Source: Octopus sinensis
Taxonomy: Eukaryota
NCBI RefSeq assembly: GCF_006345805.1
Contig: NC_042999.1
Coordinates: forward strand, 142,228,001 to 142,292,000
Direction: 5' to 3'
DNA length: 64,000 bases
The first letter of the stretch is position 1. Each line of letters starts with the position of its first letter. A program made the translations under genes and the position numbers. Below the pieces are notes generated by a model, which had not been told where the DNA came from, searched no databases, and was given only the letters and a program-made list of their open reading frames with translations. Positions 1-64,000 of the stretch are shown here, one piece after another.

Positions 1-18
1 TGTTCTCACATACCGGAC

Positions 19-780
19 ACGAATTTTTTCTCACGAGAGTTCCGGACCCCAGTTATGAACTCATTTGCATACAACCAATCAGAGCTCACCTTGAACTTGT
101 CAAATTAACAAACACACTCTACCAAGTAAACTCGACGAAAAACAGTATTGTAAGTCGACCGATCGCCAAGTTATGCTTGATTTTAGGAGACAAGTATTGG
201 GTTGGTGCATAATTATTGCAGCTTTTTTTCAGCATAATTTATTCAATAAAATCAATAACAATATTTAACAAAAACATCTTTAAATGACGGTCTGACCGTC
301 TGCCAAGCAAATGGGAAACAGTAACTGAAGTAGATGGTGAATATGCTCTGGAATAATCATTTAAAGATGCTTTTGTTACATGTTATTATTGTTTTTGTTG
401 AAAAAAAAAGCCTCAATAATTATGCGCCAACCCAATAATTAGATAGATTTGCATTTACACTTATTATCGGGTTTTGTTAGGGCCCCATGTGGTAAAATGA
501 GGGTAGAGGGTGATGTGCTAGCAACCCTCTCCCTTTACTGTTTAACAAAGTAAACAACACAAATAACTACGCAGAGGTAGCTATGGTTGAAACAAGAACA
601 AGAACAACAAGCATTATTAACAGAGAAAAGATGCGTGGTCATTCCTTACCCAAGTAAGCTTATCTTATCGCCCATCACTTGTTATGCGCACATAAATTAA
701 TTTGATAGTTGAGCTCAAATTGGCTGCATGCAAATGAGCTCATAACTGGGATCCCGAACTCTCGTGGGAAAAAAATTCGC
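19..780. mobile_element. MULE/Mutator-like non-autonomous DNA transposon (MITE) with ~70-bp TIRs and 9-bp TSD
   Basis: Left end CGAATTTTTTTCTCACGAGAGTTCCGGACCCCAGTTATGAACTCATTTGCATACAACCAATCAGAGCTCA (20-~88) is an imperfect inverted repeat of ~711-779. ATACCGGAC is duplicated at 10-18 and 781-789. Long TIRs with a 9-bp TSD are the Mutator signature. Confidence 0.75.
197..435. mobile_element. Tc1/mariner-type MITE nested in the MULE-like element
   Basis: TIRs TTGGGTTGGTGCATAATTATTG / CAATAATTATGCGCCAACCCAA, flanked by TA at 195-196 and 436-437. Confidence 0.85.
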
Positions 781-1167
781 ATACCGGACGATATCTCTGC
801 TCAGCACACAGACCGCATCTAGAAAAGTCACCTGACTGATTGGAATAAAATAACTCACTGACACGCCCCAGTCTTTGGTCCACATCAGCGATATCTCTTT
901 ACTTTCCTACTGCTAATTGCCTCAGCTCCTTGGAGCTGATCGGGCTAATTTTACCTCCACCTAGTTATTCCGTATTATTCGTCTCTCCGCCCACAATCCA
1001 GACCTGCACTAATCCCTAAGCCCAATCCTTCCCTCTCAGGCTGTCGGCCCTCGAGAATTCCCTTCCTGACAAGGTCTTTTCAGTAGGTATTGACTAATAA
1101 AGATTCAAGAGAAACATTAATGGTGACAGTCTCACCGCTCTAGGAAGGATTTCGAAGGCTACGGACA

Positions 1168-1285
1168 GTATGTATGAATGTATGTATGTATGTATGTATG
1201 TATGTATGTATGTATGTATTATGTATGTGTGTGTTTGTGTGTGTACGTGTGTGTGTGCATAGTTGTCTGTGTGTGCGTGCGTGCT

Positions 1286-1316
<31 letters not shown>

Positions 1317-1380
1317 TCATGTACATGTGCGGGTGTGGGGGGATGTACGTGCATGCATGCGCGCATGTTTATGTATGTAT
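1168..1380. repeat. Compound (TATG)n/(TG)n microsatellite
   Basis: Directly visible; source of the MYVC/HTHT ORFs. Confidence 0.95.
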
Positions 1381-2009
1381 ATCTGAGGTCACAAATAGAA
1401 AAGCGAACCTGTGACGCAAAGTTTTGTTCAGAGATGCTTTACTAACAGCCAGGAAAAGGCATAAATATCACAAACTCCAGTTTTTCCTGTCCCTTGAAAT
1501 CAGTCGTACAGATCATCCTGATCAGTCTATTCACCCAATATTGCATGGCGTAAGTATCCATTCTGTTGTGTCTTTGAGTCAAACGAAATCAGCATGATTA
1601 TTTATTCAAGATACGATTGCACTCGAACGTATGGAAACAATATATCAGTCTATAGATTTCTGCATTCTTCATTGACATGCCGCCGGGAAACAAAACGTGT
1701 TTCGAGGTCCTTGAGTTTTGGTGTCATTATTGATCTTCCATACATATAAATTGATCATTTTGATTATCAATTCAACCCGATATTCAGTTGCTAATTATCT
1801 AAATTATTAGGTAGCGACAAATAGTCGATATTTTATGAGATAAACAATAGAAACAGAAAGTCAGTGTATTGCATTGTAACAGCGCAGAATTAGTGAAATA
1901 ATGATAATTAATTCTCATTGGTATGTTTCACCAGAATATTCAACAACATCTGCTATACAGAGTAAATTGTGTCAATTTATGCTGCACGTGTGTATACACG
2001 CACATATAC

Positions 2010-2055
2010 GTACGTACATACATACATACATACATACATACATACATACATACAT

Positions 2056-2086
<31 letters not shown>

Positions 2087-2102
2087 TACACACACACACA
2101 TA
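2010..2102. repeat. (CATA)n/(CA)n microsatellite
   Basis: Directly visible. Confidence 0.95.
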
Positions 2103-3338
2103 CACGAGGAGTGATCATTAAAGATTTCCCTTGATTCGCTTCTCATGGACTGGGATGCATAAAATTTGGCATAGTTATCAGTCCTTCTCTACAGAGCTAC
2201 CACCAGTTGTGACACACTTCTCCTATCGCTTTATGCAGCTGTGAAGACTTCGTCTGTAGAAGTTGGTAAGTTGCGTTTGGAGCCAAGACTGTTACCTTGG
2301 AAATAAATTCATCACCCGAAAAGTGCTTCCCCTTCAAAAAAGACTTCATGGTTGGAAAGATGTGGAAGCCTGATGGTGCAAGGTTGGGAGAGGAAGGGGA
2401 TGAGGAAGGATTTCATAGCCGCTGTGTGTGCTTTAGAGGAGGCAGACTCCTTTGGTCAGCATGCCGTGCCTCTCTGCTTTGATGGCGCCCTGCAAGTTCT
2501 GCAGCAGAGAAGCATAATATGCCCCGTTGATTGTGGTGCCCTTTGCCAGATGATCCACCATCACTACTCCACGCTGGTCCCAAAAGACTGAGTATCATCT
2601 TCCTGCTGAGGGTTGGACACGAGCCTACCTCGGAGGTGGTGAGTTAACATATTTCCGTTGCATCGACTGGACTTTAGTTTCAGGATCATAGTGATGGACC
2701 CATGTTTCATCCTGTGTGATAAGTCTGCCGAAAAGTCCTCCTCATTTTCTCGGCACATTGCCAAAAGAACCTGGGAGCAATTGACTTGTTCCTGCTTCTG
2801 AAAAGATGTGAGCATCCGGGGAATCCATCGTGCAGACAACTTTCGCATAGCCAAATCGTCGTGAATGCTTTTTTTTTCCCACAGACCCTACACTTATCTT
2901 CACTTCTTGGGCTAGTTGTCGAATGCGACGATCCTCCAAAATGGCAGCTTCAACTTTATGGGTGGTGTCCTCATCAATGGCAGAACGTGGTCGTCCAGGG
3001 ATAGGAGCAGTTTCCATCGATGTCCGAGCACGTTTAAACTGGTGAAGCCAGTGCTTGACTACGTTGTATGATGGTACATCGTCACCATAAACTTCTTTCA
3101 TCTCATCGAAAGTCTCTGGTGTACGACCTTTCATGTATAAGAAACTGATTACTGATCTGCATTCAACTACCTCCGTTAGTCCATTTCAGCAGCCATAAAA
3201 GACAAACAAAAACTAGTGGAAAGCTGCAATTTACAATGTGACATGTAGAGACGTATATGCTTATACCTGTACAAGTTCCATTTCTTCGAATAACCGGAAG
3301 TGGGTCAGAAGGAATCTTTAAAGAACATCCCCCGCGTG
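2103..3338 (-). mobile_element. Degenerate near-full-length mariner (DD34D-type) transposon; transposase broken by frameshifts
   Basis: Minus-strand fragments: ETFDEMKEVYGDDVPSY..GRP (HTH region), KLSARWIPRMLT (WVPHEL-like motif), and SPNLAPSGFHIFPTMKSFLKGKHF at ~2300-2410 (YSPDLAPSD motif with D>G). Imperfect TIRs CACGAGGAGTGATCATTAAAGATT / AATCTTTAAAGAACATCCCCCGCGTG. Confidence 0.9.
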
Positions 3339-3340
3339 TG

Positions 3341-3393
<53 letters not shown>

Positions 3394-3412
3394 TGTGTGT
3401 GTGTGTGTGTAT
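3339..3412. repeat. (TA)n(TG)n microsatellite
   Basis: Directly visible. Confidence 0.95.
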
Positions 3413-3804
3413 ACAGATAGAGAGTGAGAGGGAGAAGAAAGAGAGTAAGAGAGATAAAAACAGTTAATCTTGAGACATGTATTTACATGAACCAGAAAAT
3501 ACAGTTTATAATATATGTATGTATATTGAATATTAAACGGTGGACGACATCAAAGACATTAGTAGGCGAAGTCGTCTTAATATTCGATTAAAAACTCGAT
3601 ATCATGAAACTCTGAGTAACGCGATAGATTAATAAGCCTTACTGTGAGTACTTCTGTCCTTTAATATATGGAGCTTACTTCATGTGTTATATGTATGTTT
3701 GAGCGTGAGTGGATGTGTATTTATTTATGTATGCATATAAATACACACACATATATTTATATATGTTTATTCATGTATGTATGCATGTAGATATATAGAT
3801 AGAT

Positions 3805-3886
3805 AGGTAAGCAGGTAGGTAGGTAGGTAGGTAGGTAGGTAGGTAGGTAGGTAGGTAGGTAGGTAGGTAGGTAGGTAGGTAGGTAA
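3805..3886. repeat. (TAGG)n microsatellite
   Basis: Directly visible. Confidence 0.95.
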
Positions 3887-4169
3887 GTATGCATGCATGC
3901 ATGTATAGCAAGTGATAAGGGATCCGATAATCCAGGCTTTTGCCTCAGGAAGCATTCACGTATTACATTCGTTCGTTCGGTTATAATTAAATGACTGCAG
4001 AGACTATCATATAATAGACATTACATGGAGAGCATGACTATATCATTTTTCTCACCCGTGTTCGATTGGCCATTTGCATGTTGTTGAAACAATTGTAAAC
4101 GATGTAACATATGTTGTGGCAGCAACTTCAAAACTTCGTAAATGCATTAAGGGGTAAATATATAAATAT

Positions 4170-4302
4170 TGGATGCATAAACTTAGTGTAGCAATTAACG
4201 ACTTAAGCATGTGACATTATGAGAACCTAGGGTCTCGAGATACAGAGATATATGCTTATATGACCATTATAATTGGAGTAGGGTGTCTGGGCCCGAAGTA
4301 TG
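4170..4302 (+). repeat. Interspersed ~130-bp repeat, copy 1 (near-identical to 17237-17366)
   Basis: TGGATGCATAAACTTAGTGTAGC...GGGCCCGAAGTATG matches copy 2 apart from a 3-bp indel. Confidence 0.9.
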
Positions 4303-5040
4303 TAATGTGGGTGTTTTATCGAAAAGTTTGGAGAATAGAATCCAGACTACAACTATGGCTTGTAGCTAAAAAACACATAATACAGAATATAGGGTATGGG
4401 TTGTAGATGTATGGCGAATTTAGAATCAGTGGGCCCGTGAATGAGGTCATTATCAATAAGTTTTTCGGGTACGAAAGCATGTTTTTGGTTAGGTTACATG
4501 AACCTACTTCTTACCGGAAGGTCGGTCCAGATTTTTAGTTATCAATTGGTCTTGTGGTTACTCAGAGTTTCGCTTTTACTGTTGTTCAAGTAACAGATTA
4601 CTATACATAAGAAAAGAATGTCTTATAACATAAATATATAAATAATCCTGATAAGTTGTGGTGCACCTGAGCACTGTATACAATAATTTCATTATTATAT
4701 TATTATAATCAATTATTTGTGATGACATACAATAATGTGCATATGTATACATATGAAGCAAAGCAAATGAACAATAAAGGGAAATTGATTTAAAATGAAT
4801 AAAGAGGAGAGGAGGAGTAGGGATGTGTATATGTAACGAAGTGTCCTTGATTGTAGTTGCACATGTCGTTTGGTACATGTTAAGTGCACGCGTTTTTACA
4901 CTCATTCATGAGTCTGTAGCATGATTGTGATGATGTAATAATATTATTCAGTGATATCGAAATCTAACAATTCATGTGCCAATCAATCCAATGCTTGGTG
5001 ACCATAGACATATTCATATACATACAAACATACAAAGATA

Positions 5041-5385
5041 TATGAATGTATGTATGTACGTATGTATGTATGTATGTATGTATGTATGTATGTATGTATG
5101 TATGTATGTATGTATGTATGTGTGCGTGTATGTATGTATGTATGTATGTATGCATGTATGTATGCATGTATGTATGTGTGTGTGTGTATGTATGTATGTA
5201 CGAATGTATGTTTGTATGCATGTATGCATATATGTATGTATGCATGTGTGCATACATGTATGTGTGTGTTTATATTGAGAGAGAGAGGACGAGAGAGAAA
5301 GTGAATGTGAACTTTTTATATACTACACACACACACACACACGCGCACGCACACATACACACATACGCACACACACACACGTGTA
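5041..5385. repeat. Compound (TATG)n/(GA)n/(CA)n microsatellite
   Basis: Directly visible. Confidence 0.95.
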
Positions 5386-6250
5386 TACATATTGTCACCA
5401 AACCAGAATTGATGGTGAGGTATTGATTAAAAAATACCAACATTTATGCATAGAATGTATGCATGTGTGTGTTTGTGTGTGTGTGCGCGCGCGCACGTGC
5501 GGATACACAGTGAATGGTTAAGAAGTTCGCAGCGCAATCATGGGGTCTCAGACTGAATGCCATGCATGACATCTTAAACAAATAGCTTTTAATCTAGCCG
5601 AAGACCGACGAGATCCTTGTAGGTGAATTCAGAGGAGGAATACTGTTCGAAAAACCGTCGGATGGATTGTACCTGTAATTTAAACATCCAACCATATCAC
5701 ACCTGAGGGTAGCGTTAAGAATGCACGTGATTACGGAATACTCAGCCAGCTATACGTTAACTCAATGACCAGATAGTTCAGGTGTATTGCAGAATTGTAG
5801 ATTTAATGTTGCTGTGGGTCAGATATCATCGAAAACAAATCAGATCTTAAATACAGCAAAATCTTCCGCAATTTGTGGCCGCATGTATCATCATTCGCTT
5901 TTCTGAAGGGATGATAGCTATTAATGTACTGATTTAACACAAACTTAGGCCAGTGTTAATTGTGATATTTAGGTTTGTGATTATTGGGATTTTGTATCTA
6001 ATGTGATTTTCTTTGAAGGAGTCGAGGCGGTCTGATGAATATTTGGGGTTTAAATTACATGGTTCAGATCCCTCGTTCCAACTAATTACCCTAAAAGCAT
6101 TACCTTTTTACTTCAACGCGGATTATGGTATTCCACGCAACCATGACAAGTAAGTAAATGGAAGTGTTATCGATATTCATTCGCTAACTCAATGACTCTT
6201 ACAATATTTTAATATATTTAATATATCCATTTAATATATTTAATATACCC

Positions 6251-6608
6251 GGGTTCTGTCCCATTGCGTGGCACCTTGGGCAAGTGTCTTCTAAAATAGC
6301 CTCGGGCCGACCAAAGCCTTGTGAGAGGATTTAGTAGACGGAAACTGAAAGAAGCATGTCGTATATATGTATATGTATATATATGTGTGTGTGTGTGTGT
6401 TTGTGTGTCTGTGTTTGTCCCCCAACATTGCTTGACAACCGATGCTAGTGTGTTTACATTCCCTTAACCTAGCGGTTCGGCAAAAGAGACCGATAGAATA
6501 AGTACTAGGCTTAGAAAGAATAAGTCCTGGGGTCGATTTGCTCGACTAAAGGTGCTGCTCCAACATGGCCGCAGTCAAATGACTGAAACAAGTAAAAGAG
6601 TAAAAGAG
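6251..6608 (+). mobile_element. tRNA-derived SINE, family A (~400 bp), 5'-truncated copy
   Basis: Colinear with copies at 54445-54776 and 59276-59674 (GCACCTTGGGCAAGTGTCTTCT core, internal (TA)/(TG) tract, AAATGACTGAAACAAGTAAAAGAG tail). Confidence 0.85.
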
Positions 6609-6709
6609 TATATCACTTTACACAAAACTCAATATCAGTGCTAAACTCACCATCTTTAAGATAGTGTGTTCGCGGTAATATGTGTGTATGTCTGTGTTTG
6701 CCATTTATT

Positions 6710-6772
<63 letters not shown>

Positions 6773-7993
6773 CATTCATACAAGATAGTTGAAGGAATAA
6801 AGGAGACAATATCTTACAAACTGAAATGGAATTTGCTTCCCTTTTTTTAGAGGTCAATTTATGTGCTTTAAAGATCTCATAACTTAACCAAGTATAATAC
6901 ATTGATATTTAATATATGCACATAGTTCTTCTATCTTCCTCTTCTATTCTTTAGTTTTATTTTTTTCTCTCTCTCATTTCCTTTTTCACCTTCTACCGCC
7001 GCCACACCTATCATCATTTCTTTCTTTTGGCTCACTTTCTTGGCTAATCTTATGAAAGACGAAGTCGGGGTAAAAAGAAAAAATGCATTTATGTACGTGC
7101 AGTGAATAATCGAATTTTCTTCAAAGACGATAACATCTAAATGTAATTCATTTTTACCAAAATAATTTACATCAAATGCAGACACACGAACAATTTATTC
7201 ATACTTATTAATGCTAAATACTGTACTTAGTAACCAATTACTGTTCTATAGAATACTAAAACCTATTGCATTGTGGACTAACAGACAGGCATGCAGACAG
7301 ACAGACAAACATAGGAAAAATAATGGGTCAATAGATTGTTTGAAAGAACCGGATTGATGGGTTGATAGATGCATCATTATATTATATAACTAGTTTAATA
7401 CGTATTTTATACCTCTAGAAATTAGGTAACCGCCATCAACGTTTTCGAAGAATTCTCCTTTTCATTTTTCGTCGACAGAAATCGATTTTTGTCTATAAAT
7501 AGTCACATTCTCAATATCCTTCAGTTGTTTGTGTTTCCCAACTAATGTTCCATCAATACCAGCTTATTGATTTACTCTGATCGTATTGCCAGTTTTGATT
7601 CTCCTACTTCCTAGCTTTCTACCGACCTTCACGCTGTTGCCGTCAAAGTAGGAGCTTACACGCGATAGCTCGACCTGCTAGAAATACTAGCCAAATCTCA
7701 TTCGAATAATGCACAGCCGTCTTTATACAAGAGAATGCTTTTCATAGTGTATGTCTGAAAAAAGATGGGATAGTCACTGATGGAACGTCTTGGATTACAG
7801 GTTTGCTCGCTTAAGGCCATCTTTGGGTTCAACAATAACAATGACAAGAACGGTAACAACAGCAGCAGTACCACAACCAAGAAATATTAACAATAACAGC
7901 AACTGCAATGCTGCTACAATTGTTTACTATCTGTTATTTTAATGTCCGGAGTAATTTACCATATTGTGTCGTGTATTTCTTTTCGTCATCAGC

Positions 7994-8035
<42 letters not shown>

Positions 8036-8345
8036 ACACACACACACACATATATATACATACATATATACATAAAGTGTCTAACACGTGTACAAACGTT
8101 TGGAAACCAATAAATGTTAATCTATTCATTAAAAAACATTTATACAAGTGTTACACGCTTTGTAAATTACTGTATCGCACACTACATTCAAATCGGTGAC
8201 GAACCAGATTCTAAAGTCAAGGGGAGAGATATAAAAATAGTCTTAAATTAAGGATGGTAAATTCCTTAATTCCTGTTTAACACTAACCTAATTAATCTGT
8301 ACATTATTTACATTTGACGGATATTTGTCCTCATCTTGTTTGTTA

Positions 8346-8390
8346 ACACAACATTTCGGTTGATGTACTCTCCAGCCTTCATCAGGAATT
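8346..8390 (-). ncRNA. Degenerate minimal hammerhead-ribozyme-like motif (Penelope-like element type)
   Basis: Minus strand reads CTGATGA-A-GGCTG-GAGAGTACAT-CAACC-GAAA-TGTTGTG. Core CUGAUGA/GAAA is present, stem II has one mismatch and stem I is not intact. Confidence 0.5.
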
Positions 8391-8441
8391 TCGAACCTGG
8401 GTTCTCATTCCTAAAGTATTTTTCCGATGTCATCATCATCA

Positions 8442-8478
<37 letters not shown>

Positions 8479-8479
8479 G

Positions 8480-8620
8480 GCAGGTCACTGCCTGGAATCG
8501 AACTCGGAATCTTGGGGTTAATAGCCCCGAGCTCTTAACCACTACGCCATATGCGTAGTGGTTAAGAGCGCGGGGCTATTAACCCCAAAATTCCGAGTTC
8601 GATTCCAGGCAGTGACCTGC
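8480..8620. repeat. Palindrome of two head-to-head tRNA-like (A box/B box) SINE heads
   Basis: Arms 8480-8547 and 8553-8620 are reverse complements with 2 mismatches. Each arm has (G)GCGTAGTGG (A box), a GGGG-CTATTAA-CCCC stem-loop and GAGTTCGATTCC (B box). Flanked by (ATT)n and (ATA)n. Confidence 0.9.
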
Positions 8621-8885
8621 ATAATAATAATTACAACCGTATATTACTAACTGTAAATAACACACACACACACGCACACACGCACACAACACACACACAT
8701 ACATAAAATTCAAATAAGTTATTATTATGTACACCCTCGTACTTGTAGTTTAACAAATTGGGGCGACCGTTTTTCTAAATGCATTTGCTACATTCTCCTT
8801 GCTTGTTTACATATAGAGAGAGGTGCGTGGTTTTGGAGAATTTGAACTCTTCTTTCAATTATACAGGTACATATTGTACCCTGAC

Positions 8886-8930
<45 letters not shown>

Positions 8931-9324
8931 CTGATCATTGTTAAAGGCAAGAGGCACTTCTGGATACATGTTTCGGTCAGTTAGATCTCATTAGTATAGT
9001 GTAGACTTACAGTCTCACCTTGCCAGCAGATAGAAAGTTATACTACAATTAGGTATATTTTAGCCAGAGTTGATTTGCATCAAAATTAAAAGAGCGATAA
9101 AAACAATTACTCGAAGACATTAGGCGTAAACTTGGATAATGAAGTTAAACAGTAATGTACGATATTCAGTACCCTAAGAGGTAATACTTATTTCCACCTA
9201 AACGCGGATGTTCTGTTAAAACAAACATTATTGCGGTAAATGCCATAAAGGCTTTTGGTGTAAAATGAGCACTCGTTTACATCACTAGCGGGTAGATAAC
9301 TTCCCACCAACTGCAGCGCCGAGA

Positions 9325-9371
9325 TCTCCAAATCACGTGATTTCGACCTTCCTTGGTCTCATCGGTGATGG
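9325..9371 (-). ncRNA. Type I hammerhead-ribozyme-like motif
   Basis: Minus strand reads CATCA-CCGATGA-GACC-AAGGAA-GGTC-GAAA-TC-ACGT-GA-TT-TGG. Stem II is perfect, stem III is palindromic, stem I is short, and there is a U4C core variant. Confidence 0.5.
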
Positions 9372-9451
9372 ACGCTCGTCCGCTAGATATGGCAGCAACT
9401 CATCTCCCCGCAAACGATATATAGAAAATCAATGCCTGAACAAGCACTGTA

Positions 9452-9713
9452 GTCGCGATTGGCCAGTAAGCTTGTTAAAAATATATATATTAGCGACAGC
9501 GGCAGTATTGATATCGAGAGGTAATATTTATTTCCACTTAAATGGGGATGTTCTGTAAGAACAAACTTCACTGGGGTAAATTGCATGAGAGAAACTCTCA
9601 TATAGGCTTTAATAGAACATTCACGTTTAAGAGAGAACAAATATTCTCTCCGTGTTAATACCGCCTCTGTCACTGATATGTCTTATTTAACAAGCTCACT
9701 GGCTAATCGCGAC
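9452..9713. mobile_element. Foldback/MITE-like element with ~75-bp imperfect inverted repeats
   Basis: GTCGCGATTGGCCAGTAAGCTTGTTAAA.. (9452-~9530) is inverted at ~9640-9713. A diverged partial copy of the interior lies at ~9175-9275. Confidence 0.6.
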
Positions 9714-11987
9714 ACCTGTCGCCTCTATTGCTAATATATATTTTTCAATGCACTAAGCTTTAACTTTTATTATCTAAATTCATGCGAATGGCCTCCTTGA
9801 GTGTCTAGCAACTTTCTTGGTACCTTTCTCCACTTTTCAGGCTATGCTTGATTCAGGGCTACAGCCTTGCCAAAAAGACGAACGGTGATGTAGTATGATT
9901 ATTAAATAAGGATCACGCCTGCACACCAATCAGGAAGCTTACGTCGCAATTGGAATCTCAGTGCATAGTTAGGTGACATTTGTCAGCTGTGACCACATCG
10001 GAGAGAATATTGGCAGTAGGTAGCATTTCAGACTAGGGGATTTTATCACTTCCTGCAGAAGCGAACCCACACACTTCCTATCTGTTCAATAGTCATTAGA
10101 AACGGTAGTACATCACCGAAGTGAAGTAGGTGTTCGTCACTTTCAAATTAAACACTGCGCGGCATTACATCAATGTTCCCATCCGCCAAGTGGTTTGGAC
10201 TGAACCCAAATCCGAGCGCTTTAAGTATAACATTAAGAGCATGGACAAACACTGGGTAATTTTGTGATTAATCTGGTCTCCTATTACCATTTCATATCCT
10301 TCCAGTTTGGTCCAGATCCCCTGTCTATTAGCAGAAGGTTGCCTTCGGCGCCGCTCAGTATTTTTAATTAGGATATTCAACCCTCTAATTACTTTGTTCA
10401 TCTGTTGTAAGAAGCAAAGGGAACGTCTGCGTCGTAAGGCTGTTCAACTCTTCTTATAACTATTGTAGCATAGGAGAGTTACAATAGACTGTGTTTCATG
10501 CAGCATCTTTAGTTGTGTGCTTATCACAACTAGTTTTGATACTGAAAGACTAGAAGTTGTATAATTGTAACAGATGGTGTTAGAGAAACAAAAGAAAATA
10601 TATAAAACAAAAGACTAAAAATTTTTTTTCTTCTTTTTTTATATTTTGCGAATATGAAATTCAGTAGAAAATCTGGCAAGAGATATAATTATCGCGCTGA
10701 AACGTAAGAAGAAAATGCTTGAGGAAAAGCCAGATAAACTGTATAGAACAAAAAGTAAACTGATTCCAAAACTAGGCAAAGGAGAGACGTTAGCAAACGA
10801 ATTAGTTTATCAAGAATGTTAACTTTCTCCAAAGAGCTGTTTCGTTATTTTATTTGGCGTATTCCTTTAACCTTCGCCTACTAGAAGACAGATTTGTTTA
10901 ACATCCAGGTTCAAAATAGCAATAAACTAGTAATCGCGTAGGTTTTCGTATCATAGCTGAAACGATTTATCACCCTGTGTGCTAGAAATATCAAGTTAGG
11001 CTTGCCCAAAGTTATAACTTACTTTTACCTTCTCGGAAGATTTAGTTCATCTCTTAATCAGCGAGCATCGGAGAGAAGTTTAGCTCCTAAAGAAACAACT
11101 GCAATCCAGTTTCACTTCAAAGTTATAACCATTACATGTCTTTAATGCACCATGGGAAAGTATATCCGTACTAACATCTTCCCTTGAAAATATTATAATT
11201 GATTTGCTACTGACAAACTCTTTTGGTTGAGAAAAGTGATGCAATTACTTTTAATTACGTTTGCATGCGATAAATAAATGATTGATTAACTAATCCTAAT
11301 CGTTTTATAATGCTTTAATGTCATATCTCCTCACATGTAATCTGTTTTTTTTTTTTTGTTTTTATGGCTTAATCAGAGAAAGCAAAGCAACGCTCTTGAC
11401 CTTTCTTTTTTTAGGGTCTCAGAGGTTGATGAGAGAAGGGATAAGTTATCTTCTGATTGAAAAACCTGCGCGACTGCTTGCAACAGAGGGGACTCCATTT
11501 AAGGCCAAGTAGTGGTATTAAAACTAAGCAACGGATTAAGCCTACTACTAAACAACAATTGTTAGATCTGGAGGTGAAGAAGATAGCGATAAATATGTTG
11601 GTTCATAAAAGACGAGAAACAAGAAAAATAACGAGAGACGTTTAAAATGATTTCATTTAAATATAAAGTATAAAAATATCTAAAATGATTTCATTCAAAT
11701 ATAAATCGTAAAATGTTGTCTCAAAACGGTTAGCTAGTAGTAGTAATATTCCACGAAAACGATCAAATAGCAATGTAGTCGGTGAGTGCACTGTTTAACA
11801 GATGAATATTTTATTAGCTTGCAATGTTGAATTGAAGTCCTCATGTAAGTAAACATTACTCATAATAGATTGGTGTTCCTCTCTGGTTCGCAATCGCCTT
11901 TTACTTATTTACGGTACAATGGAGGTTACATAAAAAATTAATAGCGCATTTACAAGGAAAATGACAAAAAATAAACGAAAACAAAGG

Positions 11988-11988
11988 T

Positions 11989-12066
<78 letters not shown>

Positions 12067-12075
12067 ATATATATA

Positions 12076-12159
<84 letters not shown>

Positions 12160-12160
12160 A
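11988..12160. repeat. (TA)n/(TG)n microsatellite
   Basis: Directly visible. Confidence 0.95.
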
Positions 12161-14557
12161 TTATACACAGCAACTTTACCAAATGTGTCCCTCAATTTTA
12201 AAATCATAGTGTGGGACTCGAGTCGAATTTGGTCGTTATATCTTGCATGTCGAACGATTGCGTAGAGATTTCCCTTAATTGATCGTATTATTGAAAGTTA
12301 AATGCCACGAAATTAGGTAGGGGGCATTAGGTCCCTATAAGACTCTTAAGACTTACACCACAGCAAGGGTGACCAAATTGTTTGATAATATACACACACA
12401 CACACACACACACATAAAGGGAGAGCGAGAGGGGGGTTAATCTCTGCTCATTGACATTTTCTATTGATTTTCATCTTTATAGTTAATACTTTAAAATCCG
12501 GATGAAACCTGATACTATCTTGGGAATAACAAAATAACTTTCAGAGTCCGCAATTTGACCACAGTTTTACTATAGTCTGGATGCACACAAAAAATTACGA
12601 TTATCGTAAATGTTACAATTCCTGCATCACCGATGCTTAAAGACCACTTCAAACCCTCTCACAGCACCGTTGGCATGCTTCGTATCGTTCGATGTTTCTG
12701 TAGTAGGAAACTGGAAACCATCCAGTATACCCCCTTGAATCACTTCATGAAGTCTAAGTACCCAATGGCATTACAAGGAAAGAATGCTTTACAGAGCATT
12801 TCTTACAAGCTCAACAAATTGCAACAAAGAATATATTTTAAAACATGAATACTGCGATGAAGTCCGATGTTGAAATTTCATCTAAATATGACATTTATCT
12901 ATATTATATAGCTAAATTATTTAAGGGAATGGAATAAAAATTTTAAGATTGTTCGATCTTTCTTTAATATTTCATACAGAAATGTTAATATTTGATTAAA
13001 AAGAAATAATACTAAGTTCTCCACTAACTACAACGACTAACAAAGCTAAAAAAATCCACCGGTGAGTCTCTATGTAGTTGTTCGGCATACTAGAAGTAAC
13101 AGCCGAATTCCTTTCAAATCAAATCTGCTTTCTTAAACAATGAAAACACATTGAATAATGTAGTCCGAAACATATAACGTACGACTGATACTAATCAAGA
13201 TTAATGTAGGGCTAAACATTGACAAACAACAAGAGCGACTAACTAAAGCAGTGCTTACTAGCAGATTCAGAAACGTAAAGCGATGACACAGAAGTCCTGC
13301 TCCTGCCTGATAAGACTCCCAGGGGATCATGGTAACTTCTAGACAGCAATAAATAACTGAAGCCTGTTGGATTAAGTGCGCTCTCTCGGGGTACAATGAA
13401 ACGAAAAAGTGAATTTTTGAACAATTAGTTCAATGTCATAGCCACTCAGCTATATGGCATGTACGTTTGTCATTTAGTTAGAGAAAAAAGAATAATGTGT
13501 ATAGGGTAGATCAGCTCTAGAGAAATAGAATATGTCTCGGAATAGTCAAGAACCGAGAGAATGTTACAGTACCAAGTCAGTCCTGATTAAGCAGATTTAT
13601 TGTTAAAAGCGTTCCAGTTATGACCATTCGGCATTTTACTCAGGGATAATGTATCTAGGACAACATCATTCCCTTGTTTTTTGGGATTTTTTTTAGGACG
13701 GTGGGATGTAATTTGAGAGAGATTTGGCTGCTTAATATAAGGACGCCGAGCGATCGTATGGAGGCTGTCGTATCTAGAATAAAGAAATGGTGAAAACTGG
13801 AGTGTACCAGCAAGTACACTGCTATAGTGTCCAGACGTATAGTCTCCAAGCATATATGTCTCAGCTCACTCTTAATTCAAAATAACAATTACCAAAGCAC
13901 GTTTGAATAATATGACGTGAATATTTTATAGACAGACGACCGTAAAACTTGGAAAAGTTCCAATGCATTATTCCAAGAGAATCATTTGTTTATGAATAAG
14001 AAATCTTTTAGAGGAAAACGTCTTTCATGTTTCTTTAAATGATTTTGTTTCCTTTGCCTAATATACCTTTTGTTTGTTTTTAAATTAGAAGGTCGTTATT
14101 GTAGTGTAGTAGTGATACAGGATGTGTGGTGGCGGCGGAGACATAGCTTTAACAGTAGTAGTTGTCATAGCAACATTGAGCTAGAGGGCAATTACAATAT
14201 CTGCACACCAGTTATTTTTAAAGAAGATTAATTTCTTATTGTTATTATATCTTTTAATAAAATCTCACGCAATATAGTTGAAAAACTTCGATTTGTTGAG
14301 AGTATTCATACAACCAGTTGACGAAAACTTCCTCTATGCGTATTTAAAGTGTAAAAACAACAAACAAGAGAGTTGTCTCCAATAATGTCAGTTGATCGAA
14401 ATTTTAGGACAATATAAACAACTCAAATTGAAGTGGATTTGATAACTAAAGTTGGCTCATGAAAGCAGTGGACATGTGTCCTATTAGATTTGTTAGAGAA
14501 ACATCTACATACTTAACAAAACTAAGAATGACCTATATATATATTCTTTTATTCTCT

Positions 14558-14665
14558 CACTTGTTTCAGTCATTTAACTTCAGCCATGCTGGAGCACCGC
14601 CTTAAATGGTTTTTTAGTCGAAGAAATCGACCCCAGGACTTATTCCATCGGTCTCTTTTGCCAAA
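14558..14665 (-). mobile_element. SINE family A, 3' fragment
   Basis: Reverse complement of the family A tail (..GGTGCTCCAGCATGGC..AAATGACTGAAACAAG). Confidence 0.8.
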
Positions 14666-14676
14666 ACTAAGAAGTG

Positions 14677-14709
<33 letters not shown>

Positions 14710-15623
14710 TCACTTCTTAGTCTTACCAATTGAGTGTAGAATATACTATTGCTTTCTCTAGTTGGTTTTAAAAACAAGATCCATTTCCAACTACGTTGTC
14801 CTTATTTTCCAAAAATTTCATTTGATTAATTTTTAATGCAGTCATTTTCCTTAGATTTTTTTTTCCTTTTAGATTTTAAACAAACCCGCAGAAGATTTTG
14901 TCTCCTGATTGCATGAGCAATCTTAACTAATTAAAGTTTTTCAACTTCCTATATTGCATATGTGAAAACCTATTGAGTGAATATTTAATGTATAGAACCC
15001 TTCCCAAGATCTTTCACTCGGCCATGTGTCATTATTAGCAATAAATATCGGTCTTCGAAATTCGACATCCGGATCTTAGCGTTAAGAAATGAACTTCTGA
15101 ACGCAAATTTTGCCGCAGAAGAATTAAATCATCAAATGTAATGCCAGCTAACAAACAACTGAAGGCACCTGAGAAAATTCTCGCTTCTTGTAAAACACAT
15201 TTTAACTATATATATCAATGTTTATATATAGAAGTATACTTTACATCTAAACCCAGATACAGATAGACATAAGACAACAACAACAAAAAAGAAGCAAATG
15301 CCAAGAATTTTGTATATAAACTTCTAGGCATGTGTATCTTATAATCGCAGCATATTGAATGCAGGTGTACATTCTGATTTCCTGTTGCTGTCTACGACTT
15401 GACTCATGGTGTAAGAGTTTCAGAAGCGCAGTTTATGAATGTTGTGGGGGTCATGTTTTTCCCAAAGACGTTTATGGTGCAAGTCAAATGAAAATGGTTT
15501 CAACAGAGAATTGAAAAGAGCAAGAGAGTTAGCAACATTATTCAAAAAATCTTAACGATAATGATTTTCCAGCACAAATGTAACATTTACAAGATTTACG
15601 TAAAACTAACAATAGAAAGCCAG

Positions 15624-15800
15624 ATTGTCTTAATTCCCGTAACTCTAGCATCAACTGAACGATCTTTTAGCAAAATGAAAAATATCAAACCTGCTTTTAA
15701 GGTTTACCATATCTCAACTTGACGAGTTGATTTAGCAAAATTGAGTAGTGAATGGAGTATTGCGTGAAAAATTGATTAAATATTTGGCAGATAAGAAAAA
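15624..15800 (+). mobile_element. hAT transposase remnant (C-terminal dimerisation domain)
   Basis: IVLIPVTLASTERSFSKMKNIK resembles the hAT PVT.AS.ERSFS.LK.IK motif; frameshifted or stopped downstream. Confidence 0.75.
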
Positions 15801-16300
15801 AGCCAGAAAAGCTAATTTCATCAGCTGATTAGGATTATTGTTGCTTTGTATAAAGTATATTGTTATCTGGTCATTCTGGTACACAGGGAATAAAGTATTT
15901 ACAAAAGTTTACCAACGACCGTATTCAAATAGCTTGAGATTAGCCACCACCTTCAATTAGGCCTTCATAATCATCCTCCAGAAGCTGACAATTTTGTTCA
16001 TATTTTATATTTCTCTCCCTATAAAAAAAGAACAACTTTAAAATGTAGCATTATACTTTTATCTTTATTGAAAAGATATAAGAATTTAAGGTCTATTTGT
16101 ACCTTAAATCCTCAATTTTGAAAGTACTCCTCTGCGACGTCTAAAAGTAGTCACTGTTTTGCGAATTTTCTTACGGTGCCAAGTCATAGGTCTGTTCAAT
16201 CAGAGCTAACATGAAGTTACACAACGGCGACGATGACGACCACGGAAAACATACTAAAATAGACTGGATAGTGAAGAAAGACGCTCAGTCTCCAAGGCAA

Positions 16301-16712
16301 AGCCAGGTTCTAAATCTAGAGAGCGCGAGCACATTAAAATAGGCACCGTAACACATACCAAACAATTTTAAACTTATTTCTCTTATGTTAAGCGAAATAA
16401 TTCATTTATTATAATACACATAATTGTATTCTACATTCATTAATTTCATGTTTCAGTAACAATGTCATTATGTATGAGACTTACAGCTACTGATATAGGT
16501 GTGACATTAACGAGATGAAACTCCACGTGATTGTCCAGTGTCGAGAGGTTATGACGTCAGACCTTGTTTTAGTTTTTTAGATGTTAGCGGTTACCAATAC
16601 ATAATCACCAATACATCAGAGGAAATTGAGTAGACAGTTCAGAGACACGGAGGTTGGTCAAATAAAGCAATGGCTATAGTTCTTCCAAGGCAATACGATT
16701 AACAAAGAGAGA

Positions 16713-16762
<50 letters not shown>

Positions 16763-16840
16763 TTTATCGTAGAAGTACACTATAGAGTTAAAAGAATTGT
16801 TGAAAAAAAGCTCCAATTTTGAAAAGTGTGCTTGTGGGGA
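16301..16840 (+). repeat. Unclassified interspersed repeat (uninterrupted copy of the 29419-30460 element)
   Basis: Colinear with 29419-29564 plus 30158-30460 (AGCCAGGTTCTAAA..ATTGTATTCTACATTCATT..TTTCATGTTTCAGTAACAATGT..GGAGGTTGGTCAAATAA..CCAATTTTGAAA). Confidence 0.8.
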
Positions 16841-16987
16841 GCGATCATTCCCTTTTACTCTCTTGTTAGTTACGTCACTGCTCAGCCGGTCACATTGTTC
16901 CACATACACTTAAGCACTGCATATTAGAATGTGTCGTATGGTTTCTCAATTAGACAAAGGTGTTATCCATGAATATGTAGATTGAAC

Positions 16988-17146
16988 GTGGAGGCGCGTG
17001 GCTTAGTGGTTAGGGTATCAGCATCATGATCGTAAGATTGTGGTTTCGATTCCTGGACCGGGCGACGCGTGAACACATACGCCACAGAAACCGGGAAACC
17101 GGGCCCATAAGCCTGGCTAGGTTTGAAAAGGGCGCATAAATAAATA
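16988..17146 (+). mobile_element. Short tRNA-headed SINE with 13-bp TSD
   Basis: A box TGGCTTAGTGG, B box GTTTCGATTCC, A-rich tail. ATGTAGATTGAAC (16975-16987) and ATGTAGATTAAAC (17147-17159) flank it. Confidence 0.8.
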
Positions 17147-17227
17147 ATGTAGATTAAACCTAATTGTTTGATTGTCTACCTAGGTTTATTCGATCTTAAG
17201 TTTACATGACTGGAACGTACCCATACA

Positions 17228-17380
17228 TATAATGTGTGGATGCATAAACTTAGTGTAGCAATTAACGACTTAAGCATGTGACATGAGAACCTAGGGTCTC
17301 GAGATACAGAGATATATGCTTATATGACCATTATAATTGGAGTAGGGTGTCTGGGCCCGAAGTATGGCCCACACATTATA
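17228..17380. repeat. Copy 2 of the ~130-bp repeat, bounded by a 12-bp inverted repeat
   Basis: TATAATGTGTGG (17228-17239) / CCACACATTATA (17369-17380) enclose sequence matching 4170-4302. Confidence 0.8.
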
Positions 17381-17791
17381 CAGTCATAGTACAACAAAAC
17401 TGAATTTTTTAACATTGGAAAATGATTGTGTGTAAGTAATTCTGTAAGAACAACTTAGACAAGGTCTAGATTTTAAGAAGACAGGACATGAGACTGTCTC
17501 TAAATAAACTGAGACTATTACATTTGTGATTAAAGCAAAATTAGAAAATAATTCATCTCAAAATATCACTTCCTTTTTCTAACACAATTTTAATTTTCAA
17601 ACTTATTAGCCTCTTCTTTAGTATGTATATTAACACTATGTTTCAATCGATTTGGTCTCAAATTGCTATCAGATGTCCTCTTCTAGGACATCTTGTAGGA
17701 ATACTATGTAAAAATTGTAAATATTCACTCTAAAGATTGTCAACAACCTGGAAAATTATAATCGTATCTTAACAACCCATCTTAAACACTT

Positions 17792-17856
<65 letters not shown>

Positions 17857-18809
17857 ATAACCATTCTCCGCGGTATCTTTTTATAGGAAAAAGTCAGATA
17901 AACAAATGCATAAAATAAATATACAAATGATAAAAGTACATGTCTATTTAAGAAATGCAAAATTACAGCAACAGTAGATAAAATACAGCCACTGTAGTTT
18001 ACTGACACATTCTTTTGAAATGAAGTTATTGATTTAATAACAGCCAACTTACACTGGTAAAAAAAAATGAACTACGTTTTCAAACATTCATCGAACTGGC
18101 CAACCAGTGAATCGCCCATGTGAATACAAATTATTTGGGCGTATTTTTAGCTCGTACATTTGCTCCCGTATCTATTTTTGGACTTCGTTTAGACATAATC
18201 GAACTGTACAAACAATTTCATTTCGCTATATTTCGTCCTGCTAATTTCTATATTAACTAATATATCACGAGTGTATAGACTGCAGGTGATAAAATAGGAA
18301 TAATCGATATTTCACTTCCACTACTTCAGTTATATTTTGGCAGACGACTACTTAAGAATCACTAGCATCCTCTATAAGCTGTTCGTTTCGTTGCTGATCA
18401 ATTTATTTGGAGGTAACCTTCACAATGTTTCTCCAACAGAATCTAGAGAAGCTGACCTCGATTTCAATTATTCAACTACTTCCCAGTAAAGTCGAATTTA
18501 CTTCTCAGTAAAGTCGAATTTACTGATTTCTATTATGCTTCTTCAGTTTCCATTTCTGCTCACGTTTTTAGCGCGTGTACGCACACACGCAAACATGCAC
18601 TTCTATAATTTAATAATCACTCTTTAGATTTGACTTGTTATGCTGAAGGTGTTAAGAAATGGGTGGACGCTACCATTCCCACTTTCACCATCATCAGGAA
18701 AATGGTTTCATAAAGTACTTATTGAAAAATTAAATTTCTTACATTGGTACTAAATCAGAAGTTTATGCACACGAGAAAATCATGTGACGATCATGCCATT
18801 TTAGAGCTT

Positions 18810-19240
<431 letters not shown>

Positions 19241-20004
19241 CCGTCAGTTAAGGTCAAGCAACTGACAAGCAAATCTATGGTGTTCAGCAGAATATTTGCT
19301 ATACCCCATTTTTAAATTATCATTATTATTATTGTTGTTGTAGTTGTTTACTCAGTAGAAATCGATTGCATTGCGTCTAGATTATTATGGATGACTTCGC
19401 AACTGGGGAAGTGCAGTGCATTCATTACCAAAAATGCTTAACTATCAATGTTTCAAGTACACCTAGTTGTAAGTAACTGCCATCTGAAGATACAACTGGA
19501 AGCTTTAATCACTGTTTATTCGATAAGTGCATGTATATAAGACGAATTCATGATTATGTTTCAGTTCCTGGTTAGAGTCATTTCATTTCACTTCTCTTAA
19601 GAAATGCATAAACATAACAGCAACATGATTATAAAAACGGTATGAAATGAATTAAGATACAAGTTTCTTTAAAGTAATGGTAAATTACATTTGTTGTATT
19701 GATTTATAATTGATATATCGAATGACATAAAATAGATTAGCTTCAGTCTTAGGCATACGATATCTTAAGCTCAAACAGAGACAACCTTCACATTAAAGGT
19801 ATCATACCGAGATAACATTTGAATTAAAGGTATCATAGATAAAGGAGTTTGTATGAAAAACTTTTTAACCCAATCTTCCTTATATTTATATTCCTATAAA
19901 TAAATCCTGAACTATAAACAGTTGCAACAAGCTATGGTACCTATTCATGATTTATAAGAAGTAAGGCAGGAAATTCTTAGACTTTTGTTAATTACAATAT
20001 TTAC

Positions 20005-20152
20005 TTGTTTATAAGTCGCACCCCTAATTTAGAGTTAGGTCTTGGTACAATTTTTCCCTTCATAGTTTTAGCTTTTCCCCGTGTGTAAGTCGCACGTTAG
20101 TTCATTTAGTTAAAATCAAATATAAAACAGGGCAACTTATACACAAGTAGAT
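20005..20152. mobile_element. Possible pogo/Tigger-type MITE remnant
   Basis: TATAAGTCGCAC-type motif occurs twice, with an inverted GCAACTTATAC at the right end. Confidence 0.45.
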
Positions 20153-20613
20153 AAACGTTCTGCATCGCAGGAATAAGTCATTTTTAATCTTGAAATCCAG
20201 GAATAAGTAAAATGTCTTTAAACTACAATGACTATCAACTATTACAACAATGCTCAGCACATCACAAACAGTACTCTCCTACTGCATCCAGTTGTAGAGT
20301 TCTGGTTCGGGAATTCCAGGATTTTGAGGTGTGAAACCAACTCTTAGTCATTATTGTTCTTTGGTGTACTCTGATCCGCAGTAGTAACACCTCTCAGAGT
20401 CCCAGCTTTGGGCTAATTATCAAGAGAGTCAGACAGGTGGAACACGTTAGTCTGAGAGACTTGTGTGTAAGAGGAACGTATCAAGGGGAAGGAAAACCTT
20501 GATTCCAAGCCTCCAAACCATGAGAAACACTTCAGAAGTGAATCCTGAAGGAAAATCGGGAGTCAGAGCCCTTGAGGCAGTTCGATGTTGTCTGCAATAT
20601 AGTTTTGGGAACT

Positions 20614-20840
20614 TGATAAGGCGGCGCTCTGGCAGAAACGTTAGCACGCTGGGCGAAATGCTTAGCAGTATTTCGGCTGCCGTTACGTTCTGAGTTCAAA
20701 TTCCGCCGAGGTCGACTTTGCCTTTCATCCTTTCGGGATCGATTAAATAAGTACCAGTCAGGCACTGGGGTCGATGTAATCGACTTAATCCCCTTGTTTG
20801 TCCCCTCTATGTTTAGCCTCCTGTAGGGAATAAAGAAATA
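20614..20840 (+). mobile_element. SINE family B (~230-250 bp) with 18-bp TSD
   Basis: AAGGCGGCG..GGCAGAAACGTTAGCAC..GAGTTCAAATTCCGCCGAGGTCGACTTTGCC body. AATATAGTTTTGGGAACT is repeated at 20596-20613 and 20841-20858. Confidence 0.9.
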
Positions 20841-21106
20841 AATATAGTTTTGGGAACTCCTGCATTGACACAGATTCCAAATTGTAAAGTCATGCTGTTC
20901 CTATGGATCCACCGGTGCCGTGGATAGGGGGTCATACACTGCATGGGCCATAACCTATCCCTCGTACCGTACAGCTCAGGCTTGGATCCTGATAAATATT
21001 CTACACTGGAGAGATAGAACCAGACAACACACAAGAGAAGACATTCTGGCCTTACCGACGGCGTCGACCAAGCACAGAGAGCAACAGTTACCAACGACTC
21101 AAATGT

Positions 21107-21450
21107 GAAGGCGCATGGCTCAGTGGTTATAGCTTTGGGCTCACAATCATGAGGTAGTGAGTTCGATTCCCGGACCAGGCTGTGTGTTGTGTTCTTGAGC
21201 AAGGCACTTTATTTTCACGTTACTCCAGTTTATTCAGCTGTAGTAATGAGTTACGACATCACTGGTGCCAAGCTGTATCGGCCTTTGCCTTTGCCTTGGA
21301 TAACATCGGTAGCGGGGAGAGGTGAGGCTGGCATGCATGGGCGACTGCTAGTCTTCCATAAACAACCTTGCTCGGACTTGTGCCTCAGAGGGTAATTTTC
21401 TAGGTGCAATCCCATGGTTATTCATGACCGGAGTGGGGTCTTTACAACTC
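21107..21450 (+). mobile_element. tRNA-headed SINE, family C
   Basis: A box TGGCTCAGTGG, B box GAGTTCGATTCC, then a GTGTTCTTGAGCAAGGCACTTTA central domain. Confidence 0.75.
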
Positions 21451-22932
21451 AAACAGCACCAGGAAAACCTACAAATGCTGCTTGTGTAACAGAGACTGCC
21501 ATTCGTGCACCAGACTTTTTATCCACAGACAACCCTGCTCCAGTAGGACGGACAACTAGGACTGTCATCCATGGTCATTAATGACAGGCGGGAGACCTCA
21601 GTCATCAGGTACTCACTGGACCTTAGATAAAGATATGGTGAACTTGGATTAGACTAAGCTAGGACATGAGTGTATTCGTTAAGTTGTATTCGAATTGTGC
21701 GCGCCAAAGTTAGGACAATCGGCCGGGTTAAAACATTTTTTTCTCAGAATTTAAATCAGATCAATAACTGGAACAATCCGAGACATTTCAATGTCAAACA
21801 GGACAAATTTGCTCACCGAACAGTACGCCTGGGCAGCAGACCCTTCAAACTAAAACGAAAGGTAAACCTCTTCAGTCGTGATAAATCCGCATTCTAACTT
21901 TGATCTTCTATTGAAACAAAATGACTTCACTACTCATATTCTTAAGAAAAGCAGGGATTAACTTAATCATATTAACTTAATCATATTTTCTCTTTTATAA
22001 ATTTGTTGATTTTCGCATTGATTAGAGATCAATATATTTGCTACACTAGAATAAAATTTCTGTTTTCAATGAATTATCTTTCAACCATATGATAGTGCTG
22101 ATGGTGTTATATACTTGCTCCCATAATAGTGTTAAACCGTTGAAATAATACCAAGCGATTCGACTGAACTGAAACCAGATTATTACACTTGAAATTGCAG
22201 CTGAATTAGCAGTGTCTTTTCTCCAATTCCGATTCATAGAAACGCTTAAATTTCATCTATCTGGTATTTCAAATTCTATAAAAATTATTAAAATAGAATA
22301 AAATAAAATATATTTGGAAGTTTGGTTCAATATATTATATTTAATAATTCCTCTCTTCTACAAATAATCGTTTTGACTTAAACAGATAAGCAGTTTAATA
22401 TTCTGAGCAAAATAGTGAAAAATTAATCCCGCAATGTGAATAGATTGAATATATTGTATGCGAGTTGGGATTCTGTTCTCATCACCTTTTAGAACTTCTC
22501 GCGAACGCACAAGCATCTATATACTCAAGAGTGCAAATCTTAATAGAGTCATTCGTTATCTACTTTCACTCGTTCACTACGAGAATTGCCGATTAAATGA
22601 AATCTAGCATTAGCAATAGCTCAAGATAATTTACATCATTGCGTGACACTCTGAAGCAGTTAATAATGATTTATTCATTAATCGCATATTATTAACCTTT
22701 TTTAGTCACTCACTTATTTATGTTATTGTAATGTCCTGAGAATAACACGTGATTTTTGAGTGTGAAACAAACTGTTGAAATCAAATCAGATGCGAGTGAT
22801 GATTCTTACCAGACAAAATAATATGAAATATAACGGAATAAAACAATTTTATAATTCTTTATAATTTAGTAATAATTTCTAAATTGTTATACTTGGGGAT
22901 GATCATATTTTGCCAATTAATAATGATAGTTC

Positions 22933-22971
<39 letters not shown>

Positions 22972-23199
22972 GTTTTTCCCTTCTTTCTTCAAATTTTCTT
23001 CCGTTTCTCGCCGAGTGTTTTCCATACGTAGGGTATACAATCAACTTCAAACGCTATCCATCTCATCTGAGCTTCTTCTCAAAGAGGACCTCTAAACAAT
23101 CTGCTTCCCTAGCTACCTATATACAAAACCTCAAGTTTCAGAACATGCCTTATACCTTATCCTGGTCCATAGTTTGTGGTGGAACCTCATACAATGTAT

Positions 23200-24060
23200 T
23201 TGTTCCGGATCTTTACATTCTGAGTTCAAATTCTAGCAAGGTTAACTTTGCCTTTCATCTCTGCAGATTCAAAAAATATAGTACCTGTTAAATGTCGATT
23301 TTAATTAACTAAAAAAAAAAATTCTCCTTTCAAATTTCCGGCTTTGTGCCTAAATTAGAAATCATAAATTGAATCTGGGCAGCGGTTCCCAACCTAGGAC
23401 ACCTGCCCCTGCTGGAGGCGGGTGATAGCATTTCAGAGATTCTAACAAAGAAAGATAACGCATGCTTAATTAAAATCACTTTTCAGAACAAAATTAACTA
23501 TTAAAAATATCTTTATTAAGCACAGCAAGAACTTTATTATTCTGCATATGTAGATTTGACTTGTTTAATGTTTGCAATCGTTATTGATTTCAATACTCAC
23601 AACTGATTTCGAATTCATCAATTTATATTTGCATCTTATTCACTGTGTCAATAGCTTAGTTTTTGGTTCAGTTTGTTCTTTCATAAAATTATTTGTGGTT
23701 CAAAAGAAATAAATAACAAATTATTACGAATAAATAATTCTTAACATTAAGAATAACATTCATAATATTGTTTCAAGTTTTGGCACAAGACCAGCAGTTT
23801 TAGGAGGAGAGGGTTAATATATTATATCAACTCCAGTGGTCAACTATTGCTTGTTTTATTGACCCGGAATAAATGAAAAGCAAAGTCGCCCTTGGTGGAA
23901 TTTGAACTCAGAACATAAAGCCGGACAAAATGCTTAGCGGCATTTCGTCCGGCTTGCTAACGATTCTGTCAGCTCGCCGCCCTCTCTACAAAAGTAATAT
24001 ATCGACTACTCCCTCCCCCAAAACTGCTGGCCTTGTGCCAAAATTTGAAATCAATATTTC
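23200..24060. mobile_element. SINE family B copies (partial + at ~23200-23370; - at ~23775-23992)
   Basis: Match to the family B body on both strands. Confidence 0.75.
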
Positions 24061-25633
24061 TTTTGAAGAGAGTAGGAAAATTAATGAAGTGTTTCCTAGA
24101 AGTGCAGGAGTTTAGAAAAGCTTAGGAAACACTGAACTAGAGGGAAACCGCTGTTCAGCATTAATCTTAGCTCGGACATATGGTCAATATCGTTAGAAAA
24201 GTGCATTCACGTGTGAGTGTGAATATAGAGGAGAGGAAAATAGCAGGCAGAATGCCAAAAAGGAAACAACGTAATTAGAGAAACAAAGTCAATGAGTCAA
24301 TGAGTCAATGTTGCAACACAACAGAAAGATTGTTAATATAGGCCTTTGTCTATAGATTTAAGATTAGCGAAGAAATATGTGAAGGCGGGACAGAAAAGAA
24401 AAAAGACAAAAACAAAACCGGTGTATGCCAGATTTTGCCACTTAATGATGATTACCTCCTAAGGTTCATGATTATTGGAAACAGACCTTACTTGAAATGC
24501 TGCTTTCGCCATCAAAAGGTTGCGTGTGCGAGAGGAGGAAAAAGGAAGGAGGAAAAGAATAGGAAAGAACTTCTATAGACATTGAATTGAACATTTACTC
24601 CATTTTCTAACGAAAGCACGCAATGCATTGTAAATATTTATTGAGAGGCAGATTTATACACTACTTTAACATGTCCCACGATATATTCAAATACACTGGC
24701 AAAGAAACCTAGTCTAAACAAACATGTGAATAGGCATTTTCAGGTCAAACTAATCCACTGAATATTGGAAGTTGATGTTACCAAGTTAAAAAAGCCGCCA
24801 AGAAAAGCGAGTGGATAAAGTCTATTAAAAATTACCATTGCATTGTCTACATTCTATTTTTAATTGTTTTATTTCATTAATATTTCAAAGTTACCTCTCT
24901 TGCCCTTCTTGATTAGAATTGATCATAAGATGGAAATCTTTTGTTTCAAATATCCAGAGCAAACATGGCAAATATCGGCATTCACCGGTAACTACAAATC
25001 GGCAATAAAATATAACTGAAAGAATGTTTTCTTTCAAACTGAAAAGTTATTTTAAAATAGTTCACGTATTGAAAAAGATGTTTGAACCTTTCCAATAGCA
25101 TACGTCTGTGAGAAAAGAATTCCTCATGCTGAGTGACATTAGAAGCACAATTAAGGTTCTTACATCATAGGGATTAATAATTCAATGATGTACTGTAATG
25201 AGTAAAATGTTTGTGTATATGCAAATATCATCGAAGTATTAAACAAATTTTTTTTTTTTTTTTGGTCTCGAGACCCGCTGTTGCATGTTGTGATGCGTAT
25301 TCATTGATGACTGTTAGTTCACTGTAAACATGTTATGTTGCTGGTCGGTGTCGATACAGAAGCTATAGTTAACGGATATTTTCAGAGTTCAGTTTCATTT
25401 TACTACTGTGTTTAAATTTTTACTGAGTTAGTTCTTTCATTTTCTGGATAGTTAAAACGAAAAATTACTTTAGTGATCCCCCCTCCCCCTACACAGTGTA
25501 CTTTTAATATATTCATACTTCTTCACTCACTAGATTAAGTGTATTAGTACCAATGTTACCATTTTGTTTTTAAAACATAGAACGTGTCTCTTCAAGTTAT
25601 CGCATCACTCACTATTTAGTCACACACAACATA

Positions 25634-25634
<1 letters not shown>

Positions 25635-25686
<52 letters not shown>
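25635..25686. repeat. (ATCT)n microsatellite
   Basis: Directly visible. Confidence 0.95.
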
Positions 25687-25857
25687 CCTTCTCTCTCTTT
25701 AAATACACACACACATAAATAATAGTAATAGTGGTAGTGGTGATGACGATACTTCAGTGAGGCGGTCAAATAACACCGAAACATATCCGAAGTTATCATC
25801 CATACTACCAAGATCACACTCCCCCCCACCCCACTGCATTATTTACATTCTATCTGA

Positions 25858-27225
25858 TGCGGCGAGCTGGCAGAATCGTTACCGCAACGGACAACATGCC
25901 TCGTAGCATTTTTTCCTGACTTTATGTACTGTGTTCAAAGGCAACCGAGGTTGACTTTGCTTCACCCTTTCAGGGTCAATGAAATAAGTACCAGTTGAGT
26001 ACTGGGGCCGATGTAATAGACTTAATCCCTCCCTCAAAATTGCTGGCCTTTTTCCAAAATTTGAAACCAATATTTCATGGCTTTTCTCTTTCTTGTTATT
26101 CATAAATAATAATGATTCTTCTCATCCTCTTTGTAAATTTAAATAACTTTTCTGGAATTATTACAGTAAATATATCTGTACTGAATTGTAATACCTAGTT
26201 ACATCTCTTTTTGTTTTGATTTTATATCCCGCTGCAGTTGACTTAGTTTTCCATTTCACAGGTATCGCTCAAATAAATATTATTCACATACCGGAAGTCG
26301 ATTAAATCAATTTACACGCTTAACCCAACATGTCTGGTCTTTACATCATCGTTCGATATAATTTTCTAAATTTAGCCTGAGATTTTGATGCTGAACTTTC
26401 TAGAATAAATAAATCGAATCCAGATATATAAAAAAAAAGTCACAGGAAAAGTCACAGCGGCTTTGTCGGGGGGGGGGTTGTCCGGACCCCATAAATTGTG
26501 ACTTTTTTTCCTGTGACCTTATTACCGACCACCATAAATTAATTGTGACTTTTTCCTTTGTCAAAATTATGACTTTATTACTGTGCCTTTTTTTCCTATG
26601 ACTTTATGGTCACCAATGAATCACCACCCAGGATATATTTCAAACACACACAGTATTTGACTTTCTGTTGACAGAGACCTATCACGATTTTTGTTTATTT
26701 TCCTCTTGTCTTCTTTATTAAATGATATTGTTCAAACGAAATCGTATTGTTACTAGACAAAATTGCTTAATATTATCGTAGACAATTATTTCCATTCATG
26801 TTGTGGCAAAGTATTATTTGCTAATAATATTTTATTAAGCATTATTATTCAGCATTTATTAGGCGGTGAGCTAGCAGAATCGTTAAGAGCATCGGACAAA
26901 ATGCATAATGGCATTTCTTACGTCTTTTACAATTTAAATTCAAATAACGCCGAATTTTACTCTGTCTTTCATCCTTCTGGAGTTGATAAGAATAAGTACC
27001 AGTCAAGTACTTGAGTTGATGTAATAGAGTTCCCCCGTTCCCCTCGAAACAGCTGGCCTTGTGCCAAAATTAGAAAGAATTATCTCGTATAATTACTGAT
27101 TAGATGGGCGAGCTGGCAGAATCGTTTCCGCACCGGTAACCATCTGAACAACTGGTATCGATGCAATCGACTTGCCCACTTCCCAAAAATTTCTGGCCTT
27201 GTAACAAAATTTAAAACCAATATAT
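25858..27225 (+). mobile_element. SINE family B copies (~25858-26075, ~26863-27080, ~27105-27225)
   Basis: GGCG(G)CGAGCTGGCAGAATCGTT heads and GGCCTTGTGCCAAAATT tails. CpGs are largely retained. Confidence 0.8.
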
Positions 27226-29418
27226 AATTCCAAGTTACGTTAATGTCACTCAGAAAAGTTAATCCAAAAAAGAAATTAACATTAGATATTAATTAAAGAG
27301 CAACATGCCTTCTTCAAAGGATGCTGATATCGGAACATCGAGGATACAGCCTAGACCTGGAGACTACCACGTCTAAATAGATTACAATAAAGTGATACTA
27401 TACACACAAGCGTTGTTGAGGGGGGGGGGTCCGCCTCGGGAAGCACTTTTAAAGGGGCACTACTTTTGGGCCTGCTGTAGGCAATATGTTATGGAAGGGC
27501 CGCTTCGGGCGACACACACTTTAGCTACGCTACTGACTATACAGACGGTTCAAGGGAAAGATAATAGGAAATCTGTTAGAAGAGATGAGATTCAGGACCA
27601 CAGAGATGATACTAAACAGATTCGTCATCAGCTGGAAATTTTTGTGACAAAACAAGGAACGTCCAAAAATATTCCTTGGTATTTCCATATTCTTAAATAT
27701 CTTACCTCTTCTGAATTGAATTAAATACGAAGAGTCGTCAATTTGTATTCTTCGTTGCTGCACTGTTTCCCCAACTCTAACATTCTTATTTACCTAACTG
27801 TAAATAAGTATCATTGAAGGCTATAAGCCCGCTAAAGTAAATAGGAGCATAATATATATGACGTATGCTGCTTTCTTTACTTATAATGCCAGTGTCAAAT
27901 CTTCCAATGATTCTGAATAAAAAAAAAATAATAAAATAAAAACCCACGTATGTAACGATTGCTCAGTCTAAGGAATTGAAATGTTCAGAAGTGTTTCAAC
28001 AATTCAACTGATGAAAAGGAAATTTATCTAAAGCTATTACAGCATTGAAATTGGGGGTCAGTGCTTTATTCAGAAAACGATCCAGTCTTAGTAATAAGAT
28101 GCGAACTCATAACACTTCGTCAAGGATGGGGCCACTGTCTTGTTAGCCATCACTACATTCAAATACATTAGGATTATGCAGTTGAGATTGAATGATGTTC
28201 GTGCTTTTTATAAGTGTGATAGCAACGTAAGGGAAGCATAAAAGCAACAAGAACCGAGAACTGAAATTGGGTCGGTCTCACCGAGTTCTTTTTGTTTTAT
28301 ACAATTCATTTCTCGTCTGGAAAATAATTCAGAAATCGCTCTATTAAATATCCGAATTAACGAAGGAAATTTTCTTTTATCTCGTATAAAGAGAATTTAT
28401 CAGACTATAAGTTGCAAGTTTTGTTTTACATTCTGTACATATGTCTAGGTATACTATATCATTTAATTGCCAATCTTTTGTTAAATTAAACCACAGTACG
28501 ATCGATAATGATAGCACACAGACCGACGTTTTTACAAAGTGTACTACTGTTTCGAAAGTACACAAGCCAATGTTTTCATATTTGCTTTGCGGTCTTCCGC
28601 CAACCACTTCTATTTGATTTGTTTGAAATAAGATTTAAATGTATGTCCGTTCCTTTTGTTTTACTATTCATCCTGTAGTTTTATCATTAATTTTATTTAA
28701 TCAATAGTTTCCTTTAATTTTCATACCTGTCAGTTAATTCAGAAAAGTACTTAATCGATTGGCTAACTGAAAATTCATTCTGACATTCCACTTAATAAAA
28801 GTGGACGTGATATTTCTAAACAAGTTCGTCTTTCAAATGTTTAATATTTGTGAATCAATAAGCTTGCGTTTTCCGTTGTTTGACTTTCTCGTCCTTTTGA
28901 CTTTACGCTGATTATAATCACTACAGCAATCAAATATGAGTTATAAATGTCGACTGTAACCTTGGACTCGGAGATCAGGTCACTCAGGCCGAGATTAAGA
29001 CGTCTGATTAAAACTAATTCAGTAAAAAGATCGATAAGCTTACATCTCACTCAGTAGGTTGAGAAAGCTAACTAAATGTATATAACCTTGATGTACCCTT
29101 AACATATATCCTTGTGCGGGTATGCTGTCAAAAATGGAAAAAGTTCATCAATAGCCGTGACTGAACGTTAAATATTAATTTCAATCGTTTTCAATGACTT
29201 CTACCGAGACGATCTTTGAAACTGGGGTTTCACCAATTTTAAGTGCAGATGAATAAATGTTCTGCTTGCCTACCTTCGCTGTAGTCACAACCAGAATATG
29301 ATGTGAAATGGTGTGAACATGTGTTGTATTTAATGTACAGTGAAGAAAATACATAAACCTCACTACACTTCATGCGATTAATCGGAATGTATGGTATGGT
29401 CCTCAGTTAAAACTGAGT

Positions 29419-30460
29419 AGCCAGGTTCTAAAGTTAGGAGGAGCGAGCACATAAAAAAAGACGCCGTGACATATACAAAACAATTTGAAACTCATTTCTT
29501 TTATATTACGCGAAATATTTCGTTGGATATAATATACGTAATTGTATTCTACATTCATTGATTTTGTAACGAACTTCGATGTGAGTTGTCTTCGTGCACT
29601 TTTGGGGTGCACAAAGCAATCACTCTCACTAGCCGTTGCTTTAATAATCCAGAATCTCTACTAGTCAGAAACAACAAGACGCAGACGTAAAATATACATA
29701 TAACTACTTTATTCTCTTTCTTGGTAAACAATAACAATAAGTGTGTTATCTGATGTCCTTGATTCTGGGCGCGCAAGGCTGAAAGTTAATAGATTGTAAT
29801 ATTTACAATCTTCAGCCCAAAAACAGAAAGGGGTCAAGATGGCGTCGAACAGGGAAGTTGAATGTGGTCGGCAACAATTTGGTTAAAGGTATTCGGCCGA
29901 CTGCTGCTATCAACCGGAGAGAATATATGCGTGACCGCCGCCTTCAATCGCTGGGTCCCAAGTCGCCGCTTGCTGCTGCTAGTGGTCAAACGTTCTACGG
30001 CCCCTTGCCTCGCTAACTGCTACGTAGGCAATAGGGTTCTTCTTCCGGTGCTTCGCGCATGCGCGAGAGGGCCCTTCCTCTCACTTGGTGAAGGCACCAA
30101 CACGCGCGAAATACAAATGGACAGTGCGCGAGCGCGCGCCGTTGTAGGATCACTACAATTTCATGTTTCAGTAACAATGTTAACTACCGATGTAAGTATA
30201 ACGTGAAAAAGATGTCGAGAGGTTATGACGTGAGCGGCCTTCAACAAATCACAGGAGATTGAGCAGACACTTCAAAAAGCACGGGAGGTTGGTCAAATAA
30301 GGTAATGACTCCAAAAAGTTCTTTCAAGGCCATGCGATTAACAAAAAAAAAAGGAAGAAAAGAAAAGAAAAACAACGACTTTTATCATAAAAGTGAGCTA
30401 AAGAGTTTTAATATATTTGTTGAAAAGGCGCCAATTTTGAAATATGTACTCAGTGAGGGT
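29419..30460 (+). repeat. Host interspersed repeat interrupted by a solo LTR
   Basis: Homologous to 16301-16840 on both sides of the insertion. Confidence 0.8.
29565..30157 (-). mobile_element. Solo LTR (593 bp), probably Gypsy-type
   Basis: Termini TGTAACG...CACTACA (TG..CA). 4-bp TSD ATTT at 29561-29564 and 30158-30161; the empty site CATTCATT-A-ATTT-CATG is at ~16434-16450. Minus-strand AATAAA at 29713-29708 sets the orientation tentatively. Confidence 0.85.
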
Positions 30461-31054
30461 GGAACTATTACGCCACCGGTTAGAACCATTTATATGTCTG
30501 GAGCTATGGGCTTGTGAATCACACCCAGATAACAGCCGACCACATATGAGCTATAGGTCTGGTCATTTACGGTCAATCTGCGGTTACACATGAAGAACAG
30601 CAACAAATTAGGTATTTAGCAAAATATATATAAATAAAAATAATATCTCAATCTCAACTATTCAAAATTTATTTCTCCCGAGTAAAGAAGGTCAACTTTT
30701 CAAAAGGTGGTGGAGGTGAGAAACTTTTATATAATAGACCACAATATGAAAAGGAAAGCGAGGAGGAGTACAGCATTTAGAGAGAGAGACTACAAGAGAA
30801 GGGTCGTTGAGAGAAATAAAGATAATGATAGATATCGAAAGAAAAAGAAACACTGTTATAGGAGGAAAAAATATATAATAGGGTCACAATGGATGGTGAA
30901 AAGGGAGAGCAAATTACAGAGAGAAAGAAAAAGAGGAACGGAATGAACAAGAGAAACAAATTGAGTCAGAAATAAACGGGAGTGAGGAAATAAACGAGTA
31001 TAGAAAAACACGTACACATCCATGTTATATACACTTATCCATGAGAGTGTGTGC

Positions 31055-31091
<37 letters not shown>

Positions 31092-31222
31092 CATTCTTTC
31101 GATATGAGTCCCGTTTACATCACGTGTATTTGCTTACATTTGAAGAAGAAGATCGTCACTTTCCGTAAAATTTTTTTATATATATATGTGGGGTTAGGGT
31201 TACGGTTAGGGGTGGGGTGAGG

Positions 31223-31269
<47 letters not shown>

Positions 31270-31329
31270 GAGTAAGTTAAGCCGGTGAGGAGGTAACAAT
31301 AAATTGAGTGAATTGTAAATTTCATCATC

Positions 31330-31920
31330 TCAGCAGCGGAAAACCTTGTATCTTTGTTCCTTCTTGACATCCAGGCACGGAATGTCAGTGCCACCGACGT
31401 GTCCAAGATGTGGGTTGGACGATGAAACCGTTCAACACGCTTTTGTACAATGTCGGGAGCTGTCAAGCTTGATAAGTTACGTTGAACACGTGTTGTTGCA
31501 TCTGGGACGAGTACAGCTGTCGGCTGGATCTATGATAAAGATGATACCGCCAACTGGACTCTCAAAGGAAGGTAAGGCTTATTTTTACTGTACGGTGGCA
31601 GTACTGAAAGAGTGTGGAGAATCAGAATGGAAGGTTTAGTGACAGGGTCCTTTGTCTCTGGCCCCGGTTTGTTAAATTACTTCAGATATCATCTGAAGAG
31701 CAAGATGGGGTTGGAGAAGAGGAGCCTGCCACAGAAAGAGTATGTGAAACGTTGGAAGAATGTGATGAGAAAGGTGGGTGTTAGTAACCCGGCTTAATCA
31801 TCAAAGAAAGGAAAAATTAGTTGCTGGGCCTTATAGGCTGCCGGGTTCAAAATTCAGAACCTGCACTTCCCCCCTTTTTCATTTTTGTGGTTTCTAATGT
31901 TAATTATATAAAAAAAAAAA
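31330..31920 (+). mobile_element. Tx1/L1-like LINE 3' fragment (zf-RVT CCHC)
   Basis: CPRCGLDDETVQHAFVQC = C-x2-C-x8-H-x4-C, followed by an A-rich tail at ~31910-31920. Confidence 0.8.
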
Positions 31921-32199
31921 CCCACTAAAGTTCTCGTTATAAAGGCAAAAGTAAGCCAATGATTCGTTTAAAGGCAAAAGTAAGCCAAGTTTTCGTTTAT
32001 GTTATATCATAACTAAATTTTTAATTTCATTCGAACTCTCACAACATTCTTTGTAATTGTTTGTCTTGTTATGTCGAATTCTATGTAAAATCATTTGATT
32101 ATAATATAGATTTCCTCTCACTCTGTGAAAGTTTCTAGTTCGAATCACACGTGTTTCGAGATGTGCTGAAGATTTTGTATTTTGGATATATTTGGGGTA

Positions 32200-32552
32200 C
32201 TTAGGTCTGCTCGGACTTAGTGCTTGCTTTTTCCATGGATATGAGTAAGTATTTCACTTATATCTCACGTATTTATCGCTGAAGAGGAGAAAATTCTTAT
32301 GAATTAACCCCGAAATTGGGACCAATACGGTAATAACGCATTTTTTAGAAATTTCTATCGGTTTGTTTCGAGACGCATAAATTATAATGGTTATTGACAA
32401 TTTTTGTCTTTTTTTTCGGCATATTTGGCATTAGAATTTTTCTTTTGCCCTTATTTTTGTAAATTATTTATAAATTTAACCTTTAAGGTATTTTTTGATA
32501 TGCTAGCCATTGATAAAATTTTTTTCCCGAAAAAATTTTTTATCCTACATTA
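32200..32552 (+). repeat. Unclassified interspersed repeat (3' part recurs at ~44560-44646)
   Basis: Shared TTTAACCTTTAA..ATATGCT(A/G)GCCATTGATAAAATTTTTTT..CGAAAAAATTTT..ATCCTACATTA followed by A/(TA)n. Confidence 0.7.
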
Positions 32553-32565
32553 GTTATATATATAT

Positions 32566-32620
<55 letters not shown>

Positions 32621-34572
32621 GCTCCATGCATACGTGTATCTGTGTGGTATTGCAAATTTTCAACAAAACGCTGCATTTATATATACACACACAGCTATAG
32701 AATATATCTCTCAACCCAACCATCAAACTGTTAACAATACTACCACCATTTAGACATCACAACAATCATCACCGAGAAAGTTTTAAATAATTACTACAAA
32801 AGAAGACTGTTGCTGCTACTCTTGTTTCTGTAACTACGAATCCAAGGGGAAAAGTTATAGGAAAATTACAACTAAACCAGATTTAACGTGTTTTTATTTT
32901 CTGTTGTTGTATTCAATGTGTGGAATAAAAGGTAATTTTATTGTACAGTTGGATGTAATTAATACCTTCAATGTAAATTGTGTCAACTTTGTGTACAAGT
33001 CGTGTATTGTCAGTTAATAAGTAATTTGACAAAGAAATATTTGTTTAATTAATTTTTCTATGATTTATGGATTCGAAGACCTCGTGAACCGTCTCACTAA
33101 TAAACACACGCAATCAGGCGCACTCGCGCTCACACACATACGTAATATACACATACATAGCTGTGGTAAAAGCTGCTAAGTATTAGTTGGGCTGCAAAGT
33201 CATGTGTGTTCTGCAGCTCATTAACGATAAATAGTCGTACTTTCTGTTGAGTCAATTTAAAATTGTGTGTGTGTGTGTATACGTGTATGTACTCACACAC
33301 ATGTATATATACACATGAAATAATAATCAACATTTTAGCGTCCACTTTTGCATGTTTGCTTGTGTGGGATGGAATTTGTCGAGACAGATATTCTATGGCA
33401 GGATGCCCTTTCAGTTACCAAACCTCAGTTGTTTCCAGGCAAGGTAACATTTCTCCATGGCGAGATACGTATTTTACTGAAAATTGGAAACGATGCTCGT
33501 TTACAACTGTTATGTATGTGAGTGTGTATTATGCAATAGAAGCAGTATTAAATTAAGATATCAATCTATGTATCAGACTTATGTATGAAACATAGATGTT
33601 GACTTTTCTCAAGAAAATGGTGCCCCAGCCAGGATTTATAAGGAGTTTCAGCTGCAACATTTGTCTGAAACCCAGAGAGCAAGGGAAGGTCTGTAACTAT
33701 TTTCTAGTCACCAACACACACACTATAAAAATGAAACCTACATTAATTTTGAGGAGATCTCCTGAAGCTCAACTGAAAGCAGTCTTCTTGCAGTTTGCTA
33801 TGTTTTGGCCTGACACTGCTGTACTTGATGAAAGAGTGGAACACTTGTTTTCCATTGAAGATAATTTGATGAAAGTTCTAAGTTAATGGTTTAGCTGCTA
33901 ATTCCACTGATACAAATTCAAGAAACAAATTATCTTTCTGTTACTAACAAGGAGATGTTTAGACTTTACATGTGGTATTTCAGAAGACTTTTAGAGGACT
34001 AAGGTTTCGTGCATAGTCTGCAAAAGTTTTACATGAATTACAATCATAAGAAGTATGGGGAGGATTATGATTGGTTTTTATAATTTAAAACACTGAAATA
34101 CAGACAGGGAAAAACATGTAACAAGCAAGTTTTCTGTTAAAAGAGTTCAGCTTGACACTGTGGTCTAATGAAACACTCATCAATGTTACTGTGCTGACAC
34201 TGTTTACTCAGTGATACAGCTTAGAATCAGGTGGACTTCACCACTGGAATTAAATGTCTTTCTCATGGACACAACATGTGTTGAACTAGGTAGAGTTGAT
34301 CAGTGAGATTAAGAGTCTTCTTCGTAAACACAGTATTTGTATGGCCATGAGCAAGACAATAAGATGTGTGCTGTAAAGGTATGTCAGTTCTAATGTTTAA
34401 AACGGATCTATTTTCCCAAGAAATGAGAAATATGGCAGAAGGCTGAAACTTCAGGATCCACTTCCTCCTCCCATCACAGAAACTTATTTTACAAACTTTA
34501 CTGAATGTTTTTATCAATACATATCATTGTTTTTATTTATTTTTATCATTATTGTAATGAATTAATATAATG

Positions 34573-34800
34573 AAGGTGTCAAGCTGGCAGAATCTTTACC
34601 AATCAGGACAAAATGCTTAGCATTTCTTTCATCTCCATACATTCTGAGTTCAAATGTCACCAAGGCTGACTTTGCCTTTCATCCTTTTAGGGTTGATAAA
34701 ACAAATACTAGCTAAGCACAGGGGTTGATGTAATTGACCAACAGTGCCCCCCGACATGCACATAATTTCAGGCATTGTACCTGTTGTAGAAAACAATTAT
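34573..34800 (+). mobile_element. SINE family B copy, CpG-decayed
   Basis: AAGGTGTCAAGCTGGCAGAATCTT..GAGTTCAAATGTCACCAAGGCTGACTTTGCC. Confidence 0.8.
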
Positions 34801-35261
34801 TATAAAAATTTAATCTATATGTATAAAACTGAGAATGTGTGTATATGTGTGTCTGTCTATGTGTGAAGCCCTAAAACTCGAAAACTACCCAACCGATTTC
34901 ATTCAAATTTTACATATGCATTACTTAGGGTCCATGGATTGTCATGTGCCAGATAAATGTTCAACTTCTTGCCTAATGTGGACCTGGAGCAATCTCTTAG
35001 ACTAGTTCTGTATTACATGTCAAAAGTGGAACAATAACTTCTATATTGTAATGTGATACAATATTGTTTCACTTTTAATCCTAATGTGATAAGACTTTCA
35101 CTTTTAATTCTAGCTGTTCAATTACCACTTAATAAGTATCATAACAGTTGAAATGATGTAAAGTATTTACAGTTACATATTAACCCTTAAATTAATATTT
35201 AATACAAGTGTTTAATTCATCAATATAAAATTCCTTGTCTCTCTGTCTGGCTGTCTGTAAT

Positions 35262-35751
35262 CCACACCTGAAATTTTTCCTCTAGTTCTGATAGTAACTT
35301 AGCAATTAGAGCAAGGTCATCAGCATAGAGGAGCTCCTAGGAGCATCCAGTCTTGAATTCCTCTGTTATTGCCTGGAGGACTATGATGAATAACAGGGGG
35401 CTGAGGACTGATCCTTGGTGGACCACTATCCCTACATGGAATTCTTCACTGTACTCATTGCCAACCCACACCTTACTGACAGCATCCCTGTACATGGCTT
35501 GAGCAGCTCTCACTAACCATTCGTCTATCCCTAGTTTCCTCATTGACCACCAGATAAGGGATAAGGGGACCCTGTCAAAGGCTTTCTCCATGTCAACGAA
35601 AGCCAGGTACAGAGGTTTATCTTTGGCTAGGTATTTCTCTTGCAGCTGTCTTACCAGAAATATAGCATCAGTGGTGCTTTTCCCTGGCACGAACCCAAAC
35701 TGCACCTCATCTAAACTGACTCTCTCCCTAATTAGTTGGGCTATGACCCTC

Positions 35752-35756
<5 letters not shown>
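35262..35756 (-). pseudogene. RTE-clade LINE reverse transcriptase fragment
   Basis: QFGFVPGKSTTDAIF..AFVDMEKAFDRVP..HQGSVLSPLLF..*ELLYADDL. YADD at 35327-35316; in-frame stop at 35339-35337. Confidence 0.92.
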
Positions 35757-35787
<31 letters not shown>

Positions 35788-35809
35788 CATATATATATAT
35801 ATATATAGC

Positions 35810-36230
35810 CAAATGAAGTCATTGTTGTGGCTGATGCCAGCAACTGCCTGACTGGCACCCCTGCCCGTGGCATGTAAAAAGTACTATTCAAGCATGATAA
35901 ATGCCAGTGCCACCTGAGTGGTCCCGTGCTGGTGGTACGTAAAAAGCACCATTTGAGTCTGGTCGTTACCAGTGCCAGCTGACTGGCTCCCATGCTGGTG
36001 GCATGTAAAAAGCACCATTCAAGCATGGTTGATACCAGTACCACCTGACTGACCCTTGTGCCAGTGGCATGTAAAAAGCACCCACTACACTCTGAGAGCG
36101 GTTGGCATTAAGAAGGGCATCCAGTTATAGAAACCTTGCCAGATCAGATTGGTACAGCCTTCTGGCTCGCCAGTCCTCAGTCAAACCGTGCAACCCATGC
36201 CAGCATGGAAAGCGGACATTAAATGATGAT
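35810..36230 (+). mobile_element. RTE-associated retroposon 3' end with tandem GGCATGTAAAAAGCACC units and (GAT)n tail
   Basis: Four related units at ~35870-36085. An antisense relative lies at 38760-39030. Confidence 0.7.
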
Positions 36231-36253
36231 GATATATATATATGTGTGTGTGT

Positions 36254-37270
36254 ATGTCCAGTTCCTTTGGTTTGTGTCTATGTTTTCGTTTCTCTTTGTG
36301 TTCGACGTCCCTTTGGTGTCCTGTACTCATATATGCGTGTGAATATGTACATGTAGAGGTAGGTACGTACATATATGTTTATATATATGCATATGTTTTA
36401 TTTCATTTATTAATATATTATATGACTAAACGCACGCACCCTCTTAAGTAAGATTGTTCTGTATATCAAGTTTTTGTCTTGATATTAACTCTCACGTGCA
36501 CTCTTCACCTTTCTGTCCCATCCCTATTCTTTGATTTTCTTTTTCCCCCACTTAACTTGTCTCTTCCTCTCTCTCTCATTCTCACTCTCTCTCTACCCCT
36601 CACCATTCTTCATGGTCTCCTGCAGCCATTCCCCTTCTTCTCTCCCTTCCTCTTGCTCCTCCTCCCCACTTCCCGTCGTCCACCCGCGACCTGACTGTCT
36701 TTTTTGGCCTGGCTTTCAAGGTAACTGGACGACATTCTTCTTGCTCTCCTGTCGTTCACAAAAAATTCTGCGTTTGCAATACTTTTTTCGTTCGGCGTCA
36801 ACAGCCCTTCTTATCTTGTTTTTCCCTGTCCTGTCTTTTACTGTTTATTTTTTTACTGTTTATATTTTTGTACTGTCGTTACTGTCCTGTTTTTTTACCT
36901 TTTTTTTACCATTTTTTACCCCTCTGTGAAAAGATCTCAGAATTTTAATTGATTTGCTTTTCTCAGGAAGGAAAGTTTCTTGTCGAAGATACGTCTCGCT
37001 TTTATCCTTCGAAACGTAGAGTAGATGAAACCTTAGCGACTGAAGAAGGGGTTTTTTCATTGTGTTAATTGTCCTGTACTCCATTTTTTTTTGTTGTTTT
37101 TAAAAAAATGTCCAGTTCTTTTGGTTTGTGTCTATGTTTTCGTTTCTCTTTGTGTTCGACGTCCCTTTGGTGTCCTGTACTCATATATGCGTGTATATGT
37201 ACATGTAGAGGTAGGTACGTACATATATGTTTATATATATGCATATGTTTTATTTCATTTATTAATATAT
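36254..37270. mobile_element. ~1-kb element bounded by ~165-bp direct repeats (LTR-like or Penelope pLTR-like)
   Basis: 36254-36418 and 37108-37270 differ by one substitution and a 2-bp indel. The interior is non-coding and pyrimidine-rich on +. Confidence 0.7.
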
Positions 37271-37307
37271 ATATATATATATACATACACACACATATAT
37301 ATATACT

Positions 37308-37950
37308 ATAGCCTCAGGCCGAGCAAAGCCTTGTCAGTGGATTTGGTAAACGGAAACTGAAAGAAGACTGTTGTATATATATGTATTTGTGTGTGTGTGT
37401 GCGCCTATGTTTGTACCCCCACCATCGCTTGACAACCAATGTTGGTGTGCTTACGTCCCCATAACTTAGCGGTTCAGCAAAAGACACCAATAGAATAAGT
37501 ACTAGGCTTACAAAGAATAAATCCTGGGGTCGATTTGTTCGACTAAAGGTGCTGCTCCAGCATGGCCACAGTCCCATGACTGAAATAAATAAAAGACAAA
37601 CTATGCCCTTTTAATCCAAAGCAACGCCGGGTATCTCTGCTAGTAACTTATAAACTTTCCATAATTTTGTAGTTTGCCAAGATAAAATAAAGTACCAGTT
37701 AAGTACTGGGGTTGACTTAATCAACTAAATCCCTCCCCTAAAATTCTAGAGCTTGCGCCAAAATTTGAAATAATTATTACTATATTTTTGTGCTATCAGT
37801 GTTGGTTTGTTTATATTGCCATAACTTAGAGGTTTAGCAAAAGAGATCAACAGAATGAGTACTAAACTTTAAAAAAATAAGTACTGGGGTCCATTTGGTG
37901 CCTCAGCATGGCCACAATCTAATGACTGAAACAGGTAACAGATAAAAGAA
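37308..37950 (+). mobile_element. SINE fragments (family A ~37308-37596 and ~37790-37950; family B tail ~37660-37780)
   Basis: Match to family A and family B sequences. Confidence 0.75.
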
Positions 37951-38759
37951 AACACATGAAGGCATTTTACTGTTTATTTATAATTTATTCCTGTTCTTTT
38001 CCTTTAATATATGATATTTCTCAACGGTAGACATTTACAGAATTAGCTTCATTGTAAAGTGTTAAATGGTAAGCTAATAATCTGTCAGGCTAGCATGATG
38101 TTGTCATTAAAAGTTCAGTTAAAAGCAGATTGACTTTTATATACCACAAAACACTATGTATAATATGCACTTCTCTTTTTCATCAAAATCCAGATTAAGA
38201 TTATGGTTACATTAATGCCAAGTAAAAGGCTACAAAGATTTTCCCTCCCACTTTTATCAATGTAGTAAAGCTTTATTTTTTATTATTATTATATATCAGT
38301 ATATTTTATATAAAATGAAATATTAAAAACTAATATGATGATCATAGATTATCTATTCATCTACCAGTTTTTTTGTCTTCAAGACAGGAGGGAAGGCAGT
38401 ACTCATGATCTGTTTTGGGTCCTCCAATACTAATGGGAGAGTGAAAGGAAGATATTCTCAAAATGGAAACCTGGCCCCAATCCTTCCAACTTTGTGGATC
38501 CTGATAAAGACTAGTGGCTACTTTGCCTTTTTATTTTTAATTCAAACTACAGTTAACATAGATATTCTTTCATTCTGTTATTGGTCTCTCTCACTGGATT
38601 AAGACTATGCATTAGGCAGACCTTGAAGGATTTTAATCAATGACATATGTCCTAAATACTCATTCCAGTCTGGTACTTATTTTACTGATTTGTATTTGTT
38701 AAACTACTAAATTATTGGACATAAAGGAATGTAACATAAACACAATACCAGTTAACCAG

Positions 38760-39030
38760 TCATCATCATCATCATCATTGTTTAACGTCTGTTTTCCATG
38801 CTAGATTGGGTTGGACAGTTCGACCGGGGTCTGGGAAGCCAGGAGGCTGCGCCAGTCTCCAGTCTGATCTGGCAGTGTTTCTACAGCTGGATGTCCTTCC
38901 TAACACTAACCACTCTGTGAGTGTAGTGGGTGCTTTTTACATGCCACAGGCACAGGGGCCAGAGGAGGCTGGCAAACGGCCACGATCGGCTGGTGCATTT
39001 TACATGTCACTGACACGGGTACTCCAGCAT
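38760..39030 (-). mobile_element. RTE-associated retroposon 3' end (antisense)
   Basis: (CAT)n then the reverse complement of the 36090-36230 tail. Confidence 0.7.
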
Positions 39031-39508
39031 GGCCGCAAACAAATGACTGAAAAAAGTAAAAGAATAACAGAATATATAATCTTAAAGTGTAAAAACACAA
39101 ACCTTGTAAATACAGCTACCTAGATCCTGCTTTTCACACCTACTTCACAATGTCATTCTAAAAAATAAACAATCACATCATTGAAATCTTGAAGCTCTGA
39201 GACAATGCATAATTAATTCAAAACAATGTGAATGAATAAATATATTTGACAGAGTAATCTGAATGCTGAAGGGTTAAGCCAGCTTTGATCAAGCATGACC
39301 AAAAGCTTTCATCCAATATTACATTAACTAATTTATTATTCCTATTTTAAGATGCTAGTATGTAAGTTGAGAGAGATTTGTGTCTTGGGTCTCTGACACA
39401 ATAAAGTTTTTCATATCTAGCAGCTGACTTGGTTGAAACCCTAAGATTATCCACCATTATTCCAACAACTTCAGCCACCTTTTTTTGAATTCAATATATC
39501 TACCACCT

Positions 39509-41580
39509 AAGGTGGTGAGCTGGCAGAAATGTTAGCACACAGGGCGAAATGCTTAGTGGTATTTCATCTGTCTTTATGTTGAGCTCAATTCCGCCAAGGT
39601 TGACTTTGCCTTTCATCCTTTCAGGGTTGATAAATTAAGTAAGTACTAGTTGCATACTAGGGTCAATCTAATTAACTGGCCCCCACCCCCAAAATTTCGG
39701 GCCTTGTGTCTAGAGTAGAAAAGACTATGTCTACTACCTGTGGACATGATTATAAAATCAAATCATACTAAAACCCCCATGAGTTTGGGAAACATTTTTT
39801 CATGCTCAGAATTGTCCAAGTATGGAATAAATTACTTGCATTGTCTCAAGACACTGTATCCTTAAAAAATTCATGTCTCTTGAAATTTACCAGCACTACT
39901 CCTGGCATGCCTCTGCACTCTTCCTCTTCATGCTTCTTTTACTGTTCACTCTTTGTGTTTTATTCTGTCCTGTGCATGGACTTTTGGCTGTCATTGCTGT
40001 CTTTCTTTACTTGATTTATTGTTGCTTTCTGTTCCCACTTCTACCTTTTTCTCATAAGTCATATTACACCTTATTATATTCAATAAACACATTATTCTTA
40101 TTCTTATTATTAAGATGGTGAGTTGGCATAAATGGTAAAGCATCATGCTTTACATTCTGAGTTCAAATTCCACCAAGGTCAGCTTTATCTTTCATCCTTT
40201 TGGGGTCAATAAAGTACTGGAGCACTGGAGTTGATGTAATTAACTATGCCCTTCCCCTAAATTGCAGGCCTTGTGCCAAAATCTGAAACCATTATTATTA
40301 TTATTATTATTATTATTTCACTGGGTAAAATACTTAGCAGCATTTCACCAGTCTTTATGTTCTCAGTTCAAATTCCGCCAAGGTTGACTGCTTTTCCTCC
40401 TTTTGGGGTCTATAAATTAAGTACCAGTCAAATACTGGGCTTGATGCGATTGACTTACTCCCTCCCCCAAAATTTCAGACCTTGTGCCTACAGTAGAAAG
40501 GATTATTATTATCATTATTATTAAGGTGGCGAGCTGGCAGAATTGCTAGTACACTGGGCGAAATGCTTAGTGGTATTTTGCCTGCTGCTATGTTCTGAGT
40601 TCAAATTCCACCAAGGTCAACCTTTCAGGGTTTATAAATTTGGTACCAGTTGCCTACTGGGGTTGATCTAATCAACTAGCCACTGCCCCACCCAAAAAAA
40701 CTTTGGGCCTTGTGCCTAAAGTAGAAAAGATTAGTATTAGTAATTAGCAAGCTGGCAGAGTCATTAGCATGCTGGGTGAAATGCTTAGCAGATTTTCACC
40801 TGTCACTACATTCTGAGTTCAAATTCCACTGAGGTCAGCTGCCTGTCATCCTTTCGGGGTTGATAAATTAAGTACCAGTGAAACACTAGGGTCAATGTAA
40901 TTGACTAGTCCTCTTCCCCCAAAATTTCAGGCCTTGTGCCTTTTGTAGAATGGACTATTATTATTATTAAGGCAATGAGCTGGTCAAATCATTAACAAGT
41001 CAAACAAAATGCTTGGTAACATTTCTTTTAGCTCTTAATGCTCTGGGGTCAAGTTCTGCCAAGGTCAATTTTGTTGCTCAACCTTTTGGATAAAATAAGT
41101 ACCAGTTGAGCACTGGGTTGATGCAATTGATTAGCTCCACCCCACAAAATTTCTGGCCTTGTGCATATAGTAGAAAGGATTAATGGTGGTGAGCTGGCAG
41201 AATCGTTAGCATACTGGGAAAAATGCTTAAAGGCAGTTCTTCTGATTCATTATATTCTGAGTTCAAATTCTGCCAAGCTCAACTTTCTCTTTTATCCTTT
41301 TGGGGTCAATAAAATAAGTACCAGTTGAATACTGAGCTTAATGTAATCATTATTTTAATATTTACATTTAGGGAGGTGGCAATCTGGCATAACTGTTAGT
41401 ATGCCAAGCAAAATCCCAAGCGGTGTTTCATCTGAATTCAAATGCTACCAAGGTTGACTTTGATTTTCATCCTTTCAGGGTCAATAAAATAAATACCAGT
41501 TGAGCACTGGGGTTGATGTAATCGACTTATCCTTCTCCCAAACTTGCTGGCCTTGTACCAAAATTTGAAATCAATATTTA
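39509..41580 (+). mobile_element. Cluster of 8 same-orientation SINE family B copies (7 contiguous at 40112-41580)
   Basis: Heads at ~39509, 40112, 40318 (truncated), 40523, 40747, 40969, 41183 and 41373, several joined by (ATT)n tails. The last copy has TSD AATATTTACATT (41357-41368 / 41573-41584). Confidence 0.85.
39775..39880 (+). mobile_element. Possible CR1/L2-like LINE C-terminal remnant
   Basis: KHFFMLRIVQVWNKL resembles the CR1/L2 FFS.RVV..WN.LP motif. Confidence 0.5.
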
Positions 41581-42723
41581 CATTCAGATAAAGGGTTTCA
41601 CAATAGAGGCTATCAGAGATCAGTGAAATAATTTGAGAATAACTAAGTTATAAATGTCTCCTTTAATGTAGAAATTGGACATAGAAAGTAAAATTTTAAA
41701 ATGTTCATCAATATTGTTATTTATCACCAAATTAATGTTGATGAGCAAAGGCATTCTAATTCTAGCCCTCTTGCTTTTTTTCTTTTTCTTAAAGACAATT
41801 GAGTGTAATTGAGGGAGACTTGGTTGCTATTTCCAGGATACTAATCAACTGTGTAGAGGCACTCTGGTTGACTCATTTCCATTAATATTCATATCACAAA
41901 ATGAACAGCTACAATATTCAAATTATTGTTTTGACTTCCAAGAAACAATTATTAATGCATAAAGTAATTTAATAATAATTTAGCAATTCCATATAGAAAT
42001 TCTAATAGATATACAAAGACCATATATATATTAGATTTACTAATGTACATTAGAGTTACCTGTACACAGTCACTTTGTAATATAAATACTGATACATATA
42101 CTGTACAGTTGCTCACTTTTTCACACAATACCTTTTGAGAGAGAGAGAGAGAGAATAAAGACATACAAATGAAATTTAAGATAACAGATATTGCTGTATT
42201 TTTGGCACAGCTGATGCTGCCTTCTGTCCCAGAATGTTAGCCTATGAAATAATAATCATTCCATTTTGGTTTCTTACTTTTGGTACCTCCCTTCACCCCA
42301 TAATACTGTTTCACTCAGCTACTTACCCCAATCAGGGTTACTTAGCCACCTAATTCACCTTATTTTCATTGGTTTTTGACTAGCATCAACCCCACCCCCA
42401 AAGCCTCTTCTCTGAGATTGGTAAGACATTTGGATTTGCATAAAACATACACACTAAGAATATGAATGGAAGGGTCTAATAATTATATACAGGTGTATAC
42501 ACACACACACTTTCTTGTACTCTATCTGTATGTCTCTCTCTTTCACACACACACACAAATACCTTTTACATCATAAATGCATACACACCTAAGTACACAT
42601 ACAGCTGTTTTCTCATAGCTATTCTAAATTTTTCACCCTAACCCTGCTCCAAAAGAGAATTTTTTTTTTTTGCATAGATACTATGAACTCCAAAACTACT
42701 CTGACTGTTACCTTTCTTTTTAG

Positions 42724-42776
42724 CCAATAAAAATGAGCTAATCCTGAGGAGATGAACAGGTATATAAACCCCTGGC
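42724..42776 (+). promoter_or_regulatory. Core promoter of AK exon 1A: CCAAT (42724-42728) and TATATAAA (42761-42768)
   Basis: Canonical spacing; no ATG between the expected TSS (~42790) and the start codon, which is in strong context ACT-ATG-G. Confidence 0.65.
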
Positions 42777-42843
42777 AAGCAGCTTTCGTTGCTGCATCTG
42801 ACAATTTTACCCCAATACTTGGAATATTAACTAAGTTATAACT

Positions 42844-42994
42844 ATGGCTGACGGAGACGAATTATTCGCACTTATTCAGGGTGCCAAGGACTGTCATTCT
42901 TTATTGAAGAAACATCTCACTAAGGAACGTTATGAAAAATTGAAAAATTTGAAGACCAAGTTTGGTGGTACTATTGCAGATTGCATCCGTTCAG
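42844..42994 (+). CDS. AK: Arginine kinase, alternative first coding exon 1A (MADGDELFALIQGAKDCHSLLKKHLTKERYEKLKNLKTKFGGTIADCIRS-G)
   Basis: Phosphagen-kinase N-terminal motif SLLKKHLT..GGT.ADCIRSG. 151 nt, donor AG|GTAAGA, phase 1 compatible with exon 2. Confidence 0.85.
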
Positions 42995-43574
42995 GTAAGA
43001 TACAAAAAATATTTGAAAAACTTTATTATTTTCTATGAATGAGTTAATGTACCAAAGAAAAAACAAATATATATTATGACAAAAAAAAAAGACATTAAAA
43101 TGTTAATTATTTTAATTTTAAAAATGTATTATTATGTATGTTAGTAAGTTTATCACTCTTGATATCATCCCACTTGAGACCACTCCAACATTGATGACAC
43201 GAAACTTCTAATTTCAAAGTGTTCATATTTAAGTTAAGACCTTTCATCATCATTTTACAATACGATTCGTTATTTTTTAAAATTCTTCTAAATTATTGAA
43301 TTTTGTTTTACAAAATTAAAATGCATAGGTAATTTGGTCCCAACAGGGCTAAATAAAAGTCTGTACATTTTAAACTGAAATTATGATGAAACTTTGGGTG
43401 GGTGGGGGAATGCAAAACAAAAAATAAGATTATGAAAAGTTTGAAATACCAAAGAAAGTTTACCGTTTTCTTTGAAAACCTTCATTATATCTAAAAGTTC
43501 AGGGATATAACAATGAAAACTTTTAAATAACCATATATATATATATCCAACTGCAGTTTATGCTCTTTGACTGA

Positions 43575-43810
43575 ATATTGCCTCTTACGTGCCACCGGCA
43601 CGGAAGCCAGTCAGCTGCTCTGGCAACGATCACGTTCGGATGGTGCTCTTAGCGCTCCACAAGCACGGATGCCAGCCATCGAATTTGATTTCGTTTTCAC
43701 TTGCCTCAACAGGTCTTCGCAAGCAGAGTTTAGTGTCCAATGAAGGAAAGGTACGCATAAGTGGGCTGGTTACACCCCTGGCATTTGGCCACGAGGTTAT
43801 GATCTCTCAA
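43575..43810. repeat. CpG-rich interspersed repeat/SINE-like insertion between exons 1A and 1B
   Basis: Abrupt GC/CpG-rich block in AT-rich sequence; family not determined. Confidence 0.45.
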
Positions 43811-44421
43811 GCACAACATATTTCCGAAATGCATATATGTATGAAAACGAGCTCAACCCCAGAGGTACTGTCATACGGACAATGTAGCCCATGTCTGAAC
43901 TTGCTGATTAATAACACATATTCCACATACTAAGCAACAAGAGAAGAAGCTGGCATTTATTAGCTGACTATCAAGCCTAACAAAGAGCTTTAACTTGATA
44001 GTTTTTTTTTTCTTTTAAAAACAAGATGTTTCGAGGGTTACATTATTCAACGTGTTTAACTTAGTGTACAGAGTAGCGCATTAAGCAAGCCCATGGTTTA
44101 AATTACGAGATCAAACAAAACCGGCACAATAATAATAATATTAACTATCTTTTCAAATCACTGAGTAGTTAATGAAAGTATCTTGTAACAGGGAATTTAA
44201 TTAAAAAACAAAAATAAGAAAAAAAAAATGTTCAAGTTCAGTGGTATATTTTGAACGAATGCGCAGCCGTGATTTTTTTTCAATAGATGCATACATATAC
44301 ATAAATAAATATATCAATGCGTGCTTTTATCCATCCATCTAACCATCAATACAAAAACATGATTTAAATGCATATACACTCAGTCACAAATACAATATCT
44401 CTCTCTCTCTCTCTCTCTCTA

Positions 44422-44454
<33 letters not shown>

Positions 44455-44649
44455 CTTATAAATAAATTTATAATGCCGAAAATTGGACAAATTGTCCATT
44501 ACCATATAATTTTTCACAATACACACGCAAATTTTTTTTTCGTTTACCCTTATTTATAAGTTGTTTATAATTTTAACCTTTAAAGATATTTTTTAATATG
44601 CTGGCCATTGATAAAATTTTTTTCCGAAAAAATTTTATCCTACATTAAA

Positions 44650-44682
<33 letters not shown>

Positions 44683-44769
44683 GTCATTGTATCGACCAGA
44701 ATATCAGATGTTGTTTATACATCGCTGGTCACAATGCACTTTCAATTCTTGATTGCTCCATTCTCTTCC

Positions 44770-46050
44770 ATCTCGTCTTAAATCGCTTAACTAAAACGGT
44801 TTCTGATCTCTTGGATGCCACTCGAGAATTGCTCAGATCCACCTTCTGTTTGTAAACCTTACATGTCCAGCTCAGCAGAACTTGTACATTCGGTATTCTG
44901 CGATCACATCTTTCATTCTCTTCGGTTCTCGAAATATAAAGACAAGATGGAAGGCGTTTACCGAAATAAAGGACGCGCTCAAACAGCCGCTGAATGGGGG
45001 GGGGGGGGTCAAGCCGTAGTTGCTGATGCGCAGATATGCGCTCGGGCAGCACTTCTCCAGTGTTTCGTTGACGGTGAGCAGGTGTAGTCGCCGTTTGGTA
45101 GGCTAGCTCTCCCACATCTCGCCTCTTTGACTGTGTTGCAAATCTGGATTAGGTGTACACTGAGGAGGAGCGCCTGGCACTTTGAGTGCCGTCAAGCACT
45201 CACAACCCTCTGCTGGTCAGGTAATGCGGTCGGTGGTAGTTCCACTCTAGTGTTTTATAGAGGGTTAGTGGAGAAAAAGTATGACGATGTTCTCGAGGAA
45301 GCTCTGGGCATCAACGAAGAAATTCCTGGTCTGTTCCGGAAGACTTTCGGGCCGGGGCCTGTGGATAACTTCCAGAAATCCCTAGCCTGGCAGTGCTACT
45401 GAGGGGCGCTGCCCGTTCGAGATAAACTTTACCGGCACGGAAGTTCCATTAGCCAAGCCTGTCCAAGGTGCACACAGAGCGATGAAACCATTCTGCACGC
45501 ACTCATCCAGTGCCCGAGCATTGCAGACCTGTGGGTTTATATCGAACACCTGTCGCGTGTAGGACGGATCTGGCTATCAGCTGAATCTATAGTGAAGATT
45601 ACCCCGCCACCCTCCTTTTGGGCGGGAAGGGCTTGCAATTTTTATTTGTCTGGTGGCTGTAACGAAAGAGGTAGTGTGCTAGTCACGCTTGAAAGGGCTA
45701 AAGACAGACTCTTTCCACTTTAGCGAAGCCCCCATAAACTTTTTCAAGTTTTACTTGAAAAGGAAAGTGAGGGTGGAGAGGGAAGTGTTGCCTTCTAGCA
45801 AATTTGTTGAAAGGTAGGTGAATGTTGAAAAAATGACCAGTATGAATGACCTATTTTGAGCATGCGCCTGTGAAAAATAAAAGAAGCGCTCTTACCCTGT
45901 TTGTCAGGCACCCTTGGCTTTTGTACGTTTTTCCACGAATAGCCTTGAAGCGCCTCCCCCATTGGGAGTTTTATTTGTTTGATTTTAACAATTTTTGTTT
46001 ATACGTTTTTAAAACCTGTTGTATCGTCCCATGTTGTTCTATGTAAGTCC
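44770..46050 (+). mobile_element. Tx1/L1-like LINE 3' fragment, decayed
   Basis: LAWQCY*GALPVRDKLYRHG..CPRCTQSDETILHALIQC (zf-RVT), related to the 31330-31920 fragment; stops and frameshifts. Confidence 0.85.
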
Positions 46051-46647
46051 TTGTGGTCAACAAAAGAATGAATTATTAATGCTGACAGTTGAAAGCAAGT
46101 TATATTCCTGTCGTTGTAGATAGAGCAACTACTAACACATTCTGATTGATTGCAAACGCCATTCAAAGTCACTTAAATAATCACAAAATATTGGTTTGTT
46201 TGACATAGTTACTGCAATCAATTGAATCTGTGAAATTTTAAGAGAAAGAACAGCGTAACAAATTTGAAAATCGATAATATTTAAAAATGTAAACGTAGTA
46301 CCATATATTATTTCAAACAAAACGTTATTTTAGATATCACTCCAAACAAAACGCTACATTAAACATTTCAAACAAAAAGTTAGTACGTAGACACATTATA
46401 AAGAAAAAGACAATTATTGTGAAATATTGGATTACTTTGCTGAAATAGCAAATTTCCATCAATATTTTCTATCAATGAAGGATCAAAATATTTTCAAGAG
46501 TTTCTACTACAGTACACGACCTTATATAGATTATTGGTAGTTATAGTTGATGTAATTTGAACTGAAATTGAGTTTCGTTTCATTGCAAGCAGACGGAAAT
46601 ATCGACTGTATCTATAAGAAGCGTAGCTAGAATGAGTACCGCCTAAA

Positions 46648-47040
46648 GCGCGAAATTTTTTTTTTTTTCTACGAGAGTTCCGGATCCCAGTTATGAACTC
46701 ATTTGCATACAGCCAACCAGAGCTCAACTATCAAACTAATTTATGAGCGCATAAAAGTGATGGGCAATAAGATAAGGTCATTTGGTTAACGAATGATCAT
46801 GCTTCTTTTCTCTTTTAATAATGCTTGTTCTTGTTCCAACTATGGCTGCCTCTCCGTAGTTAGTTGTGTTGTTCTAGCGTTGCTAGTACATCACCCTCTA
46901 CCCACATTTTCCCCATCCACATCTTTACCATATGGGACCCTAACAAAATGCGATAATAGGCATAACTTGGTTATCGGTCGACTTTACAACACCGTTCTTC
47001 GTCTTAAGTTTACTTGGTAGAGTGTGTTTGTTAACTTCGA
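46648..47040 (-). mobile_element. Partial second copy of the MULE-like MITE at 19-780, without the nested Tc1 MITE
   Basis: Reverse complement of ~460-780 continuing into ~100-190 of the first copy; only one TIR seen. Confidence 0.8.
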
Positions 47041-47619
47041 ATTTACGCATCTTTAGTAAATTTATATCTGGTACAAAGCAGAAAAAGTGTTTTTAAAAAT
47101 TCTAAGAACAGCATTCCATCCAGAAAACTGTTAATTAGAAAGAATTTGTGAAAATGTAAGGTATATTTCAAAATATTTTGAACAATGAAAGGTCGGGTGA
47201 AGATATACTCAATGGAATTGATAATCTATTGAGCAATAAATAATGGCTGTCGTTGGATGATTAGATGGCATAAACTCAGTTCCCCCCCCCCATGCATATT
47301 ATTTCATTTAAATGTAGTTGGATCAGATTGGAGTAAGATTAGCAAAATGCTTAGATTTTTTTTCCATGGAATACAGGACCCTAGATTATGCATATAAAAA
47401 AAAATTGTACTGACTGATTTTTACAGTAATGAACTAGAATCGCCACTGATAGATTTCGAACACCTATACACGGACACACATATTTAATGTGTGTTAGTAC
47501 ACATACACGCGCGCGCTTAAGATATATATACTCTAGGAACACTATATAAAGATAACAAACCATACTACTACCAACATATACCCTTTCATGTCACCCAGTG
47601 AGGTTGTATACATTATTCG

Positions 47620-47900
47620 GGCGGTGCTAACGGTTAGTAGTAGTGACGGTTGTAGTAGTACTATTAGTAGTGGTTGTAATAGTTTAGGTGGTAGTGTTTG
47701 ATGGCGGCAGTGGTGGCGTTGATGATACTTACTAGAAGTGGTAGTATTTAAAGTGGTGGTGGTGATGATGATTTTTTCATTATAGTAGTAGTAGTTGTGG
47801 TGGTGATTGTAGTAGTGGTAGAGGTTGCAGTAGAAAGGTAGTAATGGTTAATGTGTCTTGTAATAAAGGGTACTGGTAGTGGTGGTGGTGGTGGTAGTAG
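47620..47900. repeat. Degenerate (GTA)n/(GTG)n/(GAT)n trinucleotide tract
   Basis: Directly visible. Confidence 0.9.
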
Positions 47901-50900
47901 TAGTGCTGTCTTGCGATCAAGACCACTACCGCACACACACATTTCGATAATGTCAAATTATGAGGCAAACAACAGCAGCCTCCTTCACTCCCAGTTTTGT
48001 TGTTGTTTACGATCAAAGCCTTTCCAGTAGTGACTACCCTCCTTTGTTTTTTCTAATTTTTCTTTTTCTTAATTTCCATTTTCTATATCATCGACTGTTC
48101 AGTGTATGGGGGGGGGCGTAGTACTACTACTGGAGCATGTAATGTTAGATTCTCCATCCCACCCCGGACCAACTTGGAGTTTATCATTTTCAAAGGCTAC
48201 TCGCACGTGCATATATCAATGTGTGTGTGTGTGTGTGTGTGTATATTTATGAGTATATGCACGCGCACACACATACACAAACTATGTAAGCCAACTGTAT
48301 ATATATGGCTTGTACATGTGTAGGGAAGGTGATTAATCTGGCTAAAAAGTCGTTTGACCTTCACAAGCCTCGTCCCGCTCAGCTGTAAACTGAATTCTCA
48401 TTTCTTTCGACTTCTTTTTTTTTATTATTTTTAACATTTTGGTGTCCGTCAAATAATGATGTCGATGACATTGACAAAACCAATTTTGCCCACAGAACTA
48501 ATTCCAAAAATCGATATTTGGCATGCATATTAATGAATGTAATTCGATTATGTAAGGTACTTCGATAAACTGTCAGTTACATGCTTACAACGTAACTGGG
48601 CAATGACGTACATACATATATATGAACCGGTTTGTGAATGTGTATTTGTCTTATATGAGTGTGCTTCTTCCTATGTTTTCTTCGCTAGTTGTATATAACG
48701 AAAAAAATAAGATATCACACCAGGCGCGAACACACACACACGCACACGCGCGCGCGCATTCACATATACATACACACAGGTATATGCATTGGCAAACTTA
48801 TATTTACAAAGAAAAAGTACTCAGTTCATATAGTAAAGGGTCTATTTTATTAGAAGCCGAAACCTCTTAAATTATAACTGTTTTGTGTCGCCAACTAATC
48901 GAACGAGTCTAGAGAAGCAGCGTGACAACATATAAGCAAACATATTCCTAAACATATAAAAATATATGGTAAAACAAGATTTGATTGGTTGCCGACGAAC
49001 CAATAAAAATGTATTAAGTCATCTATTCCAATCCAAAAACACGAGACATTTTCCTGTCTTCAGTATTATTTGTGTAAAACACATAAAATCAAGAAACATG
49101 GCTTATAAATAAAGTTTCTGCTTTTAATGCTAAATGCTTTTTGTTTTCTTGTATGACAATTTTTCAGGGCATAACAACTCTCTCTCCTTAATAAATTATT
49201 TTAGCTTATTGGTAGTTTGAAATTCTCTTGTTGACAATTCCAAAAACCAGTTAGCTTGTCTGAGTGACAAAGTGGCACCTTCTAGTGCAGTTAGTATAGG
49301 TGGGGTGCATGATCTTCAATGGAACAAATATTTTTATAATTGCTTTAATCTCCCTGACAGGCATGTGGTAAGAAGTCTTCCTAAGAGTCAGAATGTATAT
49401 AAATATTGCAAGAGTCTTTTTCAAAGGAATTTTCAGTAAAACCTTTTAGAGCTTTTTGGTTTTGTTATTTGTATTAAAAAAAAAAATCTTAGCTTGATAG
49501 ACACATACTTCTAAGAGAGCAGATATTGGGGCTATTGTAAGCATGCATGCATACATACATATAATATGGTTTAACTGGCCGAAACTTCGAAGACGCTATA
49601 ATATTCTGGTTTAAGAACACACACACATGTATGTACCATAAAATGTTTTGTGTCGTCCTGCCTTACCACCTTACACAGAAAGTGAAAGTAAACAAGGGAA
49701 GTGTATGATATAGGTGACATAAAGCACAAAGGCTGAGCGAGACAGGAAAAAAAAAACAGAAAAATAAATCAAAAGATGTATTAAAGATGCTTATTCTATT
49801 AAACGGCAGCATTAGATTTAATTTTAAGATACTGCAAATGGTGAGAAAATAAATGAAATGCGAGAATGGAAAAGGAAAGACTATAAAAGCTACTTACATA
49901 TAAGTACTATATATATAATATATACATATATAGCTACACACACACATGTATAGATACGTGTGTATGTGTATTATGTGTATACATGTATGCTTGTATAAAT
50001 ACATGAATAGAGATCCAAACACTACCTAATTTTATTATGTGTGTGTGTGTGCATGTATACACAAGCATAGTTTTCAAATACATACCCATGTTTAAAGTAT
50101 GTGTATCTGCACGTAGAAGACAAATATGTTTATATTTATCGTATGTAAATGTATGCATATATTTATATTTATTGTATGCGAATATATATTTCTATGTATT
50201 ATACATACACAAACACATATTTAAATGTAAATAAGCAATAAAAATGCAATCATTTCTATACACAATATCTACTTAAATAAAATTATCGTTAACCCTATAT
50301 TTTCAATTACATGCGTAAATCTGAAACCTGAAATGCATTGGCATATACATATGTGGAAATAGATATACATGGATATACATATATGGGTATCTCTAAATAT
50401 ATATAGTTCAGTAGTTTGCCTCCGTGTGTGTTATATAAATCTCATACACACATAACTTCGCAGGTAAAATGTTAGATGCAAACTGCCTGGGAGGTGGGTG
50501 ATCTTCTCTAGTATTAAGAACCTACCCCCTTTAATACCAGTTCATTTAGTGTCGTTAGTGGAGTCCACGTTACAAGCATTCGAACCAGGTTTCTTTCTTT
50601 TTTTTTTTTTTTTTTTCTTCTGCAAATAACTTCTTTCCGAATTTCTCACTAGTTTATAGGGAAAACCTGAAAAAGGTCATTGGTGTTGCCCTTCATCCTT
50701 TAACTTAACCAGTAAATACATAAGTAGACGTAGGTGGGTGTGCACAGAGAATATATACATATAATATAATATAATTAAATATAATATATATAGACATATA
50801 CACACAGAGCGTTGCTAAAAAATCAAACTACACAAGACGTTGAAATCGTATCTACCGTTTCCCAAGCCGAGCATTGATAGAACGTGCATGATGTGTGCAT

Positions 50901-50914
50901 GACACAAGAATCAA

Positions 50915-50957
50915 CCAATCACAGTGAAGCCCAGTTAATGGGGTATAAAAGCCTGGC
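50915..50957 (+). promoter_or_regulatory. Core promoter of AK exon 1B: CCAAT (50915-50919) and TATAAAA (50944-50950)
   Basis: Canonical spacing; ATG-free leader from ~50975 to 51085. Confidence 0.7.
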
Positions 50958-51084
50958 TTTGTTGAGTGCAGACCACTGTCGCACCTTCTTACAGTTAGTT
51001 AAATCTATCTGTAGCTATCGGTTGTCCAGATACAACCACTTTCTGCCTTACACAGCTGCTTTTTTTTGCTCACAATCTAAGAAT

Positions 51085-51232
51085 ATGTCTGACCTTAAAG
51101 AATTGTGGGAGGCTTTGAAAAAGGTTGATAGTAATTCTCTTTTGAAAAAACATTTAACACCAGCCAGGTATGAAAAACTGAAGAACAAGAAAACTAAATT
51201 CGGAGGCACTTTGGCAGATTGTATTCGTTCTG
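51085..51232 (+). CDS. AK: Arginine kinase, alternative first coding exon 1B (MSDLKELWEALKKVDSNSLLKKHLTPARYEKLKNKKTKFGGTLADCIRS-G)
   Basis: Same N-terminal motif. 148 nt, donor TG|GTAAGC, phase 1; nearest first exon to exon 2. Confidence 0.92.
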
Positions 51233-54200
51233 GTAAGCTAAGAAAATGTTTAATAAATTGATATTATATCATTTTTTTCACATGCATTTAAGGTGTCTAG
51301 AATTTAATTAATGGGTTCTGAGAAGTTGTGACAGTTATTCTTTTACAATTGTCATTTTATATTTGTGATTTAAATAAAATATAATTGAAATATTAAAAGG
51401 ATATTCCTTCTTTCATAAGAAATATAGGTAATTTTACTGGTGTATCCGTTTTAAATAGCTTATTTAAATGATACACTTATCTAGCATCCAATCTACACAC
51501 ACATTGAATGCTGTAAAAGTGATTTAAATAATGACATCTGCATTTGAATACACACATACATGTACATATATACCAAATTGACGTTAACCGTTGACCCTCA
51601 ATAGATAATATACTCAATGTTTTGTGAAATAAAACTTAGCTAACAGGAATTTCAGTATTGCTGATTGTCGCTATTAAATATTAAATTATTTCGACTTTTT
51701 CCTTCTCGCATAAAATTTATTTTATTTCATTCATCAAAGTGTTACTATAACACAGAAGAAATAAATCTTTCCGTTATTTCATTGTGAAACTATTTAGTGT
51801 CAGTTTCAACTATCAACGCTGTTCTTTGGCAGTCGGGGTGGTGGGCTAACAAGAGAGAAATCCTGCTATCATCATGACACTAACGGTAGTCATTTATTTT
51901 TTTTACCGACAAACGTTCTTCTGTATAATCTGTGTACTTTCCTCACTAACAATATTTATCAACTGATTCACACTCAAATCTATTAGTAATGTGAATACAT
52001 TTTAAAATCGATCCAAAATCTCTGCTTTTTTTCCTCCAACAGCATTCCTCTCTCGTTTTCCATTCATTCTGCTATTAAAGGTTCTTGAACGCTGATAAAT
52101 AGTTGAAATATTTCTCTCTCATCAATAAATCTAAACAATAGCTGCTAGTTTCCTGCTTCTGTCTCCTCTCTTTCGACTTGCATCCTTTTTCTCTCATCTC
52201 CTTCCTCACCTGAATTTGCCTCTGTTAAAACTGCTATTTTAATTCATTCTCTATGTCAGCCTGAAAGATGACCTTAATTTTCAATCTGTCTGTCAGTCAA
52301 GATGACTATGATTTTTATCTTACTTCGACAAACTTATTTGCCATCCTCGTATTCTTTTTCTTCAGAATATTCTTTGCCTATTGTTTATTTATATTATTAT
52401 CCGACAACTCTGGAAAATAAAAATCGCTATTATAAAAAGAGAGCAGCGGAATCGCTAATTTAACACGGTTCTTTGTTTTGAGTTCAATTCCTTCTTGACA
52501 ATATTTCTCTGCGGGGTCGATCAAATTTCAATCTACTACTGGTCGATGATATCAACTTGCCCCTCATCTCAAAACTGCTCTCTTTGTTCCTCAGTCAAAA
52601 ACAATTATTATTATTGTTAAATCCCTTCAAGGTCAACTTAGCTTTTCGTCTGTATGGGGTCGATAACTTAGTAACTAAGGTCGATTTAATCGATTAATCA
52701 CCACCACCACCCGGAATTGGTGGCCTTACCCCTAATCAGAACTAATTATTGTTATAACTAAATCTCCGTGTAACGAAACTGATTTCACATTTAATGAGCA
52801 TTTTATCCTATTTCGAAATTATTGATTCAAAAAAACAAATTCAACTGAAACCTTATGGGCCTCGTATACCTATTTATCTTGTATTTTTGTTGTGGGATTT
52901 ACGTTCGGCGAATATACACTGCCAAACGGATAATTTTATCTATAACGCCTTTATTGCTCATTAGTGACCTTTAAAAATTGCAATTTCGTGTATGTTGGTA
53001 GATAGTAATATAACACATTCAAGTTGCATGGAGTGTTAGCTGGCAGTTGAAATGAGAAGTAGCTCTATCATGGAAGAAGTGTGGAGGTTGTGACTGTCGT
53101 TCTTTTCCTCATGACATAAGTTGTTTAGCACTAGGTCAGCCTTGATCGATTAAACCTTTGATCAAAAGCATTCCACTTACGAACATCCCATTACCTTTCC
53201 AGTATGCAGGGAACTGAGGGTCATATCCATTGTGTGCTTTTCTTACATGATGGAGTGAGATTTGAGGTAAATTTGGCTGCCATTTTTAGCTCACGTAGCC
53301 TCCACATAGCGGCTATCTCGGAGTGAATAACATTAATGCAGCGAAATGACGTCCAAACAGAATTGAAACCAGATCATTGGCTAGGCTCATGTTTTACCCA
53401 TTTTAATTTTAGGTAATGTTTTGGGCATTTAAAAAAAATAATCTGGCTATGTTTCTTAGGTTTTAAGGACTCCTAGTCGTGATTTCAAACTAATTTGTTA
53501 ACTGACCTTTAAATCAAATTTCAATTTAAAAGAAATACGTTTAAAATATATTTGTTTTGTTGAAAGTGATGTCCTATACTTAAATAGGACATCACTTTCA
53601 CTTTTGTTGTCACAGTCGAGTGATTAAGTGATGTCTGAGAAATGATCACCTTTAGTTCTTAATACATACATTTCTGTGACCCATTGTTTAAAGTTTCAAA
53701 TTTATCCTGTAAATGACGTGAAAACTAGCTTCCATTCTTTTGAATCCTACAAATCGATGTTTTTGACATAATTGAAAAAAAACAATTCCTTTTTGCTCTC
53801 TGAATACTTATTAAATCAACGTGACCTAGATAATTTAACAAGATGCACAGAATTGCGAATATTCGGCATTTAGTTTTATCGCAAGTGTTCTCATCTTTTA
53901 ACTTCCTCTCTTCTTTTTTTTTTTTTTTCAGTATGTCGTCCTATTATTTTTTTATCATTCTTGATAGTTGGTGACTGTTAAATCAGTGCAGCCTGACTGT
54001 TTCCAGTTTAAATTTAGTCTTGCTCAATATAAAAATCAGCTGAGATATGAAATGTGAATGATAGAAGGGAAGCTGTATGAATAAGCCGGCAATCCTTCGT
54101 TTGATAGACGTAAAATGTCGGAAAACAAAAATAAAACCATACTAAAAATTGTCACTCTGTTAACCATTTTTCATTTCGGGGAAAGATTTTCCATACTTTA

Positions 54201-54444
54201 TTTTTGTGGAAATAAGACTTGTAAACTCTTGTCTGGTAAGAGTGAAATTTCCATGTTTTGACACGATATTTACTTTGGATGAAACTCCATGTCTCTTGAT
54301 GTATTGTGTGATGTGTTTGTCAGCTTTTTTTCTCCAGGAACCAAACGTTAGCGATCCATGTCTTAATATTGAGACAATCTGACAAGATTAGATTTATTTA
54401 CTATGCGCATGAGAAAAGAAAAAAGAATCACTACTATAATGTAT

Positions 54445-54776
54445 AGGCGCAAGAGTGGCTGTGTGGTCAGTAGCTTGCTTACCACCCACATGGTTCCAGG
54501 TTCAGTCCCGGACAAGTGTCTTCTACTAGAGCCAACTGAGTGGAAGCTGACGGAAACTGAGAAGCCTGTCATATATATGTGTATATGTTTGTCCCCCCAC
54601 CTTCAACATCGCTTGATAACCGATGCTGGTGTGTTTACGTCCCCATAACTTAGCGGTTCGGCAAAAGAGACCGATAGAATAAGTACTAGGCTTACAAAGA
54701 ATGTCCAGGGGTCGATTTGCTCGACTAAAGGCGGTGCTCCAGCATGGCCGCAGTTAAATGACAAACAAATAAGAGT
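54445..54776 (+). mobile_element. SINE family A in AK intron 1
   Basis: tRNA-like head TGGCTGTGTGG..GGTTCAGTCC plus family A body with an internal deletion. Confidence 0.85.
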
Positions 54777-57167
54777 ATAATGTATTTATTTTAATGGGTT
54801 TTAACTGACATTATGGCAGCACAACTTATTTAATGAATAGCATTATATATAAGTGAAACATTCGTTGTATTCAATATCTTAAAACGTGTGTGTGTTCTGT
54901 TAACTTTTTTCCTGGGTTGTGTTTAAGTGGTCTCTTTAATTTGACTTTTCACTGCAACATACATAGTAACATAAGTTAGGGATATCATATTTGAGTACTT
55001 TCGTTTTTGTAATGGCGATTCATTGTCGACAGAACATTAATTTTACTTTTTAGGTGTAGGTCAGGTGTAGTTCTTGCCTGTAACTAAAGTGACAGTGCTT
55101 CAGATAGTCCCAACGTAGTTCCAATTTTTCCTTTGTAGCCATTTTAATATGAGTGTGAACTTGATTGTTCACTTTCTTTTTAACTGTTCAACCTTAATGT
55201 GTTGCTTGATCGAACAGTTAACCAGCAGCGTTCCATCTGTAACCATGCCGTCAATTTCTTTTTCAAACTACATTGTTACTATTTATGTTTTTAAGGCGGC
55301 AGAGAGATGTCGACCGATCTCATTGAGGCTCTGTCGTTGTTTTAAGTTTTGTAAGAAAATTGAGTACCTGAATAAAACAATAGGTTATTCAATAATGTAA
55401 AGAATTAACTTTTTACTCTATATATCTGGAAAATATGAAAGGCTGATTCAATTTTTTAAAATTAATTACAACTGCAAATTTTGTACATAAACGAAAATTG
55501 GATTGAACACTACAGGCATTGATAGTTTTGGCTGAAAGAAACTAATGTTTTCATTATTGAGGACATTACTTTCATTGTCTTTGCATGGGTTTTCTGCAAT
55601 AAAGGCAATTTATTCTTATTTAATTTTCTTTTAACTTCGTCCTTGGTGAAAGTTGCCTTTTCGTAGCTTTATTGTCGGGCAAATTATGTACCGATTCACA
55701 TAAACGTCTTTTTAAACAAACCAATTAGTTTTAAAATGCAGAATAGTGGACAAAACATTGTCTATTTCAAACATCGTGGGATTTTCTCGTTTTATAGATA
55801 GTCGGTTCTGCGGATAATCTGGCAAATAAAGCCGAACATGTCTAATGTCCATAAGATAAATGCTTTAAATAGGGAAAATTGGGTGGGCTTTCAGTTGATC
55901 ACAAAGTGAAGCATCGAGTAAAAGATCGTGGTTTTCAATTCGTTTGTGGGCACCTTGGACAACTGTCTTTTTGCTGTATCCTGGACTTTCGAGTGAGTGG
56001 ATTTGATAGACGGAAACAGTAGAAACCTTGGATGTACTTTCACTTTATGATCTTCAAACGAATGATCGCCAACAATTGAATAGAAATAACTCCTCTTCCT
56101 CACATTTTCCAAACGATTTGTTTGTACTAGCTTTCTTGGTCTTTAGACTTTGTGATGGATAGTGGAAATATAAAGCTGTGGTTGAATTCCAGGTTAGTAT
56201 TTTATGGTTGGAAAAAATTGAAATGAATTAACTACAGAAGTGGGGATGCAATATGTTGAACATTTAATTGATATTAAAGAGTGTTTAGGAGAATTAATGT
56301 AAATTAGTAATCATCCAGGAGTTTTTGTTTATAATGTGTAGAATCCCTAGTAAACAGCCAAACAATGGGTCAATCTCCTAATTGTGTAACTTGAACCTTG
56401 TTTTTAAATTGTAACTATTTTGTCACTAACCTCTTGGGAACGACATTTTATAATCATCTAATTTGGCGGGGGGGGGGGGGGTCTCTACAAGTATATAAAC
56501 ACACGTTTATATACTTTGCATTGCGATCCTAATTCATATTACGGCTATAGTTAACTCGAAATAGGGAAACCAGAATATACTATCAATGATAGATATTTTA
56601 TATACTATTGACTGTACCAGATTATTCTGGAATAAGCGGTGACGAGTGGTTTTTAGCGAAAGCGCAATCAAAATTAGTCTAAAATGTTTCTTTTGAAAAA
56701 TTCAAGCCGTAAAAGTACAGACCTTTGGGGTTTTTTTTCTTTTGTAATTATTTTGATTTTCTTATCATAGCTCATAATTTCGGGCCTGTTTTTCCCTCTG
56801 GTTTTCTGTCTGCGTTACGGTAGAATGAAAAATCGCCTCTTATCTATTATTAAAATATTCATAGGATGTTTGTATTGCCAATTTTTATTTTCCTGTTGAT
56901 ATTCCCAATGTTTCCTTGAATAGTGATGTCATAAGATGCATCGTTTATATCTTTACTTAAGTAATTTTTTAGTACTCTATTGAACTCTCATATTTCTTGT
57001 AGATTTACTTTCGAATTGAGACTAAGAATTTGAAGTTTGCTATATAAATTGCCAATACACTTTTGTCATACACTTTTGTACTAGGTGTTCAAATTCATGC
57101 TTGAGCAAACCTTTACAGATATATTTTTCCGTATAAATTCTTGACCATATTTTTCTTAATTTTCTAG

Positions 57168-57427
57168 GTTGCAAAAACCCTGACAGTGGTGTAGGTATCT
57201 ACGCTAGTGATCCTGATGCATACACTGTATTTGCTGAAGTCCTTGATGCCGTTATCATGGACTACCATAAAATTGATAAAGTCACCCACCCAGTTCCAGA
57301 CTTCGGTGATGTCAATAACTTGAACATCGGTGATCTTGATCCATCTGGTAACTTGATTGTATCTACACGTGTCCGCGTAGGCAGGAGCCACGATAGTTTT
57401 GGCTTCCCACCAGTTCTTAAGAAAGAG
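57168..57427 (+). CDS. AK: Arginine kinase exon 2 (G-CKNPDSGVGIYA...STRVRVGRS...VLKKE)
   Basis: Acceptor TTTTCTAG|, donor GAG|GTATAT, 260 nt. Carries the guanidino-specificity region DSGVGIY typical of arginine kinases and the RVRVGR phosphate-binding arginines. Confidence 0.97.
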
Positions 57428-57532
57428 GTATATTGCTTTACATTTATCTAAAATAGAGCATTATTATCTTGGTAGCTAATATTTAGTAATTTGAAGGTAT
57501 TCAAACTTTTAATGAAAGAGTGTAATGTTTAA

Positions 57533-58615
57533 CCCTTTCGTTACCAAACCGCCCAAAGCCGCCCAAACAAAATTTTGGTTTATGAAACCAAACCGCCCAA
57601 AGCCGCCCGAATTTACCTATTCATATTTAAATGAGAATATCAGAGCAAATCTCTTCAGTACATTCGTGAAAACACGTATTATACTTCGTAAACAGTTCAA
57701 CTACAGTTTTGTACAATAATCGAAGTGTAATTTTAATTCCGTGAATTTTGGGAGATTTTTTTCCGAAATTTGTTCCTATTGTATTTTCAAAATTTGTAAT
57801 TCTGACAAAAAATGGATACGAATTTCATTATATCAAGCAGCGAGTCAGAATTCGAAGGATTTTCTACTGAAGACCTTCATAAATCTAACTCTATGACTGA
57901 AAAAAAAAAGCATGTGGTATTTGATAATGAATCTGATGTTTCATTTTCCGAAAGTGAAAACAGTGAATCTGAGATCTCCGACAGCGATAAAGAAAACGAA
58001 TTGGCACCTGAATGGAGTGAAAATTTAAAAACTGTTTCTTTCGGTGATTTCTCTGAAGAAACTGGACCAAGCCACAGACTTTCCCAGAAGAGTAAAGCCT
58101 TAGACTATTTCTTTTTACTTTTTCGAATGAGCCTATTTGAAATCATTACAGCGGAGACGAACCGTTACGCTAAACGTAAACAAAGCAAAAGAAACGATAG
58201 TTTGTGGTTTCCCTCAACCTTAAATGAAATTAAGACTATTTTGCCATAAATATTATTATGGGTATCAGAAAGTTACCCAGAATAACAAATTCTATCGTAA
58301 AATTTTGTTATATACCCAATTGAATATTAGCTAATAACCCATTTTCTATAACGATGTTTGAACAAAATTTTAATTTTATATTTTGTGGAATTTACCTGTA
58401 TCTACCTGCAATTAGAGTCACTTTGTAACAAAAATTATAGTATAGAATTGGTTGAGAATATTTCATTAAATTATCTTCCAAAAATCAGATTGATATATCG
58501 ATAAATAAAAAAGTTATAGTTGTTTAATGAAACCAGACTAAATTTATGATTACGTTAGAAATTAATTGAAACACATAAGGGGTGTAATTTGGTCAGAAAT
58601 ATAGTAACGAAAGGG
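57533..58615 (+). mobile_element. Internally deleted piggyBac element in AK intron 2
   Basis: TTAA at 57529-57532 and 58616-58619; TIR CCCTTTCGTTAC / GTAACGAAAGGG. ORF 57812-58249 has an acidic N-terminus and LDYFFLLF..ETNRYA..W.P.T..EIK; after a frameshift it continues IIMGIRKLP. Catalytic DDD region is absent. Confidence 0.93.
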
Positions 58616-58926
58616 TTAAATGACTTTTTGCCATGTTAAGATCCATATATAATAATGCTTGCTTTATTAAAAATATTTTCTTGGGTTGCACTTAGTGTCT
58701 GCAATTAAGAAAAATTTTTGTTCTAAAATTGTACAAACTCAAGATTGGGATTAGATAATTTTCATTCAGGAATTGAATATTAGCTGAATATTTGTCTAGA
58801 TGAACTCTTTACTTCATCAGTGTTTATCTTGTAAAAAGTAAATTTATTGATATTTTAAAGTTGTTTCTTGTAGATCTCTTTTAAATCCTTAGAATTTTAT
58901 TATTTAAATGATTTTATTTTCAATAG

Positions 58927-59075
58927 GATCGTGTTAAAATGGAACAAGTATCCGTTGAGGCTTTGAAATCCCTTGAAGGTGAATTGGCTGGTAGCTATTA
59001 CCCCCTCAGCAACATGACTCCTGAAGTTCAGAAGCAACTGACTGATGATCATTTCCTCTTTAACGACTCTGACAG
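58927..59075 (+). CDS. AK: Arginine kinase exon 3 (DRVKMEQ...GSYYPL...DDHFLFNDSD-R)
   Basis: Acceptor TTTTCAATAG|, donor AG|GTTAGT, 149 nt, phase 0 to phase 2. Confidence 0.97.
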
Positions 59076-59275
59076 GTTAGTTAAAGTTGTGATTGCGCTA
59101 TTCTGTTGGGATTTCATCATTTTAAAAATTCTACTTTAATTGTGCCTTAATTACTGCTATTCCTCCTCTTGTCATATGTGACTCAATAACTTAGAGGGAA
59201 AGATTAGAATATTTTTGGTCTGCTGATATTGAAGACATATTCACTTTGCTGTTTACATTTTGCAATTTGTAAATA

Positions 59276-59674
59276 AGGCGCAGTCATGGCTGTGTGGTAA
59301 AGTAGCTTGCTAACCAACCACATGGTTCTGGGTTCAGTCCCACTGCGTGGCATCTTGGGCAAGTGTCTTCTGCTATAGCCCCGGGCCGACCAATGCCTTG
59401 TGAGTGGATTTGGTAGATGGAAACTGAAAGAAGCCTGTTGTATATATGTATATAGATATGTATGTGTGTTTGTGTGTCTGTGTTTGTCCCCCTAGCATTG
59501 CTTGACAACCGATGCTGGTGTGTTTACATCCCTGTCACTTAGCGGTTCGGCAAAAGAGACCGATAGAATAAGTACAGGGCTTACAAACAATAAGTCCCGG
59601 GGTCGATTTGCTTGACTAAAGGCGGTGCTCCAGCATGGCCGCAGTCAAATGACTGAAACAAGTAAAAGAGTAAA
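59276..59674 (+). mobile_element. Full-length SINE family A in AK intron 3
   Basis: tRNA-like head, CTTGGGCAAGTGTCTT core and tail all present. Confidence 0.9.
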
Positions 59675-61176
59675 GTGTTGCAGATCACAGGTTGACAATT
59701 AGTTGATTACTGGTACAGTTTCTTACACCAAGTGACAATGGAGTCTGTGTGGAACAAAATCTCATTAGACCTCATCGGTGAAGGATAAAAATATTAGCAA
59801 GGAAAGAAGATTACTAGTCATGGGTATTCTGCTTTCTTTGCTGATATATCCTTCATTGAGATAAACAATATACACTGTGTTTGACTGACTTCCACATAGT
59901 TTCTAAACTTTCTCATGAAATGTATTGGTCACCTTTATAACTTTGATAGAAGATGCTCAAATTATGCAATTGGTTCAACCCAAAACCTTGTGATTGCAAA
60001 GTGAACTTCTTAACCAAACAACTATACATTGCAACCGATGGAAATGGAACTCTATAATGTCTTTTAAATACAAAAAGACAAGATGTTTACATTTGTCTAT
60101 ATGTAGTGTTAGCTCAAATCATCGTTTAATAGCTGTTTTCCATGCCAGCATGTGTACAGACAGATGTAAACAGTCTTTTGATATATTCTGCAGTGTAGCA
60201 TTGAAACAAATTGACTGATGCACCAGTAATTTATTCATCAAACTAGATGAAAATACATAATATGCCAATTAGTCTGATTTGCTTTAGCCTTTAATAATAA
60301 TGGACTTGTAGGCAGTTTTCTGGGAACAGTTGAAGAGGGTGCTCAGTCACTGAAATCCAAATTGAATTGAAACTGCTCTGATTAATCCCTCAAAGTTTGT
60401 ATACCAAGATATTTAGTGTTTACATCTGTCTATACATTGCATATTGTCAAAAACTCTTTAGATATATTCTAAGGTACGGTGTAGCGTAATTGGAAGGAGT
60501 TACATAAAACTCCCTGCTCTTCAGCGTAAAATAACTTTCAATAGCATATAATTTCTAATGAATATTTTGATACTCCTTGCAAGTAAGGATGGTCCTCATC
60601 ATTAACAAATGAAATATTTATGAGCTAATTACTTTCGATATGACTGAGAGATGAATGTGTTATCAGACTATTTAACATGTTGGGTAAATATGTGTTTTAG
60701 TGTATAAATAAAATGTCTAAAGGAACTATGGCTTGTATCCTTGTTTTAGTTTTTTCAAATTCTGGGTTATATATGGCTGGGGGAGATTGAGTAAAAATCG
60801 CAAAGAAAAGAACAGTGGGATGTACTGTAAGGGAAGAAAACAAAAAACCCAGTATGTTAATAATATTAAGTTCATAGGTACAAGGATTTGAAGGGCTAAG
60901 ATTGCACAACTATCTTTTGGAAATTTTTTTATTTCTGAAAGTGAAATAAGTAGATGAGTGTATGTATGCTTATAAATGTATTTACTTCAAGTTTTTGTTT
61001 GTTTCATTAAAACTGTACGTGGTTTTGATAAAACATTTTGTTTCTGTTGGACAAGAATTATGAATATCAAGAAACCTACATTGCTGCTTTGAATTCTTTT
61101 ATTCTTCTTGCTTGTAATCTAGGCATGTACAACCACCTTTATATACCATTGCAACTGATCCATTATTACATTTCAG

Positions 61177-61342
61177 ATTCTTGAAGGCAGCTAGTGGTTA
61201 TGATGACTGGCCTACTGGCAGAGGCATCTACTTCAGTGCCAATAAGACCTTTTTGTGTTGGGTCAATGAGGAAGATCATCTTAGGCTGATTTCCATGCAG
61301 AAGGGTGGTAACTTGGGTGAAGTCTACAAGAGATTGGTCAAT
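61177..61342 (+). CDS. AK: Arginine kinase exon 4 ([18 protein letters not shown]...[17 protein letters not shown]...LVN)
   Basis: Acceptor TTTCAG|, donor AAT|GTAAGT, 166 nt; catalytic NEED motif. Confidence 0.97.
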
Positions 61343-63119
61343 GTAAGTATCTGAATTAGAATTCTTCACTTTCTATACATATAAAAGTTTTCTTTGCTTG
61401 TGATTTCCTCAAGATGAAACTGTTTATCAGGAGAGGATTGACTGTTTTGGATTAGGGAATATTTTTTAAAACTTTCATTTGTTGAGCATAGTTTAATGGT
61501 AGATTCAATATTGGTCAGAGTTGGATGTACTAGATGTTTATATATTAGTTAAATGTTAAGTAGATCTCAATTTTCCATAATCTAACAAATGATTCTTACA
61601 ATTTAATATAACTCAATTCATAGCAGCTGTCCCAGTCTTTTCATGCTAATAGTTAGACCTTGATTTCAATATTTTCCTACTATTCAGAACATGTTGTTTG
61701 TTAAAGTTAAATAGATTGTCTATAGTTCTGTTGCTTTCTGTATCTTGTCGAAACTAACTTTATTTTGGTGTTTGTGAAACTCTCCTTTCATAATTTAATT
61801 TAAATCACTTACTTCAAGCTTTTTTTTTTTTTTTTTGCTAATGATTTGTAATTACCAGTAATTTTATTATCGGTCATCTTTTTCATGCTCGTATCATTTA
61901 TAAGGATTACATTTGATGGGTGATAGTCTGTTACACCAAACCTAAAAAAGCTTTTTCATAGCTGGAATGCATCTGTTCATAGGACTAATTAGAGAGTAAA
62001 CATTTAGTGCTCTTAATGTTTAAAAATTACCCTATGGAATTAAAACTTCATTTTGTTTGTATGGATTCATTTTACAAATTCTAAACTATTATCTAAAGCT
62101 GATATCTCTTGGTTCCATTAGCTTCTGATTCTCTTCATCCCATTTCTAGTAACACTTATGAAGACTTAGTTCCTCTTTCATACTTTCCACTTCAAGTTTG
62201 CTGCTTAGTTTTTTTTTTTTTTTTTTTTTTTTGTTTTTTTAAATATGTTTCAATATTCCATTATCATGCATCATTCTTGGTTGAGGTCCTGCTACAATGG
62301 CCTTTTGACAAATTTTCAGTTGTCCTCCACAATATGGTAAAGTTTTACTAATTAAAAGTGAGGATTTCATACCAACTCTCTCTCTCTCTAATGGTAATTT
62401 TAATTCTACTCTTCTAGTTCTCAGTATACACTACCCACTAATTTGTTAAATAATTCTATGAAACTTAGAAAAATTCATTTAATTAGTCTCATAAACTTTC
62501 TGTTAAGGAATATACAATTTAACTGCTTCATTTAACTGCCATTTACTTTTAAAGATATGAATATGCTGAAATAACATATCAAAGTAAATTTAAGTATTTA
62601 GAATTTGAATAGTTATTTATTTTTTAATCCTTTTAAAAAAATTTGTTTTTTTTATACTTTCTCAATCACTTTATAAACATTGCCAAGAGGTGGTTCATAA
62701 AAGAAGACTAAGTTTATACAATATAGTAGTATCTGTTAAAACTTGGTTTAGCCTCAGGCCAGCCTGAAAAGTATTCCAGCTATGATCATACTGTTGTATA
62801 GTGTGTCCCTGCTTCTTGATGTATATTTAGTTGCTTTTAACATGGTAAAGTAGAGGTCCCCTCAACTTATATTGGTTAGGTTTTAGATTCTGGATGGTTT
62901 AAAACAAAAAAGACCAGTGGTTTCTTCATTTACTGTCTTGAAGAGTATTCCCTAATCTTAAATTGAGATTTCTTTCAAGATAAGTTTCTGTGACCTCCCA
63001 TTCATATGAATAATCATATCTTTCGAACCAATTAACTTAAAACTTAAGTAAAACAGAATTCTTTTTAATTGCATATTTTTATGTCCATGTTTTATATTTA
63101 ATCAATCCTCTCTTTCAAG

Positions 63120-63300
63120 GCTATCCATCAAATGGAGAAGAAACTGAAGTTTGCAAAGAAAGACAACATGGGTTACTTGACATTCTGCCCAAGCAACTTG
63201 GGTACCACCATGAGAGCTAGTGTGCATATTAAGATCCCTAAGCTTTCTCAGAGACCAGACTTCAAAAGTATCTGCGACAAATACAACCTCCAGGCCAGAG
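63120..63300 (+). CDS. AK: Arginine kinase exon 5 (AIHQMEKK...LTFCPSNLGTTMRASVH...LQAR-G)
   Basis: Acceptor CTCTCTTTCAAG|, donor AG|GTAAAA, 181 nt; active-site CPSNLGT. Confidence 0.97.
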
Positions 63301-63410
63301 GTAAAAGATTTTTCCTTCTTACATTTTTTGAAATTTATTGAGATAGAAAAATTTTTAGAACCTTTTAATTTTAAATATTTAATATTTATTAATTTTTATT
63401 TCAATTTTAG

Positions 63411-63553
63411 GTATCCATGGTGAACATACAGAAAGTGTTGGCGGTGTCTATGATATCTCTAATAAACGCCGTATGGGTCTCACAGAGTATGAGGCTGTCA
63501 CTGAAATGATGAGGGGTGTCAATGAGATCATTCGTGAGGAAACCAGCAGTTAA
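63411..63553 (+). CDS. AK: Arginine kinase exon 6 ([24 protein letters not shown]...EETSS*)
   Basis: Acceptor TTTTAG| after a 110-nt intron; TAA at 63551-63553. Total CDS is 1047 nt with exon 1B (348 aa) or 1050 nt with exon 1A (349 aa). Confidence 0.97.
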
Positions 63554-63570
63554 ATTTTTTTCAATTGTAA

Positions 63571-63692
63571 AATAAAAATGTATCCGGGATTAGATAACAA
63601 GATAAGTCTACTATGTTAGAAGTTCTGTTTGAAAAATCTCAGATACCAACTTTTAGACTGTAAAAGGCTTTTGCCATGCAGGTGAAAATAAA
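63571..63692 (+). terminator. Candidate polyadenylation signals AATAAA (63571-63576, 63687-63692)
   Basis: Hexamers downstream of the stop; T-rich sequence follows the second. The site actually used is unknown. Confidence 0.5.
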
Positions 63693-64000
63693 AACCTTAA
63701 ACCTTTTTGTGTTTTAGTGATGTTAATGATTTTACAAATGAACAAACTACATCTTTGGTTAAAGACAGGAACAGTTTTCATAATACTTCGTTTTTCTTAT
63801 TAGATCTATTTAGATGGGTGTTTACTATAACGGAAAATTTCCATCGTATCTGAATTGAAAAAGTACCAAATTGCCTAAGAGGAATTTTTTTAAAGTTAGT
63901 TGCTCACATGGAATGAGACCATCTAAGATAAAGAAACTACACATTTGACTTGGGATTGGATTTTATCCACTTTTTTTGCTTAAAAATCTCAACAACTCCA

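Follow-up and report, generated by a model that had tools for sequence, protein, structure and literature searches.

The window analysed here, a stretch of 64 kb of Octopus sinensis DNA, contains a single arginine kinase gene with two homologous first coding exons, 1A and 1B, each preceded by its own putative core promoter, as detailed below.

42724-42768, + strand: putative core promoter of exon 1A, read directly, with a CCAAT box at 42724-42728 and a TATA box, TATATAAA, at 42761-42768
42803-42994, + strand: exon 1A, with 5'UTR from at least 42803 and coding sequence at 42844-42994, according to the start of a spliced contig and the translation
50915-50950, + strand: putative core promoter of exon 1B, read directly, with a CCAAT box at 50915-50919 and the TATA box TATAAAA at 50944-50950
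50975-51232, + strand: exon 1B, its start at about 50975 predicted from the position of the TATA box, with coding sequence at 51085-51232
57168-57427, + strand: exon 2, the common acceptor for 1A and 1B, encoding the remainder of the N-terminal domain
58927-59075, + strand: exon 3, from reading frame, tblastn and transcript contig
61177-61342, + strand: exon 4, from reading frame, tblastn and transcript contig
63120-63300, + strand: exon 5, from reading frame, tblastn and transcript contig
63411-63702, + strand: exon 6, coding up to a TAA stop at 63553, with 3'UTR to at least 63702 according to the transcript contig

Exon 1A is coding from the ATG at 42844 to 42994 (151 nt, i.e., 50 codons plus 1 nt) and exon 1B from the ATG at 51085 to 51232 (148 nt, i.e., 49 codons plus 1 nt); both terminate in ...DCIRS followed by the phase-1 donor G/GTAAG, and exon 2 starts at 57168 with an AG directly 5' of it. 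The ATG-to-ATG distance of 8241 bp agrees with the spacing of about 8.2 kb given in a first-pass annotation of this DNA, and the coordinates as well as the open translations are in accordance with its description of two ATG-initiated exons with phase-1 donors that join a single exon 2 in frame, resulting in an open arginine kinase of 349 aa for 1A plus exons 2-6 and of 348 aa for 1B plus exons 2-6. When both isoforms were compared with both strands of the window by tblastn, two exon-1 matches were found, with a cross-match between 1A and 1B at E = 2e-14, and one match each for exons 2-6. Exon 2 thus exists in one copy and, as had been stated before, no similar sequence lies between 1A and 1B. 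The same search returned no further kinase-like sequence below E = 1 on either strand of the 64 kb, and scans of the window with Rfam and for tRNAs gave no matches. There is no coding exon upstream of 1A or 1B, each of which opens with a 5'UTR and an ATG behind its own putative promoter.

With respect to the product, Pfam recognises the N-terminal domain PF02807 at residues 16-80 (E = 1e-27) and the catalytic domain PF00217 at residues 141-347 (E = 2e-77), and matches to arginine kinases of known structure lie at E = 1e-117 to 1e-124. Isoform A agrees at 100% identity with XP_029633356.1, which is annotated as "arginine kinase Oct f 2 [Octopus sinensis]", and it belongs to the same 90% cluster as Oct f 2 of Amphioctopus fangsiao. 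On the grounds of sequence similarity the product is accordingly assigned to the arginine kinases of the phosphagen (guanidino) kinase family as an orthologue of Oct f 2. Both 1A and 1B begin three residues before helix 1 of the N-terminal domain of the kinase, with no added extension, AlphaFold2 predicts identical helices with equal confidence for both N-termini, and the catalytic as well as the substrate-binding parts fall in the shared exons. The 1B leader was also considered as a mitochondrial presequence, which was judged to be a composition effect of translating a pyrimidine-rich leader.

Comparing the two first exons, 34 of 51 aligned residues are identical and 17 differ, mainly in helix 1 and the next loop of the small N-terminal domain. 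For the last 33 residues, the identity of 29/33 reported before has to be corrected to 28/33, or to 29/34 if the split Gly codon is included, and the accompanying count of synonymous divergence, with different codons at 17 of the 28 identical residues, was reproduced. The differences that consistently separate all 1A from all 1B sequences are few (F/Y vs W in helix 1, E vs A, and L vs K), and at the three fixed diagnostic positions 1B carries the majority residue of 98 non-cephalopod sequences; it is thus 1B that has retained the residues more common among molluscs. Class-specific residues, e.g., TPARY...KK in 1B and AKDC...LK in 1A, are kept across octopods and decapodiforms.

The order 1A, 1B, exon 2 is also present in O. 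vulgaris, O. bimaculoides, Argonauta hians and Sepia pharaonis; reading frames are intact and the donors are G/GTAAG in four octopods and one cuttlefish, and 1B orthologues are intact in four other cephalopod genomes. The pN/pS ratios amount to 0.07-0.11 for 1B and 0.2-0.45 for 1A, as compared to 0.06-0.16 for exons 2-6, which both isoforms share. Between 1A and 1B, pS is 0.76-0.94 and synonymous sites are saturated, and in the last 33 codons of 1B only 1-2 non-synonymous changes separate octopus from cuttlefish, with synonymous sites being saturated. Both first exons are under purifying selection, 1B being constrained to the same degree as the remainder of the enzyme and 1A evolving two to four times faster. 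The shared order, the pN/pS values below 1 and the saturated synonymous sites therefore corroborate the proposal of an old tandem duplication of exon 1 with purifying selection on both copies, and the duplication is older than the split of octopuses from cuttlefish and squid. In addition, two doubts raised by the first-pass annotation itself can be set aside: 1A is intact, and not lost or degraded, in the cephalopod genomes compared, and five independent assemblies show an identical layout, so that a collapsed arginine kinase paralogue is excluded.

The CCAAT and TATA boxes of 1A are invariant in alignments with O. bimaculoides, Argonauta and Sepia pharaonis, and those of 1B are conserved in O. 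bimaculoides and Argonauta, Sepia having a CCAAT box together with a degenerate TTAAAAG. Between octopus and Argonauta only the exons and proximal promoters can still be aligned, the respective blocks being 42682-43020 for 1A and 50906-51259 for 1B, and the 1A transcript contig begins 35-42 nt downstream of the 1A TATA box. According to local alignment scores, the nucleotide similarity of the two promoters is not above that of shuffled sequences for the full region and is marginal for the core (17/500), where a motif TATA...CCTGGC is shared. Of the suggested tandem duplication of promoter plus exon 1, it is thus the exon part that stands; for the promoter, where similarity does not exceed chance, it is the shared CCAAT/TATA geometry that suggests a duplication together with the exon.

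At the RNA level, the Logan RNA-seq contig SRR12472755_790 (L002), spanning 42803 to 63702, joins 42994 directly to 57168 and is thus spliced from 1A to exon 2, and it matches exons 2-6 of this window at 98-100% identity, which removes the concern that no reads might connect 1A with exon 2. No octopus RNA with a 1B-exon 2 junction was found in the protein database with either an N-terminal query or a query of 1B leader plus exon, the 1B matches there being genomic read-through fragments only (P0059, P0231, P0232). The support for the use of 1B in octopus is therefore indirect and comes from a retrocopy, public gene models and the 1B-type mRNAs present in cuttlefish and squid, these mRNAs and the retrocopy both showing 1B joined to exon 2. 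In O. vulgaris, a processed pseudogene (OX597818.1) is colinear with 1B and exons 2, 3 and 4, to which it is 87.5% identical. The exon-1 part of this pseudogene scores 110 against 1B and 44 against 1A, and it was copied from an mRNA in which 1B was joined to exons 2-3-4. In S. pharaonis a 1B-type cDNA was obtained by 5'RACE (AKS26488.1; PMC5427814), and a JGI metatranscriptome contains one intronless 1B-type transcript. As for the public gene models, O. vulgaris (CAI9720215/6), O. bimaculoides (A0A0L8H9E4/A0A0L8H9P1) and S. pharaonis (CAE1233396/8) each have annotations for the two isoforms, and RefSeq has the 1A isoform alone in O. sinensis and O. bimaculoides.

Taken together, these data make it very probable that O. 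sinensis has one arginine kinase gene whose two alternative promoters are each equipped with a paralogous first exon of their own. Each promoter would drive a 5'UTR, codons 1-50 and the first base of Gly51; in transcripts from the distal promoter 1A would be spliced to exon 2 and 1B removed inside a 14 kb intron, and in transcripts from the proximal promoter 1B would be spliced to exon 2. Since both first exons have a donor and no used acceptor, the isoform would be chosen at transcription initiation, the choice of promoter presumably acting as the isoform switch, and the products would be kinases of 349 and 348 aa with identical catalytic bodies and differing N-terminal 50 residues. The purpose of this arrangement might be separate regulation according to tissue, stage or load, whether or not the proteins also differ slightly in function.

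Alternatively, the duplication might be regulatory only and provide two expression programmes, with amino-acid differences that are functionally neutral. This is possible, if somewhat doubtful: the location of the catalytic and substrate-binding parts in shared exons, the identical predicted folding of both N-termini, the small number of positions consistently separating 1A from 1B and the conservation of both core promoters as separate islands are all in line with it, whereas the class-specific residues kept in each exon across octopods and decapodiforms and a constraint on 1B that equals that on the catalytic body point to isoform-specific protein constraint, albeit without proving a functional difference.

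That 1B is instead translated from farther upstream, resulting in an N-terminally extended isoform (397 aa in public models) with, e.g., a targeting peptide, is improbable. Upstream of the 1B ATG, no stop interrupts the frame over 56-68 codons in octopus, Argonauta and Sepia (3-14 for 1A), with a pN/pS of 0.41 between octopus and Argonauta as compared to about 1.0 in the other two frames; one squid transcript product has a 34-residue upstream extension (P0206), Aplysia and Gigantopelta each have one first exon with a long extension, and the N-terminal exon of Drosophila ArgK1 gives mitochondrial targeting (PMC13215054). However, octopus has a sole in-frame ATG farther upstream (50939), which overlaps with the conserved TATA box and should therefore be located upstream of the start site, and the open frame continues through the promoter, where such openness consequently arises without coding; by chance an open frame is expected at about 0.08 per lineage. 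Moreover, the bias among codon positions (6/7/12) falls short of significance, the extension peptides show no conservation between octopus and cuttlefish, and the upstream ATG of squid is likewise not conserved in Sepia. It is hardly credible that one of the first exons is no more than a dead relic, or has arisen in assembly from a collapsed second arginine kinase gene, as might be read from the missing octopus RNA contig with a 1B-exon 2 junction and the 1A-only RefSeq annotations, given that the layout recurs in the five assemblies, that a transcript links 1A to exons 2-6 of this very window, that the last 33 codons of 1B are nearly free of non-synonymous change between octopus and cuttlefish in the face of synonymous saturation, and that a 1B-derived retrocopy as well as 1B-type cDNAs exist.

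An arginine kinase gene with paralogous first exons has counterparts in other molluscs, as the RefSeq isoforms X1/X2/X3 reveal arrays of two or three first exons in Aplysia californica, Gigantopelta aegis, Babylonia areolata and Ruditapes philippinarum. Like in octopus, these are homologous tandem first coding exons ending in ...DCIRSG in phase 1 before a single exon 2, and some gastropod first exons bear the 1A-type signature; yet exon number and order differ, the 1A-like exon being proximal in Aplysia and distal in coleoids, and the long N-terminal extension of one first exon in both Aplysia and Gigantopelta has no equivalent in octopus. In non-cephalopod sequences the residues of the 1A type occur together (Fisher p ~0.002, uncorrected for relatedness), and the coleoid 1A profile gives Gigantopelta X2 and Aplysia X3 scores that are 23-33 bits above those from the 1B profile, a qualitative result only, as the 1B profile contained three incomplete rows. 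In a neighbour-joining tree of 32 exon-1 peptides (51 columns, 500 bootstraps) the support of deep nodes is 1-21%, so that this tree cannot date the duplication beyond the coleoids. It is a tentative and rather unlikely reading of these sequences that 1A and 1B are the cephalopod remnant of a pan-molluscan first-exon array that predates the split of cephalopods and gastropods (more than 500 million years), with the classes kept for distinct roles and an extended exon for targeting. The 1A class may then be defined by L[F/Y] in helix 1, F at -21 and L at -15, and the 1B class by LW, Y and K, respectively, and the extended gastropod exon, possibly along with an upstream-initiated 1B, may serve subcellular targeting by analogy with Drosophila ArgK1. 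The low-support tree of 51 columns and the unlike exon order of Aplysia and coleoids speak against it.

Cephalopod muscle and nerve have arginine kinase as their main energy buffer, and Oct f 2 arginine kinase is a registered food allergen. The form present in most cloned cephalopod cDNAs is 1A. Biochemical, structural and allergen studies have used whichever cDNA had been cloned, namely clones of the 1A type for octopus, Sepiella and Sepioteuthis and of the 1B type for Sepia pharaonis, with their status as two isoforms of one gene being unrecognised; its recognition prevents confusion of isoforms with species differences or paralogues, and the two-first-exon structure also accounts for over-long database models of 397-402 aa. 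Furthermore, 1A and 1B offer a clean natural system on the contribution of the first 50 residues of a phosphagen kinase, and they open no long-standing question. A literature search found no paper on alternative first exons of molluscan arginine kinase and none containing the isoform accession numbers, in line with the earlier remark that this exon switch seemed undescribed; this holds for papers but not for databases, to which the layout is not new because annotations of both isoforms exist for O. vulgaris, O. bimaculoides and S. pharaonis. As alternative promoters with their own first exons are common in animal genes and both octopus isoforms are already contained in public gene models, the novelty of this ordinary gene design is modest.

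In comparison with known systems, the octopus gene shares with the general alternative-promoter design two donor-only first exons with their own putative core promoters, a common exon 2 and a choice presumably made at initiation; unlike in that design, the two first exons of octopus are homologous coding paralogues, either of which supplies the same structural element. As tandem homologous exons of matching length (151 and 148 nt) and identical phase (1) that encode the same element, they therefore resemble a mutually exclusive pair placed at the 5' end of the gene, although they are not internal exons with acceptor and donor that are chosen by the splicing machinery. In the shrimp Neocaridina denticulata, AK1 and AK2 reportedly differ in the N-terminal exon of one gene (a finding ascribed to Iwanami et al. 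in 2009), which, in an arthropod lineage, would be of independent origin. Drosophila ArgK1, finally, likewise combines one catalytic body with alternative N-terminal exons, one of which supplies a short peptide for mitochondrial targeting ahead of the enzyme (PMC13215054). In contrast, neither 1A nor 1B places a targeting peptide upstream of the kinase fold, and the octopus exons encode the first 50 residues of the enzyme itself in two paralogous versions.

With respect to its anatomy, the arginine kinase gene comprises two homologous first coding exons, 1A and 1B, and five exons common to both:

42844-42994, + strand: exon 1A coding sequence, 151 nt from the ATG, ending ...GATTGCATCCGTTCAG before a phase-1 donor, GTAAGA
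51085-51232, + strand: exon 1B coding sequence, 148 nt from the ATG at 51085, ending ...GATTGTATTCGTTCTG before a phase-1 donor, GTAAGC
57168 (start), + strand: exon 2, preceded by TTTTCTAG
58927-59075, + strand: exon 3, GT-AG introns
61177-61342, + strand: exon 4, GT-AG introns
63120-63300, + strand: exon 5, GT-AG introns
63411-63553, + strand: exon 6 coding sequence, GT-AG intron

Joined to exons 2 to 6, either first exon gives an uninterrupted protein (isoform A, 349 aa with 1A; isoform B, 348 aa with 1B) with an N-terminal (residues 16-80) and a catalytic (residues 141-347) phosphagen kinase domain, and isoform A is identical at every residue to XP_029633356.1, 'arginine kinase Oct f 2 [Octopus sinensis]', so the window comes from O. 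sinensis. A tblastn search with both isoforms over both strands of all 64 kb matched exon 1 at exactly two places (cross-match E = 2e-14) and each of exons 2 to 6 once; between the two first exons and upstream of them, no further kinase-like sequence scored below E = 1. The first-pass annotation had put the identity of the last 33 residues at 29/33; it is 28/33, or 29/34 when the split glycine is counted, and its observation that different codons are used at 17 of 28 identical residues holds.

Exon 1A belongs to the same gene as exons 2 to 6. In a 1240-nt RNA-seq contig from run SRR12472755 (L002), positions 42803-42994 are joined directly to 57168, which is the 42994^57168 junction that the first-pass annotation had asked for, and the contig continues through exons 3-6 as far as 63702, matching the window at 98-100% identity. 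Its 5' end lies 35-42 nt 3' of TATATAAA at 42761-42768.

For exon 1B, the 51232^57168 junction was not found in any RNA contig from octopus, and the protein database searches returned it only as genomic read-through fragments. Nevertheless, four independent lines point to its use, namely a retrocopy, genome annotations, a cloned cDNA and a metatranscriptome contig. The retrocopy is an intronless, stop-riddled stretch of O. vulgaris OX597818.1 (L008:13960-14535, with in-frame stops) colinear with 1B-exon 2-exon 3-exon 4 at 87.5% identity, the exon-1 part of which scores 110 against 1B and 44 against 1A; it is a processed pseudogene that goes back to a 1B-spliced mRNA, and the 1B-exon 2 junction was therefore once formed in germ-line cells of an ancestral octopus. 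In the gene set of O. vulgaris this pseudogene appears as a 158-aa 'arginine kinase' (P0002). As to the annotations, both isoforms are present as products of one gene in O. vulgaris (CAI9720215.1, 1A; CAI9720216.1, 1B), in the UniProt entries of O. bimaculoides (A0A0L8H9E4 and A0A0L8H9P1) and in S. pharaonis (CAE1233396.1 and CAE1233398.1). The S. pharaonis sequence cloned by 5'RACE (AKS26488.1; PMC5427814) is a 1B-type cDNA, and a marine metatranscriptome contig of 1339 nt (L005) encodes, without introns, a squid kinase of the 1B type. Cloned cDNAs of the 1A type come from Sepiella, Sepioteuthis, 'O. vulgaris' and Amphioctopus, and of the transcript-derived sequences listed as members of the decapodiform cluster, ten belong to the 1A type and three to the 1B type. 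Of the cloned sequences, Q9NKV5/BAA95609.1 (P0189), labelled Octopus vulgaris, differs at many positions, spread over its full length, from the protein encoded by the O. vulgaris and O. sinensis genomes, and its N-terminus appears by eye nearer to Amphioctopus fangsiao Oct f 2; its source animal may perhaps have been another octopus species.

The order 1A, 8.5-11 kb, 1B, 3.7-8.3 kb, exon 2 is common to O. vulgaris, O. bimaculoides, Argonauta hians and Sepia pharaonis, and in all four genomes both exons keep an unbroken frame from the ATG to ...CIRS and the donor G/GTAAG. Since octopods and Sepia pharaonis share this order, the duplication is older than the octopod/decapodiform split, which published clocks place at ~250-300 million years. 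By Nei-Gojobori counts, pN/pS is 0.06-0.16 in the shared exons 2-6, 0.07-0.11 in exon 1B and 0.2-0.45 in exon 1A, and the last 33 codons of 1B differ between octopus and cuttlefish by only 1-2 replacement changes, with synonymous sites saturated. Within species, pS between 1A and 1B amounts to 0.76-0.94, so the two exons have not undergone gene conversion recently.

Octopus and Argonauta introns are not alignable, in contrast to the exons and the ~160-180 bp that precede each first exon (blocks 42682-43020 for 1A and 50906-51259 for 1B), and CCAAT and TATA boxes are kept ahead of both. Apart from this CCAAT/TATA arrangement and a shared TATAAA..CCTGGC motif, the two promoters are no more alike than expected by chance; that the promoter was duplicated together with exon 1, as proposed in the first-pass annotation, is nonetheless reasonable to infer. 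Two non-coding blocks 400-700 bp upstream of 1A (42158-42208 and 42333-42444) show 78-84% identity with Argonauta hians amidst sequence that is not alignable, and are candidates for distal elements that regulate the 1A promoter. Since each first exon appears to have its own promoter and donor and no acceptor in use, the isoform would, from the anatomy of the gene, most likely be fixed at transcription initiation.

The arrangement may serve separate regulation, a functional difference in the N-terminal helix, or both. Isoforms A and B differ at 17 of the 51 aligned exon-1 positions, most of which fall within helix 1 and the loop that follows, and the exon-1 peptide carries a net charge of +3 in isoform A and +6 in isoform B. 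AlphaFold2 models (pLDDT 91.8 and 90.4) have equal local confidence and predict for both isoforms helices at 4-12/13, 19/20-23/24, 26/27-32/33 and, beginning in exon 1 and crossing the exon 1/2 junction, 43/44-52/53. The catalytic residues lie within the shared exons, and the differences consistent across all coleoids are few: F/Y vs W in helix 1, E vs A, and L vs K before TKFGG. That the arrangement is purely regulatory, the helix difference having no functional role, is possible, if somewhat improbable. Because the majority state among 98 non-cephalopod relatives at the diagnostic positions is that of 1B (W 49, K 60, Y 50), we infer that 1B is the conservative and 1A the derived copy. Tryptic peptides such as ADGDELFALIQGAK and DCHSLLK distinguish isoform A, and ELWEALK, VDSNSLLK and HLTPAR isoform B.

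A further reading, an N-terminally extended 1B isoform, arises from the 1B leader (50884-51084 here, and its orthologues in L001, L003, L004 and L006), where the frame is open into the kinase ATG in every cephalopod examined, with 56-68 open codons in octopus, Argonauta and Sepia as against 3-14 upstream of 1A. For each lineage the probability of such an open frame by chance is ~0.08. In the kinase frame pN/pS is 0.41, vs ~1 in the other two, a coding-like pattern that is weak and non-significant. The upstream in-frame ATG shares bases with the conserved TATA box in octopus and Argonauta; in Sepia it is found immediately 5' of a TATA-like element. We consider an extended isoform very unlikely. 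The open frame accounts for the 397-402 aa database models of isoform B, which in our opinion probably begin too far upstream.

The window also contains the following transposon-derived and repeated sequences:

57533-58615, + strand: piggyBac-type non-autonomous element of 1083 bp in intron 2, with terminal inverted repeats and TTAA duplication
2742-3134, - strand: mariner/Mos1-type HTH_48 fragment (Pfam E = 2e-5)
35337-36044, - strand: reverse-transcriptase fragment, RVT_1 (E = 8e-17), adjoining a 66-bp tandem repeat at 35847-36082
about 36254-37585, 54604-54772, 59496-59665: dispersed repeat of ~170 bp, several copies

The piggyBac-type element is bounded by 12-bp terminal inverted repeats (CCCTTTCGTTAC...GTAACGAAAGGG), is flanked by a TTAA target-site duplication at 57529-57532 and 58616-58619, and contains a 145-aa ORF (57812-58249) that resembles the N-terminal part of piggyBac transposase and has no Pfam match at 1e-3. 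As O. vulgaris (L001, ~24947) and O. bimaculoides (L003, 27155) both have the exact empty site, GTTTAAATGAC, the insertion is recent, in the O. sinensis lineage or individual. Copies of the ~170-bp repeat lie inside the kinase gene, at 54604-54772 in the long intron that precedes exon 2 and at 59496-59665 in intron 3.

Multiple first exons are also found in other molluscs. Aplysia californica has three alternative ones (L007: 3001-3156, 29455-29868 and 31944-32102) before one exon 2, Babylonia areolata one gene with two exon-1 copies, and the Ruditapes RefSeq isoforms differ in exon 1 only. Gigantopelta aegis has three copies, of which the unannotated one (L009:13144-13332, ...VDELWGKLKKGSNCHSLLKKHLTQQRFDKLKGLKTKFGGTLADCIRSG then gt) sits between two annotated first exons and exon 2 and is unused by RefSeq isoforms X1 and X2. 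The 1A signature occurs in some gastropod exons, and 1A residues co-occur outside the cephalopods; however, the exon order of the Aplysia array differs from that of coleoids, and a tree of 51 exon-1 columns does not resolve the branching. A common origin of the molluscan arrays is possible, though less likely than not. A GC-richer genomic contig (L011:591-741, Logan ERR13913672) contains a first exon, MSDLASLWKRLRENASKSLLKKHLTPDRYEKLKNRKTKLGGTLADCIRSG followed by gtaag, with a strong 1B-type score; if it truly derives from Nautilus or another early-branching mollusc, the 1B class would be older still.

Genes with alternative promoters, each with its own first exon, follow a standard design, and public gene sets already include both isoforms of the octopus enzyme; in the literature searched, no description or analysis of an alternative-first-exon arginine kinase was found for cephalopods or other molluscs. 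A similar arrangement was reportedly described in the shrimp Neocaridina by Iwanami et al. in 2009. In Drosophila ArgK1, too, alternative N-terminal exons are attached to a single catalytic body, and one of these exons targets mitochondria (PMC13215054). However, the Drosophila exon adds a peptide, whereas the octopus exons replace one another as paralogues.
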